Assembly: GCA_018208355.1 (NCBI GenBank) | Contig: CP062796.1 | Span: 1,918,517 to 1,982,516 of the forward strand | DNA: 64,000 nucleotides | DNA from: Candidatus Fermentithermobacillus carboniphilus | GTDB taxonomy: Bacteria > Bacillota > Sulfobacillia > Fermentithermobacillales > Fermentithermobacillaceae | Direction of reading: 5' to 3' | Position numbers and translations under genes: made by a program | In this document: positions 1-64,000 of the stretch, one piece after another | How the letters are laid out: each line of letters begins with the position of its first letter | Numbering within the stretch: the stretch's first letter is position 1 | The notes under the pieces: model-generated | What the model saw: the letters and a program-made list of their open reading frames with translations, nothing else | Database searches by the model: none | Told to the model about the DNA's origin: nothing

Positions 1-1017
1 GGAAGCCATGGCCTCCAGGACGGCGAGTCCCTGGGTTTCGGATGGCGACGGAAAGAAGAACACCTGGGCTTTTCGATACTCGGCCGGCATACGGTCCCAC
101 GGCACAAATCCCCTGAATTCGACCGTCCCTTGTCTTGTCAAAGGCGCCAGGTCGTCCTCAAGTTCCTTTCTGAGAGGGCCATCTCCAGCAATGGTGAAGC
201 GAAAGTCCTTCCTGCCATCTGCGGGCGCTCCGGCGCCAGGGAAGCCCGCCGATTTTCCTCCCTCTCGTCCGTCCTCCAGCATTTTTATGACGCGAACCAG
301 GGTTCTGACACCCTTTTCGGTGCTCAGTCTTCCGGCATAGAGGACGTTGCACGGTTGATCGAAATCAGGACCGGAATGGCTTGGCGAAAAGCGACGGGTA
401 TCTATCCCAGAGGGTATGACGTGAATGGGGACAGTGATCCCGAAACTCCGGAGGGAGTTTGCCGCGAACACGGATGGAGCAATGACAGCGGTGAAGCGGT
501 TGTAAAATGACCTTGCCAGTGCCGATATCGTCCTTTCCGTGAGGTTCTTGGACGGATGTAAAAACGCTCCGCTTGTATTGAGGTTAGCGGTTCTTTCAGG
601 GGCCCTTTTCAAGAGATTCGCGGACCTTTGCGTCAAGATTGACGGTCCTGCCATAATGTTGGCATGGTAAGTCGCTATAGAGGGGATTTGCAGCTGCGCG
701 GATGCTAACAGCCCTATCCACCCTACGGGGTATACGGTATGAACGTGAATAATATCGGGCTTTATGGCTTGAAGGGCTTTCACCACTTTGGTGTACCCGT
801 AACCAAAGTAGGAGTCAGGTGGGATGCCGGGTAGCCAGGAAAGGGGAAAAGCGGGCACCAGTACGACCTTTCCCCGGTGTATGGTGCTTTTTTGGGGCAG
901 CGTGAAGACAGTCACCTGGTGACCCTGAGATACGAGGGCGTCGTGAAGACCGGTGACTGCCCTTGTGAGTCCACCGAGGTTTTGACGAAACGAATCTGAG
1001 AAGAATGCTATCTTGAG
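1..1017 (-). CDS. Glycosyltransferase family 4 (GT-B fold), partial (3' end runs off the window). Not in the ORF track because it has a GTG start and no stop inside the window.
   Basis: Manual translation of the minus strand from the GTG at 1015-1017 gives an uninterrupted ORF: VRLKIAFFSDSF...GGLTRAVTGLHDALVSQGHQVTVFT...KPDIIHVHTVYP...VLYAGRLSTEKGV...AQVFFFPSPSETQGLAVLEAMAS. The N-terminal Glyco_trans_4-like and C-terminal Glycos_transf_1 (EX7E-like) motifs are both present. Confidence 0.75.
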
Positions 1018-1019
1018 TC

Positions 1020-2207
1020 TCACCGACGCGACCCCGCCTGTGGCCTTTGCATCATCGCCATGAGCTCGGGAAGTACCTCTTGCGCAGCAATTTCACCCTC
1101 TCGGATTATTTCCCTTGCACGGTAAAACTGATGACCGTGAAAACCCTGGACACGTGGGCGAATCACCAAATCGGGCTTGATCCCGTCGCGCGGAGACTGG
1201 AGAAGACTTTCGGTGATATCGAAAGCTGCCAGTATCGCCTTGACCGTGCTCCAGCCTTCAGGCTCCCGACTTTCTTCAGGTTCTGTCTCCTCGTCGCTCG
1301 TTTTTTGACCGGCAGAGCCGGGTTTGGTCGTCTCCCCGGTAGAAAGAGCGCGGGCCAAGGTCATTTCCCCGTCTTCAGGCGTGCATTGATCGCCGTTATC
1401 TGAAATTAGTGCCCCGTAAATCCTGTTAAAAGTATTCTGTATGCGACTTCCGAACTTTTCTACGAACACCGCGCGAGCAAGATTCTCTGCGTAAGCGATC
1501 CTGTTTATTACTTCGCTTTCCGCAAACCCGAGTACCTCTTTCCACACGTGTCGGACGAACCCAACCGACACTCTTGCACCAGTTGCAGCGCGTGTCCAAA
1601 GGTCTGACCTGCTGAAGACGTCTACACCCAGGAGAACGGTAGCCCCCGTGTTAGCCAGTGCGTCAACAGGCATGAGGTCAACCAATCCTCCATCTACCAG
1701 CACGCGACCATTCACTTTGACCGGGGCGAAAAGACCCGGCACAGAAATGCTGGCTCTTACCGCATCGGCGATGCTGCCTTGCCTCAGAAACACCGGTTCT
1801 CCCGTTGCCAGGTCTGCCCCCACGATGACCAGAGAGATCCCTCGTTGCGAAACGTCCTCGAAAGTCATGTCTTTCGTGAACCGGCGTATCCCTTCGCGGA
1901 TGGATTCGCCTTTCAAAACTCCGCCTTTGAAGTAGATATCGGCATACTCAATTAAATCGCGCTTTCTGAGGGAGATCACAGTCTCTTCAAGTTCGTGGAG
2001 AGTTCCACATACATACGAGGCTGCAACGAGGGAACCGATGCTGGACCCGGATATGGCTGAAGGCAGAATGCCCGCCTTTTCCAATACTTTCAACACACCT
2101 ATGTGGCTAAGTCCCCGGGCTGCTCCGCCGCTGAGAGCTATCCCGAGAAGGGTCTCCTGAGAATAGCGCACGAAATTGCGACCTCCTGTTCGTTCAGCTG
2201 GCAACAC
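1020..2207 (-). CDS. Patatin-like phospholipase family protein
   Basis: Glycine-rich GGAARG loop, GxSxG nucleophile motif (GSSIGS) and a later DGG motif, all typical of patatin/cPLA2-like lipases. Confidence 0.85.
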   Translation of the reverse strand: MLPAERTGGRNFVRYSQETLLGIALSGGAARGLSHIGVLKVLEKAGILPSAISGSSIGSLVAASYVCGTLHELEETVISLRKRDLIEYADIYFKGGVLKGESIREGIRRFTKDMTFEDVSQRGISLVIVGADLATGEPVFLRQGSIADAVRASISVPGLFAPVKVNGRVLVDGGLVDLMPVDALANTGATVLLGVDVFSRSDLWTRAATGARVSVGFVRHVWKEVLGFAESEVINRIAYAENLARAVFVEKFGSRIQNTFNRIYGALISDNGDQCTPEDGEMTLARALSTGETTKPGSAGQKTSDEETEPEESREPEGWSTVKAILAAFDITESLLQSPRDGIKPDLVIRPRVQGFHGHQFYRAREIIREGEIAAQEVLPELMAMMQRPQAGSRR

Positions 2208-2394
2208 TCCAAGCAGATACGATTATAACTCACCGAGGTAAATCCAGGAAATGGTAGGGGCCGTAACAAGGTCAAGGTTCTAGGTTATCGCGGTTCCAGC
2301 GGTCCGGTTGCAGCTGAGTTTCGTTTTTGACCAAATTATGCAACTATGATAATATCTGCTTAGTTAGGTAGTTCCCCAAGAAGGGGGTGTATCC

Positions 2395-2685
2395 ATGCGG
2401 AATGTGCTCAGCCCGATTGAAGTCCGGGATAAGCTGGGTCGGATTATCGAGGAAGCTTACTACACCGGCAAACAGTTTATAATCGCCCGGCGCGGGAAGC
2501 CGATGGCTGCCATTGTCCCCATCAGCGAATACGAAAAATGGGAAAGAGAACGTGAGGAGTTCTTTGCTCTTATAGACAAGGTCTGGAAGGCCAACCGGGA
2601 GGTCGACCCGGATACGCTGGCACAAGATGTCGCCCAGGCCATTAGAGAGACGAGGGAAGGCGTAAATGCTCAAAGCGGTGCTTGA
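2395..2685 (+). CDS. Type II antitoxin, Phd/YefM family
   Basis: 96-aa protein with the YefM-like N-terminus (VRDKLGRIIEEAYYTGKQFIIARRGKPMAAIV). It overlaps the downstream PIN gene by 20 nt. A sigma-A-like promoter lies upstream at ~2330 (TTGACC..17 nt..TAATAT). Confidence 0.8.
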   Translation: MRNVLSPIEVRDKLGRIIEEAYYTGKQFIIARRGKPMAAIVPISEYEKWEREREEFFALIDKVWKANREVDPDTLAQDVAQAIRETREGVNAQSGA

Positions 2686-3085
2686 TACGAACGTCCTGGT
2701 CTCCGGTCTGATCAGCCCCAGCGGCATTCCAGCCCAACTGATCAGCGCGTGGCGCGGAAAGAAATTTGAACTGGTCATCTCCCCGGCCATTCTGCAAGAG
2801 CTCGCCGAAGTACTCCAGAGAGATAAAATAAAGCAGTACTATGAGCACATCGACAGAGATTTGGCTCAAAAATATGTCGCGGGCCTGAAGCGGTTTGCTA
2901 CGTTGGCGCCTGGCAAAGTCCAGATCCAGGGCGTATGTCCGGATCCGAACGACGACAAATTTGTCGCCGCTGCCCTAGAATCGCGAGCGGATTATATTGT
3001 GAGCGGGGACAACCGTTTGTTGAACCTTAAGGAGTACGAGGGAGTGAAGATACTGAAGCCAGCGGAATTCTTCGCACGGCTTTAA
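2666..3085 (+). CDS. PIN-domain toxin (VapC-like, putative toxin-antitoxin toxin component)
   Basis: 139 aa starting MLKAVLDTNVLVSGL, with the acidic PIN residues conserved (D..E..D..D). Translationally coupled to the Phd/YefM gene. Confidence 0.75.
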   Translation: MLKAVLDTNVLVSGLISPSGIPAQLISAWRGKKFELVISPAILQELAEVLQRDKIKQYYEHIDRDLAQKYVAGLKRFATLAPGKVQIQGVCPDPNDDKFVAAALESRADYIVSGDNRLLNLKEYEGVKILKPAEFFARL

Positions 3086-3109
3086 TTTCCGGTGATACAA
3101 CAACAAGAA

Positions 3110-3931
3110 TCAATTTTTCCAACCACCGGTTAAGTTGGGTCTGACAGACTCTTTAAGCTTGGGGAGAACGTCAACGGATATCTCGTCAGGAGTACCTTCC
3201 GCCTGTATCTTTCCGCCGGAAAGGACGATGACTCGCGTCGCCAGCGCGCGGACCTCGGAGAAGTCGTGACTTACCAGCACCGTCGTGGTGCCCGAGTCTT
3301 CCAGGATGCCGCGGAACTCCTTAAGCAAGCCATGCTTTGTCATGAGGTCCAGTGAGGCGAAAGGCTCGTCCAGAAATAGCACCTTCGGTTCGAGTACAAG
3401 GGCGCGCGCCAGAGCGGTCCTCTGGGCCTCGCCGCCAGAGAGGGTGTGAGCCATTTGGCCTGATAGGTGGGTGATGCCGAACCGTTCTAGCCAAGTATCG
3501 ACTCGCCTTTCTGCGTCGTCTTTCAATCCCCTGAGAGATAACCCCAGGCGCACGTTTTCCCTGACCGTGCCATCGAGTAGAAGAGGTTCCTGAAACACCA
3601 CGGCCATTTCACGCCTGACAGAGAGGACGTTCTTCCTGGTTACCTGGTGACCCCGGAAGAAAACCGCGCCCTTCGTGGGAAACTCCAGGCACGCGAGGAT
3701 GGTGAGGAGAGTGCTTTTCCCTGCCCCGTTCGGGCCCACGATCGCCAGGACTTCTCCCGGAAACACCGAAATGTCCTCGACCTTTAGAATGGTTTTACCC
3801 TGTTTTATGACAACGAGGTCTTTGGCCCGGATGACCGGACCAGAGGAGAAACCCTGTTTGTGCTCAATAATCTCGGCACCAGATTCCAGGTTATCCCGTC
3901 TTCTCCATGTCTTGTTCAACAGCATATTCAC
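3110..3931 (-). CDS. tupC: Tungstate ABC transporter ATP-binding protein (TupC-like)
   Basis: Walker A GPNGAGKST, ABC signature LSGGEAQR and Walker B LFLDEP. No C-terminal TOBE domain. The start overlaps the permease stop (ATGA). Sits in an operon with a TupA-type binding protein. Confidence 0.7.
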   Translation of the reverse strand: MNMLLNKTWRRRDNLESGAEIIEHKQGFSSGPVIRAKDLVVIKQGKTILKVEDISVFPGEVLAIVGPNGAGKSTLLTILACLEFPTKGAVFFRGHQVTRKNVLSVRREMAVVFQEPLLLDGTVRENVRLGLSLRGLKDDAERRVDTWLERFGITHLSGQMAHTLSGGEAQRTALARALVLEPKVLFLDEPFASLDLMTKHGLLKEFRGILEDSGTTTVLVSHDFSEVRALATRVIVLSGGKIQAEGTPDEISVDVLPKLKESVRPNLTGGWKN

Positions 3932-4710
3932 AGTCTTCTCCTTGACTGTTGTACCACCGTGAGGATGAAAGTTATTCCATAGCTCAGGGCCATTAGAATA
4001 AAACTCAAAGCGATAGCCACGTCGAAGTTGCCCTTGCTTATTTCCATGACAATCGCTGTAGTGAGGACTCTGGTGTAGTGCCGGACGTTTCCGCCCACAG
4101 CCATAGATGCCCCCACTTCGGAGATGACGCTGCCGAGGCCAGCCATGACTGCCGCAAGGAGCCCGAACCTACATTCCTTTATAATGAGCCACCAGAACTG
4201 GACGGGGGATGCCCCGAGTGCCATTATCTGTAGCCTGAGTTTGGGGTTCAGCTGTTGGACCGAAGCCATGGTGAACCCGGTAACGATGGGAGAAGCTATC
4301 ACGGCCTGGGCGATTACCATCGCAGTCGGTGTATACATGAGACCGAGGCTTCCCAGAGGTCCGTTGCGCCACAACAGGATGCTTACCCACAGGCCCGCCA
4401 CAGTAGGGGGAAGCCCCATCCCGGTGTTGACGGCACCCACTACAACCTTTCTGAAGCGGAACTGCGCCACGGCCAAATATAGCCCCAGGGGTATGCCTAT
4501 AGCCAGGCTTATCAAGGTAGCAAGACCGGAAACCCTGAGGGTCAGGAAGGTGATCTCAAGTATCTCAGGGTCTCGTGCCACTATGAGCCGTATTGCCTTG
4601 ATGAGGCCAGTATAAACTAAGTCCACAAGACCACCCCTGTACGAAAGCGTAGCAGCGTTACAGGTGTTTACCCGGGTTGGAAGGCCGCGGGCATACGGAC
4701 AGACGTACAA
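3928..4710 (-). CDS. tupB: Tungstate ABC transporter permease (TupB-like)
   Basis: Multi-TM BPD-transporter-like permease, located between the ATPase and the TupA-type binding protein. Confidence 0.7.
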   Translation of the reverse strand: MYVCPYARGLPTRVNTCNAATLSYRGGLVDLVYTGLIKAIRLIVARDPEILEITFLTLRVSGLATLISLAIGIPLGLYLAVAQFRFRKVVVGAVNTGMGLPPTVAGLWVSILLWRNGPLGSLGLMYTPTAMVIAQAVIASPIVTGFTMASVQQLNPKLRLQIMALGASPVQFWWLIIKECRFGLLAAVMAGLGSVISEVGASMAVGGNVRHYTRVLTTAIVMEISKGNFDVAIALSFILMALSYGITFILTVVQQSRRRL

Positions 4711-4781
4711 ACCGCCGCGGCGGTTCGCACATGCGGCTACTGGCTAAAGAACCCAGTGGGGATATGCGAACCGCCGAATGT

Positions 4782-5645
4782 CTAGAACTCGGGCTTCCCG
4801 GCATCTGGCACGAAAAGCGGCTCACCGAATTTGTCCACACCGAACTCGCCTATTATTTTCTGAGTCTCCGGTGAGACCATGAAGTCCACGAAAGCCTTGG
4901 CCCCTTTGGTGTTAACCTTTGGGAATTTCTCGGGATTCACCTGCATCACGTGGTAAATATTCAAGAGCGACTTGTCAGGGGAATGCTTACCTGTCCGGTC
5001 GCTCTGCACGAGAATCACGAGATTCAGGTTCTTCTTGAGGGCAAGGTACGTAGCTCTATCGGTCAACACGTAGCCACCCTTCTCCGATGCTATGTTGAGG
5101 GTTTGGCCCATGCCGGTCCCTGATTCCTGATACCAGGGTCCTCCAGGAGTAATCCCTGCCTCTTTCCAAATTTCCAATTCCTTCTTGTGAGTGCCAGAAT
5201 CATCCCCCCGGGAGATGAAAAGAGCTCCTGCTTTGGCTATCTTCTCGAAAGCCAAGGGTGCGCTACTTATTCCCCTGATGCCCGCTGGATCTTTTTCGGG
5301 TCCGCATATGATGAAGTCATTGTGCATGACAAGCTGGCGGTTTACGGCGGCCCCGCTCTTGACAACCTTTAATTCGGCTTCTGGTGCGTGGACCAGGAGG
5401 ACGTCGGCCTCACCCCGTTCTCCCATGGCAAGGGCTTGCCCTGTCCCTACCGCCACGGTCTTTACTCTGTATCCCGTCTTTTTCTCGAATAGCGGTATCA
5501 GCACATCCAAAAGGCCCGAATCTTGAGTGCTCGTTGTCGTAGCCAGTATGACATCTTTCTTGGTCGTGCAGCCTGCCAGAAAGATTACAGCGGTCAGCAC
5601 AAGCAATGCCACCGGCGCCATCGATTCCCGCAATTTCCGCGTCAT
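4782..5645 (-). CDS. tupA: Tungstate-binding lipoprotein TupA (substrate-binding protein)
   Basis: Lipoprotein signal peptide with lipobox LAGC. TupA-type TTSTxDSGLLD motif, then a type-II periplasmic-binding fold. Confidence 0.75.
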   Translation of the reverse strand: MTRKLRESMAPVALLVLTAVIFLAGCTTKKDVILATTTSTQDSGLLDVLIPLFEKKTGYRVKTVAVGTGQALAMGERGEADVLLVHAPEAELKVVKSGAAVNRQLVMHNDFIICGPEKDPAGIRGISSAPLAFEKIAKAGALFISRGDDSGTHKKELEIWKEAGITPGGPWYQESGTGMGQTLNIASEKGGYVLTDRATYLALKKNLNLVILVQSDRTGKHSPDKSLLNIYHVMQVNPEKFPKVNTKGAKAFVDFMVSPETQKIIGEFGVDKFGEPLFVPDAGKPEF

Positions 5646-5649
5646 GACT

Positions 5650-6630
5650 TCACTCGCCTCCGTTTTCGGAATGTGCGCATTCTGAAGCGATCCCCCGGAG
5701 GATCTCCAGCCCGTGAGGGAGGGCCGGGAGGATGGCCTCCAGGTTCTCTCTCACTCCCCGGGGGCTCCCGGGCAGGTTCACTATGAGCGTCCTGCCTCTT
5801 ATGCCGGCAACCGCGCGTGAGAGCATGGCCCTTTCTGTATGCCTTAAACCTTCGAGCCGCATGGCCTCGGGTATTCCCGGAACCTGTCTCTCTATGACGT
5901 CAAGGGTAGCTTCGGGAGTGACGTCCCTGGGCCCCAGGCCTGTCCCTCCGGTGGTGAGCACAAGGTCGATGCCTTTCTCGTCGCAAAGGCTCTTGAGTTC
6001 CGCGGCTATCACCTCACGCTCATCGGGCACAACTGTATAGTAGACTACCTCTCCCAGACCCCTTACCAGTTCCCTGATGACTTCGGCGCTCTTATCCTCT
6101 CGCTCACCCCTAGAACCTTTGTCGCTTGCCGTTAGGATGGCGATGCGGTTGGCGTTGTTGACCCTGATCTTGTCACCCGTTTTGACGCGGCCTCCTGAGA
6201 GAACTCTTGCGAAGATCCCTTCTCGTGGCATCACGCAATCCCCGGTCAGGCGGTAGATTTCGCAGCGGGTGTGGCATATCTTGCCGATCTGGGTTACTTC
6301 GAGGAGGACATGGTCCCCAACCTGAAGCCTTGTCCCGACCGGAAGGCTGGGCAAGTCGATCCCCCTTGTGGTCAGGTTTTCGGCAAAATCCCCTGGTTTG
6401 ACATGGAGTCCTCTCTGGCGAGCTTTTTCAATGCTTTCTTCCGCCAGGAGGCTTACCTGCCTGTGCCAGGGACCGGCGTGGGCGTCTCCCAGGAGTCCGT
6501 GGCCTACCTTCAGTTCCGCCTCTCCCACATTTTGCTTACGCGTGCCCTTTTTCTCGCTGATGCATACGGCCACGATTTCCCCGGCTACGCCCGGCGGTGT
6601 GCGTGTATCGTCTCCCATGTGGTCGCTCAT
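5650..6630 (-). CDS. MOSC domain-MogA/MoaB fusion protein (molybdopterin adenylyltransferase-like). Start taken at the internal MSDHMGDD, which overlaps the moaC stop.
   Basis: N-terminal half carries the MOSC beta-barrel motifs (VGEAELKVGHGLLGDAHAG...GDFAENLTT). C-terminal half is MogA/MoaB (LTTGGTGLGPRDVTPEA, GSPRGVRENLEAILP). The track ORF extends further upstream into moaC, which looks like an artefact. Confidence 0.7.
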   Translation of the reverse strand: MSDHMGDDTRTPPGVAGEIVAVCISEKKGTRKQNVGEAELKVGHGLLGDAHAGPWHRQVSLLAEESIEKARQRGLHVKPGDFAENLTTRGIDLPSLPVGTRLQVGDHVLLEVTQIGKICHTRCEIYRLTGDCVMPREGIFARVLSGGRVKTGDKIRVNNANRIAILTASDKGSRGEREDKSAEVIRELVRGLGEVVYYTVVPDEREVIAAELKSLCDEKGIDLVLTTGGTGLGPRDVTPEATLDVIERQVPGIPEAMRLEGLRHTERAMLSRAVAGIRGRTLIVNLPGSPRGVRENLEAILPALPHGLEILRGIASECAHSENGGE

Positions 6631-7127
6631 TCTTCCTCTCCCTCCCTTAGGTAGGTTCCGCTTTTTCCGCCCGATTTCTTCACCAGCCTTATGTCGGTTA
6701 TGACCATACTCTTGTCTACCGCCTTGCACATGTCGTAAAGGGCCAGGCACGCTACGGAGACCGCAGTGAGGGCCTCCATTTCGCACCCGGTTTTTCCTTC
6801 GAGCCTGACAGTTGACTGGACCTGTACCGACGAATCCTCAAAATCCGGGATAAGGTTCACTTCGACACCGTTGAGATTGAGGACGTGGCAGAGCGGGATG
6901 AGGTCCCAGGTTTTCTTGGCGGCCATTATGCCTGCTACTTGCGCCGCCGTCAAAACGTCGCCCTTTGGCATCTTGCCCTGGGTGATCATCTCCAGGGTCG
7001 CAGGTTTCATCTTCACTTTGCCTCTTGCCACCGCTTCGCGGGTGGTCGGAGGTTTTCCGCCAACGTCCACCATGCGGACACCCCCTTCGGGGCGGACATG
7101 GGTGAGAGCGGGATTTTCGCTTTTCAA
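6627..7127 (-). CDS. moaC: Cyclic pyranopterin monophosphate synthase MoaC
   Basis: Aligns along its length with E. coli MoaC motifs: LTHV...MVDVGGK, WDLIPLCH and GKTGCEMEALTAVSVACLALYDMCKA. Confidence 0.9.
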   Translation of the reverse strand: MKSENPALTHVRPEGGVRMVDVGGKPPTTREAVARGKVKMKPATLEMITQGKMPKGDVLTAAQVAGIMAAKKTWDLIPLCHVLNLNGVEVNLIPDFEDSSVQVQSTVRLEGKTGCEMEALTAVSVACLALYDMCKAVDKSMVITDIRLVKKSGGKSGTYLREGEEE

Positions 7128-7131
7128 GACA

Positions 7132-8115
7132 TCACCCCCCGATCTGGCACATCCGTCTCGCCTGTGCCTCGTAGCTGGCCAAATGGTGTGCTTGCGGTTT
7201 TAGCTCCAGAGCGCGGGCAAAAGCGTCTTTCACGAGCCGCCTGATTTCTTCATCTGTCTGCCCGCTTCTCAGGATGCCCTTCACGTCGATCTCCAGGTCT
7301 GAGGCAAGACAGGGGCGTATTTTCCCGTCGGCCGTGAGCCTCAAGCGATTGCACTCGGTACAGAACGGCCTCGACAGGGCGGCGATGAAACCTACGGTCC
7401 CTTCGCCTCCTTTGATCTTGAAGCTCTCGGCAGGGCCGGCTCCATCCGGATGGGGTACCGGCTCAAGTTCTCCCACCTTCTTGACCTCCGCCACTATCTC
7501 TTCCAGGGTCACGCGCCCGTCCCTGGCTACCGTCGGGTCCGGGCCAATCGGCATGACTTCGATGAAGCGGACGTGCACCGGCATTTCAAGAGAAAGCCGC
7601 GCCATGTCCTGTATCTCAGTGGAGTTCAAACCCGCTATGACCACCATGTTCAATTTGACAGGATTGAGTCCGGAGTCGACGGCGGCCCGAATCCCTGAAA
7701 GGACGTCATGTATGCTCCCACGCCTGGTTATCCGCCGGAATTTCTCCGGATCAAGGGTATCGAGGCTTATATTGACCCTACCGAGCCCCGCGTCTTTCAA
7801 GGGTTTTACCAGGGGTGCCAGCAAGGTGCCGTTGGTCGTCATGGATATATCCGGAATCCCCGCGGTTCGAATCCATTTCACTAGATCTATCAGGTCTTTT
7901 CTGACGAGAGGTTCTCCTCCAGTCAGGCGGATGTGGTTGATGCCCAGTTCTCTGGCCACGTCCACGATCCTCACGATCTCCTCGTACCGGAGGATTTCCT
8001 CGTGGCCCAGCGGCAGGACACCTTCTTCTGGCATGCAATAGATGCACCGGAGGTTACAGCGATCTGTCACCGAAATCCTCAAGTAATTAATGGTGCGCCC
8101 GAATCTGTCCTTCAC
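7132..8115 (-). CDS. moaA: GTP 3',8-cyclase MoaA (radical SAM)
   Basis: CNLRCIYC radical-SAM cluster motif near the N-terminus, plus the C-terminal second-cluster cysteines (FCTECNRLRLTADGKIRPC). Confidence 0.9.
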   Translation of the reverse strand: MKDRFGRTINYLRISVTDRCNLRCIYCMPEEGVLPLGHEEILRYEEIVRIVDVARELGINHIRLTGGEPLVRKDLIDLVKWIRTAGIPDISMTTNGTLLAPLVKPLKDAGLGRVNISLDTLDPEKFRRITRRGSIHDVLSGIRAAVDSGLNPVKLNMVVIAGLNSTEIQDMARLSLEMPVHVRFIEVMPIGPDPTVARDGRVTLEEIVAEVKKVGELEPVPHPDGAGPAESFKIKGGEGTVGFIAALSRPFCTECNRLRLTADGKIRPCLASDLEIDVKGILRSGQTDEEIRRLVKDAFARALELKPQAHHLASYEAQARRMCQIGG

Positions 8116-8216
8116 TCCGGCATGCTCTCCTTCCGCTTACTACTCTGGTCAGGTTACTTGTCCGGGTCACTTGACTTCATGTCCTGCTCACCCTATTGAG
8201 CCTTGCAGCGGACTCC

Positions 8217-10145
8217 TTACAGCGGCCACTGTACCTTACCGGTATCCCTCGTGTCGTAACCGCCCAAAGCTTCGACCTTCTGTTTGAACTCGGCCGTCCC
8301 GATGATTTCCAGCACGGCTTTGACTCCGGGATGATCGAGGTACTCAGCGGGTATGGCCAGGTCGTACCGTTCTTCCTGCCAGGGGATGAAATCCAAGCCG
8401 AGAGCCCTTGCGGCTGATAAAACGCCCAGTCCAACGTCTGCCGCCCCGCTCCTTACGGCCGCAGCTACCTGAGTGTGGGTGTACCCTTCTCTCTCATATC
8501 CCCGGATTTTTGCCGGGTCGATCCCCCTGAGCTTGAGATGATAGTCCAGGAGAACCCGTGTACCCGCGCCACGCTGCCTGTTGATGAAAGTCACATCGGG
8601 ACGGGTGAGATCCTCTATGTCTCTGATACCCTTGGGATTTTGCGGCAATACCATCAAACCCTGCTGCCTGTACACGAGGGTGATGAGGTAGATGTCCATA
8701 TCTTTCAGGTAGCGCTGGATATACGGGATATTGTAAATGCCCGTTTCTTCGTCGAGAAGGTGAGTCCCCGCCAAGTGACACTCCCGACGCCTCAACGCGA
8801 AAAGTCCCCCGAGGCTTCCCTGATTGGCGGAAGAAAGCGTCATCTCAGGATGCTTTTCTCTGAGCAGGCTCGCGATTATATCCAGGGTGAGATCGTGGCT
8901 TCCGATGGCAACCACGGTGCCCAGTATTTCCGACAAAGGCTTAAGGAGCTGTACCTCCACGCTGCTGCCTGCGGTGATACCTTCTTTCCCGCGCGGGACC
9001 ACCAGGATCCCATCCGCCCGCACCAGAGAAGTAGTCAGGGCGGCTCCCCTTGCGATAGGAGTCGCAACCAGCTTTTCTCCGACTTTTCCCAGCTTTACTC
9101 GGACGAATTCGTCTACTCCCATGGATGAAGCAATGTCCCGGGAAAGGGTGGCACGGGTAGTTTCGGGAACCGGTGCGGGAAGGCCCAAGAGGCTCATTAT
9201 TAGGAACTTTGTGTAAAGATCCATAGCCAGCGCGGCTGAAACGGGATACCCTGGGATCCCGAGGACAGGTTTTCCTCGAACTTTCCCCAGGATCACAGGT
9301 TTTCCCGGACGGGTGGCGATCCCGTGGACCAAAACCTCGCCGAGTTCTTCGACGACCCGGGAGGTGAAATCCTCTGACCCTGCCGAGGAGCCGGCGCCCA
9401 CCAGCACCACGTCTGAGGCAGATACCGCTTCGTCCACGGTTTTCTTAATAAGCTCGTAATCGTCGGGGATGATCTCGGTGACCCGGGGCTCCCCACCCCA
9501 GGTTTTTATCATCGCCGAAAATATGGTCGAGTTGAACTCTATGAGTTCTCCGGGCCCGGGGGACCGCGTGGGCGGGACCAGCTCTGTGCCCGTCGGGATG
9601 ATGGTCACAACGGGCCGCTTCCGGACCTGTATTTCCGTAACTCCCCCGGCTAGGAGCGCTCCCAGGTCTACGGGCCTGAGTTTGTGATTGGCGGGGAGTA
9701 TGAGCTCGGTTTCGACCATGTCTTCTCCGTACACTCTGACGTTTTCCCACGGCGCGACAGGCGCAATTATCTCCAAGAGCCCGTTTCCTCTGTCGTGAAG
9801 GTCTTCCACCATGATGACGGCGTTTGTACCTTCGGGTAGAGGATCCCCCGTATCGACCCAGAAAGCATCCTCGCCGACCTTCAGGAGCTTGGGTGCGGTT
9901 TCCCGGGCCCCGAAAGTTATTTCCGCGTTCACAGCCACGCCATCCATGGCGGCTGCGTGGAAGTGGGGAGAGGAGATCTTCGCGAACACAGGAGCTGCGG
10001 TCACCCTGTCAAGACAATCGGGCACGGGCAGAGTCTCGGGAGGCATGACCATTCCCCCGAACTCTCTTGCCAAAATCTTCTGCCCTTCGGTGTACGGTAT
10101 GTCTTTGAGGTAAACTTGTCGCCGGTGTCCAGTATCGCTGCTCAT
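8217..10145 (-). CDS. moeA: Molybdopterin molybdenum/tungsten-transferase MoeA fused to a C-terminal periplasmic-binding-protein-like domain
   Basis: N-terminal ~400 aa is MoeA (AMDGVAV..., GGVTEIQVRKRPVVTIIPTGTELV, MoCF_biosynth GxxGxSxG-like region). C-terminal ~230 aa has a type-II PBP fold (LRGIDPAKIRGYEREGYTHTQVAAAVRSGAADVGLGVLSAARALGLDF). Confidence 0.8.
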   Translation of the reverse strand: MSSDTGHRRQVYLKDIPYTEGQKILAREFGGMVMPPETLPVPDCLDRVTAAPVFAKISSPHFHAAAMDGVAVNAEITFGARETAPKLLKVGEDAFWVDTGDPLPEGTNAVIMVEDLHDRGNGLLEIIAPVAPWENVRVYGEDMVETELILPANHKLRPVDLGALLAGGVTEIQVRKRPVVTIIPTGTELVPPTRSPGPGELIEFNSTIFSAMIKTWGGEPRVTEIIPDDYELIKKTVDEAVSASDVVLVGAGSSAGSEDFTSRVVEELGEVLVHGIATRPGKPVILGKVRGKPVLGIPGYPVSAALAMDLYTKFLIMSLLGLPAPVPETTRATLSRDIASSMGVDEFVRVKLGKVGEKLVATPIARGAALTTSLVRADGILVVPRGKEGITAGSSVEVQLLKPLSEILGTVVAIGSHDLTLDIIASLLREKHPEMTLSSANQGSLGGLFALRRRECHLAGTHLLDEETGIYNIPYIQRYLKDMDIYLITLVYRQQGLMVLPQNPKGIRDIEDLTRPDVTFINRQRGAGTRVLLDYHLKLRGIDPAKIRGYEREGYTHTQVAAAVRSGAADVGLGVLSAARALGLDFIPWQEERYDLAIPAEYLDHPGVKAVLEIIGTAEFKQKVEALGGYDTRDTGKVQWPL

Positions 10146-10176
10146 GGCCGAACCTCCATTTAGATACCTTCGCGTT

Positions 10177-11583
10177 TCACGTGAGCCTCACTTCCACAAG
10201 GCTCCCCGCCTTCAACCCCTCGTACTCAAGTGGGATCACCACTTCTCCGTGGGATTTAACGAGGGTGGAGATGAGGCCCGATTTCCCCAGCACAGGGTCT
10301 GCCCAGAACTCTCCGTTTTCCAGGCGAAGCCTCACCCTGATGTGGTCTTCTCTTCCCGGGGCCGACGAGATGTTCCGGGAAAGCCTGGCCATCACGGTTT
10401 TTTCTCGGCTCAGGAAGTCGAAATGCAGGTCGAACGCAGTTTCGGAACCCTGTCGCGTGTTATGGGCCGTGGAGGCTGAACTTTTCTCGTATAACCGGAC
10501 CACCGCGGGTTTCACGAAGAGACTGAAAACGGTGAGGGCCGAAACAGGGTGACCCGGGAGTCCGAAAACAGGTTTATCCCTGCAAATGCCGAGTATTGCC
10601 GGTTTACCCGGCTTTAAGGCGACGCCGTGGACCAAAACTCCCGGAGGGCCGAGGTCGGAGATGACCTGGACTACAACGTCCCGGGTGCCCACGGAGCTTC
10701 CGCCTGACACAACCAGAAGGTCTGCTGTGTCCAACGCCTCCTCCAATGGCTGCCTGACATCTTCGTATGTGTCGCTTGAAATACCCAGCGTGATGGGTAT
10801 GGCGCCGCACGAGAGGGCGGATGCCGCCAGAGAGTATGTGTTTATGTCGCGGATCTGGCCCGGTCCGGGACTCTTGTCGGGAGGGACGATTTCATCGCCC
10901 GTGGAAAGGATGGCCACTCTGGGTCTCCTGAAGACCGGGACGGTGACGTGACCGAGAGCTGCAAGTGCCCCGATCTCGAAGGCCCTTAAGACCCTCCCCG
11001 TGAGGAGGAGGGTTTCCCCGGACGTCACGTCTTCGCCTTTGTGTATGACGTTTTCCCCGGGAGCGACGGGTTTTTTGACAAGGACAGTCCTGTCGTCCAG
11101 GAGATCCGTGTGTTCTATCATCACGCACGCATCGGCGCCACAAGGCAGGCTCCCGCCCGTCGGGATCCTTGCCGCCTGACCGGATAAGAGATTTTTCTCG
11201 GGCATGGCCCCCATTCGTATGTCTTCCACGATCTCAAGGATAGCGGGAAGCGCTTCGGTGGCTCCGAAAGTGTCTTTTGCCATTACCGCATAACCGTCTA
11301 CCGTCGATCTCGCGAAAGGAGGAACGTCTTCGCAGGCAAGGATATCCCGGGCAAGAACCCTCCCTGCCGCGGCGGTTATGTGTACTTCCTCGATATCGAG
11401 TGGCTTCACTTTCCATGCCTTTAACAGGATGTCTCTTGCTTGGTCCACGGTCTTGACGTCAAAGTAACTCTCCACTGTGCATCGAAACCCTCCAGGCCCA
11501 GAACTAAAATGAGCGCCTCCTTTGGCGCTCGCGACATCCCGAGACGGATCGCTTGTGCCTCTTGCGCTTTCAGGGCGGCTCAA
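10177..11583 (-). CDS. moeA: Molybdopterin molybdenumtransferase MoeA (second paralogue). The true start is probably an internal GTG near 11475.
   Basis: MoeA N-domain (STVDGYAVMAKD), MoCF domain (PVFGLPGHPVSA) and MoeA_C (ENGEFWADPVLGKSGLISTLVKSHGEVVIP). The first ~36 aa of the track ORF (TTG start) overlap the riboswitch expression platform. A GGAGGG Shine-Dalgarno precedes the GTG for VESYFDV. Confidence 0.85.
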   Translation of the reverse strand: MSRPESARGTSDPSRDVASAKGGAHFSSGPGGFRCTVESYFDVKTVDQARDILLKAWKVKPLDIEEVHITAAAGRVLARDILACEDVPPFARSTVDGYAVMAKDTFGATEALPAILEIVEDIRMGAMPEKNLLSGQAARIPTGGSLPCGADACVMIEHTDLLDDRTVLVKKPVAPGENVIHKGEDVTSGETLLLTGRVLRAFEIGALAALGHVTVPVFRRPRVAILSTGDEIVPPDKSPGPGQIRDINTYSLAASALSCGAIPITLGISSDTYEDVRQPLEEALDTADLLVVSGGSSVGTRDVVVQVISDLGPPGVLVHGVALKPGKPAILGICRDKPVFGLPGHPVSALTVFSLFVKPAVVRLYEKSSASTAHNTRQGSETAFDLHFDFLSREKTVMARLSRNISSAPGREDHIRVRLRLENGEFWADPVLGKSGLISTLVKSHGEVVIPLEYEGLKAGSLVEVRLT

Positions 11584-11639
11584 AAAGAACCGCCTTTTGC
11601 CACAAGTCGGCCTTATGACCGTTCCGTCTCTTGATATGA

Positions 11640-11758
11640 GACCTGCTCCTTTCCAAAGGAGGGAGGCGGGTCCGTTTCCAGACCAACCCTATCGGCCTTA
11701 ATCCATGGCTGCCTTAAAGGGCAACTTCAGGCCTTAAGGCTCGGAGCACATATTCAGT
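11640..11758 (-). ncRNA. Molybdenum-cofactor (Moco) riboswitch-like leader upstream of the moeA-moaA-moaC-mogA-tupABC operon
   Basis: The minus-strand transcript reads ...GCUCCGAGCC UUAAGGCCUGA ... GGUCUGGAAACGGACCCGCCUCCCUCC UUUGGAAAGGAGCAG. It contains the hallmark blocks CUCCGAGCC, GGAAAC, CCGCCUCCC and a terminal GGAAAGGAG, in the order expected for the Moco RNA motif. It lies ~60-165 nt upstream of a Moco-biosynthesis and tungstate-uptake operon. Coordinates are approximate. Confidence 0.6.
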
Positions 11759-11998
11759 TTAGTCCATTCTAACACATAGAAGTTGGATAGGTAAGGGTCG
11801 ACCTCATGATGTCAACCTCTTGATGTCGATGGCAAGTTTTTCTGTCACCCAACGGGCGTCCCGCTAATACACTGGAAAGACTCGGTGAAACCGGGAAGCG
11901 TTTGCGAAAGGTTCTCCCGGGATACCACCTCATCGGGGGCCGAGATACCGTTCGAGGTGGCCGGGAGTGACCAGAACTGCCGAGAGGGGACGAATTCC

Positions 11999-12676
11999 GT
12001 GGTTTTCGACTGGCATGCTATCATTTTATCTGCGGCGATGACGCTTGCGGTGAGCATGGATGGAGTCCTCGTAGGGGCCGCATTTTCCATCAGAGGACTT
12101 GCGTTGTCCGTGGAATCTTACTGGCTCATTGGCATGTGCACCGCCATCATGGTGACCGTTTCCATCGTTATCGGACGATTCATCTCTGTCTGGTTACCTC
12201 TTCGCCTCACCCGAGCCCTTGGAGCCGGGACCCTCAGCGGTTTCGGAGCATGGCAGCTCGGGCAGGCACTTTTAGCCAGGATGTCTCGGCGGAAGACGTC
12301 TAGGGGCGAAGGAAGCATTTGCACCGCCACTCGGGATGAGACGTTTGGGGGAGGGACCATCCGGACCGAAACCATCCGGGACATACTGGAAGAACCTATC
12401 CTGGCCGACCGGGACCTTTCGGGCACGGTGGATGCGCGTGAATCGGTCTTTCTGGGTATTGCCCTTGGCTTGGATGCTCTTGCGGCCGGGCTTGGCGCGT
12501 CGATGGCTGGTTTTTCTCTCGCCATTATCCCTTTGGTGGCCCTGGCGAGCCCCTTATTTGTGCACCTCGGAATTCTTTTGGGACGGCGCTTCGGGAGTAA
12601 AGTCCCCGAGAAAGATGGCCTTATTCCCGGGATTTTGCTTGTACTCATCGGGCTTTTGAAATTTCTCAGAATCTGA
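11999..12676 (+). CDS. ytaF: Sporulation membrane protein YtaF-like (DUF204/MntP-type duplicated membrane domain). The track ORF starts at 11885; the likely start is the GTG at 11999 or the ATG at 12038.
   Basis: Two DUF204-type repeats (LAVSMDGVLVGAAFSIRGL and ALGLDALAAGLGASMAGFS), separated by a charged linker (ADRDLSGTVDARESVFLGIALGLDA) as in YtaF. Confidence 0.55.
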   Translation: MVFDWHAIILSAAMTLAVSMDGVLVGAAFSIRGLALSVESYWLIGMCTAIMVTVSIVIGRFISVWLPLRLTRALGAGTLSGFGAWQLGQALLARMSRRKTSRGEGSICTATRDETFGGGTIRTETIRDILEEPILADRDLSGTVDARESVFLGIALGLDALAAGLGASMAGFSLAIIPLVALASPLFVHLGILLGRRFGSKVPEKDGLIPGILLVLIGLLKFLRI

Positions 12677-12693
12677 CGGGTCAGAAGGTCCTA

Positions 12694-12716
12694 TTGACGA
12701 CATAAGATGGTATAAT
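12694..12716 (+). promoter_or_regulatory. Candidate sigma-A promoter with an extended -10 element (TGgTATAAT) that would drive the mgtE leader
   Basis: TTGACG, an 11-nt spacer, then a TATAAT preceded by TG. About 260 nt of leader follow before the mgtE start. Confidence 0.4.
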
Positions 12717-12975
12717 TGCCGTGGCGTTATAGTCCTCGCAGCATTCTGATAGTTCAATCCGAAAGGTGGTGGTATGGTGTGGACGCCGGACCGAGTAGCG
12801 GTCAACCTGGGGATAAACTAAGACCAAACAGAATAGGACTCGCTCCGGAGGCTGTCTATGCCAGAACCTGCCGCCTTTTCGGGTCTCCCTGGTCGTTGAT
12901 GTTCGCCGCGTCTTGGGACAGGTAGGGCATTAGCGGTCGGTTTCGGCGAAGGGCTCCTCCGGGGATTTTTGGGAG

Positions 12976-14334
12976 GTGGAGCCCGTGGATCGTCCCTTAA
13001 AAGAAACCGTGACGGAACTCTTAGCAGCGGGCAATCGCCAGGAACTTGTGAACATCCTGGATGAGCTTCAGCCCTTTGACATCGCCGGCCTTCTCCTTGA
13101 CCTCGACGAGAAGGGACAGCTCGAAGTCTTGGGGGTACTTTCCCCGGATGTGGCGGCGGAGTCTCTCGAGCACCTGGACTACGACAACCAGTACCGGCTT
13201 TTAGACCATCTCGATGAAGATAAGGCTCGGGCCATCATAGCCGCCATGTCGGGCGACGCTCTGGTCGACCTTATCGGAGCCATCCATCCGCGTCAAGCGC
13301 GTGAGATTATGCGCCGCGTGCCTGAGAAGGACCTCCCCGAGATTCAGCTCCTCATGAGCTATCCGGAAAACTCGGCAGGAGGCCGGATGACCCTGGATTA
13401 CCTGGCTGTGAGGCAAGACTGGACGGTGGATAGGGTCATAGCCCATTTCAGGAAAGTGGGGCGGGAAGTCAAGATAACCAACTATGTGTATGTGGTTGAC
13501 AGAGAAGGGCGCCTGGCAGGTGTCGCATCCATGCGGGACGTTCTTCTGAGCGATCCGGGAACGCCGGTCTCAGAGATCATGTATACCAAGGTCGTGTCGG
13601 TGGAGGCTACGTCTGACCAGGAGGAAGCTGCCAAGATCTTGAGCCAGTACGATTTCGTAGCCCTTCCGGTGGTAAACGGCGGCGGGCGCCTCGTCGGAGT
13701 CATCACTGTGGACGATGTGCTTGACGTCATCGAAGAAGAGGATACAGAGGACATCCAGAGACTGGGTGGTAGCCAGCCCCTGGATGAACCTTACATGGAC
13801 GCGAGTTCGTTTAGCCTTTTCCGGAAGCGCATCGGCTGGCTTCTCGTGCTTTTCATCACAGAGTCTTTGACCGGGAACATTCTCCGCTATTATGAGGGAG
13901 TGTTGAGTCAGGTGGTGGCGCTGACCTTCTTCATCCCGCTCCTCATCGATACGGGCGGGAACTCGGGCTCCCAGGCTTCTACCCTGGTGATACGCGCAAT
14001 GGCTTTGGGTGAAGTTACTTTGCGAGATTTCCTATCGGTTGTCTGGAAGGAAATACGTATTGGAGCTGCCCTGGGGCTCACGATGGCGGGGGCTGCTTTT
14101 GCCTTCGCGAGGCTTTTGGGAGGCGACATTGGCATCGGTCTCACGGTGTCGGTCACCCTCTTTCTTGTCGTCATCGTGAGTTCTGTGGTGGGGGCAATTC
14201 TGCCAATACTTGGCAAGCGCCTGGGGGTGGACCCGGCAGTCGTATCCGCACCGTTGATAACCACCATTGTGGATTGTACCGGGCTTCTCATCTACTTCGA
14301 GGTCGCCAGGATTATACTAAGCCTGGGTCGCTGA
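12976..14334 (+). CDS. mgtE: Magnesium transporter MgtE (the likely start is the GTG at 12985, after a GGGAGGTGG ribosome-binding site)
   Basis: MgtE_N domain, tandem CBS domains (VYVVDREGRLAGVASMRDVL / ALPVVNGGGRLVGVITVDDVL) and a C-terminal MgtE membrane domain (PLLIDTGGNSGSQAST). Confidence 0.9.
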   Translation: MEPVDRPLKETVTELLAAGNRQELVNILDELQPFDIAGLLLDLDEKGQLEVLGVLSPDVAAESLEHLDYDNQYRLLDHLDEDKARAIIAAMSGDALVDLIGAIHPRQAREIMRRVPEKDLPEIQLLMSYPENSAGGRMTLDYLAVRQDWTVDRVIAHFRKVGREVKITNYVYVVDREGRLAGVASMRDVLLSDPGTPVSEIMYTKVVSVEATSDQEEAAKILSQYDFVALPVVNGGGRLVGVITVDDVLDVIEEEDTEDIQRLGGSQPLDEPYMDASSFSLFRKRIGWLLVLFITESLTGNILRYYEGVLSQVVALTFFIPLLIDTGGNSGSQASTLVIRAMALGEVTLRDFLSVVWKEIRIGAALGLTMAGAAFAFARLLGGDIGIGLTVSVTLFLVVIVSSVVGAILPILGKRLGVDPAVVSAPLITTIVDCTGLLIYFEVARIILSLGR

Positions 14335-14363
14335 ACCGGTTGCCCTCTGGCTACCTGCATAGG

Positions 14364-15881
14364 ATGAAGCCAGAAAAGGGATGGATCCGAAAGGATTTGC
14401 GCCTCTTCATATTGAAGGATCTCAAACTGGATGTCTCGGTCGTCAACAAAACGTTTGAGGGGGCGACTTTTTTGCCGGACATAATCGCTTTTTTGGACAA
14501 AAAGGCCGGAGAATTGCGGGAAATTTCGGACGCTGTGTGGGATTACGCGGAACTTGGTTTCAAAGAGTATAAGTCTTCAAAGGTGCAGGCAGATTACCTC
14601 GAAAGCCAGGGTTTTTCCGTAAAACGCGCAGCGGGTGGTATACCGACGGCCTTTGTAGCTGAATGGGGAGAAGGTCGGCCCATAATAGGGTTTTTGGGTG
14701 AATACGATGCCCTGGCAGGGGTGTCCCAGGAGGCGTCCTACATCAGGAAGCCCAGGGTCGAAGGAGCGCCTGGCCACGGGTGCGGACACAATCTTCTAGG
14801 TACCGCCTCCCTGGGAGCTGCCCTCGCTTTCAAAGAGGCGCTGGCCGAGATGAAAGTGCCGGGTACCGTCAGGTATTACGGCTGCCCCGCCGAGGAACTT
14901 CTGGCCGGAAAAGTGTACATGGCCCGGGAAGGTCTTTTTTCTGACCTGGATGTAGCCATAACATGGCATCCGGGTTCGCTCAACACCGTAAGGCTGGGAA
15001 GCGGCAACGCCATGAACTCGGCAAAGTTTCGGTTTCACGGGAAAACCGCCCACGCTGCGGCAGACCCTCATAATGGACGGTCGGCACTGGACGCGGTCGA
15101 ACTCATGAACGTAGGAGCCAACTACTTGAGGGAGCACGTGATAAACCAGGCCAGGATCCACTACGTCATAACCAACGGGGGTGGACAGCCTAACGTCGTG
15201 CCCGCCGAGGCTGAGGTCTGGTATTTCGTGAGAGCCCCTCACAGGCACCAGGTTGAAGAGATATATGAAAGGCTCGTTGACGTGGCCAAAGGTGCTGCTC
15301 TCATGACCGGTACGAGCTATGATATCGAATTCCTGACGGGATGCTACGAGGTCCTCATCAACGACGTCCTGGCCGAGGTGATGTGGCGCAACCTTCAGAA
15401 AGTGGGAGCTCCTGCGTTTGACGAGGATGACCTCGAATTTGCGAGAAGACTTTCTGAGACTTTCGACAAGGGTGTCGTGGAGAACCTCAGGAAGAGCCCT
15501 GAGTTCCAGGAGTATAAAGAACTACAGGGGCAGATCTTGAACACCACCCTCGTCCCGCCGCACGGGAAGGGTAGGTCGGGAGGAGGTTCCACAGACGTCG
15601 GAGACGTAAGCTGGATAGTCCCTACTGTCCAGGTTTCTACGGCGACGGTGCCGATCGGATGTCCCGGCCACTCGTGGCAGAATTGCGCTTCTTCTGGGAG
15701 CTCCATTGGGTTCAAAGGGATGATGGTTGCGGCCAAGGCTATGGCTTTATGCGGTCTCGATCTGATAGAGCATCCCGAGGAGATCAAGAGGGCCAAGGCC
15801 GAGTTCGACGAGAAAACGAAAGATTCGCCTTACAAGTGTCCCTTCCCGAAGGACCGGGAGTTTCCGCTGGACCAGTTCTGA
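14364..15881 (+). CDS. M20 family amidohydrolase (AbgB/p-aminobenzoyl-glutamate-hydrolase-like)
   Basis: M20 metal ligands and dimerisation domain (GHGCGHNLLGTASLGAALAF...YYGCPAEE...NGGGQPNVVP). The start is taken at the ATG at 14364, which lies after the mgtE stop. Confidence 0.8.
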   Translation: MKPEKGWIRKDLRLFILKDLKLDVSVVNKTFEGATFLPDIIAFLDKKAGELREISDAVWDYAELGFKEYKSSKVQADYLESQGFSVKRAAGGIPTAFVAEWGEGRPIIGFLGEYDALAGVSQEASYIRKPRVEGAPGHGCGHNLLGTASLGAALAFKEALAEMKVPGTVRYYGCPAEELLAGKVYMAREGLFSDLDVAITWHPGSLNTVRLGSGNAMNSAKFRFHGKTAHAAADPHNGRSALDAVELMNVGANYLREHVINQARIHYVITNGGGQPNVVPAEAEVWYFVRAPHRHQVEEIYERLVDVAKGAALMTGTSYDIEFLTGCYEVLINDVLAEVMWRNLQKVGAPAFDEDDLEFARRLSETFDKGVVENLRKSPEFQEYKELQGQILNTTLVPPHGKGRSGGGSTDVGDVSWIVPTVQVSTATVPIGCPGHSWQNCASSGSSIGFKGMMVAAKAMALCGLDLIEHPEEIKRAKAEFDEKTKDSPYKCPFPKDREFPLDQF

Positions 15882-15987
15882 GCGGGTGACCGTGAGAAAC
15901 TGCAATTCTTAGAAGCAGGGGCCGCGAACTGTTCGTATCCGACGGGATCAGGTAACTCTGAGAAACTACAATTCTTGGAAGATGTGT

Positions 15988-16014
15988 TCCCACGGGTTGA
16001 ATCCCGTGGGTTTT
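15988..16014. terminator. Hairpin terminator between convergent genes (M20 amidohydrolase on + and ogt on -)
   Basis: CCCACGGG ttgaat CCCGTGGG followed by TTTT. Confidence 0.5.
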
Positions 16015-16054
16015 AATCATGTGGGCCTTAATCATGTGGGCTAAGTAAGCAAGT

Positions 16055-16534
16055 TCACGTGGCTTTTCTGTCGTCCACGGAAACCCCTTCGTGCCGGAGG
16101 AGCCACTTTTTGACGGCAAGCCCGCCCCCGAATCCGCCGAGACCGGTCTTGGCGAGGACTCTGTGACAGGGTACCACGATGGCTACGGGATTTGCGGCGC
16201 AGGCGTTCCCGACAGCTCTCGCGGCTTTGGGCGACCCCAGGCTTTCGGCTATCTCCTGGTAGGTCCTGGTTTCACCGTAGGGGATTTTCTTAAGCTCCTC
16301 CCAGACCTTGAGGTGGAAAGGTGGCCCTTTCAGCGAAACAGGGATCGAAAACTCGGTCAGACGCCCTTGGAAGTAGAGCAGGATCTCGCGGATGGCTTTG
16401 TCGAGAACTTCCGAATCTCCGGGGGAGGCCTCCCCCAGGGTAGCGGGGGCTCCAAATTCGAGCCTGGTGAGGTATCCGTCCTCCACCGTGAGGGTCAGGG
16501 GGCCGATGGGCGTATCGATCTGCCTACTAGTCAT
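16055..16534 (-). CDS. ogt: Methylated-DNA--protein-cysteine methyltransferase (Ogt/MGMT)
   Basis: Active-site PCHRV motif plus the DNA-binding HTH (IPYGETRTYQEIAESLGSPKAARAVGNACAANP). Start at the internal ATG (MTSRQIDTPIG). Confidence 0.85.
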   Translation of the reverse strand: MTSRQIDTPIGPLTLTVEDGYLTRLEFGAPATLGEASPGDSEVLDKAIREILLYFQGRLTEFSIPVSLKGPPFHLKVWEELKKIPYGETRTYQEIAESLGSPKAARAVGNACAANPVAIVVPCHRVLAKTGLGGFGGGLAVKKWLLRHEGVSVDDRKAT

Positions 16535-16823
16535 GTTTATCAACCCGTTCCTGTATTGGTTTTTGAGTGAAATGCTCCGGATCAGCATGTTCTACGCAGT
16601 CTGTCCGGTGTCCTTCAGGTAGCCAAACGATGATCACTTGCCCCGGGCAATTGTGCCTACCGAACGTTACCCCGGGATGAACTGGGTCACAAGCGAGTAG
16701 GGCGCCCAAGGGGTTATCTCTATGGGAGTGGAGCTATCGGGTGCAACGGGCCGGTGCCCGGCGTAGAGACATAACCAGAAGGAGGGGGTGGGACAGGCAG
16801 GGAGGTTAAGGACCTAGGACTGA

Positions 16824-17273
16824 ATGTCCGGCAGGTGTGTGTCAATCGGCGCCGGCAATAAAGTCCGGCAGTATGTCTTGGACAATTGGGATGGGATAAA
16901 GACCTCCGATGAAGCTGCGAGCCTTGGAACGATTGAGGGACAGATATACCACCTGATAGCCAGGCGGATGAAGAGAGTGGGAGCCAGGTGGAGCCCGGAC
17001 GGTGCAGATAGGATGGCGCGGCTGCTCGCTGCAAAAGCAAACAATGAGTTAAACGATTATGCCAGCCAACCCGTGAAGAAGGTAAACAAAAGGTTAACAG
17101 CCTTGATAGACAGAACCAAACAGCATATCTCGGAAGACCCGGTCAAACACGCAGAGGACATTGGTGCGTGGCTGCGAGCCAAGGTGTCAGCGCTGCGTGG
17201 TCCCTACCAAAGCATACCGTTTGTCAAGTACGTTTTGCGGAAACTGGTCTATGTTTCATCTGCCAATATCTGA
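16824..17273 (+). pseudogene. Transposase-like C-terminal fragment (ISLre2/UPF0236-like RMKRxGxRWS motif), probably an IS remnant
   Basis: IEGQIYHLIARRMKRVGARWSPDGADRMARLLAAK resembles the conserved C-terminal block of ISLre2-family transposases. It is only 149 aa, with no catalytic domain. Confidence 0.4.
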
Positions 17274-17356
17274 CAGGGCAAAAACTTACTTACTAACTGT
17301 TGACACGGACCCGAGGAATTCCTTACTTGCTAAAAGAGGATATATAAGTTACTCTA

Positions 17357-17662
17357 ATGCTAGTAGGTTTACCGACCGTGGAAAGAGTGCTTACTGTTTC
17401 CGAGGTAGCAGAACGTCTCTCTGTTCACCCTAAAACGGTCTATAACATGCTGGAGCGGGGTGAACTCAGGGGGGTTAAGGTCGGACGGGTATGGCGCGTA
17501 CCGTCCGAAGAGTTGGAAGTCTTCTTGCGCGGCGGCAGGGCTGCTTGTGAAGAGCGACCTCTTCTGCGAGAGTACACGCGGAGGGAAATCCGTCGGTTTC
17601 TCGCGGCGGACAAGGTGGACGAAGAAACAATGCGCAAAGTGGAGCAACTGCTCTGCCAATGA
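17357..17662 (+). CDS. Excisionase/MerR-type HTH DNA-binding protein (putative antitoxin)
   Basis: LTVSEVAERLSVHPKTVYNMLERGELRGVKVGRVWRV is an excisionase-family HTH. Its stop overlaps the start of the PIN gene. Confidence 0.6.
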   Translation: MLVGLPTVERVLTVSEVAERLSVHPKTVYNMLERGELRGVKVGRVWRVPSEELEVFLRGGRAACEERPLLREYTRREIRRFLAADKVDEETMRKVEQLLCQ

Positions 17663-18120
17663 AACGCGTCTTTCTGGATGCGAGTTGCTGGGTCGCAGCT
17701 GCGGGTTCAGCTACCGTCGGCTCCTCACTCATCCTGAAGCTTGCTCGCGCCAGCCACGTTCGCTTGGTAGCGACCAGGCGGGTGCTCCAGGAGGCGGAAT
17801 ACAACATCCGGACCAAAATGGGGGAGGAATCCCTCCTCCGCTATTATCAGCTGCTGGGCTCGGTCGAGCTGGAGTTGGTTTCCCCGGTCACCTCGGAGGA
17901 GGAAGCGAAGTGGTTGAGCCTGGTCACCCCAAAAGATGCACACGTGCTAGCCGGGGCAGCCAAGGCAAAGGCCGACGTCTTGATTTCCCTGGACCGGCGC
18001 CACATCCTGACCGAACGTGCCCGCGAAGGATTTCCCATCCCAGTCCAGGACACGGGAGAATTTCTGCGGGGCATAGCTGAGAAGGTCGAATCACAACGGA
18101 GAGATTGTGGGGAGCCGTGA
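17659..18120 (+). CDS. PIN-domain protein (putative toxin of an HTH-PIN toxin-antitoxin pair)
   Basis: MKRVFLDASCWVAAAG...VLISLDRRHIL pattern with conserved acidic residues. Coupled to the upstream HTH gene. Confidence 0.65.
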   Translation: MKRVFLDASCWVAAAGSATVGSSLILKLARASHVRLVATRRVLQEAEYNIRTKMGEESLLRYYQLLGSVELELVSPVTSEEEAKWLSLVTPKDAHVLAGAAKAKADVLISLDRRHILTERAREGFPIPVQDTGEFLRGIAEKVESQRRDCGEP

Positions 18121-18161
18121 AGCAGCTGAAATCGATGGTTGTTCCCTGATTTGGTTATGCT

Positions 18162-18850
18162 GTAAGCGTCAAATGGTCCCCACATTGCAGGAAAAACTGC
18201 AGCGGGTTTGATGTGGGCATTCGAAGAGAAACAGGATAACTAGGCTTGCTGATTTACCCTGCAATAGTCGGGTAGAGAGTCCGACCACGGCTGCAGCTCG
18301 TCCAGATCGCCGTCTCCGAGGTTCGGCAGCTTTTCAAAGAGGTACTTCAAGTATTCGAACGGAATCAATCCGTTTTCTTTGGCTGTCTCCACAATGCTGT
18401 GGACAATGGAACTGGCCCTGGCACCTTTTGGCGTGTTACAGAACAGCCAGCCCTTCCGGCCTATCACGAACGGTTTGATTGAACGTTCGCAGCGGTTATT
18501 GTCGATCTCAAGCCTTCCGTCCAACAGGAAACGTTCAAGTTTGCTCCACTGGCTCTGGCAATACTTTATGGCCTGACCCAGTAGGCTCTGAGGCAGCACT
18601 CTGGACGACTGAGTCTTCAGCCAGGCTGAGAAAGCATCCAGAACAGGGCGGCTTCGTTCCAGCCGCGCCATGTATCGCTCTTCTGGACCAACATCGCTCA
18701 AGTCGCGTTCTATGGCAAAGAGCTCGTTGCAGAAGTTAAGCCCCTCCAAGGCAGTGGTTGGAGATGCCCGCTTGTCGGCTGGCAGTACGTTCAGTGCATC
18801 GTTGAACTTCCGCATCCCCGGAGCAACGTCACCAGGGCTGAAATGGCTAC
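18162..18850 (-). mobile_element. IS66-family remnant: intact terminal end (GTAAGCGTC...) plus only the C-terminal ~190 aa of the TnpC transposase (ORF 18240-18815). 5'-truncated.
   Basis: The ORF has IS66 TnpC C-terminal motifs (IDNNRCERSIKPFVIGRKGWLFCNTPKGARASSIVHSIVETAKENGLIPFEYL). GTAAGCG, typical of IS66 terminal inverted repeats, sits ~75 bp beyond the stop. Confidence 0.65.
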
Positions 18851-19265
18851 CATCTTGTATAGGATGCTAACGGGGGCGTTAAGTCATGGCCGTTGCCCCG
18901 CTTAGGCAAGTTGTTATTGGTGGAGTTGTAAGACTATAAGAACGCAAAGTGACCCGCCAATACAACCCTTATCAGATCCGAACTGTAATTCACAGCTTTG
19001 GTGTTGTCTTGCCCTCGTTGCCGGTTGTTTCCCGACTCTTCGCTCTCCGGTGAAACCGAAAACGTCTACATTTTGGACAGTATATGAAGATCACGCCCGG
19101 GAACAGGTGAATCGGAAAGTACATTTCCATATGAGATACTTCTCGATTGTATCCGCATACCTTACACGCTACTCTCGGCATAGTCACCACCCTTTCACAT
19201 ATCATTATAATGTAAGCATCACACTGTGCACACCTGGCGTCCCCATCAGACCTGAAGGATAATCT

Positions 19266-19397
19266 CCTCGAAACATCAATCGGGGAAGTTTTACTGTGAC
19301 CAAGGCTGAACAGCAACAGCGGCGTCAGGAATGGGAGAGGCGTATCGCTGAGTACCAAGCCAGCGGGCAGAGCGTTAAGGATTGGTGTGCTGCAAAC
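19266..19397 (+). pseudogene. IS66-family TnpA (OrfA) N-terminal fragment, truncated by the adjacent IS110-derived segment
   Basis: Translation VTKAEQQQRRQEWERRIAEYQASGQSVKDWCAANG matches the W..I..W..SG.S...C pattern of IS66 OrfA N-termini. The reading frame then runs into unrelated IS110 sequence and stops. Confidence 0.35.
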
Positions 19398-19846
19398 GGT
19401 TTTCGCCCTGCAGCAGGCGGTGAAGCGCTTCGTGTTTGAGGTACGCATTTGCTTGCGCCTGGGTGGCTATAGCTCCGGCACCTGCCAGTGCCAAGATGTA
19501 CCTGTTGCCCACTACTGGTCTGCAGGTGGTGATGGCTACACCGACTTCGAGATTGCTCTGGTCCACTGCGAGAATTGAGAAAGTGGAATCAATTGATTGT
19601 TCATGCACCATTCTTTTCCCTCCGGTTCAAGGGTTGTACGTTAGCAGTGGTCGTACTATGGGTCAGCAGTAGCGAGATTCTAGCGGCGAAAGAACTGGAT
19701 AGTTGGTTCTATTGGGGTATATTTCTTATGGAAGATTTCCTGCAGCGGGAAGAGAGGCGCGAGAAGAAATCCGGATTGCCGCTGACCCGTTATTTCTTCT
19801 CTGAGAAGGAGGCACGTTAATCACGTTTTGCTGTCATTTTGTTGTC
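19398..19846 (+). mobile_element. Solo 3'-end copy of the IS110-family element found complete at ~26800-28573 (~95% identical to 28124-28573)
   Basis: A direct read of both regions shows about 20 differences over ~450 bp. The copy covers the last ~45 codons of the transposase plus the whole ~315-bp 3' non-coding region. Both copies end at the identical GTTTTGCTGTCATTTTG(T/C)TGTC. Confidence 0.65.
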
Positions 19847-19849
19847 TCA

Positions 19850-20202
19850 AAAGAGTGATATCAACGGCTTGCGACGTGATATCGGCCTACGCAAAACTTA
19901 ACAAAGTCCAGCTGGAATTTCGTTGTCCGGAGGTTGTTCCGCCCGTTTGGGGAGATGAGGACCAACTGATTCACGCGTTCCTGAACCTTTTTCTCAACGG
20001 CATCCAGGCCATGCCTTCTGGCGGAAAACTCCTGATCGAGCTGGCCAGGAAATCTGGAGCCAGGTACATCCATATCTTCGTGACAGACTCCGGGGTTGGC
20101 ATACCTCTCGAGCACAGGGACCGGCTCTTCGACATGTTTTTCACCACAAAAACCGGCGGGACCGGACTTGGATTGCCTGCTAATCTACCCGAAGTGAGAT
20201 AG
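19850..20202 (+). pseudogene. Sensor histidine kinase C-terminal (HATPase_c) fragment. The gene's 5' part was replaced by IS sequence.
   Basis: N-box (HAFLNLFLNGIQA), G1 (VTDSGVGIP) and G2 (TKTGGTGLGL) motifs are present. There is no HisKA or sensor domain. It starts immediately at the IS110 right end. Confidence 0.6.
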
Positions 20203-20393
20203 CTCGTGTAATGAAGATATAGCGCAGATAAACCCGGGCTGCTATACTCATCTGTAACATGACCCCGGCTAAAAAGGGTAGCCCATGTTCGTAAGGCCTA
20301 AGATGGTAATAGATGGTTTTTAGCCATATTTCACATGAATGGGGGTGGTTTTAATCAGGAGAGAGCGCTTCGACCAAAGATTTTGCCATCGAA

Positions 20394-20738
20394 ATGGTAG
20401 GAGAAGGAAAAAGTAAGGAATACATAGGGAATATAAGCCTCATGAACATCGACTGGTTTTCGGGCACTGCAGAACTGGGTATTTTCATTGGGAACAAAGA
20501 TTACTGGGGCAAGGGATACGGAAGTGATGCCATAAGAACGGTTTTGCGCTTCGCTTTTCTCCAACTGGGCCTGAGAAAAGTATTTTTGCGGGTGATGGGG
20601 AGCAATTTTCGGGCGCAAAGGTGTTACAGAAAAGTGGGATTTAAAGAGGTAGGAAGGATGAAGGCACATCTCCTAAAAAACGGAGAATATGAAGATATGG
20701 TACTTATGGAGACCTTTAAAGAAGAGTTTGCTACTTAG
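20394..20738 (+). pseudogene. GNAT (RimL/RimJ-type) N-acetyltransferase lacking its N-terminal ~60 aa
   Basis: The ORF contains only motif A/B (IGNISLMNIDW...GIFIGNKDYWGKGYGSDAIRTVLRFAF...LRVMGSNFRAQRCYRKVGF). A possible N-terminal piece (MNGGGFNQERALRPKILPSKW) lies in another frame just upstream, consistent with a frameshift or deletion. Confidence 0.55.
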
Positions 20739-20794
20739 CCCCGTTGCGTCCGCGTTTTCCTTTGCCTTCCTCCGGCGCTGCCGCAGGTGCGGGT

Positions 20795-22159
20795 TTACGA
20801 GTTTAACTTTAGCCTGCGTGCTTTTTTCCTTATTGCTTCAATAATAGGAGGAAGCACCTGCTTTTTTCTGGACACGACTGCGTCCAAGAAGAAATGCGTT
20901 CTGCTTTTGACAGCGAATGCCTCCTGGATAAGGGAGGGATCCTGACTGTGCCAAAGGATTAGTGATCCGCTGGCTTGCACATCCGTGAGCATCATCACGA
21001 GCAAGTCGTAACGCCCGTCTTCCGCGAGGTTGGCCATCTCTTCCTGGACCTGTCTAATCACATCAGGCGGCACAGTACCATGTACCATGGTTTGACCTAT
21101 TCCCAGTTTCAAGCCCTCTATGTGGTATTCTTTAAAGTCTGAACGTATGATGTCCCTGGGATTCATCCCATCAATATTAGATCCGGCTGTCAGCATTTCT
21201 CTCCAGAGGTCTTCCAGACATATTCCAGCCCGTTCTGCCAAACTTCTTGCCTGGAAGATATCCTGTTCTGTGGTGGTTGGCGAACGGAAAGCCAGGGTAT
21301 CAGATAGTATGCCTGCACACAAAAGCCCGGCTGATTCTGGCCGCAGCGTAAGCCTTTTATCGGAAGCCATCTTCCCGATTATGGTCGACGTGGATCCGCA
21401 GGGATAGTTAACAAACATAATTGGCTGATCTGTCTGGACCGGGTTTATCCTGTGGTGATCAATGATCTCGAGGATCTTTGCTTCCCCGAGCCCTTCAACA
21501 GCCTGACTTAATTCATTGTGATCTACGAGGATGAACCACTTGCTTGGCCTTTCCAGCAGATGTTTCCTTCTCATGATGCCAAGGGGCTGCCCGTGTTCAT
21601 CTATTACCGGGAACTGCTTGTAATCAAAAACCCTCATTACTTCCTGAACTTCACTTATGGGATCATCAAGAGTGAAAGTTTTGATATCCTGGTCCTCCGT
21701 GAAAACGCCTGCGGCAACTTCCAAAGGTACGCGTTTTCCACTGCGTTTGCTGTCCTCGAATTCGCTTTCATCCAGGGGTAAACGCGAAAGAACTTCTCTG
21801 GCTATGTCGCCCGTCGTTACTATGCCGCAAAGTTTATTATCGTCGTCTACGACGCACACGCACTTAGCGTTTGCTTTCTTCATTACCTGCCAGCATTGAA
21901 AAAGAGATTCTTCCTTTCTCACGGTGATCGCTGGGTCTAAAGAAGCGTCTTTAACCTGGGGGTAAGCATTTTGGATTAATAGTGGAACATCAAAGCCGAA
22001 TTTCTTCAGAACATATGAAGTCTCCCCGTTAACAGGTCCAATTCGAACGGGTTGGGCAGAACACCCGGGTTCCAAAAGATTTTTGATTTCCGCATATACT
22101 ATGGCAGAAACTATTGAATCGCAATCTGGGTTTCTATGACCTACCACATATACAGGCAT
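20795..22159 (-). CDS. CBS-domain-containing manganese-dependent inorganic pyrophosphatase (DHH-CBS-CBS-DHHA2)
   Basis: DHH motifs (VVGHRNPDCDSIVSAIVYAE, LVDHNE, DHH), tandem CBS domains in the middle and a DHHA2 C-terminal region (GSTSTIIG). Start at the internal ATG 22159 with an AGGTGA ribosome-binding site. Confidence 0.8.
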   Translation of the reverse strand: MPVYVVGHRNPDCDSIVSAIVYAEIKNLLEPGCSAQPVRIGPVNGETSYVLKKFGFDVPLLIQNAYPQVKDASLDPAITVRKEESLFQCWQVMKKANAKCVCVVDDDNKLCGIVTTGDIAREVLSRLPLDESEFEDSKRSGKRVPLEVAAGVFTEDQDIKTFTLDDPISEVQEVMRVFDYKQFPVIDEHGQPLGIMRRKHLLERPSKWFILVDHNELSQAVEGLGEAKILEIIDHHRINPVQTDQPIMFVNYPCGSTSTIIGKMASDKRLTLRPESAGLLCAGILSDTLAFRSPTTTEQDIFQARSLAERAGICLEDLWREMLTAGSNIDGMNPRDIIRSDFKEYHIEGLKLGIGQTMVHGTVPPDVIRQVQEEMANLAEDGRYDLLVMMLTDVQASGSLILWHSQDPSLIQEAFAVKSRTHFFLDAVVSRKKQVLPPIIEAIRKKARRLKLNS

Positions 22160-22235
22160 TTTGATCACCTGAGGAGCTGTTTCTTCGAGATTATACCGAA
22201 AAAGTGCGCATAAAAGCAAAGTATGTGATTTCCTC

Positions 22236-23314
22236 TGTTACGGGACAGTGATATTGTCACCCTGTAACGGGACAGAGAAAATGTCACCATGGCGAGAGGA
22301 GACATTTCCTTGAACCCTAAGGAATACATCACGGAACAAGTGCTAGAAGGAAACCTAACGATCAAGCAGGCAGCAGAAATGCTCCAGCTCAGCGAGCAGC
22401 AGGTGAAACGGTTGAAGAAGGGGATGAAAGAAGAAGGGGTAGCAGCCCTGGCACATAAGAACAGAGGCCGCACCCCAAAACATGCCATATCCAAGGATAT
22501 CAGAGATATGGTCTGCTTGCTAGCAACGGGCATTTGCAAAGGTGCCAGCGCGAACCATATGGCCGAGTTGCTCACCGAAAATCACGGCATAAAGATATCC
22601 GCAAAATCGGTCATACGTATCTTGAGGTCAGCTGGGATAATCCCTGAGCCCAAGAAACAGCGCAGGCACCGCAAGGCACGCGAGCGCGCTCCTCAAGAAG
22701 GTCTTCTGGTCCAGATTGACGCCAGCCCATGTAATTGGCTAGAGGGCCGATGTCCTGAGCTTTCTCTGCACGGGGCAATAGATGATGCCACTGGTAAGAT
22801 ACTGGGCCTTTATTTCAGACCGGAGGAAGATCTACGCGGATACTTCGAGGTACTCATGCAGGTGGTGCAGCGGAATGGCGTCCCTAGATGCGTCTACAGC
22901 GATCGTCACACCATCTTCGTGTCGCCCAACAAGGACAAACTGACCATAGAGGAAGAACTAGAGGGCAAAACGGTCAATCTGACCCAGTTTGGAACTGCGT
23001 TGAATGAGCTGGGTATCTCGCATATCCAGGCAAGGTCCCCTGAGGCAAAAGGCCGTATCGAGAGGCTGCCCAACGCGGTCACAAACCTTCCCCAGACCAT
23101 CCATGGCTTCGCTTCTCGCTGCGTAAACCAGACCCAGACCCTATATCCGACTACTTCAGCAGCCATGCAAACAGGCACCTGGACCCCTCTGCAACCCTTA
23201 ATTCGTGGAAACACGGGGGCAGTTAACACTGCCCCCATCACATAACTAACAAGGAAGGTGACATTTTCACTGTCTCATAAACGTCCAAAAGGGGTGACAA
23301 AATCACTGTCCCTT
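22236..23314 (+). mobile_element. Small insertion sequence with imperfect terminal inverted repeats, each end carrying two copies of a ~21-27-bp motif (GGGACAGTGATATTGTCACCC). Encodes a degenerate rve-type (ISNCY/IS481-like) transposase (22289-23245).
   Basis: Left end GGGACAGTGATATTGTCACCC (22242-22262) plus a second copy GGGACAGAGAAAATGTCACC. Right end GGGGTGACAAAATCACTGTCCC (23291-23312) plus an inner copy GGTGACATTTTCACTGTCTC. The transposase has an HTH N-terminus and a DDE core (QIDASP...VYSDRHTIF...SPEAKGRIERL), but the C-terminus after ERL no longer looks transposase-like. The whole element is only ~1.08 kb. Confidence 0.6.
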
Positions 23315-23624
23315 GACAGAGAGAAGCCTAACCGTACAAGAAAGTACTTAACCGGGTGCTGAGTATGCGGGTTACCGCAGTGGTACCTTGTCCGTGCTAC
23401 CTTGCAGCCGGAAGACGGCGTGGGTTAGCCCATGATGGTGCTATGTAGCACCGCCGACCCTCGCACCCAAACCGCATCGATCTGCGGGTCGGCCCGTCGT
23501 GCCAGTCCGTGCACCGCGCGCCAGACGTCCCGGAACACCCTAAATGCCTTCCTACCGGATTCGACGATAGTCAGGCTGGATGCGGCCAGCCATCCCCGGC
23601 CGACAAACATCGCCCGAGGCAGCG

Positions 23625-24662
23625 TTATCCTGCCGCTTTATTGTAAGGATGCTGCTTGTCCTTGGCGGGCGACTTTCGCGACAGGTCTTCCCACTTTCCG
23701 CACCTTGAGCCCCACCGGGTCACGGGAGAGCCGTCTATCAGGATCTCTTGCACCTCGCACGAGTTGGCGCAGTCTTCGCAGATGAACCCGCGACTTTCGG
23801 CCGAGAATGAAGCCACGGTGCTGACTCCCCTGAAGTTACTCCGGGCGCCTGTCTCAAGCCACCTTTCTCGGGCGAACAGAGCTGCCCCGAGAGCTCCCAT
23901 GACCTTGAAATGAGGCGGCACCGTCACCTTCATGTCGATCTTCGTCTCAAGGGCCCACCGCATACCGACATTGGCGGCCACTCCTCCCTGAAACAGGACG
24001 CGGGGACGTATTGGCTGACCTCGTGCCACGTTGGTTATTAAGTTGGTGGCAAGGGCCATGCACAACCCCGCGATGAGATCTTCTTTTCTGTACCCCATCT
24101 GCTGCTTGTGGATCAGGTCCGATTTGGCAAACACGCCGCAGCGGCCCGCGATCCTCGCTGGCGACGACGACCTGAGGGCCCACTCGCCAAACTGTTCAAT
24201 TGGGATACCGGGGCGCGAAGCCTGATGGTCCAGGAACGATCCGGTGCCGGCGGTGCACACCATGTTCATGTTAAAGCTCACAGGGTATCCGTCCTTAAAG
24301 AATATGACTTTAGAATCCTGCCCGCCTATGTCAATGACGGTACCTACATCCGGAAACAGGAAAGACGCAGCCCGGGCGTGGGCCGAGATCTCATTCTTGA
24401 CGACATCGGCCCCGACGATGACCCGCGCCAGCTCCCTCCCCGAACCGGTGGTCCCGACCATGCGGATGGATTCGGTCAGACCCGCTGCTAGCAGGTGTCT
24501 GAAGCTCTCCTGAACGGCCCAGATCGGGCCCCCATGGTTGCGTATGTAGTCCTCAAACACGATGCTGCCGTTATCGGCTATGAGCACGAGCTTGGTCGTG
24601 AGGCTCCCTACATCTATGCCAAGGAAGCCATCCTTCGGTGGGGAAGATTGTGCCATGTTCAT
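23625..24662 (-). CDS. BadF/BadG/BcrA/BcrD-type ATPase (acyl-CoA dehydratase activase-like, YjiL-like). Start at MNMAQ, overlapping the upstream stop (ATGA).
   Basis: ASKHA-fold motifs: GIDVGSLTTKLVLI, DIGGQDSKVI, CTAGTGSFLD and GGVAANVGMRWALE. Confidence 0.75.
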   Translation of the reverse strand: MNMAQSSPPKDGFLGIDVGSLTTKLVLIADNGSIVFEDYIRNHGGPIWAVQESFRHLLAAGLTESIRMVGTTGSGRELARVIVGADVVKNEISAHARAASFLFPDVGTVIDIGGQDSKVIFFKDGYPVSFNMNMVCTAGTGSFLDHQASRPGIPIEQFGEWALRSSSPARIAGRCGVFAKSDLIHKQQMGYRKEDLIAGLCMALATNLITNVARGQPIRPRVLFQGGVAANVGMRWALETKIDMKVTVPPHFKVMGALGAALFARERWLETGARSNFRGVSTVASFSAESRGFICEDCANSCEVQEILIDGSPVTRWGSRCGKWEDLSRKSPAKDKQHPYNKAAG

Positions 24663-26092
24663 AGCCGCTTTTTCCTCCTTCCTGACAGCAACTCGCAGAA
24701 TGCCTCCAGCCTCGTCATGAGCCCCGCCAATCCCGTCTGCTCTGACACCGCCAGCGAGAGGACAGGTATATCTAGGTCGTTGGAAACCTTTACCAGTATG
24801 TTCTGAGCCACTATCTCCGGCATGCATGTGAAAGGAAAAACGTGAATCACTCCGTCCATACCTCTCCTGCTGGCCAGCACGGTTTCTCCCACGGTTTCCT
24901 GCCCGTGGCCGCCGACGGAAACGGGAATATAGCGTCCCGCGGCTCGGATAACCTCGAAGCGTTCCCATAGAGCCCGGGGAGTCTTCAACAGATGAGCGCC
25001 AACCCAGTTCGAGACATTGAGCCTCCTGTACACTCTCACCCGCGTATCGAGTGACCCCAAGACCTTCTCGATATCCCTATTGGCAAACGGCTCGTTGACG
25101 ACATAGATCTCACCGACCAGTGCTACCCTGAGGGGTTCTCCCGGATGAGTCCACAACTTTTTCATATCCCGCACGAACTCGGTGTAAACTGCCTCAACGC
25201 TCCTCATGTCAGTCGCAGCCTGAACCCCCGAAAGAAATTGCCTGTAGCGCCTGTCCCCAGCTCCTCTTTCCTCCTCCCGCGCGCGAGTCTCCCTGAGGAT
25301 GTCCTCGGCCCTGTCAAGCACGGCGAGTTTCTTCACGGCCAGCGATATTGCCCTGACCAGGGCACCGATCCTCGGGCTTCCTATCGCTTCCCTGACCACC
25401 TGCAGGAACCTCTCGCCCTTTTCCCTCCAGGGCAGCGGCGAATCAACCGCAAGGATCTTCACCCTGTATCCTGCACGGTGAAGTATCTGCTCCATGATCT
25501 GGGCATACCAGCCAAGGCGGCACCTGCCCTTCCCCTGGACCATCAGTATCCGGTCGACGCCTTTCTGGATGAGGCTCCTTATCTGGCCGAGCAAAGTCAC
25601 CATCGGATAACAGATGAACTCAGGGGCAAGTTCCCGGCCTAGGCTCACTACTCCATCTGATAGGGGTTCTGGCTCGACGACTCGGGTGCCAAGCTCTCGC
25701 AGCATCGACGTCACAGGGATCCTGAGGGTACCCATATCTACGATGCCCAGGACCCGACCACCTGAACCGCCAGCCCAGCCGCCGCTGTGCAGGGAGTTCA
25801 GGCCCGCGAGGACCGCCTCCCCGACGCCTTCTACCGCCGGACGGCCCGGGTTCAGGTCCCCCGGAGCAGACGGACCCGCGGATGGGCCCGAGGCGATCAA
25901 CTTCCCGAAGGCGTGTGCCTGCTTTAGGGATAGGTCCATGAATACCTCGAGACGGGTCAACAGGCCGGCTTCTCCCGTGTGTTCGTCGACTACCAGGCTG
26001 ATGAACGGTATCCCGTTATCCTCCGCCGCCTGTGCTATGTAGCTCTCTATAACCGATGCTGGACCGCACGAAAATGCCGACACCATTATCAT
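24659..26092 (-). CDS. Acyl-CoA dehydratase activase-related/HgdB-YjiM-like protein (C-terminal part of a DUF2229-type protein). Start taken at MIMVSAF.
   Basis: Repeated F.C.P-type motifs (MVSAFSCGPASV... and VIHVFPFTCMPEIVAQN) characteristic of DUF2229/CoA-enzyme-activase-associated proteins. The N-terminal 118 aa of the track ORF overlap the next gene and look spurious. Confidence 0.55.
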   Translation of the reverse strand: MIMVSAFSCGPASVIESYIAQAAEDNGIPFISLVVDEHTGEAGLLTRLEVFMDLSLKQAHAFGKLIASGPSAGPSAPGDLNPGRPAVEGVGEAVLAGLNSLHSGGWAGGSGGRVLGIVDMGTLRIPVTSMLRELGTRVVEPEPLSDGVVSLGRELAPEFICYPMVTLLGQIRSLIQKGVDRILMVQGKGRCRLGWYAQIMEQILHRAGYRVKILAVDSPLPWREKGERFLQVVREAIGSPRIGALVRAISLAVKKLAVLDRAEDILRETRAREEERGAGDRRYRQFLSGVQAATDMRSVEAVYTEFVRDMKKLWTHPGEPLRVALVGEIYVVNEPFANRDIEKVLGSLDTRVRVYRRLNVSNWVGAHLLKTPRALWERFEVIRAAGRYIPVSVGGHGQETVGETVLASRRGMDGVIHVFPFTCMPEIVAQNILVKVSNDLDIPVLSLAVSEQTGLAGLMTRLEAFCELLSGRRKKRL

Positions 26093-26112
26093 GCGGCGTA
26101 TCTTCCTGGTCT

Positions 26113-26775
26113 TCAGCAGATGAAGGGCAGAACCCAGTATGTGCCCCTCGATGGACCAGAGTTCTCGCCCTCGAATATGTCCCGCAGGTACTGTCGGCTT
26201 GCCTCCTCGGGTACCATTTCTGGAAGGATGACAGGGCCGTAAACCGATACTGTTCGAACTACCGTCCTCCCGAAGATGTCGTGCAGCACGTACGCATGCC
26301 CCAGGACAGCTGTGGCATCGTCCCCGGCGGCCCGGAGTGTGTTGCTCTCGGGGAAGTTCCGAAGATTCCGGAGAAGGCAGGCAGAGTCCGCACCTACCGC
26401 AACATCTCGCCCTTCGACGTAATCCGCTATGCAGCCGCATCCGCATGCCATGGCGATCACCGGATTTATGATCTGGTCCTCAGGAAGCCCGAGTCCGGCC
26501 TTCAGCATTGAGGCCAGGCCGATCATCTTGGGGCAGCAGTAGTTTTCCGGCGATATGGATACAGGGGTCGGAAGGAAGATGGCGTCCGCGCCGCAGTCGG
26601 TCAGCAGTTTCCTGGCGTGAGGAAAAGCGATCTTCACTGATATGCAGGGTTCGTCCGTGGGGCACAGCGTGAGCTGTTCAAGGTCCTTTGCGCTGGACGG
26701 AGGGCTTTCGACGAATTCAACTCCCAATTGGCTGAGAAATGTCCGATACAGCGGGAACAGGTAGTAGACTGTCAT
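26113..26775 (-). CDS. DUF2229 N-terminal domain protein (possibly the N-terminal half of a gene split from 24659-26092)
   Basis: MTVYYLFPLYRTFLSQLGVEFVESPP...CISVKIAFPHARKLL...AIFLPTPVSI matches the DUF2229 N-terminus. The ORF ends 20 nt before the next ORF's likely start in a different frame. Confidence 0.5.
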   Translation of the reverse strand: MTVYYLFPLYRTFLSQLGVEFVESPPSSAKDLEQLTLCPTDEPCISVKIAFPHARKLLTDCGADAIFLPTPVSISPENYCCPKMIGLASMLKAGLGLPEDQIINPVIAMACGCGCIADYVEGRDVAVGADSACLLRNLRNFPESNTLRAAGDDATAVLGHAYVLHDIFGRTVVRTVSVYGPVILPEMVPEEASRQYLRDIFEGENSGPSRGTYWVLPFIC

Positions 26776-26799
26776 CCACCACCCATTGCAGCGTTCGGT

Positions 26800-28573
26800 T
26801 TTGCAGGTTGGGCTGCCCCAGGGGCAACGCCCGTGTCACACAGTAGATTGAATAGGCAATTAGGAAACGGTGGGGTCGCCAGTTACGCCATCTTTTAATT
26901 GGAGGTGCGCATATGAATGCAGTCGGCATTGATGTGTCAAAAGGTAGAAGCGTGGTCGCCATCCTGCGGCCCGGTGGAGAGATCGTTGCCCGCCCGTATG
27001 AGGTCAGCCATACGAGAGACGGGCTGGCGCAGTTGGCAACACGTCTGAAGGACCTGCCCGGGGAGACCAGGGTGGTCATGGAGCATACCGGGCATCACTT
27101 CGAGTCCATCGCCCGCTCCCTGCATGAAGCTGGCATCTTCGTTAGCGTTGTCAATCCGCTTTTGATCCACCAGTATGGCAACAATTCGATCCGGAACGTG
27201 AAGACCGACCGGAAAGACGCTGTCAAACTGGCGAAGTACGCCTTGGACCGCTGGGCTGAGCTGCCTGCCTACACACCTGAGGATGAGAACCGCAGGATGC
27301 TGAGGATCTACAATCGGCAGTACAACCAGTACACGAAAATCAAGGTGATGCTGAAGAACAACCTGATCGCCCTGCTAGACCAGACGTTCCCGGGCGTCAA
27401 CACCCTGTTTTCAAGTCCCGCCCGTGAGGACGGTCACGAGAAATGGGTGGATTTCGCCGCCAAGTTCTGGCACTGCCAGGAAGTGACAAAGTTGTCTGAG
27501 CGGGCCTTCAAAGAGCGTTACGCCAAGTGGTGCAAGCGGAACGGCTACTGTTACGCAGATGACGCAGCCGGGCGGATTTACTCGGCGGCACAAGGGCAGG
27601 TGGGCGTGCTGCCAGCCAATGCCGCGACTAAATGCCTGGTCACTCAAGCCATCGAGCAATTGAATGCTGTGGCAGGGACTCTAGCGGCTGTCGGCCGTGA
27701 AATGCGCCGTTTGGCCTCGCTTTTGCCTGAGGCAGCCGTCGTCGGGCAAATGTACGGCGTCGGCCCGACGCTGGGTCCCCAGCTTATCGCCGAGATAGGC
27801 GACGTGCGGCGTTTCCACAGCAAGAAGGCCTTGGTGGCCTTTGCCGGCATTGACGCCCCACCCTACCAGTCAGGGAACTTTGATGCAAAGAAACGCACGA
27901 TCTCCAAGCGCGGCTCCCCGGCCTTACGGAAAGCCCTGTTTCAGACCATCTGCGGCATTCTGAGGCTGGGCTCGCCGGATTCGGAGGTCTATCAGTATTT
28001 GGCCAAGAAACGGGCGGAGGGGAAGCACTTCTACGTCTACATCATGGCAGGAGCCAACAAATTCCTGCGCATCTACGTCGAACCGCAGGTCTTGACGGCT
28101 CAGACTATGCAGGATCTGCTCCGGGTTTTCGCCCTGCAGCAGGCGGTGAAGCGCTTCGTGTTTGAGGTACGCATTTGTTTGTGCCTGGGTGGCTACAGCT
28201 CCGGCACCTGCCAGTGCCAAAGATGTACCTGTTGCCCACTGCTGGTCTGCAGGTGGTGATGGCTACACCGACTTCGAGGTTGCTCTGGTCCACTGCGAGA
28301 ATTGAGAAAGTGGAATCAGTTGATTGTTCATGCACCACTGTTTTCCCTCCGGTTCAAGGGTTGTACGTTAGCAGTGGTACGTACTCTGGGTCAGCAGTAG
28401 CGAGATTCTAGTGGCGAAAGAGCTGGATAGTTGGTTCGATTGGGGTATATTTCTATGGCAGATTTCCTGCAGCGGGAAGAGAGGCGCGAGAAGAAATCCG
28501 GATTTCCGCTGACCCGTTATTTCTTCTCTGAGAAGGAGGCACGTTCATCACGTTTTGCTGTCATTTTGCTGTC
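26800..28573 (+). mobile_element. IS110-family insertion sequence: transposase (26913-28259) plus a ~315-bp conserved 3' non-coding region. The left boundary is not resolved. It lies immediately 3' of tRNA-Pro.
   Basis: The transposase has the IS110/IS116/IS902 N-terminal DEDD domain (MNAVGIDVSKG...) and C-terminal domain (GVGPTLGPQLIAEIGDVRRFHSKKALVAFAGIDAPPYQSGNF). The 3' ~450 bp, including the non-coding part, is duplicated at 19398-19846. Confidence 0.8.
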
Positions 28574-28633
28574 AAACCGCCAGGGTCCTACAGACATGGG
28601 CCTTAGGGCAGAGGCATTATGCTTGGGTTTTAA

Positions 28634-28710
28634 TGGTCGGGGCGAGTGGATTTGAACCACCGACCTCATGGTCCCGAACCATGCGCGCTGCCAAGCTGCG
28701 CTACGCCCCG
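28634..28710 (-). tRNA. tRNA-Pro (anticodon CGG)
   Basis: The reverse complement folds as a canonical cloverleaf: acceptor CGGGGCG/CGCCCCG, D-arm GCGC-AGCUUGGCA-GCGC, anticodon stem CAUGG/CCAUG with loop UUCGGGA, T-arm GGUGG-UUCAAAU-CCACU, discriminator A and an encoded CCA. Confidence 0.85.
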
Positions 28711-28986
28711 ACGCAAGACATTATACCACCCGGTTGTGACGGATATCAACCGAAAGTACTGCTTGCCGAAAGTGCTGCTGGCCTTGCCTTGGCTCGCCTT
28801 CCCTCGCGGCTTCATCTACTGAAACTTTACACTGCCTACTGCTCCTACCGTGAGTTCGCTAGCACCGCTGATGCGGGCAAAGACGTACATTTGCTCAATC
28901 TTCCATGGCCTGTTAGAAAACGCGCTGCCTCTGTCGCCGAATAGATACTTGCGGTTGCAGGCATCCTTCAAATGGAGGTGCGTTAA

Positions 28987-29520
28987 ATGACACATCAACT
29001 GACCCAAAAGGAAAGGATGCTGTTGAGTGACCAGTTAAGCCACGAAGAGATCTGCATCCAGAAGTACTCGGGGTACGCGGAAAAGGCAAAAGATCCTGCG
29101 GTGCGGAACATGTTCAACCAGTTTGCCCGGGAAGAGCAGAACCACTACAACATGTTGAACCAGTTCCTGGGCGGCCAAATGTCCGGGGAGCAGGGAAGTC
29201 AAGTACAGCAGGGAGGGCAGGCAGGTAAGGCAGGGAGTTTACAGGGCAGCGGGTTTACCCTGAACTTCGGTGAGTCTCAGGTTCAGGGGCGGTACGTGGC
29301 AGGAGATCAGGCAAAAGCTGATCAGCAGGATTCATCTATGCTTCAGGACATGCTTATGACGGAAAAATACGTTTCCGGGACCTACGATACAGCCATCTTT
29401 GAAACCGTCAACCCAACTATCAGACAGTCTCTTCAGCATATCCAGGAAGATGAGCAAAAGCACGGCGAAGCCATCGCCAAGTACATGAAGGAACATGGCA
29501 TGTACCAGGTTCAACAATGA
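28987..29520 (+). CDS. cotF: Spore coat protein CotF-like (two Coat_F domains)
   Basis: N-terminal Coat_F repeat (LTQKERMLLSDQLSHEEICIQKYSGYAEKAKDPAVRNMFNQFAREEQNHYNMLNQFL) and a C-terminal repeat (LMTEKYVSGTYDTAIFETVNPTIRQSLQHIQEDEQKHGEAIAKYM), separated by a Gln/Gly-rich linker. Confidence 0.75.
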   Translation: MTHQLTQKERMLLSDQLSHEEICIQKYSGYAEKAKDPAVRNMFNQFAREEQNHYNMLNQFLGGQMSGEQGSQVQQGGQAGKAGSLQGSGFTLNFGESQVQGRYVAGDQAKADQQDSSMLQDMLMTEKYVSGTYDTAIFETVNPTIRQSLQHIQEDEQKHGEAIAKYMKEHGMYQVQQ

Positions 29521-29771
29521 CCGAGTGACTTGAAACAACGGCCGAAAGGTGATGGCGGCACTCTCCCAAAGCCCTGGGCTGGCGTGTCACGATCGACACC
29601 CTGCGTCCGGGGCTTCTTTTCCTGCATAATAACCTCAGAACGGTACATCTCGATGCATGGTAGGATCGAGAGTCTTTTTCGGCGAATTATTCTTGTCGGT
29701 GAGTTCTAAAGGGTCGTCCTTGTCCGGGGTTATCGTCTGCCGACGCTTGCCATCCAATTGGAGGTTTTCCC

Positions 29772-31592
29772 ATGTCGTACCTTTCCGAGGTAGGCGGTGT
29801 TGCTCAGGAAGTGTGCGACGCCATTGCCTCCGTGCTGGGCGTCGACGTTGAAATAGTTGATGATATGCTGGTAAGGATCGCGGGAACCGGCAAGTACCGC
29901 TCTCGGGTCGGTTGGTTTCTCGGAAGCGAAGGTGTTGTATACAAGCACGTCCTGCGTACCGGCAAGGGGGCGCTCTTAGCCAATCCCGGTAAAGAAGCAA
30001 TTTGTTCTATGTGCTCGAGGGCAGGGAATTGTGAGGAAACGGCGGAACTGTCTTCCCCGATAATCGTGGATGGTAGAACGGTAGGTGTAATCGGTCTTGT
30101 TTGTTTTGACCAGGAGCAGCGAGATCGACTCCTTTCTAGGATAGACTCACATAAGGAGTTCATCGGCCACATGGCGGGGCTCTTGGCAGCAAAGGCAGTC
30201 GAATCTCACATGTGGATGGAGAAAAAACTTGCTGCCGAAATCATAATGTTGCTCTTGGACAGGATAGATGAGGCCGTCATCGCCGTTGACCATCTCGGGA
30301 AACCCATCTACCTGAACCGCCGGGCTCGGAAAACATTTGAAATTCCCAACAGTGCGTCTCCTTTAGAGGATCACCCTGAATCAAAGCCATTCCGCGCGGC
30401 CATGGCCGTCCTGAGAGACGCCTTATCTTCCGGAAAACGGTACAGCCAAAGCGAGATATTCATGGATACTGGTACCGGGGAACAAGGTTTTATGGTATCT
30501 ACGAGCGTCCTCAGTGACGGCGGGAAAAACCTGGGTGCCATAGCTTCCTTCAGGCCGGTTTCGGAACTCCACCGGTGGGCGTATGACCTCACGCACGGGA
30601 GCGCCGGAGCGGTATTCGGTGTGGACTCACTTATCGGACAAAGTCGTTCCATAGCGGAACTAAAAGAGATTGCCCTCAAAGTTGCTAAGAGTCCTTCCAC
30701 CGTCCTTATCAGGGGGGAGAGCGGGACGGGCAAGGAACTTCTGGCGAGAGCCATCCACTCGGCCAGCGACCGGAAAGATAAGCCTTTTGTGGCCGTAAAC
30801 TGTGCAGCTATACCGGATGGCCTCTTGGAAAGCGAACTTTTCGGGTACGAGGAGGGGGCGTTCACCGGCGCCAGAAAGGGCGGCAAGCCGGGGAAATTTG
30901 AGATCGCCGACGGAGGAACGTTGTTCCTCGATGAGATCGGAGACATGTCTTTGCACCTCCAATCCAAACTATTGAGGGTTCTCCAGGAGCGCCAGGTTGA
31001 GAGACTGGGCTCCAACAAGCCCAGACGTTGTGACGTCAGGATCATTGCCGCCACCAACCAGGATTTGGAACGCAAAATGCAGAACGGGGAGTTCAGAGAC
31101 GATCTCTATTTCCGGCTGAGTGTCATACCGATATACATTCCTCCGCTTCGTGAAAGGCCAGAAGATGTCGAACCGTTGGTGCGTCACTTCGTCCGAAAAT
31201 ATGCGGAAATCATGGGCAAAAAGATCGACGATGTGGAACCTTCTGCATTGGAGCTCCTTAAGTCCTATTCTTGGCCCGGGAATGTCCGGGAGCTCGAGAA
31301 CGCCATCGAATATGCGGTAAACTTTGAGACAAAGGAGATTCTTACTGTAAAGAGCCTTCCGGCAAGAATACGGAGTTGTGGGAATGCTCAGGAGAAGGGC
31401 TTTGCCTCCGGGCTGCGGATCGAGGGTCGTGTGTCAGGAATTAAGGCTGCGGAGATCGACTTGATAAGGCAGGCGCTTAAAAAATACGGGACCAGCTATG
31501 AGGGAAAAAAACGAGCCGCGAGGGAATTAGGGATAGGTATTGCCACACTGTACAGGAAGATTTCCCGCTATCGGATCGAGGTATCAAACTGA
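29772..31592 (+). CDS. Sigma-54-dependent transcriptional activator (N-terminal sensory region, AAA+ sigma-54 interaction domain, C-terminal Fis-type HTH)
   Basis: [15 protein letters not shown] (Walker A), the GAFTGA-type loop ([15 protein letters not shown]), Walker [13 protein letters not shown] and a C-terminal HTH ([16 protein letters not shown]). A GGAGG ribosome-binding site precedes the ATG. Confidence 0.85.
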
Positions 31593-31753
31593 TAGGTCCA
31601 TATCATTTTGAGATTAACCCGCGAGCTTCTTCCAGTGATTCAAGATTCCAATATTGCGAGCGGATGATTGGGGGCCTTTTTGCTGGCGTCCAAAGCTTTC
31701 TATCAAAGTGATAAACCGCCCTCACGCGATTCCCAGAACGCACCGTCTTCTTG

Positions 31754-31785
31754 CATGGCATATCCGGGGCATATTTCTTGCTTTT
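31754..31785 (+). promoter_or_regulatory. Candidate sigma-54 (-24/-12) promoter upstream of the YgeY-like operon
   Basis: Two overlapping GG-N10-GC matches: TGGCATATCCGGGGCA and GGGCATATTTCTTGCT (-24 GG / -12 GC with correct spacing). They lie ~120 nt upstream of the first gene and directly downstream of the sigma-54 activator gene. Confidence 0.4.
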
Positions 31786-31901
31786 GCTAGTGTTCGGAGA
31801 ATCATCGAGCAGATGGCGACGGTTTAAGCCGAGCCTTTCCTTATTAACTGGGGCTTGAAGAGTTGGGACAAGGCACTACGTCTACAAGGGAGGCCAGAAA
31901 C

Positions 31902-33092
31902 TTGATCGATGACAAGAGAGCGGACGATGTAGTGGAACTATGCCGGAAGATGATCCGGCAGCCAAGCTTATCCGGACACGAAGAAGGTATGGCGGACCTC
32001 GTGCGTGAGACCATGAATGCTTTGGGCTACGACGAGGTGAATACCGACAAGTACGGTAACGTCGTTGGGAGGATCTCCTTTAAGCGGCCCGGGAAGAGGA
32101 TATTGTTCGAAGGACACATGGATCACGTGGACGTGGGAGATCTCTCGAAATGGACGGTAGATCCGTATGGTGCCACCGTCCGGGATGGGAAGATATTCGG
32201 GCGAGGAGCCACCGACATGAAAGGGAGCCTCGCTGCCATGATCGCCGCGGGAGCTTACCTCAAGGCAGACCACTACGATGACCTCGAGGGCGAAATCCTC
32301 GTTGCTGCCTCGGTTCACGAGGAATGTTTTGAAGGCGTCGCTTCCAGGGAAATCGGGGAGCGGTACCGGCCCGATTATGTGGTCATAGGGGAGGCTTCTT
32401 CGCTCAACGTCAAGAGAGGGCAAAGGGGGAGAGCCGAGGTTGTGCTTGAAACCCACGGCAAATCGGCTCATTCGTCCAACCCCGAAGAAGGTATAAATGC
32501 GGTCAAGAAGATGATTAAACTGCTTCAGGAGATAGAAAACTCATACGTTCCCCCAAAACAGGATGTACTGGGAAAAGGCATACTGGAGCTCACCGACATT
32601 ATTTCGTCGCCGTATCCGGGAGCCAGCGTAGTGCCTGCGAGATGCAGAGTTACGTTCGACAGACGCCTTCTAGTTGGAGAAACCGAAGAAAAGGTCCTCG
32701 CAGCCATACAGGACATCATCGATAAAATCGCCGCGCAAGACCCGGAGTTCCGGGCCACGGTGAGCATTGCGATAGGGGAAGACAAGTGTTATACAGGTGA
32801 ACCCATAAGGGCCAAGAGATTTGCTCCCGGTTGGCTTTTCCCGGAAGATCACGAGTTTGTGATAAAAGCGATGAAAGGACTCAAGAAAGCCGGCCTTTCG
32901 CCGAATCTCTCCCACTACGCTTTCTGCACCAACGGCAGCTACTATGCGGGCATTGCAGGGATTCCCACCATCGGATTTGGGGCGTCGCGGGAAGAACTGG
33001 CCCACGTGGTAGACGAGTATGTCGAAATTGACCAGCTCCTGAACGCATGCAAGGGATATTACGCCATAGCCCTGGAGGTTCTCCGGAGGTAG
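31902..33092 (+). CDS. YgeY-family M20 hydrolase (ArgE/DapE-like)
   Basis: M20 ligand and dimerisation motifs, plus KRGQRGRAEVVLETHGKSAHSSNPEEGINA, which recalls the YgeY-type RGQRGR block. Start taken at the TTG at 31902 with a GGGAGG site 8 nt upstream; the track ORF starts at 31863. Confidence 0.65.
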   Translation: MIDDKRADDVVELCRKMIRQPSLSGHEEGMADLVRETMNALGYDEVNTDKYGNVVGRISFKRPGKRILFEGHMDHVDVGDLSKWTVDPYGATVRDGKIFGRGATDMKGSLAAMIAAGAYLKADHYDDLEGEILVAASVHEECFEGVASREIGERYRPDYVVIGEASSLNVKRGQRGRAEVVLETHGKSAHSSNPEEGINAVKKMIKLLQEIENSYVPPKQDVLGKGILELTDIISSPYPGASVVPARCRVTFDRRLLVGETEEKVLAAIQDIIDKIAAQDPEFRATVSIAIGEDKCYTGEPIRAKRFAPGWLFPEDHEFVIKAMKGLKKAGLSPNLSHYAFCTNGSYYAGIAGIPTIGFGASREELAHVVDEYVEIDQLLNACKGYYAIALEVLRR

Positions 33093-33098
33093 CTCTAA

Positions 33099-34352
33099 AT
33101 GAGTAAAATCTTCGAACTACAGTGCGTTTTGTGCGGAAAGCGGTACCGCGAAGGAGAGGTGGAATATACCTGCCCATCCTGCGGCATGGACGGCACCTTA
33201 GACGTGCTTTACGACTATGACGTGGCGCGCAAGGCAATCAGCAGGGAAGCGCTGGCACAGAACAGGGATTACAGCTTGTGGAGATACTGGCCCATATTAC
33301 CCGTTCACGAACGAGATCACGTACCGCCGCTGTCGGTTGGTTGGACCCCGCTGTACGAGAGCGACAGATTGGCAGCGCAGTACGGAGTGAAGCGACTTTT
33401 CATCAAAGACGACGGGCGGAATCCCACAGGTTCCTTGAAGGACCGTGCCAGTGCCATAGCAGTCGGACGGGCTCTCGATCTAGGAAGGAAGGAGGTGAGT
33501 TGTTCCTCCACGGGAAACGCTGCAAGTTCTCTTGCCGGGTTTTGTACAGTTGCTTCTCTGAGAAGCACCATTTTTGTCCCCGAATCCGCTCCCGAGGCTA
33601 AAGTCACGCAGCTTCTCGTCTACGGTGCGCGTGTGGTACTGGTCAAGGGCGACTATAACGATGCGTTCAACCTGTCAGAAAAGGCCATCGAACGTTTCGG
33701 CTGGTACAACCGGAACTGCGCCATAAACCCGTATCTAGTCGAAGGCAAGAAAACTTGCGGCCTCGAGGTGGCAGAGCAGTTAGGTTGGGAAGTTCCGGAC
33801 TATTTGTTCGTCGCCGTTGGTGATGGGTGCATCATAAGCAGTTTCTACAAGGCTTTCCATGATCTCATAAAGCTCGGTATCACCGACAGGATGCCCCGTA
33901 TCGTAGGTGTGCAAGCAGAAGGATGTAAGCCTCTTGTCGAGGCCGTTAAGAGAGGTGAGTTTCGGGTCAAGGCTTTCGAAAAAGCGGATACGATAGCGGA
34001 TTCGATCGCGGTACGTCGGCCCAGAAACTGGGCCAAGGCTCTTCGGGCCGTACGGGAAAGTCAGGGTACGATGGTTTCGGTATCTGACGGGGAGATACTC
34101 TCGGCCATCCGTGAACTTGCCTGTAATACCGGTGTGTTTGCCGAACCTGCAGGCGCAGCTTCATTTGCCGGTTTCCGAAAGATGGCTCTATCAGGTCAAC
34201 TCCGGCAAGATGAAACCGCAGTAGTGGTCGTGACGGGAAATGGACTCAAAGATATCTCAAGTGCCAGGAAAGCCGTAGGGGATCCGATAGTCAGCCCGCC
34301 GGACATCGAGGCGTTCGTGAGGATCCTGAGCCGGGTAAAAGGTTTAGCATAA
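33099..34352 (+). CDS. Threonine synthase-like fold-type-II PLP enzyme with an N-terminal C4 zinc-ribbon
   Basis: CVLCGKRY...CPSCG zinc-ribbon, then a GSLKDRA PLP-lysine motif (compare ThrC TGSFKDRG) and a glycine-rich PLP phosphate loop (VAVGDGC). Confidence 0.65.
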   Translation: MSKIFELQCVLCGKRYREGEVEYTCPSCGMDGTLDVLYDYDVARKAISREALAQNRDYSLWRYWPILPVHERDHVPPLSVGWTPLYESDRLAAQYGVKRLFIKDDGRNPTGSLKDRASAIAVGRALDLGRKEVSCSSTGNAASSLAGFCTVASLRSTIFVPESAPEAKVTQLLVYGARVVLVKGDYNDAFNLSEKAIERFGWYNRNCAINPYLVEGKKTCGLEVAEQLGWEVPDYLFVAVGDGCIISSFYKAFHDLIKLGITDRMPRIVGVQAEGCKPLVEAVKRGEFRVKAFEKADTIADSIAVRRPRNWAKALRAVRESQGTMVSVSDGEILSAIRELACNTGVFAEPAGAASFAGFRKMALSGQLRQDETAVVVVTGNGLKDISSARKAVGDPIVSPPDIEAFVRILSRVKGLA

Positions 34353-34446
34353 GCAGTCCGTCATGTTCGAGGATACGGGGAACACCGTTTCCGCGGCAAT
34401 TGGCCGGTGCTTGATCAAAGATACAAACCTTGGAGGTCTGTCTAGG

Positions 34447-35835
34447 ATGTCGAAACCGCTGGTCTGGGGACCCACTTTCGATGAAATGCTTCATCCCGAA
34501 AAGATAGACCCTGAAATCAGGAAAAAAGCTCTTGAGGCAAGGGTTAAAGACCCCCTTTCACCAATAAATCTTTTCAATATCACGTGGAAGCAAGACAATG
34601 GTTCCCCATCGTACATGGTCCTGCCGAAAGAGCTGACGGGAGTGGATGCCAACATAATCGTCCTTTACGCGAGGGACTTCCCCACCGGGTCACACAAGGT
34701 GGGCGCTACGTACTCGGTCACCCTCGAAAAGCAGCTTCTCGGGGAAATTACCCCCGGAGAAGTTTCCCTCGTCTTTCCTTCCACCGGCAACTACGGGATA
34801 GGCGGGGCATGGGTGGGACCGAGGATGGGCTACGATACCCTGGTCGTGCTTCCCGAACTCATGAGTCGTGAGCGATTCGAGATGATCGAGAGATACGGAG
34901 CAAGATACATCAAGACTCCGGGGTGCGAATCCAGCGTCAAGGAAATCTACGACAAATGCAGGGAACTTTCGAAGGATCCTTCCATAAAGATACTCAACCA
35001 GTTTCAGGAGATGGCCAATTACAGGTTCCACTATTACGTGACAGGAAACACGGTAAAAGAGGTGGTCGAAGACCTTAAGCGAAAGGGCACTGGCAACGGA
35101 CGCTGCGCCGCTTTTGTGTCGGCCATGGGTTCTGCGGGGACCATCGCGGCAGGCGACCGTTTGAAGCAAGTCTTTCCAGAAACAAAAATCGTGGGCCTGG
35201 AACCTATCCAGTGCCCGACCCTGTACTGCAACGGGTACGGAGACCACGACATCCAAGGTATCGGCGACAAGCATGTCACGTGGATCCACAACGTCCTCAA
35301 CATGGACTGCCTCATGTGCATCGACGACATGGAGTGCAAACTCGGACTACAGCTCCTTACGGACCCCGTCGGGATGGATTACCTTTCGGGAAGCGTAGGG
35401 ATCTCGCCCGGCATCGTCCAGGAGATGTCCACGATATTTGGTATCTCGGGGGTCTGCAATGTTCTCGGTGCAATCAAGACGGCCAAGTATTACAGGCTGA
35501 ATAGCAGCCACAACGTGGTCACCATCCTCACGGACACGATAGACAGGTACAGGTCTGTCATGGCCGATCTCGATCGGAAGTTCGGCAGGATGACGAAGGA
35601 GACGGCGGCACAGCGGTATTACGGGATCTTCAAGAACGTCAAGCTCGACTACGTGCAGGAGGGGACGAGAGACACAAGAGACAGGTGGTTCAACCTGAAG
35701 TATTACACCTGGGTTGAGCAGCAGGGGAAAACGGTATCGGAGTTAAACGCCCAGCGGAACCCCGACTGGTGGCTCCAAGAACAAGCGAAGGTCGCGGAGA
35801 TTGATGCCCAGCTTAAGCAGGCGAGGGGTTTTTAG
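34447..35835 (+). CDS. Fold-type-II PLP-dependent enzyme (diaminopropionate ammonia-lyase/OrtB-like) with a ~60-aa C-terminal extension
   Basis: The block GSHKVGATYS aligns with the DpaL-type PLP-lysine block (AFKMLGGAYA). Also the glycine-rich SAMGSAGT loop. Start at the ATG at 34447 with a GGAGG site. Confidence 0.55.
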   Translation: MSKPLVWGPTFDEMLHPEKIDPEIRKKALEARVKDPLSPINLFNITWKQDNGSPSYMVLPKELTGVDANIIVLYARDFPTGSHKVGATYSVTLEKQLLGEITPGEVSLVFPSTGNYGIGGAWVGPRMGYDTLVVLPELMSRERFEMIERYGARYIKTPGCESSVKEIYDKCRELSKDPSIKILNQFQEMANYRFHYYVTGNTVKEVVEDLKRKGTGNGRCAAFVSAMGSAGTIAAGDRLKQVFPETKIVGLEPIQCPTLYCNGYGDHDIQGIGDKHVTWIHNVLNMDCLMCIDDMECKLGLQLLTDPVGMDYLSGSVGISPGIVQEMSTIFGISGVCNVLGAIKTAKYYRLNSSHNVVTILTDTIDRYRSVMADLDRKFGRMTKETAAQRYYGIFKNVKLDYVQEGTRDTRDRWFNLKYYTWVEQQGKTVSELNAQRNPDWWLQEQAKVAEIDAQLKQARGF

Positions 35836-35913
35836 GATTCAATCTAAACCGAGCCCCTAGAGGAATTGCCGAAGTTTACTTCTCTGATCATCTTCGGGGA
35901 AAGGAGGATCAGT

Positions 35914-37512
35914 GTGGCAGAGTTCGACCTTATCATAAAAAACGGTATGGTGGTAGATGGTACCGGTACTCCGGGTCAGCAGGCGGACGTCGCTATCGTA
36001 GGTGACAAAATCGCGGCCATAGGGCGGTTAGAAGGCTCTGTGGCAAGAAAGACTATCGATGCGACCGGGAAGGTTGTGTGTCCCGGTTTCATAGATACCC
36101 ATAGCCATTCGGATCTCCTCGTGTTGGACCAACCGTATATCGACCCGAAGGTGCGGCAAGGAGTTACCACGGAGGTCATAGGTCAGGATGGCATGTCCCT
36201 GGCCCCCGTGCGGGATGAGTACCTGTCTGCATGGAAAAAGGCAATGGCAGGTCTGGAAGGGAGTTACGACGTTGATTGGGACTGGCGTTCGGTAAGGGAG
36301 TATCTCGATAGAATAGAGTCTATGGATTTGGGCCCCAATTTTGCCTTTCTTGCACCTCACGGAAATATCAGGTTGACAGTTATGGGGCTGGACAACAGAG
36401 AACCCACTCCCGACGAACTTGAGAAGATGCAGGACCTCCTCAGCCAATGCCTCCGTGAAGGCGCCTTTGGGCTGTCAACCGGAATGATTTATCCGCCGTG
36501 CTGCTACGCGAAGACTTATGAGTTCGTCGCTCTGGGAAAAGTGCTGGCCGATGCCGGTGCCGTCTTTGTCACGCATCAGAGAAGCGAGGCTGACGACATA
36601 CTGAATTCGGCGGATGAGATACTGAAAATCGGCCGTGAGTCTGGCTGCCGGGTCCATTTTTCCCATTTCAAGGTCGCCGGGAAGAAGAATTGGTCAAAGA
36701 TTGACCCTTTATTCGAAAAACTCGATAGGGCCCGCGCCGATGGCATGACGATCTCTTTTGACCAGTATCCCTATGTTGCTGGCAGTACCATGCTGAGTGT
36801 GATACTTCCACCGTGGGCTCACGACGGTGGGACTGATAGACTCCTTGAAAGGCTCAAGGACCCGGTGCTCCGGGAAAAGATGAAAAAAGACATCAGAGAG
36901 GGGATCCCGGGCTGGGATAATTTTGTGGACTTCGCCGGTCTCGACGGCATTTTCGTGACGTTCGTGAAAACCGAAAAGAACCAGGATGCAATAGGAAAGA
37001 ATCTCGTGGAGTTAGGCGAGATGCGTAGGAAAGAGCCCCTGGACGCCGCATTTGATCTCCTCTTGGAAGAAGAAAACGTCGTTGGGATGGTGGATTTTTA
37101 CGGGACGGAAGAACACGTGGTTAGGATCATGACTCGCCCGGAGCAGAACGTCTCGACTGACGGGATAATGGGGGCAAAACCGCATCCAAGGCTCTACGGG
37201 ACCTTCCCGCGGATTCTCGGTAAATACGTCCGCGAAGAGAAGGTCATGTCCCTCGAAACGGCAATCTACAAGATGACCGGAAAGCCTGCGTCGGTTCTGG
37301 GGCTTAAGGACCGCGGGATCTTGAAAGAGGGATTTTTCGCCGATGTAGTCATCTTTGATCCCCAGACGGTCAAAGACACAGCCGATTACGTGAACCCCAG
37401 GCAGTATCCGGTGGGGATAGAGTATGTGTTTGTCAACGGCAAGATGATCGTCGAGTGCGGTCAACCGAGACCTCAAAGAGCGGGCAAAGTCCTGAGATTC
37501 TCCGGGAGGTGA
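35914..37512 (+). CDS. N-acyl-D-amino-acid deacylase (D-aminoacylase) family amidohydrolase
   Basis: D-aminoacylase-type N-terminus (DLIIKNGMVVDGTGTPG...VAIVGDKIAAIG), metal ligands (GFIDTHSHSD) and a C-terminal amidohydrolase_3 region (IEYVFVNGKMIVECGQ). Start at the GTG at 35914, 7 nt after AAGGAGG. Confidence 0.75.
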   Translation: MAEFDLIIKNGMVVDGTGTPGQQADVAIVGDKIAAIGRLEGSVARKTIDATGKVVCPGFIDTHSHSDLLVLDQPYIDPKVRQGVTTEVIGQDGMSLAPVRDEYLSAWKKAMAGLEGSYDVDWDWRSVREYLDRIESMDLGPNFAFLAPHGNIRLTVMGLDNREPTPDELEKMQDLLSQCLREGAFGLSTGMIYPPCCYAKTYEFVALGKVLADAGAVFVTHQRSEADDILNSADEILKIGRESGCRVHFSHFKVAGKKNWSKIDPLFEKLDRARADGMTISFDQYPYVAGSTMLSVILPPWAHDGGTDRLLERLKDPVLREKMKKDIREGIPGWDNFVDFAGLDGIFVTFVKTEKNQDAIGKNLVELGEMRRKEPLDAAFDLLLEEENVVGMVDFYGTEEHVVRIMTRPEQNVSTDGIMGAKPHPRLYGTFPRILGKYVREEKVMSLETAIYKMTGKPASVLGLKDRGILKEGFFADVVIFDPQTVKDTADYVNPRQYPVGIEYVFVNGKMIVECGQPRPQRAGKVLRFSGR

Positions 37513-37517
37513 ATCCA

Positions 37518-37808
37518 ATGAACGTCAACGAAAGGGATTACGATATCCGCGAGGTTGAAGTGGACGAAAGGTTTACGATTGCCAAACGAGAGATGCTCAT
37601 AACCTTCGTGGTTCAGCTTGCTTACACTTTCCTGATGCTGGTTGTCGCCTACAGTCTGGGTAAAGGAGATCCCACCTTGTACCGGTTCGTGATGGGAATG
37701 CCAGAGTGGTGGTTCTGGTGCCTGATCATCACCTTTGGGTTCCTCGGTCTGATTTACTACCTGGTGAGGCGAGTCTTCAAAGATATTCCCATAGATCCCT
37801 GGCTTTAA
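37518..37808 (+). CDS. Small two-TM membrane protein, DUF997/YhdT-like (typically paired with a sodium:solute symporter)
   Basis: 96 aa with two hydrophobic helices. It sits immediately upstream of an SSS-family transporter, as for E. coli yhdT-panF. GGAGGTG ribosome-binding site. Confidence 0.5.
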   Translation: MNVNERDYDIREVEVDERFTIAKREMLITFVVQLAYTFLMLVVAYSLGKGDPTLYRFVMGMPEWWFWCLIITFGFLGLIYYLVRRVFKDIPIDPWL

Positions 37809-37833
37809 TGGTGCTTGAAGGGAGTGAATTGGC

Positions 37834-39321
37834 GTGGAACTTACCGGAGCCAGAACGTCGGTTATAATCGCGTTCGTCCTCTATTCGCTAGCGCTGCTTC
37901 TCATCGCGGAGTTCAGCAGGCGAAGGATGGCCAAGAGCAGGCTCGACCAGTACGTTAGCGAGTTCTACACCGGAGGACGAGGGATGGGTTCCTGGGTCGT
38001 CGCCTTCATGGTGGCGGCAGGACTTTGCAGCGCAGGTACGTTCCTTGGAAGCCCGGGCCTTGCCTATAGTGTGGGCCTTGTTTTTCCGTTTGTGGTGATG
38101 GCCCAATCATTCATGAACTTTGTGGTCCTGGGGCAAGTGGGAAAGAAAATCGGCATTGTCGCGAGACGAGTGGACGCCCAGTCTTACCTCGACATTCTCA
38201 CCGAGAGGTACAACCACAGTAACTTCGTCCGGTGGTTCGGTGCTCTGGCCATCTGGATATTCTACACATCCAATATAGTCGCTCAGTTGAGTGGCGGAAC
38301 CCGTCTTATCCAGGTAATGACGGGGTTCCCGTATATTTGGTCTCTCCTTGCGTTCGGCCTTGTTGTCCTCGTATATACCGTTATGGGCGGAATCAAGGGA
38401 GTATCGACCGCGATTTTCTTCCAGGGCCTGGTCATGACGATATGTATCGTGATCCTTTTCGGAGTGCTTCTGGGCAAGATCTCGCCGATGGAAAACGCGT
38501 ACCGCCAAATCATTGAGACCAATCCCAAACTGGTTTCTCCCTGGGTATGGACGCCCGCATATTCTTTTTCAATGTTCGTTTCGCTTGGCCTCGTCACCAT
38601 AGGACAGCCCCACGGAGCCATGGCTTGTCTCACCTACAAGGATACAAAAGCTATGCACAGCGCAATGATTATAGGTGCGGCGGTAGTGGCCGTTTGGAGC
38701 GCGATGATCGTTTGGGCCGGAAATCTTGCTCACGCGGTTGTCCCGAAACTTTCTGTGCCTGATTACGTGATACCGTACGTAGCGGTGAACCTGATGCCAG
38801 GATGGGTAGCGGGCCTTGTTCTGGCGGGAGTCGCTGCTGCCATACAATCCACGATAGCCGCCGTGGTCCTGGTCATCAGCTCGGCCCTCGTTCGAGACAT
38901 GTATCTCGTGCTAAAGCCGACCAAAGATCCGAAAAAAATTCGGCGTGTGACGCTCGGTGCTACGGCAGTGGCGGCTCTCGTCCCTGTGCTCATCGCCATT
39001 AAGCCTCCGGCTGCTCTGCAGTGGTTCATCCTGTTTGCCATAGGAGGCCTCACGTCTTCGTTCTTCTGGCCCATGCTCCTCGGGCTATACTGGTGGCGTG
39101 CCAATGAGTACGGCGCCATAGCCGGGATGGTGGGCGGTATGGCTACCTTCATACTGGTTCAGGGTAAGATAATACCTTTCAACCTCGGAATGCATGGGAT
39201 TGTCATGGGGCTGATAGTTTCAGGGATCCTAACGGTCGCGGTCAGTCTTGCCACTCCTAAACCTCCGAGAAGAATCATTGAACTGTTCTGGGGTAAAACC
39301 AGGCCCGTCGAAGTCACATAG
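37834..39321 (+). CDS. Sodium:solute symporter (SSS family, PanF/PutP-like)
   Basis: 13-TM profile with SSS signature regions (GGRGMGSWVVAFMVAAGLCSAGTFLGSPGLAY...GLVVLVYTVMGGIKGVSTAIFFQG). Confidence 0.8.
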   Translation: MELTGARTSVIIAFVLYSLALLLIAEFSRRRMAKSRLDQYVSEFYTGGRGMGSWVVAFMVAAGLCSAGTFLGSPGLAYSVGLVFPFVVMAQSFMNFVVLGQVGKKIGIVARRVDAQSYLDILTERYNHSNFVRWFGALAIWIFYTSNIVAQLSGGTRLIQVMTGFPYIWSLLAFGLVVLVYTVMGGIKGVSTAIFFQGLVMTICIVILFGVLLGKISPMENAYRQIIETNPKLVSPWVWTPAYSFSMFVSLGLVTIGQPHGAMACLTYKDTKAMHSAMIIGAAVVAVWSAMIVWAGNLAHAVVPKLSVPDYVIPYVAVNLMPGWVAGLVLAGVAAAIQSTIAAVVLVISSALVRDMYLVLKPTKDPKKIRRVTLGATAVAALVPVLIAIKPPAALQWFILFAIGGLTSSFFWPMLLGLYWWRANEYGAIAGMVGGMATFILVQGKIIPFNLGMHGIVMGLIVSGILTVAVSLATPKPPRRIIELFWGKTRPVEVT

Positions 39322-39365
39322 CTTGGTCCGCTTGAACTTCTGCTTGAACTTTTTGATACATGATA

Positions 39366-39401
39366 CCGGCTGCAGGGATCATCTCTGCAGCCGGAGTTTT
39401 T
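39366..39401 (+). terminator. Rho-independent terminator after the symporter gene
   Basis: CCGGCTGCAGGgatcatctCTGCAGCCGG followed by AGTTTTT. Confidence 0.6.
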
Positions 39402-39681
39402 GTGCCCGTTACCTATCACGCTGCCCGATCGTCACCGGCGGAGTCGGGGCCGGTTTCAGGCATGCTGGCTGCGTGTTCACGAGTCCGGAACCTTGTCATC
39501 CGACGCTGGTTCTGAACGAAGAGAGTAATTGAGTGGTATAGGGACGAGTCACGAGCTAGGTGATGAGATAATTCTGAACGAAAATAGTGATTGAGTACTG
39601 AGCGGGCGGGCGAGATTCCGGGCCTGGCCTGCGGGTACCGGTTCCATTTTTCTACCGCACAGAAGGAGGTTAAATTCGCAC

Positions 39682-41889
39682 ATGAGAAGCCTTTCCAAGA
39701 TTCTGGCATGCCTCGTGCTCGGCGGGCTGTTGCTGGCATTATTTCCATCTGCAGCCTACGCCAGGCTCAATGCTTACGAGTGGAAGCTGATGCAGACACT
39801 CCAGGAGGCTGAGGCTTCAGGAGACACAGCCACTATGGTGAAGGTCCTCCTAGAACTCATAGATATCGAGGAACGCTACGACGACCTCGACTCCCACCAG
39901 CGCCTCGCGCCCTATTACCAGAAGCTCGGACGCTACTATGACAGCATAGGCGAATTTCAGAAGGCCCGGGAGTGCTTTCTGAAAGCGGGTTTTCACTGGC
40001 GGGCGATGAACGCTCCGGAGTCCGCGCTGGCGGATGATGCCAGGGCGAGGCAGTTGAATATCGAACTTGAACTCTTCCGTGAAGTTCCGGCCCAGGATTT
40101 GCCCGGCTATCCTCTTGCTCTCCACGAACCTGCGTGGGGAACGTACCTTGGAGGTCATTTTCCTCTGGACGGGAACGTGGGGATCAAGTATAGCAGAGTT
40201 CCCCTATATTACGGGAAGCCCCATGCCATCCTGGAATACGTCGAGTGGGGAAATCCCGTGCCCAACAATACCCTTGGACAGGTGAGGCAACTGGGAGTTC
40301 CACTGGAACTGGCCTTACAGCCCGCGTCAGGCCTTGAAAACGTGAAAGAAGACTCTTACATACGGAACCTTTTGACTCAGCTCAATTCCCTGGGGGTGCC
40401 GGTTTTCCTCCGATTCGGGGGAGAAATGAACGGTGGCTGGGTGATCTGGGGCAAGAACCCCTCGGTCTTCATAGAAAAATTCAGGCTGGTTGCGGACCTC
40501 GCCCACAAAATTGCTCCCAATGTGGCGATGGTCTTTTGCCCCAACCACGTGCCTGAGGATTACGAGAAGTATTACCCGGGTGACGAATATGTTGACTGGA
40601 TCGGGGTCAACTTCTACAGCGACTACTACATGGCAGGCGATCCTCACCTGCCTGAAACCACTCAGGCCATTTTCCAGGCCGGGAAGAAAGCCAACCCGGT
40701 AGATAAGCTCATCAAAATCTATGAGATGTTCTCTGATAGAAAACCCATAATGATAGGAGAGTTTGGGGTAAGTCATTACTCTGTCAGCACGAAAGAGGAC
40801 TGCCTGGATTGGGGGCTGAACCAGCTTTCGCAGGTGTACGGGTACCTACCCTTGAAGTTTCCCAGGATCAAGGCGGTGTTTTACTTCAGCGCGGACCAGG
40901 GGAGTCCCGACTATAAACCTTCCAACCGGTGGTCAAACTACTCCCTCGGGAGGGAACAGTTCAGATCCAGGTACCTTGAGGTCACGAAAAGCCCGTATTA
41001 CCTGTCGGGGAAGGATAGGGTTTCGCCTGTAAGGTATGCAAGCCTCCAGGAGGCGGGTCTTATCCCCGGGGAGAACAAAATCCTGGCTTACGTGCGGCTT
41101 CCGTATCCTTTTGCCGGAAAAGTTCGGTACGAGTTTGACGGGAAGATTGTAGGGGAAGCAGACTATGCTCCTTTTGCCATCTCGTTGAATATCCCGGAAA
41201 ACCTGGAGGGGATTCACCTTCTCACGGTGAGGACGTGGTATGCCGGAGGCAAAGAAGGGCCTGCCAAAACCTACGCCATAGACGGGGAAACGTTGCGGGT
41301 CCATCCTCTGTCAGGCGACCAGGTTCCGGTTGCCGCGTTTTCTGATCTCGAAGGGCACTGGGCCTTCCGGGAAATCGAAAAACTGACGGGTCTCGGAATC
41401 TTGAAAGGATACGGGGATGGGAGTTTCAGACCTGACGGCCCGATCACCAGAGCAGAATTCTTAAAGGTTCTCTTTGAGGTGGCGGGTATAACCGCGAAAA
41501 CCCCTGAAACAGAACCGGTGTCCCCCTATGAGACTTCACATTGGGCGGCGGCTCTCATCGATGCAGCAAGAGAGCGAAAGGTTATCCGGGATTCTCGCGG
41601 ACTTGACATCGCCGGCACGTTCCTCCCCGACGAGCCTTGTCCCCGGTGGGAAATGGCCGTTTATGCTGCCAGGGCCATTGGACTCCGGCCGAAGGACGTG
41701 GCCCGGACGAGTTTTTCCGACGATTCCGAGATACCGGAGGAGTGGAAGGGGACAATTCAGGCGGCAGTCGATGCGGGACTCATCCGGGGTCTTGACGGTA
41801 GAAGGTTTGGCCCGCGAGAGAGCATGACCCGGGCTCAGGCCTGCGTGATGGCCGTCCGGATCATGAGATACCTCAGCTCGGTCAAATGA
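39682..41889 (+). CDS. Secreted SLH-domain protein with a GH26-like (beta-mannanase-type) catalytic domain. Signal peptide, N-terminal helical/TPR-like region, three C-terminal SLH repeats.
   Basis: Signal peptide MRSLSKILACLVLGGLLLALFPSAAYA. GH26-type block (VFLRFGGEMNGGWVIWG...IMIGEFGV). Three SLH repeats (FSDLEGHWAFREIEKLTGLGILKGYGDGSFRPDGPITRAEF; HWAAALIDAA...; FSDDSEIPEEWKGTIQAAVDAGLIRGLDGRRFGPRESMTRAQA). Confidence 0.65.
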   Translation: MRSLSKILACLVLGGLLLALFPSAAYARLNAYEWKLMQTLQEAEASGDTATMVKVLLELIDIEERYDDLDSHQRLAPYYQKLGRYYDSIGEFQKARECFLKAGFHWRAMNAPESALADDARARQLNIELELFREVPAQDLPGYPLALHEPAWGTYLGGHFPLDGNVGIKYSRVPLYYGKPHAILEYVEWGNPVPNNTLGQVRQLGVPLELALQPASGLENVKEDSYIRNLLTQLNSLGVPVFLRFGGEMNGGWVIWGKNPSVFIEKFRLVADLAHKIAPNVAMVFCPNHVPEDYEKYYPGDEYVDWIGVNFYSDYYMAGDPHLPETTQAIFQAGKKANPVDKLIKIYEMFSDRKPIMIGEFGVSHYSVSTKEDCLDWGLNQLSQVYGYLPLKFPRIKAVFYFSADQGSPDYKPSNRWSNYSLGREQFRSRYLEVTKSPYYLSGKDRVSPVRYASLQEAGLIPGENKILAYVRLPYPFAGKVRYEFDGKIVGEADYAPFAISLNIPENLEGIHLLTVRTWYAGGKEGPAKTYAIDGETLRVHPLSGDQVPVAAFSDLEGHWAFREIEKLTGLGILKGYGDGSFRPDGPITRAEFLKVLFEVAGITAKTPETEPVSPYETSHWAAALIDAARERKVIRDSRGLDIAGTFLPDEPCPRWEMAVYAARAIGLRPKDVARTSFSDDSEIPEEWKGTIQAAVDAGLIRGLDGRRFGPRESMTRAQACVMAVRIMRYLSSVK

Positions 41890-42266
41890 CTGTTTTTCTC
41901 AAGACAAGTCATTCTTCTACAGGGGTGCGGCAACTTCTGTGTCAAAAAGATAGCCAGGAACAGCTCAGAGGATATTGACTGGGTTTACTCCATGGGATTA
42001 TCATCTATGTGTAATCTGCATATATATGATGAACATGAGTTTCGGCGTCAATGTTGAGGCAAGGCTTGGTAAAATACCGAAAATGACCTGAGAGATTCAA
42101 CAGAGACTAAGGCCAAACGCCGGCGGCCGACGTAACCGCAGGCTACCGGCCCAGGCAGGTGATAGCAGTGCATCACGGAAAGAATGGGGAGGATTTCTCG
42201 TGCTGCCAGAATGGCCATGGAGGAGGCCACAGGCCGCAGGTTTCCTGCGTTTGCGTGAGTTCCCGC

Positions 42267-42608
42267 ATGGAGCGCTTCATGGAACCCTGTCTTTTGCTTC
42301 TCTTGCTGGAAAAACCGTCGCACGGATATGACCTTATCTCTCGACTCGTGGAATTTGGGTTCGGGGAGAACCAGGACCCCGGTATGGTCTACCGGAACCT
42401 GCGGAGGCTCGAGGAACAGGGCATGATCAGTTCCAGGTGGGATACTGCGGGTGCAGGGCCGGCCAGACGTTTCTACGAAGTTACGGGGGAGGGAACCGAC
42501 TACCTGGCAGCCTGGGCTCAGACAATACGTCAGCACGTTAAGACCTTGGAAAAATTCCTCGAATGGTATGAGGCTCTTCGCAAGGGAGAAAGACCTTCTT
42601 CCACCTAG
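42267..42608 (+). CDS. PadR-family transcriptional regulator
   Basis: Winged-HTH PadR motifs (LLLLLEKPSHGYDLISRL...GMVYRNLRRLEEQGMISSRWDT...RRFYEVTGEG). Start at the internal ATG (MERFMEP). The longer track ORF starts in the promoter region. Confidence 0.8.
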   Translation: MERFMEPCLLLLLLEKPSHGYDLISRLVEFGFGENQDPGMVYRNLRRLEEQGMISSRWDTAGAGPARRFYEVTGEGTDYLAAWAQTIRQHVKTLEKFLEWYEALRKGERPSST

Positions 42609-42736
42609 CGGGGGGCTGGCGGGGCGGACTTGTCATAAGTCTTCTCTCTACTCGTGGGCTTTCGGACTTTGCTCTCTCAGGTTCGCCTTTCAAGGGCGAT
42701 TCGCCGGAGTTATACGGGGAGAGGAGGTGATAATCG

Positions 42737-43225
42737 ATGCGTTGCTGTGAAGGATACAGAGATGGACCTCGCGAAGGATGGCACGCGCACCACGGCTGCT
42801 GTGAAGGTGGTCGCGGCTTCCATGGAAATAGATGCTGCGAACCGGCACACAAAGGGTACTGGTGGGAGTGCTGCTGTGAGCGCCGCGACGAGAGTTGGTG
42901 CTGCCGGCCGGTTTACCACATCCATTGCCACGGATGTTGTTGCTGCTACCCTTATGCAGGAGGACCACACGGGCATCCCTGGAAGTGGCAAGAGCACCGC
43001 CACGCAGAAGCCTGCGAGTGCTGGCACGACGGGGACGCAGACAAAGAAAAGTTCGATTCAGAGGCACAAGTCAGGCTTCTGAAGAAGGCGGTAAAACACC
43101 TCAAAGGCAAGGTCGAGTGGCTGGAGGAAAAGGTTAACCGGCTCTCTTCGGAAACCACCGGGGTTTCAGAAGAACGCCAGGAGAAATCTGACTGTTGCGA
43201 CTGCGAAGACGGACAAGAACAATAA
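42737..43225 (+). CDS. Cys/His/Trp-rich protein with repeated CC doublets (~21 Cys and ~14 His in 162 aa) and a C-terminal coiled-coil. Function unknown; candidate metal- or redox-binding protein co-transcribed with PadR.
   Basis: A strong GGAGGTGA ribosome-binding site sits 6 nt before the ATG. The sequence is MRCCEGYRDGPREGWHAHHGCCEGGRGFHGNRCCEPAHKGYWWECCCERRDESWCCRPVYHIHCHGCCCCYPYAGGPHGHPWKWQEHRHAEACECWHDGD, then the coiled-coil AQVRLLKKAVKHLKGKVEWLEEKVNRL, then the C-terminal SDCCDCEDGQEQ. The DNA carries a recurring GCTGCTGTGA(A/G) unit. Confidence 0.55.
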   Translation: MRCCEGYRDGPREGWHAHHGCCEGGRGFHGNRCCEPAHKGYWWECCCERRDESWCCRPVYHIHCHGCCCCYPYAGGPHGHPWKWQEHRHAEACECWHDGDADKEKFDSEAQVRLLKKAVKHLKGKVEWLEEKVNRLSSETTGVSEERQEKSDCCDCEDGQEQ

Positions 43226-43465
43226 CGGTTCCGCATGGGTCCTGTGAAGTGACATAAGACGGGCCGGAGGTAGATTCTCCTTTCTCGTGCCGGCGAAGTA
43301 GTTTGTGAGCGGCAGGAAAGGAGCTCTCCGGCCTTTTCCTTCTGTCCCCATACGATTTTCCGAATCCTGGTGACGTGCCCCTAAATGCCCTGACGTCTGC
43401 AGGAACGACGCTTGTCCCGCGAGAATCATAACTGTCAACTACTTTCAGATCTGAGGTGAAGAAAT

Positions 43466-44698
43466 ATGGTGTTAGCGGTCAAAAACGCGACCCTCTTCGA
43501 CGGGTCAGGCGCCCCTCCTTACGGTCCTACCACCGTTATTGTCGAAGGTGACAGGATCGCTTCCGTGGGGCCGTCAGCAGAGGTTCAGATCCCCGAAAAC
43601 TGTGAGATCCTGGACGCAGCCGGGAAGTTCCTGATGCCCGGGCTCATAGACAGCCACGTACATATCACCGGCTCAGGTGATCCAAACCGGTTGAAAGCGT
43701 TGAAGGAACTGGTCCCCCACCAGGCGATAAGGGCGGCTCTCAATGCCAGGGCGACGCTTGAGGCGGGCTTTACCGCCATAAGGGACGCAGGAGCGGGCTT
43801 TCTGGTAGACGTAGCCCTGAAACAGGCAATTAACGAAGGGCTTGTTCCGGGACCCAGGATGCAGGTAGCTTGCCGGGGATTGTCGATCACCGGAGGGCAC
43901 GGCGATACCAGGAATGGCTGGCCGCCCGAGGTGGAGTTCAAAGGAAGATATGTGGTAGACAGCCCCGACGAAGCCCGCAGGGCAGCGCGTGAGCAGCTCA
44001 GAGATGGGGCTGACCACATAAAACTTCACGCCACAGGCGGCGTAATGTCTGAGGGCGACGTCCCAACGGCTAGAGGATTGACCATCGACGAGATGAGGGC
44101 CGCAATTGAAGAGGCCCACAACGTCGGTAAGAAAGCCATGGCCCACGCCCAGGGTTCTACCGGCATAAAAAACGCGATCCTGGCCGGCGTCTCTTCGATC
44201 GAGCACGGATTCTATCTCACAGATGAAATCATTGAACTGATGTTGAAGAAAGATGTGTTCCTGGTCCCGACCCTTGCCGCGGTCCATCACATAGTCGAAA
44301 AGGGAACAGAGGCGGGAATCCCCGAGTACGGCGTGAGGAAAGCCAAAGAGGCTCAGAAAGCCCATCTCGAAAGCTTCGCCAAGGCATATAAGGCGGGCGT
44401 GAAAATCGCCATGGGCACCGATGCGGCCACGCCGTTCAACTACCACGGAAAGAACGCTCTTGAGCTCGAACTCATGGTGAAAGCCGGGATGAAACCCATG
44501 GACGCTCTTCTCGCGGCGACCAAGATGGGAGCAGAGCTTATGGGTTGGGGCGACAGGATGGGCCAGGTGAAGCCGGGTTATTGGGCGGACCTGATCCTGG
44601 TCGATGGGAACCCGCTTGAAGACATACGTGTCCTCCAGGATGTTTCAAGAATCAAAGTTGTCATGAAGGCAGGCAAGATAGAGGTCCGAAGGCAGTAG
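43466..44698 (+). CDS. Metal-dependent amidohydrolase (COG1228, prolidase/imidazolonepropionase-like family)
   Basis: LIDSHVHITG metal ligands, KLHATGGV and a C-terminal amidohydrolase block (GTDAATPF...ADLILVDGNPLEDI). Confidence 0.8.
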   Translation: MVLAVKNATLFDGSGAPPYGPTTVIVEGDRIASVGPSAEVQIPENCEILDAAGKFLMPGLIDSHVHITGSGDPNRLKALKELVPHQAIRAALNARATLEAGFTAIRDAGAGFLVDVALKQAINEGLVPGPRMQVACRGLSITGGHGDTRNGWPPEVEFKGRYVVDSPDEARRAAREQLRDGADHIKLHATGGVMSEGDVPTARGLTIDEMRAAIEEAHNVGKKAMAHAQGSTGIKNAILAGVSSIEHGFYLTDEIIELMLKKDVFLVPTLAAVHHIVEKGTEAGIPEYGVRKAKEAQKAHLESFAKAYKAGVKIAMGTDAATPFNYHGKNALELELMVKAGMKPMDALLAATKMGAELMGWGDRMGQVKPGYWADLILVDGNPLEDIRVLQDVSRIKVVMKAGKIEVRRQ

Positions 44699-44772
44699 AC
44701 GGTCTTGAATCAGGCGGCGGTTCCCTTCCCCGGGCTACCGCCGCCGGTGATATGTTAAGCCCTATCCTTTAC

Positions 44773-45150
44773 CTATGCGGAAGCACCTTCCCGCCGGGAA
44801 GCAGTATCTCCTTGCATGTAGTCCAAAAGATTCATCGCATCTTGTAGGATTTTCTGGATGTCGGCCAGGACAACGAGGACCCTTTCCTCCGCTTCTATGA
44901 ATCGTTTTACGGGGCCATGCATGTTGACGATTTCCTGTATGCGTCCGAGAGCGGCTTTTTGCTTTTCGTCGAGCTCTTTGCCGGTGAGAATAGCCGATTG
45001 GGCGGCCAACTGGTGGGTCCTGTATTCCCTGAGGATCGATAACGCCTGCGGGTTTTCTAAAATAGCCTGTTTAGCCTTCTGATACTCTTTGTATTCCTCG
45101 CTTCCTTTAAGCTCACGGGCAAGCTCGTAGGCCTTATCGTACACAGCCAT
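44773..45150 (-). CDS. YlbF/YmcA-family regulatory protein (DUF964)
   Basis: 125-aa helical protein (YDKAYELARELKGSEEYKEYQKAKQAILENP) typical of the YlbF/YheA family of Firmicutes. Confidence 0.65.
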   Translation of the reverse strand: MAVYDKAYELARELKGSEEYKEYQKAKQAILENPQALSILREYRTHQLAAQSAILTGKELDEKQKAALGRIQEIVNMHGPVKRFIEAEERVLVVLADIQKILQDAMNLLDYMQGDTASRREGASA

Positions 45151-45193
45151 TTACAGAAAGCCCCCTCCACCGTTTCTTTCAATGTCCGCACCT

Positions 45194-46183
45194 CTAACGA
45201 TAGATGGTGAACGCCGGAGAAGGCAAGAGAATCGTCGCTAGAATCCCCACCAAGAATGCGGAGAGGACGAGTAATCCTAGAATTGACAGCACCGCGCCCT
45301 TATTGCGAGACTCTTTGAGAAGCACCAGAACGCCTATGCCGGCGTTGGAAGTAAGCGCGCTCAAGGTGGCGGGGAACGACATCATGCCGGACAAGAAGGC
45401 TTCCGCCACTGCCACCGACGTGGCGCAGGAAGGGATCAGGCCTATTAGTGCGGCGACGAGAGGTTGCCAGAATCCCAGTCCGGTCAAGCCACGTATGAGG
45501 TTTTCACCCAGCATGTGCCCGGCAAAGTTCAAAAGACACGAAAGCACGAAAACCATGGCAAGAGTCCTTGCCGTCCTGTTTAAAGCATGGCTCGCCATAT
45601 CGAGGAAAGTCGCTTTTCCGCCGATGCAGGAGTCCACCTCACGGCCCGCCTTATTTGAATGCCTCCGGGCTCTCCCCGAACCGCACATGCAGAAATCCCC
45701 GGATTCCGCGGGCCTCTCGAAATCGGCAGGAAGACCTTCCGTAGTGTCAGTATCAGGCAAGCGTCCCAACCGAGCCGTGGCCAGGTTGACGGAGATGCCG
45801 ACGACCGCACCCCAGACGAATTTCGTTACGATAAGAGGCACAACGAAAGGCAAAGAGGACCGGTTGGCGAGGAGGATGGGTAGGGCTTCGTCGGAAGTGG
45901 AGATATAGGCGGCCAGCAGGGAACCGGCGGGTATCAGCCCTGCCAAGTACAACATGGTAGCTGCCACCGAGAAACCGCACTGGGGAAGCAATCCCAATAT
46001 CGAGGCGAAAATAGGGCCCAGTATGGGCTGTCCGGTGGCCCTTGCCAGCCAAGACTCTCTTGTTCTGTGTGATACGGCTTCTACCAGAAGAAAAACGGCG
46101 AAAAGTAGAGGGAGCATAGCCCCTGTATGTTCAAGTCCTTCTAACAGTACCTCGCGTAGGTGCTCAAGCACTCGTTCGTCCAA
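45194..46183 (-). CDS. Polytopic membrane permease with duplicated Cys-containing TM motifs (ArsP_2/DUF2899-like putative metal(loid) exporter)
   Basis: Two homologous halves with LLPQCGFSVAATMLY and LIPSCATSVAVAEAF in transmembrane helices, plus a Cys-rich cytoplasmic loop (CMCGSGRARRHSNKAGREVDSC). Confidence 0.35.
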   Translation of the reverse strand: MDERVLEHLREVLLEGLEHTGAMLPLLFAVFLLVEAVSHRTRESWLARATGQPILGPIFASILGLLPQCGFSVAATMLYLAGLIPAGSLLAAYISTSDEALPILLANRSSLPFVVPLIVTKFVWGAVVGISVNLATARLGRLPDTDTTEGLPADFERPAESGDFCMCGSGRARRHSNKAGREVDSCIGGKATFLDMASHALNRTARTLAMVFVLSCLLNFAGHMLGENLIRGLTGLGFWQPLVAALIGLIPSCATSVAVAEAFLSGMMSFPATLSALTSNAGIGVLVLLKESRNKGAVLSILGLLVLSAFLVGILATILLPSPAFTIYR

Positions 46184-46376
46184 AGAGCAACGCCTCCGTA
46201 GGACAAGTTTAAGAGAAGTGCCCTCAAGTAATTCTTACCACTTTGTGTCAAGATATGCCGGACACAAGAGCAACCATAGACATCCAGAGTATGAGCGACA
46301 GGGGGCGCTGAAGCGCCGAGTTCCTGAGTAGTAGTTCATAGCTATTGACTACAAGTTGAGTTATATAATTCGCATA

Positions 46377-46405
46377 TTGACATTATTAATATTCCGATTT
46401 ACTAT
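46377..46405 (+). promoter_or_regulatory. Candidate sigma-A promoter for the ABC-2 exporter operon
   Basis: TTGACA, a 17-nt spacer, then TACTAT, in an AT-rich intergenic region ~45 nt upstream of the ABC ATPase start. Confidence 0.4.
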
Positions 46406-46447
46406 TTTAAGGCAAAGTCTTAACTGGCACCCAAGGGGTGACGACAA

Positions 46448-47473
46448 ATGAGCGTCTTGTCGAAAGACATGCCGTGTGCTTCCCGAGACTTCCTGGAACC
46501 GAATTTCCTTGCCGTAAAACACCTGCGGAAGACTTTCTTGGATAAGAAGCGCAAAGTGGAAGCCATCAAGGACATCTCCTTCTCGGTGGGCAAAGGGGAA
46601 ATGGTGGGGCTTTTGGGGCCCAACGGAGCAGGGAAGACCACAACCATCAAATGCATCCTCGGCCTCGTGAAACCCGATTCCGGGGACATAACGGTGTCGG
46701 GGATAGATTGCCGCAGAAATCCCAGAGAGGCTTCAAAGAACATGGCCGCAGTGCTCGAAGGCGCGAGGAATGTATATTGGCGGCTGACTGTATGGGAGAA
46801 CATCATCTTCTTTGCGGGGATACACGGGGTGTCTGTAGTCAAAGGTAAGGAATACTTCGAATATCTCCTCGAGGAGCTTAAACTGAAAGATAAGCGCGAT
46901 ACCGAAGTCAGAAACCTTTCAAGCGGATATAAGCAAAAGACGGCGGTTGCCTGCGCCCTTGCTAAAATGACGCCTCTTGTGTTCCTGGATGAGCCGACGC
47001 TGGGACTTGACGTTGAGTCTTCCTACGAACTTAGAGAGGCACTCAAGAGGCTTCAATCCGAAGAAAAGAGGACCATAATCGTTTCCAGCCACGACATGCG
47101 CGTCATCCAGGATGTCTGCAGCCGCGTCATCATCGTCTCTGGCGGCAAGGTAGTGGTGGACGCCGGCGTCGAGGAACTTCTATCTCTCTTCAGGACGAGG
47201 AGCTACAGGATAGTCCTTTCGCGGAACGGAAATGGTACATCGCTCGAAGAAATCAGGCGCAAAATGACGCAAGTATTCCCACAAGCCGGGATGACCGAAA
47301 CCCGGGACACCGTAGAAATCAAAGTTGACCTCAAGAACGCTTTTGAGATCTACGAACTCGTCGATACACTGAGGGATTTAAGAGCTGCCATCGAGACAAT
47401 TTCACAGGAAGAAGTGGACCTTGAGCGGGCATTTTTGGAGATCGTTCGGAGGGAGAATGAAATATGTGGCTAG
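46448..47473 (+). CDS. ABC transporter ATP-binding protein (ABC-2/DrrA-like exporter ATPase)
   Basis: Walker A GPNGAGKTT, signature LSSGYKQK, Walker B VFLDEPTLGLD and a C-terminal DrrA-like extension. Confidence 0.85.
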   Translation: MSVLSKDMPCASRDFLEPNFLAVKHLRKTFLDKKRKVEAIKDISFSVGKGEMVGLLGPNGAGKTTTIKCILGLVKPDSGDITVSGIDCRRNPREASKNMAAVLEGARNVYWRLTVWENIIFFAGIHGVSVVKGKEYFEYLLEELKLKDKRDTEVRNLSSGYKQKTAVACALAKMTPLVFLDEPTLGLDVESSYELREALKRLQSEEKRTIIVSSHDMRVIQDVCSRVIIVSGGKVVVDAGVEELLSLFRTRSYRIVLSRNGNGTSLEEIRRKMTQVFPQAGMTETRDTVEIKVDLKNAFEIYELVDTLRDLRAAIETISQEEVDLERAFLEIVRRENEICG

Positions 47474-48237
47474 TTGCGCTGAAATCTTCTTGGAGACAGA
47501 GTTTTCAACTTATGACGCGATACATGTTCAACATGGTCTCGGGACTCGTGACGATGTATATTATCTTTCTCATGCTCTTCTTCGGGGTCAAAGCGGTCGG
47601 CGGCAGCGCTCTCAATCTTGGGGATACGCTTGAAGGCCTTTTTACCGGTTACGTGGTGTGGATGATCGTCATTATAGGATACCAGGACCTTGCCTACGGC
47701 GTCACCAACGAGGCGCAAACCGGAACTCTCGAACAACTGTATCTATCTCCCGTGGGTTACAGGTGGTTAGCATTTTTCACACAGCTGTTTAACTCACTGA
47801 TATATTTGACCGAAATCACCGTAATGGTGGTCATCATGATGCTCACGACCGGAAAGTGGCTCCACCTCGACCTCGTCAGCGTGTTTCCGCTGTTTGCGGC
47901 AGTCTATGCTCAGGCTTTGGGTCTTGGTTTTGCCCTTGCGGGTCTTGCCCTGGTTTACAAGAGAATCCAGGCCTTCTTCCAGATCGTCACCTTTGGGGTA
48001 ATAGGATTCTTTTTCATCCCCTGGGACAGGTTTCCCTGGGCCAAGTACCTGCCTTTTGCCATGGGAAGGTATCTTCTTGAAAAAGTCATGGCAGGTGGTC
48101 TGAGGCTGTGGCAGCTCGACGGGTCAGATATCCTCGTGCTTCTCATTTCCACCGGCATGTATCTGGGGCTGGGCATTTTAGCGTTTTCCGCGGGAGAGAG
48201 CCGCGCCAAGGCCAAAGGATTCCTGGGACAGTACTGA
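47464..48237 (+). CDS. ABC-2 family transporter permease
   Basis: 6-TM ABC-2 permease. Its start overlaps the ATPase stop. Confidence 0.7.
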   Translation: MWLVALKSSWRQSFQLMTRYMFNMVSGLVTMYIIFLMLFFGVKAVGGSALNLGDTLEGLFTGYVVWMIVIIGYQDLAYGVTNEAQTGTLEQLYLSPVGYRWLAFFTQLFNSLIYLTEITVMVVIMMLTTGKWLHLDLVSVFPLFAAVYAQALGLGFALAGLALVYKRIQAFFQIVTFGVIGFFFIPWDRFPWAKYLPFAMGRYLLEKVMAGGLRLWQLDGSDILVLLISTGMYLGLGILAFSAGESRAKAKGFLGQY

Positions 48238-48243
48238 CATCCT

Positions 48244-48774
48244 TCAAGTGCCAGAGGTCGAGTCGTCTTCTCCGGTGCCTTTACGGATGCGGGCCTTTTC
48301 CGGTCGGCCGCTGCGGCCCGACGACCGTCTGAGCCTCTCTTCCAATCGCCTTAGAGGGATAAGGACCGCCAGTATTATGACCGTGGAGGCTACAGCGTAG
48401 CCGTAAAGCTTCATGCCGGAGGCGAGGCCCAGGGCCGAGACCGCCCAGAGACTTGCGGCAGTCGTGAGCCCACGCACGCGTAACCCGCTCCTCAATATGG
48501 TTCCGGCTCCCAAAAAGCCGATGCCTGACACCACCTGGGCGGCGATCCTTCCCGGGTCGGCGACATTACCGAACCTGCTATAAACCTCGACCGACACCAA
48601 CATCACCAGGGCCGATCCCACTGCCACCAGTATGTGTGTGCGAAAACCTGCCGGCCTTTCTATGCTCTCCCTTTCCATGCCGATAATCCCTCCCAGCACC
48701 GCGGCAACCGTGAGAGGGAGAAGGACCGAAGTCACCTGAGATAAAAACCCCATGAGTTCCATCTCCGGAAACAT
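48244..48774 (-). CDS. mgtC: MgtC/SapB family membrane protein
   Basis: MgtC signature N-terminal membrane domain (GGIIGMERESIERPAGFRTHILVAVGSAL...GIGFLGAGTILR). Confidence 0.8.
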   Translation of the reverse strand: MFPEMELMGFLSQVTSVLLPLTVAAVLGGIIGMERESIERPAGFRTHILVAVGSALVMLVSVEVYSRFGNVADPGRIAAQVVSGIGFLGAGTILRSGLRVRGLTTAASLWAVSALGLASGMKLYGYAVASTVIILAVLIPLRRLEERLRRSSGRSGRPEKARIRKGTGEDDSTSGT

Positions 48775-48980
48775 TGTTTCCGTCCTGGAGGAACTTTAAA
48801 GGTCCTTCATGAACTTATCTTCTACCGGGGACAAACGCGCCGAATTTACCCGAAGCGGCCCATGGAAGCCGGGCCCGGTCTAGGCGGAGTACTTAGTAGC
48901 TATTGGCAGGGGTCGATCAGCCCTTGAGGGCCAGGCTTCGTGCAGCGTTCTGGCTGACCGTGTAATTTTCTGGGAGGAGA

Positions 48981-49982
48981 TTGGACATGAAAAGAAAGGC
49001 CAGACCACTTCATGCAGGAGATGTTGTCGCAATCGTCGCACCGTCCGGCGCGGTGCACAGGGAGTCTCTTTCCAGGGGGATAAAGATCCTCGAGTCCTGG
49101 GGATTCCGCGTGAAGGTAGGTTCTTCGGTCTTCAACCGCTACGGATATCTGGCGGGCACTGACGAGGAGCGGGCCCGAGATTTCATGACGGCGTGGGAAG
49201 ACCAGGAAGTTAAAGGGGTCATAGCTGCCAGAGGCGGTTACGGAGCCATGCGGATCCTGCCCTACCTGGACTTTGATATGATCAGGAAAAACCCCAAGAT
49301 CCTCCTGGGCTTTTCAGACATAACCGCGCTTCACCTCGCCCTCTGGAAAGAAACCGGCCTCGTGACTTTTCACGGGCCCGTGGCCGAAGTCGGAGAGGAA
49401 GGATTTTTGAGGTACAACGAGAGGATCCTGCGGGACGTCCTTTTGGGGACCTGGCCTCCCGGACACCTGTCTCTTCCTCATGAGAACGGTGGAGAGGCAA
49501 CTGCAAACGACGTCCAACGTGACACACGAGATCCGGATTCACGGGAACAAGGGCTGCGGGTCCTTGAACCGGGTGAAGCTACAGGGGAACTCGTAGGAGG
49601 AAATCTTTCTCTGATCGCATCGACGATCGGGACTCGCTGGGAACTGGATACCCGGGGAAAAATCCTCTTTCTCGAAGATGTCGGGGAAAAGCCGTATCGC
49701 GTTGACAGGATGCTCTGCCAGTTGAAGCTCGCGGGAAAACTGGACGATGCAGCCGGTTTCTGTCTCGGAGATTTTACGGACTGCGAGCCAGACCCGGGAA
49801 GACCCTCTTTCCAGGTGGAAGAGGTACTGGCGCAGTACTTTAGAGGATGCGGGAAACCGTGTATCGCGGGCCTTCCCGCAGGCCACGGCGAACTGAGGGC
49901 GACTTTACCTCTTGGCGTTTTGGTGAGGATCACCACTTCGCCTCCTTCTATAGAATTCCTTGAAAGAGCTCTTGAAAAATGA
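48981..49982 (+). CDS. ldcA: LD-carboxypeptidase (muramoyltetrapeptide carboxypeptidase, S66 family)
   Basis: Ser-nucleophile block (ILLGFSDITALHLAL), GDVVAIVAPSG N-terminus and the catalytic Glu/His region (ILFLEDVGEKPYRVDRML...GHG). Confidence 0.8.
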   Translation: MDMKRKARPLHAGDVVAIVAPSGAVHRESLSRGIKILESWGFRVKVGSSVFNRYGYLAGTDEERARDFMTAWEDQEVKGVIAARGGYGAMRILPYLDFDMIRKNPKILLGFSDITALHLALWKETGLVTFHGPVAEVGEEGFLRYNERILRDVLLGTWPPGHLSLPHENGGEATANDVQRDTRDPDSREQGLRVLEPGEATGELVGGNLSLIASTIGTRWELDTRGKILFLEDVGEKPYRVDRMLCQLKLAGKLDDAAGFCLGDFTDCEPDPGRPSFQVEEVLAQYFRGCGKPCIAGLPAGHGELRATLPLGVLVRITTSPPSIEFLERALEK

Positions 49983-50150
49983 ACGTATGGGACCCCTGAG
50001 AGGATTGAACGGTCCCTGTTCTGTGAGCTTTGAACTATTCTTCGGATTAGAACGGGACGTAGAACTACAGGCCCGATGAAGGAGAACTGGTTCTCGTATC
50101 GAAGTTAACCCTGTTACCGTCGATTAAACTTTAATCCACGGAGAGGAGGA

Positions 50151-51314
50151 TTGTCTTTGTTAGCGATCAAGAATGGCAAAATATTTACTGTCACGGGGCC
50201 CGTTATCGAGAAGGGCACGATACTTGTGGAAAACGGTAAAATCGTCGAGGTCGGCGAAAATGTCTCTGTCCCGGCCGGCGCGGAGGTAGTGGATGCCTCG
50301 GGAAAACTTATCTTCCCGGGCTTTATCGATGCCCACTGCCATCTTGGGATGTGGGAAACCGCCATCGGTTTTGAGGGAGATGACGGAAATGAAATGACCG
50401 ACCCTGTAACGCCCCACTTGAGAGCCATAGACGGTTTCAATCCCCTGGATGATACCGTGAGAGAGGCGAGGGAAGGTGGAGTCACCGCCTGCGCGACAGG
50501 GCCGGGAAGCGCCAACGTGATCGGGGGTACTTTCATGGCCATAAAGACCGTGGGAGACCGCGTCGACGATATGGTCATCAAAGACCCTGTAGCGATGAAA
50601 ATCGCTTTCGGAGAGAACCCCAAGAGAGTCTACAACTCCAAGAACAAGATGCCGATGACCCGGATGGGTACGGCTGCCCTCCTGAGGGAGGCCCTCTCGA
50701 AGGCGAAGAGGTATAAGGAGCAAATCGAGAGAGCGGGCGACGACCTCTCTAAGTTCCCGGCTTTCGATGCCAAACTTGAGGCACTTCTTCCCGTCTTGCG
50801 GGGCGAGATTCCTCTGAAAGCCCACGCCCACCGGGCCGATGACATTTTCACCGCTCTCAGGATCGCCAAAGAGTTTGGGGTCAAGATTACCCTGGATCAT
50901 TGCACCGAAGGGCACCTCATAGCCGGGCACATCGCCAAAGAAGGCGTACCGGCCATTGTCGGTCCCTCTTTCGGCCACAAGACCAAGTTTGAGCTCAAGA
51001 ACAAGACTTTCGAGACTCCGGGCATCCTGGCACGGGCCGGTATCAAAGTTGCCATAACCACCGACTCGCCGGTAGTGCCCCTTGAAACGCTGCCTCTCAT
51101 GGCGGGGTTTGCCGTAAAATCCGGCATGGACCCGGAGGCGGCGCTCAAGGCCATTACCATAAATCCTGCCGAGATCATAGGTATCCAGGATAGGGTCGGT
51201 AGCCTTGAACCGGGAAAGGACGCGGACATTGCCATCTTCGAGGGGCATCCCTTTGAAATCGCGTCCAAAGCTTGGATGGTGCTGATCGACGGAAAAGTGG
51301 TGTTCAAGAGATAA
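50151..51314 (+). CDS. Amidohydrolase-family protein (metal-dependent hydrolase, COG1228/COG1574-like)
   Basis: GFIDAHCHLGMWE metal-binding HxH motif and a C-terminal amidohydrolase block (TTDSPVVP...DADIAIFEGHPFE). Confidence 0.75.
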   Translation: MSLLAIKNGKIFTVTGPVIEKGTILVENGKIVEVGENVSVPAGAEVVDASGKLIFPGFIDAHCHLGMWETAIGFEGDDGNEMTDPVTPHLRAIDGFNPLDDTVREAREGGVTACATGPGSANVIGGTFMAIKTVGDRVDDMVIKDPVAMKIAFGENPKRVYNSKNKMPMTRMGTAALLREALSKAKRYKEQIERAGDDLSKFPAFDAKLEALLPVLRGEIPLKAHAHRADDIFTALRIAKEFGVKITLDHCTEGHLIAGHIAKEGVPAIVGPSFGHKTKFELKNKTFETPGILARAGIKVAITTDSPVVPLETLPLMAGFAVKSGMDPEAALKAITINPAEIIGIQDRVGSLEPGKDADIAIFEGHPFEIASKAWMVLIDGKVVFKR

Positions 51315-51613
51315 CGGGTAAGTAACGTCTAGAGGCAGTTTCCTGTGAATTAGGCAAAACACGGGTGCTGGCGATTCAAGTTGCCACATATCGCGCGAAC
51401 TACGTGACTGCGGAAGGACGTTAGGAGGGTGGGCTCGAAGAAATCCAGGGCTCGCCCTCCTCACGTATAGAAGTCATTGTACAAAGGTCTTAATTCTGTT
51501 GGTCGCGACAAAGACTCCTGAAGGAAAGAGTCGGGCATGAGTTGGAGCGTCGTCAAAATGCAGCGTTAGGGTCATTGCCGGAGGTGATTCCCGTGTATGT
51601 AATTCTGGCGGGG

Positions 51614-52801
51614 ATGATGTATACCCCGTTCCTCTCCAGGCGTGATGCATGGGTCCTGGTAAATGAGGACTCGGGGTTGATAGAGGACGTAGGCCAGGGG
51701 CCGTGTCCCGTAGAGGGTGTTCCGGTGATCGACGCCGGGGATGCCATCCTTTGCCCTGGATTCATCGATATCCATGTCCACGCCGGCGGAGGGGCCGACC
51801 CTCTATCGGAAGCGTTGAAGGGCGGAGATGTTGCAGAAGCTCTTCTCAAAATGGGGAAGTATGAGGCAACTTCAGGCGTGACTTCCTTCCTGCCTACGAC
51901 CGGAGCTTTGCCCGACGAGGTTCACCTCAGGTTGCTGGGCGCCATACACGATTTGGTGAAAAGATCGCCTCTTTCAGAAACGCGCCAAAGAGGCGCCCTG
52001 ATCTTAGGCGTCAACCTCGAAGGGCCTTTTATCTCTAGAAAAAGAAAAGGCGCTCAGCCGGAAGAGTTCATACAACCTCCTCGCCTTGAAAAGGCGAGGC
52101 GACTTTTGGAGGCATATCCGGGAGTGGCCAGGATCATGACCGTGGCTCCCGAACTCGAGGGTGCAATACCGGTAATCGAATACCTCGTCAGTAATGGCAT
52201 CGTGGCCTGTCTGGGCCACTCAGATGCCTCATACCGTGAAGCTGTTGTCGGGATTGAAGCGGGGATTTCCCACGTGGCCCACGTTTTTTCCGGAATGCGC
52301 GGGTTCCACCACAGGGACCCGGGTGCTCTCGGAGCGGTACTCCTCGATGATAGGGTAACGTGTGAACTCATCATGGATAATGTGCATGTCAGCCCCGAAG
52401 CTGCCAAGATCCTGATCAGGCTGAAAGGAGCCGACAAGATCTGTCTCATCACCGACGCCATCGCGGCCGCGGGGCTCCCTGACGGATACTATGAGCTGTA
52501 CGGCAGGCAGGTGAAAGTGGAGTCGGGGCGGGCCACCCTCCCTGACGGTACCCTGGCGGGTAGTACCCTTACGCTGGCTGAGGCAGTCAAAAATATGGTT
52601 AATCTGGTTGAAGTCCCTGTGAGTGAAGCCCTGAGGATGGCGACTTATAATCCCGCAAGAGTGGTCGGGATTTCCGATCGCAAGGGAAGCATACGCAGGG
52701 GTATGGATGCCGACCTGACTTTGCTTGATGAGGATTTTTCAGTCAGGGCTACGGTGGTTGGTGGCAGAGTGGTTTACCGGAAGGAGGGCAAAGTTGGATG
52801 A
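51614..52801 (+). CDS. nagA: N-acetylglucosamine-6-phosphate deacetylase NagA (start uncertain; the track ORF begins at 51542)
   Basis: NagA motifs GFIDIHVHAGGGAD, the nucleophile-loop GHSDASY, HVFSGM and ITDAIAAAGLPDGYYEL. Confidence 0.75.
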   Translation: MMYTPFLSRRDAWVLVNEDSGLIEDVGQGPCPVEGVPVIDAGDAILCPGFIDIHVHAGGGADPLSEALKGGDVAEALLKMGKYEATSGVTSFLPTTGALPDEVHLRLLGAIHDLVKRSPLSETRQRGALILGVNLEGPFISRKRKGAQPEEFIQPPRLEKARRLLEAYPGVARIMTVAPELEGAIPVIEYLVSNGIVACLGHSDASYREAVVGIEAGISHVAHVFSGMRGFHHRDPGALGAVLLDDRVTCELIMDNVHVSPEAAKILIRLKGADKICLITDAIAAAGLPDGYYELYGRQVKVESGRATLPDGTLAGSTLTLAEAVKNMVNLVEVPVSEALRMATYNPARVVGISDRKGSIRRGMDADLTLLDEDFSVRATVVGGRVVYRKEGKVG

Positions 52802-52937
52802 CGACCGCCTGGGCAGAGTTCCTCCAGAGATTCAGTTCGCCGGCTCTTGACCGAACGCGTTTTTAGCCGGAGGAAAGCGAGGACGCGTTGCAGAATGGAA
52901 TCTAAATGGTCTCCATACGGCAGTTTGTTCTATCACC

Positions 52938-53930
52938 ATGCTGGCTAAATGTTATCCAGGTGAGGTGATCTCGGTGAGTTTCAAGGCAACGCTGGAAGTC
53001 TTCTCTTTTCTGGACAGCGCCAAAGTGAACGGTGAGAGCGTTGCGGACATGCTGCGTTCTCAAGGTGTGAAAGATGTAACGGTAAGGCAAGTCCACGGCG
53101 AGCGGGGCCACACAGATTTCATCAAGGCAGTCATCCCGGGGAGCAGGGGCAAGAAAAACGGTGGTACCGCCCCGACTCTCGGCGTCATAGGCCGCCTTGG
53201 AGGGATAGGGGCGAGACCCGAGAGGATAGGCCTTGTATCTGACGGTGACGGGGCGGTGGCCGCGCTGGCAGTGGCATTGAAACTCGGCAGGATGGCGGAA
53301 AATGGAGACGTTCTTCCTGGAGATGTCATCGTCGCCACTCACATATGTCCTCAAGCGCCCACCATCCCGCACGAACCGGTCCCTTTCATGGGTTCACCCG
53401 TGGACATGGCGATCATGAACCGCTTCGAGGTAGACCCGGACATGGACGCGATCCTGTCCATCGATACGACCAAAGGTAACCGCATCATCAACACCCGGGG
53501 ATTTGCGATTTCGCCCACGGTCAAAGAAGGATACATCCTGCGGGTTTCTGAAGACCTCCTCGAAATCATGAGCATCACCACCGGCAAGTTGCCGGTCACT
53601 TTTCCCATCACGATGCAGGACATAACCCCTTACGGCAACGGGATATACCACCTCAACAGCATACTTCAGCCTGCCACGGCGACTTCTGCTCCCTGTGTAG
53701 GTGTGGCTATCACCGCCGAGACTCCCGTGCCCGGCTGCGCCACCGGGGCAAGTCACGTGACTGATATCGAAGAGGTTGTGCGGTTTGTCATCGAGGTGGC
53801 TAAGTCCTTTACTTCCGGGAAATGCGCTTTCTACGATCCGGATGAATTCCGAAGGCTGGTCGATCTTTATGGACCCATGACCCACCTTCAGACGCTTGGG
53901 AAATCTAAAGGGGAGGCGTCTTTCCGATGA
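52938..53930 (+). CDS. DUF1177-domain protein
   Basis: Good length and composition match to DUF1177 (~330 aa, VIVATHICPQAPTIPHEPVPFMGSPVDMAIMNRFEVDPDMDAILSIDTTKGNRIINTRGFAISP). Translationally coupled (ATGA) to an AroM-family gene, its usual partner. Confidence 0.55.
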   Translation: MLAKCYPGEVISVSFKATLEVFSFLDSAKVNGESVADMLRSQGVKDVTVRQVHGERGHTDFIKAVIPGSRGKKNGGTAPTLGVIGRLGGIGARPERIGLVSDGDGAVAALAVALKLGRMAENGDVLPGDVIVATHICPQAPTIPHEPVPFMGSPVDMAIMNRFEVDPDMDAILSIDTTKGNRIINTRGFAISPTVKEGYILRVSEDLLEIMSITTGKLPVTFPITMQDITPYGNGIYHLNSILQPATATSAPCVGVAITAETPVPGCATGASHVTDIEEVVRFVIEVAKSFTSGKCAFYDPDEFRRLVDLYGPMTHLQTLGKSKGEASFR

Positions 53931-54598
53931 AGCGGGTTATCGGAACCGTGACCATAGGTCAATCTCCGAGGGTGGATCTTATCCCGGAGATGAAAGCGAT
54001 CCTGGGTCCCGATGTAGAGATCATTGAAGGGGGAGCTCTGGATGGACTTTCCCTGGAGGAAGTGAAACGCTATTATCCGGGACCCGACGATTACGTCCTC
54101 GTAACCCGCATGGCTGACGGTACGGAAGTAAAAATCGCCAAGCGTCACATCATCGGTCGGATGCAGGCCCAAATCGATAGGCTGGTCCGAGAAGGAGCGG
54201 AAGTTATCGCGCTGGTATGCACGGGCGAATTCCCGCCTTTTAAGTGCGACAGGCTCATCGTCGAACCCCAAAAAGTGCTCTACGGCGTGACACGGGCCCT
54301 CGCACTCGAACTGAAACTGGGGGTTGTAATTCCAGACCAATCACAGGTTCCGGCTGCATATAGAAAGTGGTCCGGAGCGGCCAGAGAGGTGAGGGTGGAA
54401 GCGGCTTCGCCATATAGTTCCGGGGACGATATCGTCCGGGCTTCAAAAGCGCTCCGCGAATGGGGGGCTCAGGTGGTAGTCATGGACTGCATCGGTTACA
54501 CCCTCGGCAATAAGGCGGTTGTAAAAGAGATTGTGGGCGGACCGGTCATCCTGGCCCGCTCAGTCGTTGCGAGAGTGTTGTCTGAGCTCGTTTCATAG
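53927..54598 (+). CDS. AroM-family protein
   Basis: MKRVIGTVTIGQSPRVDLIPEM...ALVCTGEFPPF...VVVMDCIGYT matches the AroM (PF07302) pattern. Confidence 0.6.
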   Translation: MKRVIGTVTIGQSPRVDLIPEMKAILGPDVEIIEGGALDGLSLEEVKRYYPGPDDYVLVTRMADGTEVKIAKRHIIGRMQAQIDRLVREGAEVIALVCTGEFPPFKCDRLIVEPQKVLYGVTRALALELKLGVVIPDQSQVPAAYRKWSGAAREVRVEAASPYSSGDDIVRASKALREWGAQVVVMDCIGYTLGNKAVVKEIVGGPVILARSVVARVLSELVS

Positions 54599-54610
54599 GG
54601 GGCTGGAGCA

Positions 54611-55861
54611 ATGAAGATAACCGGTGATTTGGGAAGATCACGGGAACAGGCGCAAGTACAAGAAAAAAACTCAACATGGCTTCGGGACCGGTCTGTAGCC
54701 ACCAGGTGCGTGCACTCGGGTAGTTTGCCTCTCCCGTCAAAGACGCGTCCTAAAGTCATGCCCATATTTTCCACTTCGGTATTTTCCTTCGATTACCTTG
54801 ACCAGATCGATGAGGTGTACGAAGGGAAGATCCCCGGTTACGTATATTCAAGGATGCGCAATCCTGGGATAGAGGCTCTGGAGGAAGCGGTGGCGTCTCT
54901 CGAGAACACACCTGGGGCCGTGGCTTTCTCGTCGGGGATGGCGGCCATAACTCTGTCGGTGTTATCGGAGGTGTCAAAAGGCGACCACGTCGTCGCGGCC
55001 AAAGTTCTTTACGGCGGGACTTACACCTTTTTCAAGGATGAGCTCCCGAAACGGGGCGTCGAGACCACTTTTGTTGACATAAACGATCTCGACGCTGTCA
55101 AGAGCGCCATGAAGCCGAACACCAAGATACTCTACTGCGAGACCATCTCCAATCCCTTGATGGAGGTTTCAGACCTTGAACGCCTGGCCGAGATTGCCCA
55201 TTCGACCGGGGCCAGGTTGTTCGTGGACAACACTTTCGCCTCACCGATATTATGCAGGCCTTTTGAATACGGGGCGGACCTCGTCATTCACAGCGGGACG
55301 AAGTATTTGAACGGACATAGCGATGTGACCGCAGGGATAGTGTGTGGCGGCAAGGACCTTGTGGCGGGAATCAGGAGCTTAGCCACAATGTACGGCCCCG
55401 TCCTATCGCCTTTTGATGCCTGGCTCCTTTTAAGGGGACTCCGTACTCTGCATCTCCGGATGCAGCGACACTCAGAGAACGCCCAAAAACTGGCGGAGTT
55501 TCTGAAAAATCACCCGAAGGTGACTTGTGTCCACTACCCGGGTCTCGAGTCATCGCCCTACCATTCTCTTGCCAGGAAATACCTTAAGAAAGGTTACGGC
55601 GGGATGTTGAGTTTTGAAGTGATTGGCGGTATCCAAGGGGCGCGGAGAGTTATAGATTCGCTTAAGATGGTGGAACTAGTGCCCAGCCTGGCGGGTATCT
55701 CAACAACAGTATCCCACCCAGGCAAAACCTCTCATAGGGCCGTCCCTCTGAACGAACGGGAAGCCTTCGGGGTGGGCGATGGTCTCATCCGCGTTTCCGT
55801 CGGGGTCGAGGAGTACGGTGACATAGAGGAAGACTTCCGTCAGGCGCTGGCTGCCATCTAA
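54611..55861 (+). CDS. Cys/Met-metabolism PLP-dependent enzyme (methionine gamma-lyase/cystathionine gamma-synthase family)
   Basis: Typical family blocks: YSRMRNPGIEALEEAVASLE, the PLP-lysine region (HSGTKYLNGHSD) and the C-terminal SLAGISTTVSHP. Confidence 0.8.
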   Translation: MKITGDLGRSREQAQVQEKNSTWLRDRSVATRCVHSGSLPLPSKTRPKVMPIFSTSVFSFDYLDQIDEVYEGKIPGYVYSRMRNPGIEALEEAVASLENTPGAVAFSSGMAAITLSVLSEVSKGDHVVAAKVLYGGTYTFFKDELPKRGVETTFVDINDLDAVKSAMKPNTKILYCETISNPLMEVSDLERLAEIAHSTGARLFVDNTFASPILCRPFEYGADLVIHSGTKYLNGHSDVTAGIVCGGKDLVAGIRSLATMYGPVLSPFDAWLLLRGLRTLHLRMQRHSENAQKLAEFLKNHPKVTCVHYPGLESSPYHSLARKYLKKGYGGMLSFEVIGGIQGARRVIDSLKMVELVPSLAGISTTVSHPGKTSHRAVPLNEREAFGVGDGLIRVSVGVEEYGDIEEDFRQALAAI

Positions 55862-55955
55862 TGCCCGGCGAGCCTCTCTTTTCCCGCAAAGAAGGTCTAT
55901 AATGATTATTATAAGGTGCTCTTGTCGGGTTTTCTCCGGGAGGGTACCTTGATGT

Positions 55956-57215
55956 TTGCGAGAACCGAACAGTCCGGTGTCCGGGCAATTCGTCCCGGGG
56001 TCTTTCCGGGTGGGTGAGAACCTGAAGATCAAGGTGCGGCCCGAAGATTTTGTAGTGAGAGAAAGAGTGACCCTCGCTTTCTCTCCAGAGGGTCCCTACA
56101 GGATATATGTCCTCGAAAAGCGCTTCTGGAATACCATAGACGCCCTGAGGCTCATAGCGGAAAAAAACCGCGTCCCTTTATCAGAGATCGGTTACGGGGG
56201 CCGGAAAGACCGGTACGGGCTGACCTTCCAGCACATCTCTGTTCCGCGCATCTATGAGCTGAATTTAGAAGAACCCAACGTCAAGCTCACTTTCCTTGGA
56301 TACTCGGGTGACTTCGTTTCTCCGGAAGTCCTGGAAGGAAATGATTTCGAGCTCACTCTGAGAGATATAGACCCTTCCCAGGAGGGGTACCTGGAAAGAC
56401 GCCTTGAGGAGATTTGCCGGTGGGGGTTTCCCAACTACTTCGACGATCAGAGATTCGGCAGCGTGGAGCACCCGGATGAGTTTTTCGCCGAGAGGCTGAT
56501 AAAGAACCATTACAGGGGTGCTCTCAAGATATATTTTACCGCTATCTTCCCGGGTTACAAAAAGGCCGAGAAAGAAAGACGCCGGAAAATCGAGGAATGC
56601 TTCGGGAACTGGGACGAGGTCGAGAGATTGTCCCGGACCCCCGTAGAGAGAATGATTGCCAGGATACTCAAGGAGGGCGGAAGCAAGAGAAACCTGGTCC
56701 GTGCCATAAACGCCATACCCAAGGAGGAACTCTCAATGTTTTTCGCGGCGTACCAAAGCTATCTGTGGAATAAGACCCTGGAACGCATCCTGCCGCGGTA
56801 CGCCGGAGATCTTTTCGGGGTTAAAGGGAAGATTATGACTTACTATTTCTACCGGCGGCTCGGCGAGAAAGAGTTTTCGTACCTTTCTGGCTTGGAGATA
56901 CCGGTTGTCGCCCAGCATCTCGAGCCTGCGCCTCCTGAAGTCCGGGATGTCATAGAAGAGGTTCTGGAAGAAAGGGGTATCAGGCCGAACCAGTTCAACC
57001 TCAGGGATATCCGGAAAGTATATTTCAAATCTTTCCTGAGGCGTGCGATAGTGGTGCCCGGGGAATTCCGCAGAGGTCCTTTCAAAGATGACGAACTATA
57101 CCCGGGCAAGAGAAAACTCGAACTCGGGTTTTTTCTTCCTGCTGGTTCTTTTGCCACGATGATGGTCAAGTCACTGACTCTCTTTGCTCGGGCAGAAGGC
57201 GGGGAAGACTCTTGA
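55956..57215 (+). CDS. truD: tRNA pseudouridine(13) synthase TruD
   Basis: N-terminal PEDFVVRE, the catalytic block (GYGGRKDRYGLTFQHISV) and the FPNYFDDQRFG motif. Confidence 0.8.
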   Translation: MREPNSPVSGQFVPGSFRVGENLKIKVRPEDFVVRERVTLAFSPEGPYRIYVLEKRFWNTIDALRLIAEKNRVPLSEIGYGGRKDRYGLTFQHISVPRIYELNLEEPNVKLTFLGYSGDFVSPEVLEGNDFELTLRDIDPSQEGYLERRLEEICRWGFPNYFDDQRFGSVEHPDEFFAERLIKNHYRGALKIYFTAIFPGYKKAEKERRRKIEECFGNWDEVERLSRTPVERMIARILKEGGSKRNLVRAINAIPKEELSMFFAAYQSYLWNKTLERILPRYAGDLFGVKGKIMTYYFYRRLGEKEFSYLSGLEIPVVAQHLEPAPPEVRDVIEEVLEERGIRPNQFNLRDIRKVYFKSFLRRAIVVPGEFRRGPFKDDELYPGKRKLELGFFLPAGSFATMMVKSLTLFARAEGGEDS

Positions 57216-57356
57216 AAATGGAAGTGCCGAGAGTTACAGGCATCGGGATTCACAGGTGTGACGGCCTTTAGATGTGAAGGAATACAGGTATGAAAGTTCA
57301 CGGGCTTGGAAGATTACACGTCTTCAGGGTTAAAACGAGTGAAAGGACTGAGGATT

Positions 57357-58418
57357 TTGCAAAAAACGGGCGACTTTTCGGACTACCTCGTCTCGGGGCT
57401 GAGTTCCGACGGAAGGTTTCGGGTCCTGGCGGTGAGAACTACCGCTCTTGTGGAAGAGGCCCGGAGACGTCACTGTGCTTCAAGGACCGGTACTGCCGCA
57501 CTGGGGCGGGTTCTCACGGGGGCGGTCCTGATGGCGGGCACCCTGGATGAAGACCAATCGGTTACGCTGCGTTTTTTGGGAAACGGACCTGGAGGCGGCA
57601 TCATCGCTGAAGCGAGAAACGAGGGAGACATGATAACTGCGAGAGGCTACATGGGAGATCCATCGGTTGAGTTGCCTCTTTCACCCCAGGGCAAGCTTGA
57701 TGTAGGCGGAGTCGTCGGCAAAGACGGGTTTCTCTATGTCACAAAAGACCTCGGGTTGAAGGAACTGTATACAGGAAGCGCAAAGATCCAGTCAGGAGAG
57801 GTGGGCCTGGACATCGCCTACTATTACACTGTGTCCGAACAGCTCCCGTCGGCTGTATCTATAGGAGTGAGAGTAGGCGGTACGGTTATGGATCAGACCG
57901 GGGCGGCTGCCCGCCACAGACCCGGTGAGCTTGGCACTTCAGAAGAAACTGAGGATGGCCGGCGTGTCGTGTCAGGTGCCGGTGGACTCATGGTGCAGCT
58001 CATGCCGGGTGCGGAAGACGAAGAGACTGGCGTTGCCATATCGAAGATTCAGGATAACTTGGAACGCATGGGTTCAGTGAGTCTCCTTATCCAGGAAGGC
58101 AGGCCTCCGGAGCAACTCGTGGAGGCCGCTTTCGAAGGTGTCCGGGAGGTTACCCTCATGAGGAAGGTGCCGGTGACCTTCTCCTGCCGCTGTTCGCGGG
58201 ACAGGGCGGTTTCGGCTATCGTCAGCATGGGACGGGAAGAGGTGGAGAAACTGGCGGACGAAAAAGATGAGATAGAGGTGAGGTGCCACTTCTGTAACGA
58301 AGTCCACAGGTTCTCCCGGGAAGAACTCCGGGAGATCGCGAGATCCATGGGGGACACAGCCTCAAGCAACGACCCAAGGTCCGAGCCAGACGACTTTAAA
58401 GAAGCAAAGCAGGGGTAA
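57357..58418 (+). CDS. hslO: Hsp33 redox-regulated chaperone (HslO)
   Basis: Hsp33 N-domain (DYLVSGLSSDGRFRVLAVRTTALVEEARRRH) and the C-terminal zinc centre CRCSRD...CHFCNEVH (CxC...CxxC). Start taken at the TTG after the AGGACTGAGGA ribosome-binding site; the track ORF starts at 57306. Confidence 0.8.
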   Translation: MQKTGDFSDYLVSGLSSDGRFRVLAVRTTALVEEARRRHCASRTGTAALGRVLTGAVLMAGTLDEDQSVTLRFLGNGPGGGIIAEARNEGDMITARGYMGDPSVELPLSPQGKLDVGGVVGKDGFLYVTKDLGLKELYTGSAKIQSGEVGLDIAYYYTVSEQLPSAVSIGVRVGGTVMDQTGAAARHRPGELGTSEETEDGRRVVSGAGGLMVQLMPGAEDEETGVAISKIQDNLERMGSVSLLIQEGRPPEQLVEAAFEGVREVTLMRKVPVTFSCRCSRDRAVSAIVSMGREEVEKLADEKDEIEVRCHFCNEVHRFSREELREIARSMGDTASSNDPRSEPDDFKEAKQG

Positions 58419-58423
58419 CGGTC

Positions 58424-59500
58424 ATGTTGCTCTTGACGACGTGCAGCTACATACCTATCGAGATCCCCGTGGCGCTCGGAATTCCAGCGAGGCGGGCTTT
58501 TCCGCGCGGCCAAAAACCTGTTGCAGAATCGTACGTCCCCAGGGACTTTTGCCCTTACTCCAGGGCAGTCTTTAGTCTGGCCAAGGAATTGGAAGATACG
58601 AGTGAACCTGGTCTCGTGTTGGCTATAGCGGGTTCGTGCGATGCCATGAGGAGGGTATACGACGCCGTAAGGATGTACGGAAATGTCCCTACATTGTTTG
58701 TGGACGTTCCCAGGACTGGCGATGACCTGGCAGTCGGGTACTTCGCTTCGGTCCTGAGAAGATTCGCGCGGGAACTTGCGGCGCAGTCGACGGGACAGGC
58801 TACCGGCGAGGAAGAACTGGAAGAGCGTCTGTGGCGCGCGATAAGGTTACTGGATGACTTGAGAGATGTGGCAAAAAACTATGCTGACATGTCGAGTTCT
58901 TCCAGCCAGCGGCTTGAGATGCTTTTTGCCCTCGAACGCTACCTTGGCATGAAAGACATGGAAGACGCCGAACGAGCAGGTACCGACGGGCTGGTTGAAT
59001 ACCTCGTTTCGGAAGGGTTTGTCCCGGGGGAGATGAAGTCATTGACCGAAGATGGGCCTCCGGTGATCCTCACGGGAACCTACTGTCTGGATACCTCCAT
59101 GGCGGAAGCTCTGGATGAATGCGGATTTAAGGTGGCGGCCCTGGATTCTTGCTGGGGGATACGGGGATTGGAACCAGGGGAAGTACAAGATGGTGGAGAC
59201 CCATTTCTGGCGCTGGCCGGGGCGTATCTCCGGAAGACTCCGTGCCCCAGAATCCTCCAAAAAGACGCGCGCATTCTGGCGCTGGATAAACTCCTGGACG
59301 ATAACCCCGGTATCCGGGGGATCGTGTACTACCTTCCCAAGTTCTGCGACCAGGGTTATTACGACTATGTGGAGGTAAAGACCTTTGCCAAAAGGAAACA
59401 TTTGCCCCTCCTGATGGTAGAAGGGGACTATGGAGCGGGCAAGTGGGCACAAACGAAAACCCGGCTTATGGCCTTCTTGGAACTGCTGGAACAGGGCTGA
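58424..59500 (+). CDS. 2-hydroxyacyl-CoA dehydratase family subunit (HgdB/HadC/FldC-like, small subunit)
   Basis: HGD-D family N-terminus (MLLLTTCSYIPIEIPVALGIP) and conserved cluster-binding cysteines (GSCDAM, DSCWG, PKFCDQG). Confidence 0.7.
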   Translation: MLLLTTCSYIPIEIPVALGIPARRAFPRGQKPVAESYVPRDFCPYSRAVFSLAKELEDTSEPGLVLAIAGSCDAMRRVYDAVRMYGNVPTLFVDVPRTGDDLAVGYFASVLRRFARELAAQSTGQATGEEELEERLWRAIRLLDDLRDVAKNYADMSSSSSQRLEMLFALERYLGMKDMEDAERAGTDGLVEYLVSEGFVPGEMKSLTEDGPPVILTGTYCLDTSMAEALDECGFKVAALDSCWGIRGLEPGEVQDGGDPFLALAGAYLRKTPCPRILQKDARILALDKLLDDNPGIRGIVYYLPKFCDQGYYDYVEVKTFAKRKHLPLLMVEGDYGAGKWAQTKTRLMAFLELLEQG

Positions 59501-59635
59501 AAAAGTCCCTTGGACCTGCCCCGATGTTTGATGGTACGGATGGCGGTATGTAAGCCAAACATGATCAAATGGAATTCCTGTTCATCGGATGGAATTCCAG
59601 TTAAGTTAAGTCTCTGGCGGAGGGATTGAGGGACG

Positions 59636-60931
59636 TTGTGGCCGCGCTTTTTCAGGCTACATAAATCACCGACCCAGGGAAATTTCCCGGAAAAGGCCTT
59701 GAGGTTCTTGCTCGAAAGGGGTTTTACCTACAAGGCCGTTGAGACCTACTTGGCCAGAAAAAGCAATGGTCAGAAATCTTACCAGGAAGTAGCCGCATCA
59801 GGGATCTTGACCGAGCTTCGCCAGGCCTACCGGAGAGAAAGACCGGTGATCTATACCACCGCTTTTGTACCGACGGAACTGGTATACGGCCTCGGTGCGG
59901 TCCCTTTTCTCCCGGAGGTATGGAGCGGCTTTGCCGCGTCACTGGGCGTCGCTCCGAGAGCTATACACATTTCGGAATCCCTGGGATATTCGCAAGATCT
60001 CTGCAGCTTCCACAGGTGCGGTCTTGGCCTCTTCGGGATGGGGATACTGCCGAATCCCTCTGCGGTTATAGTATCGTCCCACCTTTGCGACGGAGGCAGG
60101 CGATCCCTTTACTACCACAGCCGTGTCGCCGGATGTCCCCTGTACGTCCTGGATGTCCCGTATTCGTTCGACAGGGAAGCCAGGGTTTTTTTGGCTCGGC
60201 AGATCGAGCATGTGGCCCAGGATCTGGTCAGAAAAGTTCCCGGGTTGTCCTTAGACCACATGAGACGGGCAATAGAGGCCTCGAACGGGGCAAGGAGGGT
60301 GTACCTCGACGTGTGCCGGGTGAGAAGGAATGTCCCATCTCCCTGGAGAGGAAGCGAGGCCCTGAATTACGTCTCGGTGTTTCTTTCCTCCTGGGGAAGC
60401 GGGTGGCTTCCCGAGTTTTATGGGGAACTTTTGAGATACCTGGAGAGAACCGTGAGGACCTGCGCATTTCCGGTCGGAAATGAGAGGCACAGGCTGCTGT
60501 GGTTGAACCTCCGGCCGTATTACAGGACCCCGATTTTCGATTTCCTGGAAAAGCAATTCTCGACGTCCATAGCCTTCGAAGAGTATAGCAAGCTGTACTG
60601 GCCCGAGATCGACCCGGACAATTGGGCGGAAGGACTTGCGGAAAAGATGATGTCTAACTTCGGTTGGGGGCCCCTTGAAAGAAGGATTCACGCCGTATGG
60701 TCTATGGTGGAGGATTATTCCATCGACGGGGTCGTTCAATTCAACCAATGGGGCTGCAGGCAGTCCAATGGTGGGGCGAGGCCGCTGAGAGACTTTCTAC
60801 AAAAAAGAGGAATCCCGTTCCTCGAGTTGGATGGCGATGGGGTTGATGCCGGGAACTCCGGTTCAGCCCAGGCCATCACAAGGTTGTCTGCCTTCCTTGA
60901 GATGCTGGATTCACGTGGGGTGATCGCTTGA
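59636..60931 (+). CDS. 2-hydroxyacyl-CoA dehydratase family subunit (HgdA/HadB/FldB-like, large subunit)
   Basis: HGD-D family blocks (VIYTTAFVPTELVYGLGAVPF, DLCSFHRCG, HLCDGG, FNQWGCRQS). Confidence 0.7.
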   Translation: MWPRFFRLHKSPTQGNFPEKALRFLLERGFTYKAVETYLARKSNGQKSYQEVAASGILTELRQAYRRERPVIYTTAFVPTELVYGLGAVPFLPEVWSGFAASLGVAPRAIHISESLGYSQDLCSFHRCGLGLFGMGILPNPSAVIVSSHLCDGGRRSLYYHSRVAGCPLYVLDVPYSFDREARVFLARQIEHVAQDLVRKVPGLSLDHMRRAIEASNGARRVYLDVCRVRRNVPSPWRGSEALNYVSVFLSSWGSGWLPEFYGELLRYLERTVRTCAFPVGNERHRLLWLNLRPYYRTPIFDFLEKQFSTSIAFEEYSKLYWPEIDPDNWAEGLAEKMMSNFGWGPLERRIHAVWSMVEDYSIDGVVQFNQWGCRQSNGGARPLRDFLQKRGIPFLELDGDGVDAGNSGSAQAITRLSAFLEMLDSRGVIA

Positions 60932-61704
60932 CCGTCGCGGTTGGCGTAGATTCAGGTTCGACGACCACGAAAGTGGTGGTCCTGGTAAACGGGAAAGTTG
61001 CCTGCACTACCTCGGCGGTGACAGGTCCAGACCCGGCGAAGACAGCTTCGCTCTGTATTGATAAAGCTCTTTCCGAATGCGGGCACACTTTCCGGGAAAT
61101 AAGTTGTCTGGTTGCCACAGGGTACGGTAGGGAAAGAGTATCTGGCGCGACCAGGATCCTCACCGAGATAACATGTCACGCCAGAGGTGCCCACGCCATG
61201 GTTCCTGCAGCCCGGACGATAATCGATATCGGAGGCCAGGACTCTAAGGTCATAAGACTTGACGAAAGAGGTTTCGTCCAGGACTTCATAATGAACGACA
61301 AGTGTGCGGCGGGTACCGGACGTTTTCTCGAAGTCATGGCCGCCCGTCTCCAAGTGGGGCTCGATGAGTTCGGAGAGGAGTGGGGGAGGGCGCGGGGTTC
61401 TGTAAAGATCTCCAGTACGTGCACGGTTTTTGCCGAATCCGAGATCATCAGTCTTATTTCTGCCGGCGTGAAGAGGCCTGAAGTCATCAAAGGCCTGTGC
61501 AACGCCATAGCGGGGCGGGTTGCGAGCATGGCCAGGAGGGTCGGTATCGAGCCTGCGGTAGTTTTCACGGGCGGCGTCAGCCTCAATGAGGGAGTGAGGC
61601 GGGCGCTGGAGGATGCTCTCTCCCAGAAAATCGTGGTTCCGCCCATGTCACAATTTATGGGGGCTTACGGGGCTGCGTTATTTGCCCAAGACCTTGTAGA
61701 ATGA
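60928..61704 (+). CDS. CoA-substrate-specific enzyme activase (HgdC/HadI-type ATP-dependent [4Fe-4S] activator)
   Basis: VGVDSGSTTTKVVVL, DIGGQDSKVI, DKCAAGTGRFLE and GGVSLNEGVRRALE motifs. The cluster-bridging Cys is in the STCTVFAESE region. The TTG start overlaps the upstream stop. Confidence 0.8.
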   Translation: MTVAVGVDSGSTTTKVVVLVNGKVACTTSAVTGPDPAKTASLCIDKALSECGHTFREISCLVATGYGRERVSGATRILTEITCHARGAHAMVPAARTIIDIGGQDSKVIRLDERGFVQDFIMNDKCAAGTGRFLEVMAARLQVGLDEFGEEWGRARGSVKISSTCTVFAESEIISLISAGVKRPEVIKGLCNAIAGRVASMARRVGIEPAVVFTGGVSLNEGVRRALEDALSQKIVVPPMSQFMGAYGAALFAQDLVE

Positions 61705-61792
61705 TGGCAGCATACCCTCTGGATCGGCCGAAAGTAAAGAGCCCCCGGCGTCACTGTCCCTTTGTGGGATCTATCGCGGTTCCGCCTCAGTC

Positions 61793-62221
61793 TTACCTGA
61801 GGTTCTCGGCGATCTCCCGGATTCGCCGTTCTTCCTCCGACCGTGGCTCAGGCAGCACAATACCGTGGGGGACAGGCCGACCCTCGGTGTCTACCTTAAC
61901 GAATGTTACGAACCCGTCAACCATGGGGTTGGGGCTATCGTTCTTAATGACGCGGCCGAATACCGTAAGACTAGTGCGGCCCGCTCGTACAGGGAATGTG
62001 CGAAACGTGAGGATGTCGCCTTTGCTGGCGGGAGTCGTAAATTCTAGACCATGGAGTTTTAGACAAACTACCTCCTCTGGACGGCCAATAGTACGGCAGG
62101 CAGCGATAAAACAGGCTTCAATGAACCACTCCGCCATCCGTCCGGCGAACAGGGTACCGTGATGGTTAAGGTCCTCCTCTTTGATGAGACGTGCAACGAT
62201 TACAGGCTCGAGCGATGTCAT
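61793..62221 (-). CDS. Hotdog-fold acyl-CoA thioesterase (YciA/4HBT-like)
   Basis: LNHHGTLFAGRMAEWFIEACFIAA...GDILTF is a 4HBT/YciA-type hotdog motif. Confidence 0.7.
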   Translation of the reverse strand: MTSLEPVIVARLIKEEDLNHHGTLFAGRMAEWFIEACFIAACRTIGRPEEVVCLKLHGLEFTTPASKGDILTFRTFPVRAGRTSLTVFGRVIKNDSPNPMVDGFVTFVKVDTEGRPVPHGIVLPEPRSEEERRIREIAENLR

Positions 62222-62577
62222 TGTCCGAATCTCCTCCCCAGTGTGTCATCGGACCATTTTATCACAAATGGGCGCTTGACAATGTAGACGATCGTTGCCC
62301 AAACCAACATTTACATAAACCAGCATCGCGTGAGCCACTATAATGACGCGCTTCGCTGTAGTCTGGCGGCTCCAGTCTGGTGCCCGATATTACGCCGGGT
62401 GGGCGTGATGGCAGGATTGCACTCCTTAGAGCCGCTGATATATCACTTCGCGGGAAAGAGGCACTGTATCAGGGGGCGCTCCCACCAGGTTGACAGAATA
62501 AAGAAAGGAAGCATAGAATGCCGTTTGATGCAATCTGCTGGACAAGCAGCATTCAGTGTGTAAAGGGGCTAAGTTCC

Positions 62578-64000
62578 ATGGTATTGCTTACCGTTTCGAT
62601 CCTCACAGGATTGCTTTCGGTGACAGTGGCTTTATGGACTTTCTTAGGCCTGAAAAAGATCAAGGGCCGTACTGAACGTATGGCTGAAATTGCCGGTTAC
62701 ATAGCTATTGGAGTCAGGGCGTACCTTTCGCGACAGCTTAAGACCATTTTGATGATCACCCCGCTGATCGCGCTGGTGGTCTACGCTTTCAACGGCCTGG
62801 CCGTTGCCGTCACCTTTATCTTGGGCGTCGTCACGTCCCTTACTACTGCGTTCCTGGGGATGGGCGCGGCGGTACGCGCCAACGTCAGGACGGCGGAGGA
62901 TGCCACCGAGTCACCTTTGCGGGCGTTCCACACGTCTGTATATGGCGGTTCGGTTATGGGGTTCTCCGTCATCGGGTTCAGCCTGGTGGTCCTGTCTGTG
63001 CTTTACTACCTGCTGCGTAACCCTGAGGTTCTCGTAGGTTTCGGTTTCGGAGCAAGTCTGGCAGCTTTCTTTGCCCAGATCGGCGGAGGGATCTACACCA
63101 AGTCAGCTGACGTGGGGGCGGACCTGGTAGGCAAGATCGAGCAGCGCATTCCCGAGGACGATCCTCGGAATCCGGCTGTTATCGCCGACCTCGTGGGCGA
63201 CAATGTCGGCGACTGCGCCGGCCGCGGCTCCGACCTGTTCCAGACTTTTTCTGATGACATCGTCACGGGGATGCTTTTCGCAGCGGCGACAACCGAGAGG
63301 TACGGCCCGCTCGTGATATTCTTTCCGTTACTGCTGCAATGTGTAGGGGTCATATCATCCATTGCGGGCGTCCTCTCCATACGAGCCTTCCGGTCGGCGA
63401 AGCCTGAATCAGCTTTCAATGCCGGGATGCTCGTCAATACCACCCTTGCTACGGTTGGATCGTTCATCGTGTCCAAGCTCTTGCTGAATGACCTGAGTAT
63501 TTTCCTGAGCGCGTTTCTCGGAATCCTGGTTACATTGGTTGCCGCCTTCTTCACCCGCTACTATGCCGGGTCAGGCGGCAAGCCCGTGCAGAAGATCGCT
63601 GAGGCTTCAAAGCGCGGCGTAGCGCTGAATATCATAACGGGTCTGGCGTACGGGCTCCAGAGCCCTCTCGCGTCTATCGTCATGATAGTGGTCGCGGTGT
63701 CAGTCGCGTACCTGGTCTCGGGCGCTGTTGCGTCCTCACTCTTGGCCGTCGTGGCGGTGAACATAGGCACGGACCTGTTAATCGGATTCATCATGACAGC
63801 CGATGCCTTCGGCCCCATCACCGATAATGCAGCGGGAATTGCCGAGATGTCCGGGGCAAGCGATGCTGTTGTCAGCTCGCTGTCGGCGCTGGACTCGGTA
63901 GGTAACACCATGAAGGCCACTACCAAGGCGTATGCTATGTCTTCGGGGACTGTGACCTCATTCGTCTTGTTCGCGACGTTTTTCTCCTTGGTCCGCATTA
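62578..64000 (+). CDS. hppA: Membrane-bound proton/sodium-translocating pyrophosphatase (HppA), partial; the 3' end lies beyond the window. Not in the ORF track.
   Basis: Manual translation from the ATG at 62578 (AAAGGGG ribosome-binding site): MVLLTVSILTGLL...GGGIYTKSADVGADLVGKIE...DNVGDCAGRGSDLF...GPITDNAAGIAEMS. These are hallmark H+-PPase motifs. The ORF is open to the window end. Confidence 0.85.
   Translation, partial: MVLLTVSILTGLLSVTVALWTFLGLKKIKGRTERMAEIAGYIAIGVRAYLSRQLKTILMITPLIALVVYAFNGLAVAVTFILGVVTSLTTAFLGMGAAVRANVRTAEDATESPLRAFHTSVYGGSVMGFSVIGFSLVVLSVLYYLLRNPEVLVGFGFGASLAAFFAQIGGGIYTKSADVGADLVGKIEQRIPEDDPRNPAVIADLVGDNVGDCAGRGSDLFQTFSDDIVTGMLFAAATTERYGPLVIFFPLLLQCVGVISSIAGVLSIRAFRSAKPESAFNAGMLVNTTLATVGSFIVSKLLLNDLSIFLSAFLGILVTLVAAFFTRYYAGSGGKPVQKIAEASKRGVALNIITGLAYGLQSPLASIVMIVVAVSVAYLVSGAVASSLLAVVAVNIGTDLLIGFIMTADAFGPITDNAAGIAEMSGASDAVVSSLSALDSVGNTMKATTKAYAMSSGTVTSFVLFATFFSLVRI

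Follow-up and report, generated by a model that had tools for sequence, protein, structure and literature searches.

A cysteine-rich gene (42737-43225 on the + strand, 162 aa in the ORF list of the window, the whole 64-kb stretch of DNA analysed here) lies directly behind a gene for a PadR-family regulator. Its product appears not to be a one-off. It probably represents a recurrent PadR-linked family found in Bacillota and Bipolaricaulota MAGs. We propose that the two genes may form a metal- or metalloid-responsive, autoregulated operon, in which the PadR regulator is paired with a Cys-rich binding partner. We hold this reading tentatively, at a probability somewhat short of even.

The 162-aa frame is a real gene. 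It is preceded by a strong Shine-Dalgarno sequence (GGAGGTGA at 42723-42730, 6 nt 5' of the ATG), and its GC content by codon position (0.61/0.49/0.60) is like that of the real genes of the window. Several long ORFs overlap at this locus, which lies in high-GC DNA, and these alternatives do not have the gene-like GC pattern. The codon score prefers the 162-aa frame only marginally (0.008 compared to -0.015 for the next frame), and we gave it no weight. Among family pairs, dN/dS in the frame of the Cys-rich ORF was 0.16-0.73, a sign of purifying selection, and the architecture is conserved in positional orthologues. The sequence-only reading had claimed both a genuine gene and a strong ribosome-binding site, and both claims hold.

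The Cys composition of the protein is far beyond chance. There are 21 Cys, 18 of them within residues 1-100, arranged as five CC, one CCC, one CCCC, C64, a CxC at 93/95 and CCDC at 153-156. The protein also has 14 His (13 in aa 1-100), 8 Trp (7 in aa 1-100) and five Tyr, in agreement with the earlier estimate of about 21 Cys, about 14 His, several Trp and a terminal CCDC. None of the other 364 six-frame ORFs with 50 aa or more reaches its Cys content of 13% (the mean is 2.4% and the sd 2.0%), and it has 8 CC doublets, while every other ORF of this set has at most one.

The DNA of the gene had been described as internally repetitive, and this description fails. Tandem Repeats Finder returned no tandem repeats, and the only recurrences are the 10-nt GCTGCTGTGA, present three times, and the 11-nt TGCTGTGAAGG, present twice, both of which are codons of the CCE(G) peptide motif. 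The null result rules out a tandem or DNA-repeat origin and hence a DNA repeat protein. The suggestion that the gene is fast-evolving fared better, since sequence searches found no homologue and the N-regions of positional orthologues are very variable.

The protein consists of two parts. Its N-region is built of about six CC(E)-headed units, starting with M-R-CCEGY and ending with CECWH. In the AlphaFold2 model, the N-half has a pLDDT below 50 and no secondary structure. In alignments, the window protein and its positional orthologues share three motifs, namely M-x-CCEG[HY], GCCC(C) and CxC-x-[HR]-G. The second part is a confident AlphaFold2 helix (residues 108-151, with a block-mean pLDDT of 96-98 for residues 111-140). 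It is rich in Lys and Glu and carries a leucine zipper of four heptads, read from the sequence, with V113, V120, V127 and V134 at the a positions and L116, L123, L130 and L137 at the d positions. The lysine-rich coiled coil of the first reading corresponds to this predicted helix. Searches of the helix region against Pfam and PDB gave generic coiled-coil matches only. A basic stretch of the kind needed for bZIP-like DNA binding is merely 3-4 residues long and is absent in the window protein, so we rejected this function. A CC or CxC tail after the zipper is also found in Bacillota relatives (AGCCEKD in P0003, ECECEKG in P0013 and ECQCEDG in L002). As the sequence has no hydrophobic segment or signal peptide, the protein is predicted to be cytoplasmic.

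The upstream gene was assigned to the PadR family in the first reading, and the PF03551 match bears this out (63.3 bits against a cut-off of 27, core E 2.1e-17; Pfam PadR on the translation of 42159-42605, E 4.4e-17). The regulator has an N-terminal Cys/His tail, a short PadR-type winged-helix core and a C-terminal helix. In a phmmer search against PDB, it matched 41 PadR-type chains, the best being TM0937 (2esh, E 7.7e-16, residues 40-129), and it is predicted to have the winged helix and one C-terminal helix of the solved PadR structures. We rejected an assignment as a PhaQ equivalog, since the score for NCBIfam PhaQ-like TIGR02719 (91.5 bits) is below the cut-off of 139.35, which makes the window PadR a relative only. 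The tail comprises 33 residues (42168-42266, MHHGKNGEDFSCCQNGHGGGHRPQVSCVCVSSR). The start codon is most likely GTG 42168 and not ATG 42267; an AGGTGA Shine-Dalgarno precedes the GTG by 5 nt. On a Logan contig with the identical sequence, the gene caller placed the start at 42279 and missed the tail. The tail motif CxC-x3-R-[MV]-ERF-x-EPC is kept in related PadRs. Besides the CC...CxC of its tail, the regulator has a conserved Cys, that of EPC, in its first helix.

The putative operator lies between the promoter and padR (Table 1), and its extended arms (42000-42011 and 42019-42030), read from the sequence, overlap the -10 box. Related loci have the same layout, with a TTGACA-type -35 and then a -10 just before the palindrome. 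The window holds one perfect match only; matches with two mismatches are at chance level, and we found no second operator or further regulon member in the 64 kb. The same palindrome, with 0-1 mismatch, stands just 5' of nearly all related padR genes, in about 25 loci (L001-L011, L013, L017, L018, L021-L026 and L030-L034). The spacing of the ATGT/ACAT half-sites in the putative operators is 5-8 nt and not uniform; in classical PadR boxes it is 8 nt. Judging from this arrangement, PadR probably autoregulates its own promoter through the palindrome.

Neither of the two untranslated segments appears to hold an RNA element. The leader has no Rfam match and a non-significant fold z-score (-1.5). The spacer has no Rfam match, no promoter-like, terminator-like or operator site and likewise a non-significant fold z-score (-0.96). 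Co-transcription of the two genes, first proposed from their adjacency, is further supported by the single promoter-operator 5' of padR, the lack of a terminator-like site between the genes and the weak terminator-like hairpin (43266-43280) after the second gene.

Table 1. Coordinates of the features of the padR and Cys-rich gene pair in the window
Feature	Position	Strand	Basis or remark
Sigma-70-type promoter	41975..42004	+	-35 TTGACT, 18-nt spacer, -10 TATCAT; 10/12 matches
Putative PadR operator, 19-bp palindrome TATGTG-N7-CATATA	42006..42024	.	Window scan and related loci
5' leader, about 145 nt, operator to padR start	42025..42167	+	Only 10-25 nt in relatives
padR, 146 aa if the start is GTG 42168	42168..42608	+	Pfam PadR, conserved tail in relatives
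Intergenic spacer, 128 nt, carrying GGAGGTGA	42609..42736	+	Sequence scan
Cys/His/Trp-rich N-region, aa 1-100	42737..43036	+	Composition, AlphaFold2, motifs common to positional orthologues
C-terminal amphipathic helix, aa 108-151	43058..43189	+	AlphaFold2, hhalign against family profile
CCDC tail, aa 153-156	43193..43204	+	Composition; comparable tails in Bacillota relatives
Weak terminator-like hairpin GGAGG-TAGAT-TCTCC, then TTTCTCGTGC	43266..43290	+	5 pairs, modest T-run

Direct searches with the 162-aa protein gave little. A phmmer search against 1.8 billion representative proteins returned no match at E <= 0.001, and a word-indexed search returned no match either. An exact look-up found one Logan contig carrying the identical protein. 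Against Pfam and NCBIfam there was weak coiled-coil noise only, and a PDB profile search found generic coiled coils only (GCN4, designed coils). Neither the window protein nor its relatives matched the metallothionein, ArsD or HMA models of Pfam and NCBIfam at E <= 1.

The relatives were recognised by their position. A poly-Cys/His zipper protein follows each of the PadRs of loci L002-L006 and L010, which share 70-74% identity with the window PadR. This unnamed family comprises P0001-P0015 and ORFs of the loci, and 19 members were tested against Pfam. Its members share with the window protein the M-x-CCEG[HY] start, a poly-Cys run, a CxC before the helix, a [KR]F-x-S helix cap and the four-heptad zipper; the Bacillota members also share the CC/CxC tail. 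In hhalign, the window protein matched the family profile with 84.6% probability (pairwise E 6.8e-6) over residues 106-142 only, that is, in the helix. BLASTP against the closest member, P0013, was insignificant. The window protein is thus placed in the family by synteny, architecture and short motifs, with profile similarity confined to the helix.

Most of the relatives found belong to Bipolaricaulota, and the MAGs that carry the family represent anaerobes of digesters and sediments. All family members come from uncultured organisms. On contigs long enough to judge, every member lies directly behind a PadR gene, and in several relatives the stop of padR and the start of the partner overlap (1149/1124 in L021, 5004/5001 in L025). 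The number of Cys varies among orthologues from 6 to 21. What follows the pair also varies. In the Bacillota loci L004, L006/L010 and L034, a split ArsP_1 permease pair lies downstream of the partner (Pfam ArsP_1 3.9e-14, with a weak SO_0444 Cu/Zn-efflux match), while in L007, L009 and L011-L014 the split pair stands directly behind padR without a partner. In Bipolaricaulota loci, a Chromate_transp (ChrA-type) gene lies downstream of the pair, and a PNPOx-like flavoprotein and a flavodoxin/FMN_red protein are also encoded beside it. Like the partners, the PadR tails carry CxC or CC motifs.

The same slot can be occupied by a DUF5320 (PF17253) protein. We compared loci L017 and L030-L033, which encode DUF5320 proteins, with the window and L002-L006, L010, L015, L016, L021-L027 and L034. 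In both groups, the partner stands behind a PadR of the same clade, and the TATRTG-N7-CAYATA operator is shared; the PadRs of the DUF5320 loci are 48-52% identical to that of the window. In both kinds of partner, a compositionally biased, probably disordered N-region is followed by one helix, C-terminal and about 35 residues long. In hhalign, the family profile (A2) matched the canonical DUF5320 profile (A3) with 83% over 39 columns, in the helix only, and the window protein alone reached 17.8%; coiled coils easily give false similarity. The window protein has no match to PF17253 at E <= 1 (gathering score 27 bits), and 2/19 Cys-rich family members gave sub-threshold matches, the best being P0003 (22.2 bits, E 3.3e-4).

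The two groups differ in the N-region, which is Gly/Pro/Gln-rich in the canonical proteins and Cys/His/Trp-rich in the window protein. The canonical partners in this slot are not Cys-rich. Those sampled have the N-terminal motif MYY-x-TGLPGWMRFG-x-SPGW, with YY-x-TGLPGWMRFG invariant, which neither the window protein nor any Cys-rich relative contains. The cargo differs as well, since the DUF5320 loci encode NifX-like proteins and MinD-Fer4 ATPases, whereas the Cys-rich loci encode permeases or nothing. The PadR tail tends to mirror its partner, being Cys/His-rich with Cys/His-rich partners and Gly/Arg/Pro-rich with canonical DUF5320 (L017, L018, L032). L030 is an exception, with a mixed tail (Cys plus Arg/Gly) and a canonical partner. 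DUF5320 is a Pfam family of unknown function, and a literature search found only passing mentions, in two papers. From these comparisons, we infer that the window pair is a Cys-rich variant of the uncharacterised PadR-DUF5320 pair.

In the window, the padR-Cys gene pair stands alone, with no transporter in its operon. Its neighbours encode a GH26-SLH protein, an amidohydrolase, YlbF, whose proximity had been stated before and is confirmed, and ArsP_2. The ArsP_2 'arsenic efflux protein' gene lies 2 kb downstream on the opposite strand and is without the operator. This gene, like the operator and the Cys/His tail of PadR, had been passed over in the sequence-only reading. A tblastn search of the rest of the window gave no paralogue of PadR, the Cys protein or the split ArsP_1 permeases. 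A RiPP precursor (SCIFF/ranthipeptide) was considered and rejected, as no maturase (radical SAM or similar) is encoded next to the gene, either in the window or in any locus of the Cys-rich type.

In the mechanism that we propose for a metal-responsive operon, PadR would bind the 19-bp palindrome abutting the -10 box and thereby shut off its own promoter. The Cys/His tail of PadR would be the sensing site for a thiophilic ion, either a soft metal, for example Cu(I), Zn, Cd, Ni or Co, or a metalloid, for example As(III) or Sb(III). Ion binding would lead to derepression, and the second gene product would be made. The N-region of this partner, about 100 residues with 18 Cys, mostly in vicinal CC, and 13 His, would be unstructured without its ligand. 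Dimerisation through the Val/Leu zipper would bring the two N-regions together and juxtapose the CxC before and the CCDC after the helix. The partner may then serve as a buffer or chaperone that binds this ion, and in related operons the ion could be handed to the ArsP-type or ChrA-type export permeases encoded downstream.

Such a layout has counterparts. In SmtB/SmtA, CopY/CopZ and ArsR/ArsD, a small winged-helix repressor autoregulates an operon for a Cys-rich metal(loid)-binding protein, and CopY senses through CxC motifs and is loaded by its chaperone. The layout here is similar, but the regulator is a PadR and not an ArsR/SmtB or BlaI/CopY protein. Neither in sequence nor in domains is the partner related to SmtA, CopZ or ArsD; these are folded domains, whereas the window protein is a disordered region with a zipper and its metal binding is putative. 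Vicinal Cys pairs serve metalloid chaperoning and sensing in ArsD (Cys12-13, 112-113 and 119-120; PMC4562236). The nickel-binding Hpn of Helicobacter pylori has repeated EEGCC motifs (PMC5312948). Hpn is likewise small, cytoplasmic and dominated by His and Cys, and its motif resembles GCCEG, RCCE and ECCCE in the window protein and CCEGH in its relatives. Unlike the window protein, it has about 47% His with His runs, only 4 Cys, no coiled coil and no PadR linkage, and we detected no homology between the two proteins. Our literature searches found no paper on a PadR-family metal or metalloid sensor. They also found no described module of PadR with a Cys-rich protein, as the sequence-only reading had supposed.

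Metal or metalloid binding had been among the roles suggested at first, and we judge it the most plausible one. The composition with its vicinal Cys, the ArsD and Hpn precedents, the permeases in relatives and the CxC/CC motifs of the PadR tail all point to it. The 8 Trp and five Tyr are atypical for metallothioneins, and the missing match to a metal-binding family and the missing transporter in the window operon also speak against it. Moreover, since the canonical DUF5320 partners are not Cys-rich, the generic function of the pair need not involve thiolate ligands. The start/stop overlap in relatives suggests 1:1 production with the regulator, which is easier to reconcile with an interacting co-regulator than with a bulk sponge.

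This leads to the strongest alternative, which we consider unlikely, namely that the zipper protein is the signalling partner of PadR and not an end product. Its helix would dock on the C-terminal helix or the dimer of PadR, and the matched Cys/His regions would jointly bind a metal or cluster. In this way, the two proteins would set or lift the repression of a regulon, part of which lies elsewhere in the genome, much as CopZ passes Cu(I) to the CxC of CopY or as proposed for HAAS-PadR. The pair is invariant and the cargo variable (ArsP_1 permeases, ChrA, NifX-like with MinD-Fer4 ATPases, or nothing), which would fit such a role, as would the translational coupling in relatives and the mirrored tails. 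The PadR-permease loci without a partner imply that the partner is an accessory of the regulator and not of the transporter. The HAAS-PadR proposal provides a precedent for the concept, as there a standalone PadR-like winged helix is always paired with a helical partner gene, with a proposed role in signal transmission (PMC11237479). However, the window partner is not a HAAS protein. A HAAS domain has three helices and a GxP kink and in most cases is fused to a membrane or Toastrack sensor, whereas the window partner is soluble, with a single zipper helix, no GxP motif and a Cys/His region of its own. There was no HAAS/DUF1700 Pfam match in the window protein, and 1/19 relatives gave a weak one (E 0.012). 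In addition, the range of Cys numbers in orthologues looks like capacity and not like a defined sensing geometry, and the exception in L030 makes the mirroring a tendency and not a rule.

A wider conjecture, which we put forward as speculative and rather unlikely, is a 'PadR-DUF5320 dyad', a two-protein sensor widespread in anaerobes. The low-complexity region of the partner would be repeated in short form in the regulator, the partner would dock through its zipper, and both proteins would capture the signal jointly. In the Cys/His branch, which includes the window pair, they might hold a thiophilic metal, a metalloid or an Fe-S cluster between them as the signal; the Gly/Arg-rich branch might rely on another ligand or on a condensate-like interaction. 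No known member would be more expanded than the window protein with its 21 Cys and 8 Trp.

Vicinal and clustered Cys are easily oxidised, and the pair could also be a module for redox or thiol stress, which seems improbable to us. In such a module, oxidants, electrophiles, polysulfides or oxidising oxyanions of the chromate type would attack the poly-Cys regions of the partner and the PadR tail; a disulfide or persulfide would release PadR, and the partner would be a sacrificial thiol buffer in strict anaerobes. The anaerobic hosts from digesters and sediments would suit this, and so would the flavoprotein, flavodoxin/FMN_red and ChrA genes in Bipolaricaulota. However, thiol chemistry leaves the His and Trp enrichment unexplained, adjacent-Cys disulfides are strained and rare, and no thioredoxin, peroxiredoxin or rhodanese gene was found in any inspected locus.

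Handling of Fe-S clusters or metallocofactors is doubtful to a greater degree. Here, Fe-S clusters or a cofactor intermediate would sit in the Cys-rich region, and the pair would be linked in function to the genes for NifX-like proteins and MinD-ferredoxin ATPases that stand beside canonical PadR-DUF5320 pairs. In the canonical loci, which share the PadR clade and the operator, genes for Nitro_FeMo-Co (NifX-like) proteins and for CbiA/MinD ATPases that have Fer4 inserts are indeed present, but such genes were found in none of the Cys-rich-type loci. The weak DIMCO_N match of the window protein (E 0.11, residues 98-126) is far below threshold and falls within the coiled coil, and runs of adjacent Cys are an atypical spacing for cluster ligands. 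Finally, a Cys-rich spore coat or exosporium component, in line with the Bacillota genome and the sporulation-type genes nearby such as YlbF, or a spurious unexpressed frame, as the overlapping ORFs might suggest, is very improbable, since most relatives are from Bipolaricaulota, always behind the regulator and often followed by export permeases, and since the frame has the Shine-Dalgarno, GC pattern and purifying selection of a gene.

If the Cys/His tail senses an ion, as our preferred metal-responsive reading supposes, PadR would join the families that evolved thiolate sensing sites. The runs of up to eight consecutive Cys fused to a dimerising zipper are of bioinorganic interest and may serve metal capture. 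DUF5320 was seen here in many anaerobe metagenomes, and its Cys-rich variant suggests a concrete chemistry together with a defined 19-bp operator.

The 162-aa ORF behind the PadR gene had been described in a sequence-only reading as Cys/His/Trp-rich, with a strong ribosome-binding site, a coiled coil and a terminal CCDC, and all of these features were found. We counted 21 Cys, 14 His and 8 Trp, with 18 Cys, 13 His and 7 Trp falling within residues 1-100. Apart from C64, which stands alone, the cysteines form five CC, one CCC and one CCCC, together with a CxC at 93/95 and the CCDC at 153-156. With 13% Cys, the ORF ranked highest when all six-frame ORFs of 50 aa or more in the window were compared (364 ORFs; mean 2.4%, sd 2.0%), and it has 8 CC doublets where every other ORF has at most one. 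The claimed repetitiveness of the DNA did not hold: Tandem Repeats Finder found nothing, and the sole repeats were 10-11 nt stretches coding for the CCE(G) motif. Using a 16-sequence family alignment, AlphaFold2 predicted no structure for residues 1-96 (pLDDT <50) and a single helix, 108-151, with block-mean pLDDT of 96-98 across residues 111-140. As read from the sequence, this helix holds four heptads with Val 113, 120, 127 and 134 in position a and Leu 116, 123, 130 and 137 in position d, which is the pattern of a classical zipper. Since no hydrophobic segment is present in the sequence, the protein should be cytoplasmic.

The upstream ORF matched PadR (PF03551, 63 bits), in agreement with its earlier assignment as a PadR-family repressor. 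It is of the short type, as in solved structures such as 2esh, and is akin to PhaQ-type regulators, yet falls under that model's cut-off. The padR frame stays open 5' of ATG 42267. All relatives of this PadR have a Cys/His-rich N-terminal extension ending in CxC-x3-R-[MV]-ERF-x-EPC, and the window PadR shows an equivalent one, ...SCCQNGHGGGHRPQVSCVCVSSR-MERFMEPC. On a Logan contig of identical sequence, the gene call puts the padR start at 42279, later than ATG 42267 and without the tail. Automatic annotation has probably cut off this tail in many genomes.

The palindrome TATGTG-N7-CATATA next to the promoter is the sole perfect match in 64 kb, and its arms reach 42000-42011 and 42019-42030, overlapping the -10 box. 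We found no promoter-like, operator or terminator-like site between padR and the Cys-rich gene, and a weak hairpin follows the second gene. This layout makes the unit a two-gene operon whose operator is positioned for autorepression, presumably through DNA binding by PadR; co-transcription had previously been inferred from adjacency. A leader of about 145 nt (42025-42167) separates the operator from the padR start, where relatives have 10-25 nt; it contains a 21-codon ORF (42026-42091) without a Shine-Dalgarno sequence. It gave no Rfam match and a fold z-score of -1.5. In the predicted fold of 42606-42745, the Shine-Dalgarno region of the Cys-rich gene (GGAGAGGAGG) can pair with a CU-rich stretch at ~42640-42650; this fold is no better than shuffled controls (z -0.96).

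Features of the padR locus and its surroundings (positions within the window)
Feature	Position	Strand	Remarks
GH26 glycoside hydrolase with SLH domains	39682-41889		flanking gene
Sigma-70-type promoter	41975-42004		TTGACT, 18 nt, TATCAT
Palindrome, putative PadR operator	42006-42024		immediately 3' of promoter
Possible padR start (GTG)	42168		AGGTGA 5 nt upstream
Cys/His-rich N-terminal tail of PadR	42168-42266
Shine-Dalgarno of Cys-rich gene	42723-42730		GGAGGTGA, 6 nt 5' of ATG
Cys-rich ORF	42737-43225	+	encodes 162 aa
Weak terminator-like hairpin	43266-43280		3' of Cys-rich gene
Amidohydrolase resembling Xaa-Pro dipeptidase	43466-44698		382 bits, below cut-off of 500
YlbF/YmcA-family gene	44773-45150	-	after ArsP_2 gene
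ArsP_2 permease gene	45194-46183	-	NCBIfam 'arsenic efflux protein' 1e-56, above cut-off

The Cys-rich protein had no homologue in a word-indexed search and 0 matches in a full phmmer search against 1.84 billion representatives. The identical protein is known from one contig only, and the profile search that had been called for found no homologous family in Pfam or NCBIfam. We therefore sought relatives through the regulator, and 19 genome loci encode relatives of the window PadR. Comparable gene pairs, of the kind that the sequence-only reading had suggested looking for, were found in Bacillota MAGs (L002-L006, L010; PadRs 70-74% identical) and in Bipolaricaulota (L015/L016). The gene after padR in these loci encodes a 66-108 aa protein in which a Cys/His-rich N-region precedes an amphipathic helix at the C-terminal end. 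The window protein and these partners have in common M-x-CCEG[HY] at the N-terminus, a run of the form GCCC(C), the motif CxC-x-[HR]-G immediately before the helix, and a [KR]F-x-S helix cap with the zipper; a CC or CxC tail is found in the window protein and the Bacillota partners.

A profile search with the partner alignment added 15 proteins (P0001-P0015), which have no Pfam domain; just two of them bear a source name, the labels being 'DUF5082 domain-containing protein' and 'hypothetical protein'. They contain 6-17 Cys, in runs of up to 8, and a well-conserved helix, GF[HR]RRFxSREEKIAxLEAYLADLQAEAxAVQEE. Three members of about 100 aa (P0009, P0012, P0004) have seven or eight consecutive Cys, and such runs are very unusual in bacterial proteins. 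PadR lies directly 5' of every family member whose contig is long enough to judge, and in several the stop and start codons overlap with the PadR gene. Beside P0014, the PadR gene looks frameshifted (L027, about 4500-4874), with the Cys tail and the core in different frames, owing either to faulty assembly or to decay of this copy. No other member is as long or as rich in Cys and Trp as the window protein. Positional orthology, architecture and motifs are the grounds for placing the window protein in this family; hhalign gave 84.6% over 106-142, a profile similarity limited to the helix, and BLASTP against the nearest member was insignificant. Judged from these sequences, the pair is real and conserved, and occurs only in uncultured organisms.

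The window and loci L001-L011, L013, L017, L018, L021-L026 and L030-L034 each have essentially one operator TATRTG-N7-CAYATA (0-1 mismatch), just 5' of padR. This operator clade takes in PadRs with a canonical DUF5320 (PF17253) as the next or next-but-one gene (L017, L030-L033). A second operator lies directly before the NifX-like or DUF5320 gene in L030 (3544-3562), L032 (3962-3980) and L033 (1643-1661); there, PadR appears to control the partner directly, from a site separate from that of padR. Canonical DUF5320 proteins and the Cys-rich family share one layout, with a short terminal helix after a biased N-region, and their profiles align over the helix (83%). PF17253 gave sub-threshold scores in just 2/19 Cys-rich proteins, the window protein did not match that model and alone reached 17.8% against the canonical profile, and the canonical N-terminal motif is absent from the Cys-rich proteins. 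Because of these mixed results, we did not assign the protein to DUF5320. We see in it a counterpart in position and architecture, and possibly a very divergent branch. In a small sample uncorrected for phylogeny, PadR N-tails tend to resemble the partner N-region in composition: tails have CC or CxC plus His where the partner is Cys/His-rich (window, L002-L006, L015, L016, L021, L025), are Gly/Arg/Pro-rich where it is canonical (L017, L018, L032), and are mixed in L030.

Downstream of the pair, the Bacillota loci carry a split permease pair of about 160 + 185 aa (Pfam ArsP_1, 3.9e-14; weak match to the SO_0444 Cu/Zn efflux model), and in L007, L009 and L011-L014 the same type of PadR precedes split permeases without the Cys protein. 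In Bipolaricaulota, a Chromate_transp gene follows the pair. The window operon contains no transporter, and the split permeases have no homologue anywhere in the window. The ArsP_2 gene, 2 kb downstream and on the opposite strand, has no upstream PadR operator that would tie it to the pair. The GH26-SLH and amidohydrolase genes appear unrelated to the pair.

Operon structure, conserved operator, invariant PadR-partner adjacency, composition, disordered-plus-zipper architecture and frequent downstream export permeases were all observed, and we favour a metal(loid)-responsive PadR with a Cys-rich binding partner. The regulatory logic has precedents in SmtB/SmtA, CopY/CopZ and ArsR/ArsD. PadR would repress from the palindrome, its Cys/His tail and the helix-1 Cys of EPC would bind a thiophilic metal or metalloid, and the ion-bound form would let go of DNA. 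The partner, dimerised via its zipper, may bind the same ion by vicinal thiols and imidazoles as a buffer or chaperone, and the ion would be exported in loci with permeases. Precedents for such chemistry are ArsD, with its vicinal Cys pairs (PMC4562236), and nickel-binding Hpn, with its EEGCC motifs (PMC5312948).

In the main rival reading, the partner would not be an end product but would serve PadR as a co-sensor or anti-repressor. The pair is invariant while the downstream cargo varies, translation is coupled in relatives and the PadR tail tends to mirror the partner, all of which speak for it; the HAAS-PadR dyad is analogous in concept but different in fold (PMC11237479). In L021-L023 and L027, the pair has a PNPOx-like flavoprotein upstream of it, and downstream of it a ChrA-type transporter together with a flavodoxin/FMN_red protein, a hint of some oxyanion or redox theme among Bipolaricaulota; redox or thiol-stress sensing is less likely as an explanation. 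So is Fe-S or cofactor handling, although L017 and L030-L033 also encode MinD/CbiA ATPases carrying ferredoxin inserts, alongside NifX-like proteins, and so is a spore-structural role. A spurious ORF is likewise less likely: codon-position GC (0.61/0.49/0.60) is like that of the window's long genes (about 0.58/0.43/0.64), from which overlapping alternative ORFs depart, and dN/dS of close family pairs in this frame is 0.16-0.73. The codon-usage score prefers the frame only marginally.

In the literature, which was covered incompletely and so gives no proof, we found no description of DUF5320 function, of a PadR-type metal sensor or of a PadR plus poly-Cys module, the last as the sequence-only reading had believed. 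We rate the pair as a new Cys-rich variant of the recurrent PadR-DUF5320-type pair, and this variant offers a testable chemical handle on it.

Follow-up and report, generated by a model that had tools for sequence, protein, structure and literature searches.

On balance, and with slightly better than even confidence, we read ORF1, ORF2 and ORF3 of the Candidatus Fermentithermobacillus carboniphilus locus as one self-contained ATP-dependent Fe-S radical enzyme of the BCR/HAD/double-cubane superfamily, from an uncharacterized lineage that stands beside the characterized dehydratases and class I reductases. The lineage is best read as new, widespread and unstudied, joining a BzdNO-like cofactor set to the single homodimeric activator of HAD and DCCP systems. 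A sequence-only reading of the 64,000-nt stretch analyzed (the window) had described a 2-hydroxyacyl-CoA-dehydratase-like system, and the three genes indeed form a member of the BCR/HAD radical-enzyme superfamily. The genes that it listed are real, with the sizes and positions given there.

57306-58418, + strand: gene for Hsp33 (HslO), a redox-regulated chaperone (HSP33, 1.6e-78)
58424-59500, + strand: ORF1, small (accessory) subunit, 358 aa, ATG start, HGD-D fold
58442-58444 (C7), 58550-58552 (C43), 58637-58639 (C72), 59150-59152 (C243), 59243-59245 (C274) and 59345-59347 (C308), + strand: six Cys of ORF1, predicted [8Fe-9S] double-cubane ligands by alignment to BzdN/DCCP
59501-59635, + strand: ORF1-ORF2 spacer, 135 nt, unusually long
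59636-60931, + strand: ORF2, large (catalytic-type) subunit, 431 aa, TTG start
59915-59917, + strand: conserved Glu of ORF2 (E94), which aligns with HadB Glu55
60002-60004 (C123), 60086-60088 (C151) and 60755-60757 (C374), + strand: three-Cys open-site [4Fe-4S] set of ORF2, by alignment
60928-61704, + strand: ORF3, electron-injecting ASKHA ATPase ("archerase" or activator), 258 aa, TTG start
61303-61305 (C126) and 61420-61422 (C165), + strand: Cys pair of ORF3 that bridges a [4Fe-4S] cluster in the homodimer, both present
61793-62221, - strand: ORF4, hotdog-fold acyl-CoA hydrolase, convergent, 142 aa

Gene organization

The reported TTGA overlap of ORF2 and ORF3 is present (ORF2 stop and ORF3 start, 60928-60931) and agrees with the translational coupling claimed for all three genes, but 135 nt separate ORF1 from ORF2, which are not translationally coupled; this is the third-largest gap at that position among 73 homologous loci (median -1 nt). 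Two direct copies of the 10-nt sequence ATGGAATTCC lie in the spacer (59569-59578 and 59589-59598), each with the palindrome GGAATTCC inside it, and a Shine-Dalgarno-like GGAGGG/GAGGGA stretch lies 5′ of the ORF2 TTG start. The predicted stability of a spacer hairpin was not significant against shuffled sequences (z = -1.43). The Hsp33 gene ends 5 nt before the ORF1 start and is possibly co-transcribed with ORF1; Hsp33 is also directly upstream in a 67%-identical relative (L002) and at no other locus, so this linkage is not conserved in the family.

The small subunit

ORF1 matches the Pfam family HGD-D (2.7e-46) and is an accessory-type subunit with all six BzdN/DCCP double-cubane Cys, which align with BzdN Cys36/73/100/263/293/327 and with DCCP. 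These Cys are invariant in 8 and in 29 family members, and the set is kept in 117 of 123 and 132 of 138 aligned sequences. In the alignment, the distal Cys triad is missing from HadC (-CCACC), MbdN (-CCFYC), BcrC and all large subunits. The small-subunit family profile scores DCCP highest (181 bits), followed by BzdN (165), HadC (152) and MbdN (89), and the AF2 model of ORF1 (pLDDT 88.8) reaches TM 0.73-0.79 to DCCP, HadC and BzdN. BzdN stores electrons in its [8Fe-9S] cluster, BzdO carries a [4Fe-4S]-OH2 cluster, and neither double cubane survives in HADs (PMC11971306). From its six aligned conserved Cys only, ORF1 is predicted to carry an [8Fe-9S] double cubane, a rare cluster type. The earlier label "HgdB-like" does not suit this cofactor site, which is the full six-Cys set lost in HAD beta subunits (PMC11971306). 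Loss of cluster Cys, named earlier as a possible refutation, was not found; all of them survive careful alignment. The remark that both subunits are small fits ORF1 (358 aa against 375-388 for HadC, BzdN, MbdN and BcrC) but not ORF2, which at 431 aa exceeds HadB (408 aa).

The sequence-only reading amounts to a genuine (R)- or (S)-2-hydroxyacyl-CoA dehydratase catalyzing an ATP-activated, redox-neutral syn-elimination of water via a ketyl radical, which we consider possible but rather unlikely. Its place would be in reductive branches of amino-acid or 2-oxo-acid fermentation; a CoA-transferase or ligase and a dehydrogenase would be encoded elsewhere, and the six-Cys small subunit would be an ancestral relic. 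Because the small subunit keeps the six double-cubane Cys, whose ligands are lost in characterized HAD beta subunits, the module is probably not an ordinary amino-acid-fermentation dehydratase.

The large subunit

ORF2 (HGD-D, 5.5e-59) is a catalytic-type subunit with the three-Cys [4Fe-4S] set and the conserved Glu; the distal-cubane positions hold non-Cys residues, leaving the three-Cys set only. Across 44 relatives (34-66% identity), no substitution occurs at C123, C151, C374, E81, E94, R127, R375 or Q376. The large-subunit family profile scores HadB at 138, DCCP at 132 and BzdO at 129 bits, and the AF2 model (pLDDT 92.4) finds its best fold match in HadB (TM 0.80/0.86, rmsd 2.8 A). Both this fold match and the invariant catalytic Glu aligned with HadB Glu55 favor a dehydratase.

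BzdO uses a Tyr to hydrogen-bond the thioester oxygen, and HadB, MbdO and BcrB conserve this residue; 42 of 44 family members have Phe in its place, and thioester binding is therefore not assured. This replacement is consistent with an ATP-dependent reductase of a non-CoA-thioester substrate, either a small molecule (DCCP-like) or a lipid or cofactor intermediate (PlsA/PlsR-like). ORF2 would then be adapted to a different kind of substrate, carbonyl or unsaturated, and might have a housekeeping or stress-related function; DCCP and the BCR/HAD-family plasmalogen synthase PlsA/PlsR are precedents in the superfamily. We hold this improbable: a CoA thioester is the substrate of every characterized large (alpha-type) subunit, the N-terminal helices of HadB and BzdO recur in ORF2 together with their overall fold, and the ORF2 family shares with both of these proteins, not with DCCP, a DLC-S/A-F/Y-x-R motif and a C-terminal GD..D.R.

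The activator ATPase

An HgdC-type activator had been claimed for the system, and ORF3 bears this out, matching BcrAD_BadFG (1.8e-65) and scoring 283 bits on TIGR00241 against a cut-off of 125. Its PDB matches are HadI (223 bits), MbdQ (210), HgdC (204) and DCCP-R (168). The motifs MNDKCAAGTGRFL and SSTCTVFAESE are conserved, and ORF3 is an HgdC/HadI-type ATPase with both cluster-bridging Cys. A single homodimeric activator gene, as in all HADs, and one closest to HadI, speaks for a dehydratase.

Phylogenetic placement

We placed the subunits in a neighbor-joining tree with few references, HgdAB, FldBC and LcdAB not among them. The large-subunit family has 100% bootstrap support and forms the sister group of HadB+BzdO+MbdO+BcrB (96%), and the small-subunit family falls outside BzdN+HadC+MbdN+BcrC (86%), with DCCP+YjiM as the outgroup (100%). 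With this reference set, the placement check suggested earlier puts both subunits outside the HadBC and class I BCR clade, which counts against a dehydratase. Identity of the subunits to every reference is ~20%. No NCBIfam equivalog cut-off was approached, the best being double_cubane (NF040772; 105 and 66 bits against 350); the HadB equivalog scored 65 bits (cut-off 750) and the HadC equivalog 34 bits (cut-off 700), again unfavorable to a dehydratase. Clear orthology to a characterized dehydratase would have undercut the proposal of a distinct system, and none was found for any characterized enzyme.

In favor of a class I (Bzd-type) aryl-CoA reductase dearomatizing benzoyl-CoA or an analogue are the predicted cofactor pair, [8Fe-9S] plus [4Fe-4S], and the small-large-ATPase order, both shared by the module with Bzd. 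We regard it as very unlikely. Scores on TIGR03190 and TIGR03191 are 32 and 45 bits (cut-offs 454 and 449), the tree puts the pair outside the BzdO+BcrB+MbdO+HadB clade, and the family does not keep BzdO Tyr97 and His131. This locus has one ATPase gene, where class I BCRs use two different ATPase subunits (PMC11971306). Additionally, the window contains no ferredoxin or dienoyl-CoA pathway genes, and the host has been described as a fermentative organism that does not degrade aromatics.

Distribution and gene neighborhoods

At least 187 species-level genomes of strict anaerobes carry the small-large(-ATPase) module, whose flanks differ between lineages. Small and large subunits are adjacent in at least 73 of 89 loci, and a natural fusion of the two (785 aa; L024, P0169) was observed. 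In at least 49 of 79 loci the ATPase gene comes directly after the large-subunit gene; at least 20 loci have no adjacent ATPase, which fits catalytic activation, as a dehydratase would use, better than stoichiometric activation. Small-large-ATPase is also the order in bzdNOPQ, bcrCBAD and yjiML, with the yjiM-yjiL arrangement observed in this analysis. The hadIBC and hgdCAB orders are different, a point against a dehydratase.

Several neighbors bear on the substrate. An L-lactate-dehydrogenase gene follows the subunit pair in 8 loci, and together with a host that is a thermophilic anaerobic fermenter of peptides and amino acids this is a hint of 2-hydroxy-acid chemistry. Also on the dehydratase side are 2-oxo-acid elongation genes (LeuA/aconitase-like) divergent upstream of the module in 6 loci and, in this genome, a Cys/Met-metabolism PLP-dependent enzyme gene (Pfam Cys_Met_Meta_PP) ~2.5 kb upstream. 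To our knowledge, however, known HADs act on (R)-2-hydroxyacyl-CoA, and the linked dehydrogenase is of the L-specific LDH type. A non-CoA substrate would agree with the lack of any consistently linked CoA-metabolism gene, with a radical SAM/SPASM protein beside the module in 12 loci (two phyla, either side), and with upstream genes for CsoR/CopA (15 loci) and Hsp33 (2 loci). Against it, 5 loci have acyl-CoA ligase genes beside the module and 3 more have PaaK-like ligases at a distance of 2-3 genes, and each neighbor association is confined to a minority of loci, partly to single clades.

Thioesterase and CoA-activating genes

As described earlier, a thioesterase gene converges on the cluster, with ORF4 88 nt downstream of ORF3 on the opposite strand. 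ORF4 is a 4HBT-family (6.6e-10) acyl-CoA hydrolase (PDB 2gvh, 5.4e-16; 1vpm, 5.8e-15), but "YciA-type" is too specific: the YciA model gives E 2.8e-4 (20.8 bits, cut-off 162), and Bacillus-type hydrolases are nearer (1vpm 5.8e-15 against 7e-3 for YciA HI0827). No ORF4 homologue lies beside the module in the 88 other loci examined. ORF4 is thus an incidental neighbor outside the conserved module, not the system component it had been taken for.

The reported lack of a CoA-transferase or ligase is correct: 29 large ORFs of the window were free of CoA-transferase and AMP-ligase domains. Partner genes just beyond the window had been raised as a refutation; none appear in gene calls to ~7 kb past its end, where an H+-PPase and an Opp ABC transporter are encoded. 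This is no quirk of one locus, since none of the 89 module loci has a CoA-transferase. The family-wide absence, in acetogens, sulfate reducers, syntrophs and Dehalococcoidia, organisms not known for reductive amino-acid fermentation, weakens the amino-acid-fermentation reading.

Proposed mechanism

In the ATP-dependent radical enzyme that we favor, reduced ferredoxin or flavodoxin would load the [4Fe-4S] cluster of the ORF3 homodimer, and ATP hydrolysis would push an electron from ORF3 into the ORF1 double cubane. The electron would then move on to ORF2, where the open-site [4Fe-4S] cluster would reduce a bound carbonyl substrate and so form a ketyl-type radical. This substrate is most likely an acyl thioester, judging by homology to every characterized large subunit. 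For the net reaction we lean slightly, a little short of an even chance, toward a two-electron reduction, since all double cubanes known to date are in net reductases; redox-neutral 2-hydroxyacyl-CoA dehydration is a clearly less probable outcome. The double cubane could be an ancestral feature retained by a dehydratase, and MbdNO and BcrBC lack one, so reductases need none. A further counterweight is that ORF3 is closest to HadI and the ORF2 model to HadB.

Comparison with known systems

Like the class I benzoyl-CoA reductase BzdNO(PQ) of Aromatoleum sp. CIB (PDB 8S02; PMC11971306), the module has two paralogous HGD-D subunits (a heterodimer in Bzd), six double-cubane Cys in the small one and a three-Cys open-site [4Fe-4S] set in the large one, an ASKHA ATPase driving electron delivery, and the same gene order. 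It differs in its ~20% identity, its position outside the BCR+HAD clade, a single (homodimeric) ATPase gene in place of the BzdP/BzdQ heterodimer, BzdO Tyr97 changed to Phe and His131 to Gly/Ala in the family, the lack of aromatic-pathway context, and scores far under the TIGR03190/TIGR03191 cut-offs.

HadBC/HadI shares the three components with a single homodimeric activator (ORF3 against HadI, 223 bits), and HadB superposes best on the ORF2 model (TM 0.86) with its three Cys and Glu55 equivalent conserved. HadC lacks the first and fourth Cys and keeps only a [4Fe-5S] remnant, whereas ORF1 has six of six. Unlike Had loci, this one has no hadA-type CoA-transferase or D-2-hydroxyacid dehydrogenase nearby and a different gene order, and the ORF1/ORF2 pair is a sister lineage, not nested within HadBC, far below the HadB and HadC cut-offs.

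DCCP/DCCP-R of Carboxydothermus hydrogenoformans (PDB 6ENO, 7YYL) and E. coli YjiM/YjiL resemble the module in their six coordinating Cys, with DCCP the best scorer on the ORF1 family profile, and in a partner homodimeric ATPase encoded downstream. DCCP itself is a one-gene homodimer with two double cubanes, narrow small-molecule channels and a seventh conserved Cys that is absent from the ORF1 family (6 of 139), and the module stays well under the NF040772 cut-off. In contrast to DCCP, the six-Cys subunit is here paired with a three-Cys HadB-like second subunit, adjacent in most loci and once fused to it.

Organization of the module

The four ORFs described in the sequence-only reading of this locus were all recovered at the same coordinates, and the gene directly upstream encodes Hsp33:

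57306-58418, Hsp33 (redox-regulated chaperone) gene, ending 5 nt upstream of ORF1
58424-59500 (+), ORF1, small (accessory) HGD-D subunit, 358 aa; Pfam HGD-D 2.7e-46
59636-60931 (+), ORF2, large (catalytic-type) HGD-D subunit, 431 aa; Pfam HGD-D 5.5e-59
60928-61704 (+), ORF3, activator ATPase, 258 aa; Pfam BcrAD_BadFG 1.8e-65
61793-62221 (-), ORF4, convergent hotdog acyl-CoA hydrolase, 142 aa; Pfam 4HBT

Proteins with 100% identity to ORF1 and ORF2 are encoded by the closed 2.32-Mb MAG of Candidatus Fermentithermobacillus carboniphilus Bu02. This thermophilic anaerobe of Bacillota class DTU015 is a predicted fermenter of peptides and amino acids (PMC10215811). ORF3 scores 283 bits against TIGR00241, 'acyl-CoA dehydratase activase' (cut-off 125), with 223 bits to HadI and 204 bits to HgdC. 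The TTGA overlap between ORF2 and ORF3 is present in the sequence as the ORF2 stop and ORF3 start; however, translational coupling had also been proposed for ORF1 and ORF2, and these are not coupled because they lie 135 nt apart. This gap is the third-largest among 73 homologous loci, for which the median is -1 nt. The spacer (59501-59635) contains a 10-nt direct repeat, ATGGAATTCC, at 59569-59578 and 59589-59598, and each copy includes the palindrome GGAATTCC, so the copies are able to form a hairpin. RNA structure in the spacer was not predicted to be significantly more stable than that of shuffled sequences (z = -1.43), and a promoter and terminator scan of 55.8-62.7 kb yielded counts equal to chance. 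Both subunits had been considered small for this enzyme class; ORF1 is slightly short, whereas ORF2 at 431 aa exceeds HadB (408 aa). ORF4 is an acyl-CoA hydrolase as proposed, but the label "YciA-type" fits loosely, since it matches the Bacillus-type 1vpm at 5.8e-15 versus 7e-3 for YciA and scores 20.8 bits against the NCBIfam YciA model (cut-off 162).

The absence of a CoA-transferase or ligase from the window was borne out by a domain scan: no CoA-transferase or AMP-dependent ligase domain occurs in its 29 large ORFs or in gene calls reaching ~7 kb past its end, and the same span contains no 2-hydroxyacid dehydrogenase. Partner genes just past the window could be ruled out, as H+-pyrophosphatase and oligopeptide (Opp) ABC transporter genes are located there instead. 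Using tblastn, we found no homologues of the neighbors that recur at related loci (radical SAM, L-lactate dehydrogenase (L-LDH), AMP-ligase, PaaK, IorA, and LeuA/aconitase-like proteins) in the window except the radical-SAM core of MoaA.

Predicted cofactor ligands

BzdN holds an [8Fe-9S] double cubane via Cys36/73/100/263/293/327, and BzdO holds a [4Fe-4S]-OH2 cluster via Cys95/128/380 (PMC11971306). The double-cubane cluster protein (DCCP) carries one double cubane per monomer; 2-hydroxyacyl-CoA dehydratases (HADs) have lost both, with HadC retaining only a [4Fe-5S] remnant (PMC11971306). In ORF1, Cys7/43/72/243/274/308 align one-to-one with the six ligands of BzdN and DCCP. These six residues are invariant in 8 small subunits from related loci (30-45% identity) and in 29 database relatives. 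Among 1.84 billion cluster representatives searched exhaustively, 4897 matched at E<=1e-3 and 857 at E<=1e-30, and the six-Cys set was present in 132/138 further representatives from this search. It was also present in 117/123 aligned sequences, the exceptions being four N-terminally truncated family sequences, HadC (-CCACC), and MbdN (-CCFYC). ORF1 and 133/139 related representatives lack the seventh, non-coordinating Cys found in the DCCP motif. When the subunit types are aligned jointly, every one has the proximal triad (second, third, and sixth Cys), and the complete distal triad (first, fourth, and fifth Cys) is confined to DCCP, YjiM, BzdN, and the ORF1 family. ORF1 had been called HgdB-like; that label does not fit a protein retaining all six Cys, as the distal triad is incomplete in HadC, the sole HAD beta sequence compared.

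ORF2 has only the proximal triad, C123/C151/C374, corresponding to BzdO C95/128/380. The triad is invariant in 44 relatives (34-66% identity), as is E94, which aligns with HadB Glu55. C128 was considered as a fourth cluster ligand and rejected because it is Cys in only 26/44 relatives. In ORF3, C126 and C165 are the two cluster-bridging Cys, and both lie inside conserved motifs. Loss of cluster cysteines, raised earlier as a reason to doubt the assignment, was not seen on alignment in any of ORF1, ORF2, and ORF3. From these ligands we infer an [8Fe-9S] cluster in ORF1, an open-site [4Fe-4S] cluster in ORF2, and a [4Fe-4S] cluster bridging an ORF3 dimer, which together would join the cofactors of BzdNO to one activator in the HAD/DCCP style.

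Position within the superfamily

None of the NCBIfam equivalog cut-offs was approached by ORF1 or ORF2.

Table. Family-model scores of ORF1 and ORF2 (query, model: score; cut-off).
ORF1, double_cubane (NF040772): 105 bits; 350
ORF1, HadC (NF052456): 34 bits; 700
ORF1, BzdN (TIGR03190): 32 bits; 454
ORF2, double_cubane (NF040772): 66 bits; 350
ORF2, HadB (NF052455): 65 bits; 750
ORF2, BzdO (TIGR03191): 45 bits; 449
ORF2, BcrB: 27 bits; 487

Searched against PDB, the small-subunit family profile scored 181 bits to DCCP, 165 to BzdN, 152 to HadC, and 89 to MbdN, and the large-subunit profile scored 138 bits to HadB, 132 to DCCP, 129 to BzdO, and 94 to MbdO. AF2 models were confident for both ORF1 (pLDDT 88.8) and ORF2 (92.4). 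The ORF1 model is about equally like DCCP, HadC, and BzdN (TM 0.73-0.79), and fold searches with ORF1 confirmed the fold without telling these three apart. The ORF2 model is most similar to HadB (TM 0.80/0.86, rmsd 2.8 A), followed by BzdO and MbdO.

We built a neighbor-joining tree (335 columns, 200 bootstraps) with full-length BzdN/O, BcrB/C, and MbdN/O from the source data of PMC11971306, HadB/C and DCCP sequences from PDB alignments, and E. coli YjiM. With DCCP+YjiM (100%) as outgroup, all large subunits of the family group together (100%), and their sister group is HadB+BzdO+MbdO+BcrB (96%). The family's small subunits fall outside the BzdN+HadC+MbdN+BcrC cluster (86%), and the two together are supported at 80%. 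Each family is ~20% identical to every reference. The tree thus covers part of the placement suggested by the sequence-only reading, putting the family outside HadBC, BzdNO, BcrBC, and MbdNO by neighbor joining with few references, HgdAB, FldBC, and LcdAB not among them. Within that reference set, the agreement of both subunits suggests that the lineage split off before the dehydratases and class I reductases diverged. Such an early-branching position fits a retained ancestral double-cubane site.

Distribution and gene neighborhoods

Scanning one genome per species with a sequence pattern, we found at least 187 genomes that encode an ORF2 relative, all of them from strict anaerobes. In the Bacillota these include Moorella thermoacetica DSM 21394, Neomoorella carbonis, N. 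sulfitireducens, Thermanaeromonas, Ammonifex, Desulfovirgula, Syntrophomonadaceae, and Desulfotomaculum; outside this phylum they include Thermodesulfobacteriota, Dehalococcoidia and other Chloroflexota, Armatimonadota, and Aminicenantes. Using ORFs called in 89 loci and clustering of the proteins, we observe the small-then-large gene pair adjacent in at least 73 loci. Two natural fusions into one 785-aa protein (locus L024 and P0169) provide independent support that both proteins work as one enzyme. The ATPase is directly downstream of the pair in at least 49 of the 79 loci with enough downstream sequence. Beyond the module the flanks vary, and each recurrent neighbor is found in a minority of loci:

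CsoR/CopA copper-efflux pair, upstream, 15 loci, essentially one clade
Radical SAM/SPASM protein of ~480 aa (481 aa), either side of the module, 12 loci, two phyla
L-LDH, downstream of the small-large pair, 8 loci; TIGR01771 384 bits, cut-off 304
LeuA/aconitase-like genes, divergent, 6 loci
AMP-dependent acyl-CoA ligase, flanking the module, 5 loci
PaaK-like ligase, near the module, 3 loci, with an IorA-like gene in two of them

A CoA-transferase is found in 0/89 loci, and a hotdog thioesterase adjoins the module in this window and in 0/88 other loci. Given these variable flanks, the module is therefore self-contained, the lack of a CoA-transferase, correctly noted before and regarded as atypical, is a family-wide trait rather than a quirk of this locus, and ORF4, previously counted as part of the system, is an incidental neighbor.

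The radical SAM/SPASM protein (L031, L037, L041, L043, L044, L048, L051, L053, L060, L063, L071, and L074; for example L041:4013-5458) reaches no NCBIfam cut-off, with NirJ2/AhbD-like proteins as best matches. Its loci are labelled Syntrophomonadaceae, other Bacillota (Thermoanaerobacterales and unclassified), Desulfobacteraceae, Desulfobacterales, and unclassified Deltaproteobacteria. In the lineages of these 12 loci, this protein may be a functional partner of the module; in our window, tblastn found no homologue of it apart from the MoaA radical-SAM core. Hsp33 is immediately upstream only here and in the 67%-identical closest relative (L002:7704-8636). The Hsp33 and CsoR-CopA associations could reflect a real link to redox or metal stress or simply inherited synteny.

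The L-LDH loci (L010, L027, L028, L029, L036, L042, L045, and L080; for example L027:8346-9386) form one sub-clade and have no adjacent ATPase. The position of this gene next to the pair hints at 2-hydroxy-acid chemistry with L stereochemistry. Known 2-hydroxyacyl-CoA dehydratases use the R form, not L.

Predicted reaction

In this superfamily, hydrolysis of ATP by an ASKHA ATPase dimer drives a low-potential electron into the HGD-D component, whose [4Fe-4S] cluster has a free iron site and makes a ketyl-type radical on the bound thioester (PMC7317905, PMC9351452, PMC11971306). The outcome is water elimination with catalytic ATP in HADs and net reduction with stoichiometric ATP in benzoyl-CoA reductases (BCRs) and DCCP (PMC7317905, PMC9351452, PMC11971306). 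In our module, electrons would pass from the ORF3 cluster through the ORF1 double cubane to the ORF2 [4Fe-4S] cluster and the substrate. We favor a net reduction, a reading to which we give slightly less than an even chance, because the double cubane has so far been found only in net reductases, where it is a proposed two-electron store, and because the small-large-ATPase gene order matches that of bzd, bcr, and yjiML. Dehydration of a 2-hydroxyacyl-CoA is the principal rival, doubtful in our view and yet consistent with the HAD-like activator and large-subunit fold, the frequent separation of the ATPase from the pair, the L-LDH linkage in one sub-clade, and the amino-acid-fermenting host.

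The active site bears on the substrate. A BzdO Tyr two residues past the first ligand hydrogen-bonds the thioester oxygen. This residue is also Tyr in HadB, MbdO, and BcrB and is Phe in 42/44 ORF2-family members. In ORF2 itself, Phe125 and Gly154 replace BzdO Tyr97 and His131; the His is likewise not conserved in MbdO or BcrB. A substrate that is not a thioester is improbable, and reduction of an aryl-CoA is hardly to be expected.

Extending the reduction reading, we tentatively propose, as an idea less likely than not, that the family could be a third ancient heterodimeric branch of ATP-dependent radical enzymes, sister to HAD and class I BCR. Such an enzyme would use an [8Fe-9S] reservoir and a single homodimeric archerase for low-potential two-electron reduction of a non-aromatic substrate, possibly one that is not a CoA ester, and many strict anaerobes, Moorella, syntrophs, sulfate reducers, and Dehalococcoidia among them, would share this reaction. 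If true, the superfamily would gain a new class of reaction, and the enzyme would be just the second of the double-cubane type to have a physiological role.

The [8Fe-9S] double cubane is structurally known in only two proteins, DCCP and BzdN, and among double-cubane enzymes a physiological reaction is defined for BzdNO only (PMC11971306). The three-gene family, with its predicted BzdNO cofactor set and HAD/DCCP-style single activator, spans at least 187 species-level genomes, some of them from culturable strains of Moorella and Neomoorella. The module is a tractable system for asking whether the double cubane serves as electron storage or is an evolutionary relic, and the locus is a good experimental entry point to double-cubane cluster biology. 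Its position beside the HAD+BCR split is informative on the evolution of ketyl-radical dehydratases and Birch-type reductases from ancestors resembling DCCP. Public databases annotate the family only as "2-hydroxyacyl-CoA dehydratase", which is likely a systematic mis-annotation.

Other systems in the window

A second, different BCR/HAD-superfamily system, of the 'CoA enzyme activase'/PlsA-like type, occupies 23625-26775 (-) as three overlapping ORFs and immediately adjoins a transposase gene:

26113-26775 (-), DUF2229 ORF
24659-26446 (-), ORF with an HGD-D C-terminal piece and DUF2229
23625-24968 (-), BcrAD_BadFG ATPase ORF with a Cys-rich tail
26913-28259 (+), IS110-family transposase

An overlap of 334 nt, in different frames, between the first two ORFs points to a frameshift or a pseudogene. 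A molybdenum-cofactor biosynthesis cluster at 5650-11583 (-) encodes a MOSC/MoCF protein, MoaA, and two MoeA paralogues, of which one carries a fused PBP-like domain. The genes at 29772-39321 (+) probably form an operon for amino-acid or peptide catabolism under sigma-54 control: a sigma-54 activator (GAF-AAA-HTH_8) gene comes first, and genes for an M20 peptidase, two PALP (PLP-dependent) enzymes, an amidohydrolase, and an SSF symporter follow.

Comparison with known systems

The sequence-only reading was correct in assigning the locus to the dehydratase/reductase superfamily with its own activator and mistaken in the HgdB-like cofactor site and in the thioesterase as a component. As in HADs, ORF2 has the alpha-subunit pattern of three Cys for an open-site [4Fe-4S] cluster plus the Glu55 equivalent, and ORF3 matches the single homodimeric ASKHA activator with two bridging Cys. 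However, the HAD beta subunit has lost the distal cubane and binds a [4Fe-4S] or [4Fe-5S] cluster with three Cys, unlike the six-Cys ORF1. Orthology to HADs is not indicated, with equivalog scores far below cut-off and the family outside the HadB+BzdO+MbdO+BcrB clade in a tree whose HAD references are HadB and HadC. The genomic linkage of HADs to a CoA-transferase and a 2-hydroxyacid dehydrogenase is also missing (CoA-transferase in no locus, L-LDH in eight only).

The ligands of BzdNOPQ, six Cys in the small and three in the large subunit, are matched by ORF1 and ORF2, the cofactor itself being predicted. However, BzdNOPQ is a module with two ATPases forming a heterodimer, whereas the window has one such gene and related loci have one or none, and ORF1 and ORF2 share neither its equivalog scores and clade nor the active-site Tyr97/His131. 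The six coordinating Cys of DCCP are present in ORF1 and absent from ORF2; DCCP differs in its seventh Cys and in being a single-gene homodimer, whereas in our family a paralogous three-Cys subunit adjoins in most loci. PlsA/PlsR-type plasmalogen synthases ('CoA enzyme activase') are large multidomain proteins with DUF2229 and tandem ATPase domains, and membership of ORF1-ORF3 in this group was rejected because they have no DUF2229 match. Judged by sequence, the locus is not an orthologue of any characterized dehydratase or reductase in a comparison covering HadBC, BzdNO, BcrBC, MbdNO, and DCCP. It belongs to a widespread, uncharacterized lineage that combines a single activator with a predicted cofactor set like that of BzdNO.
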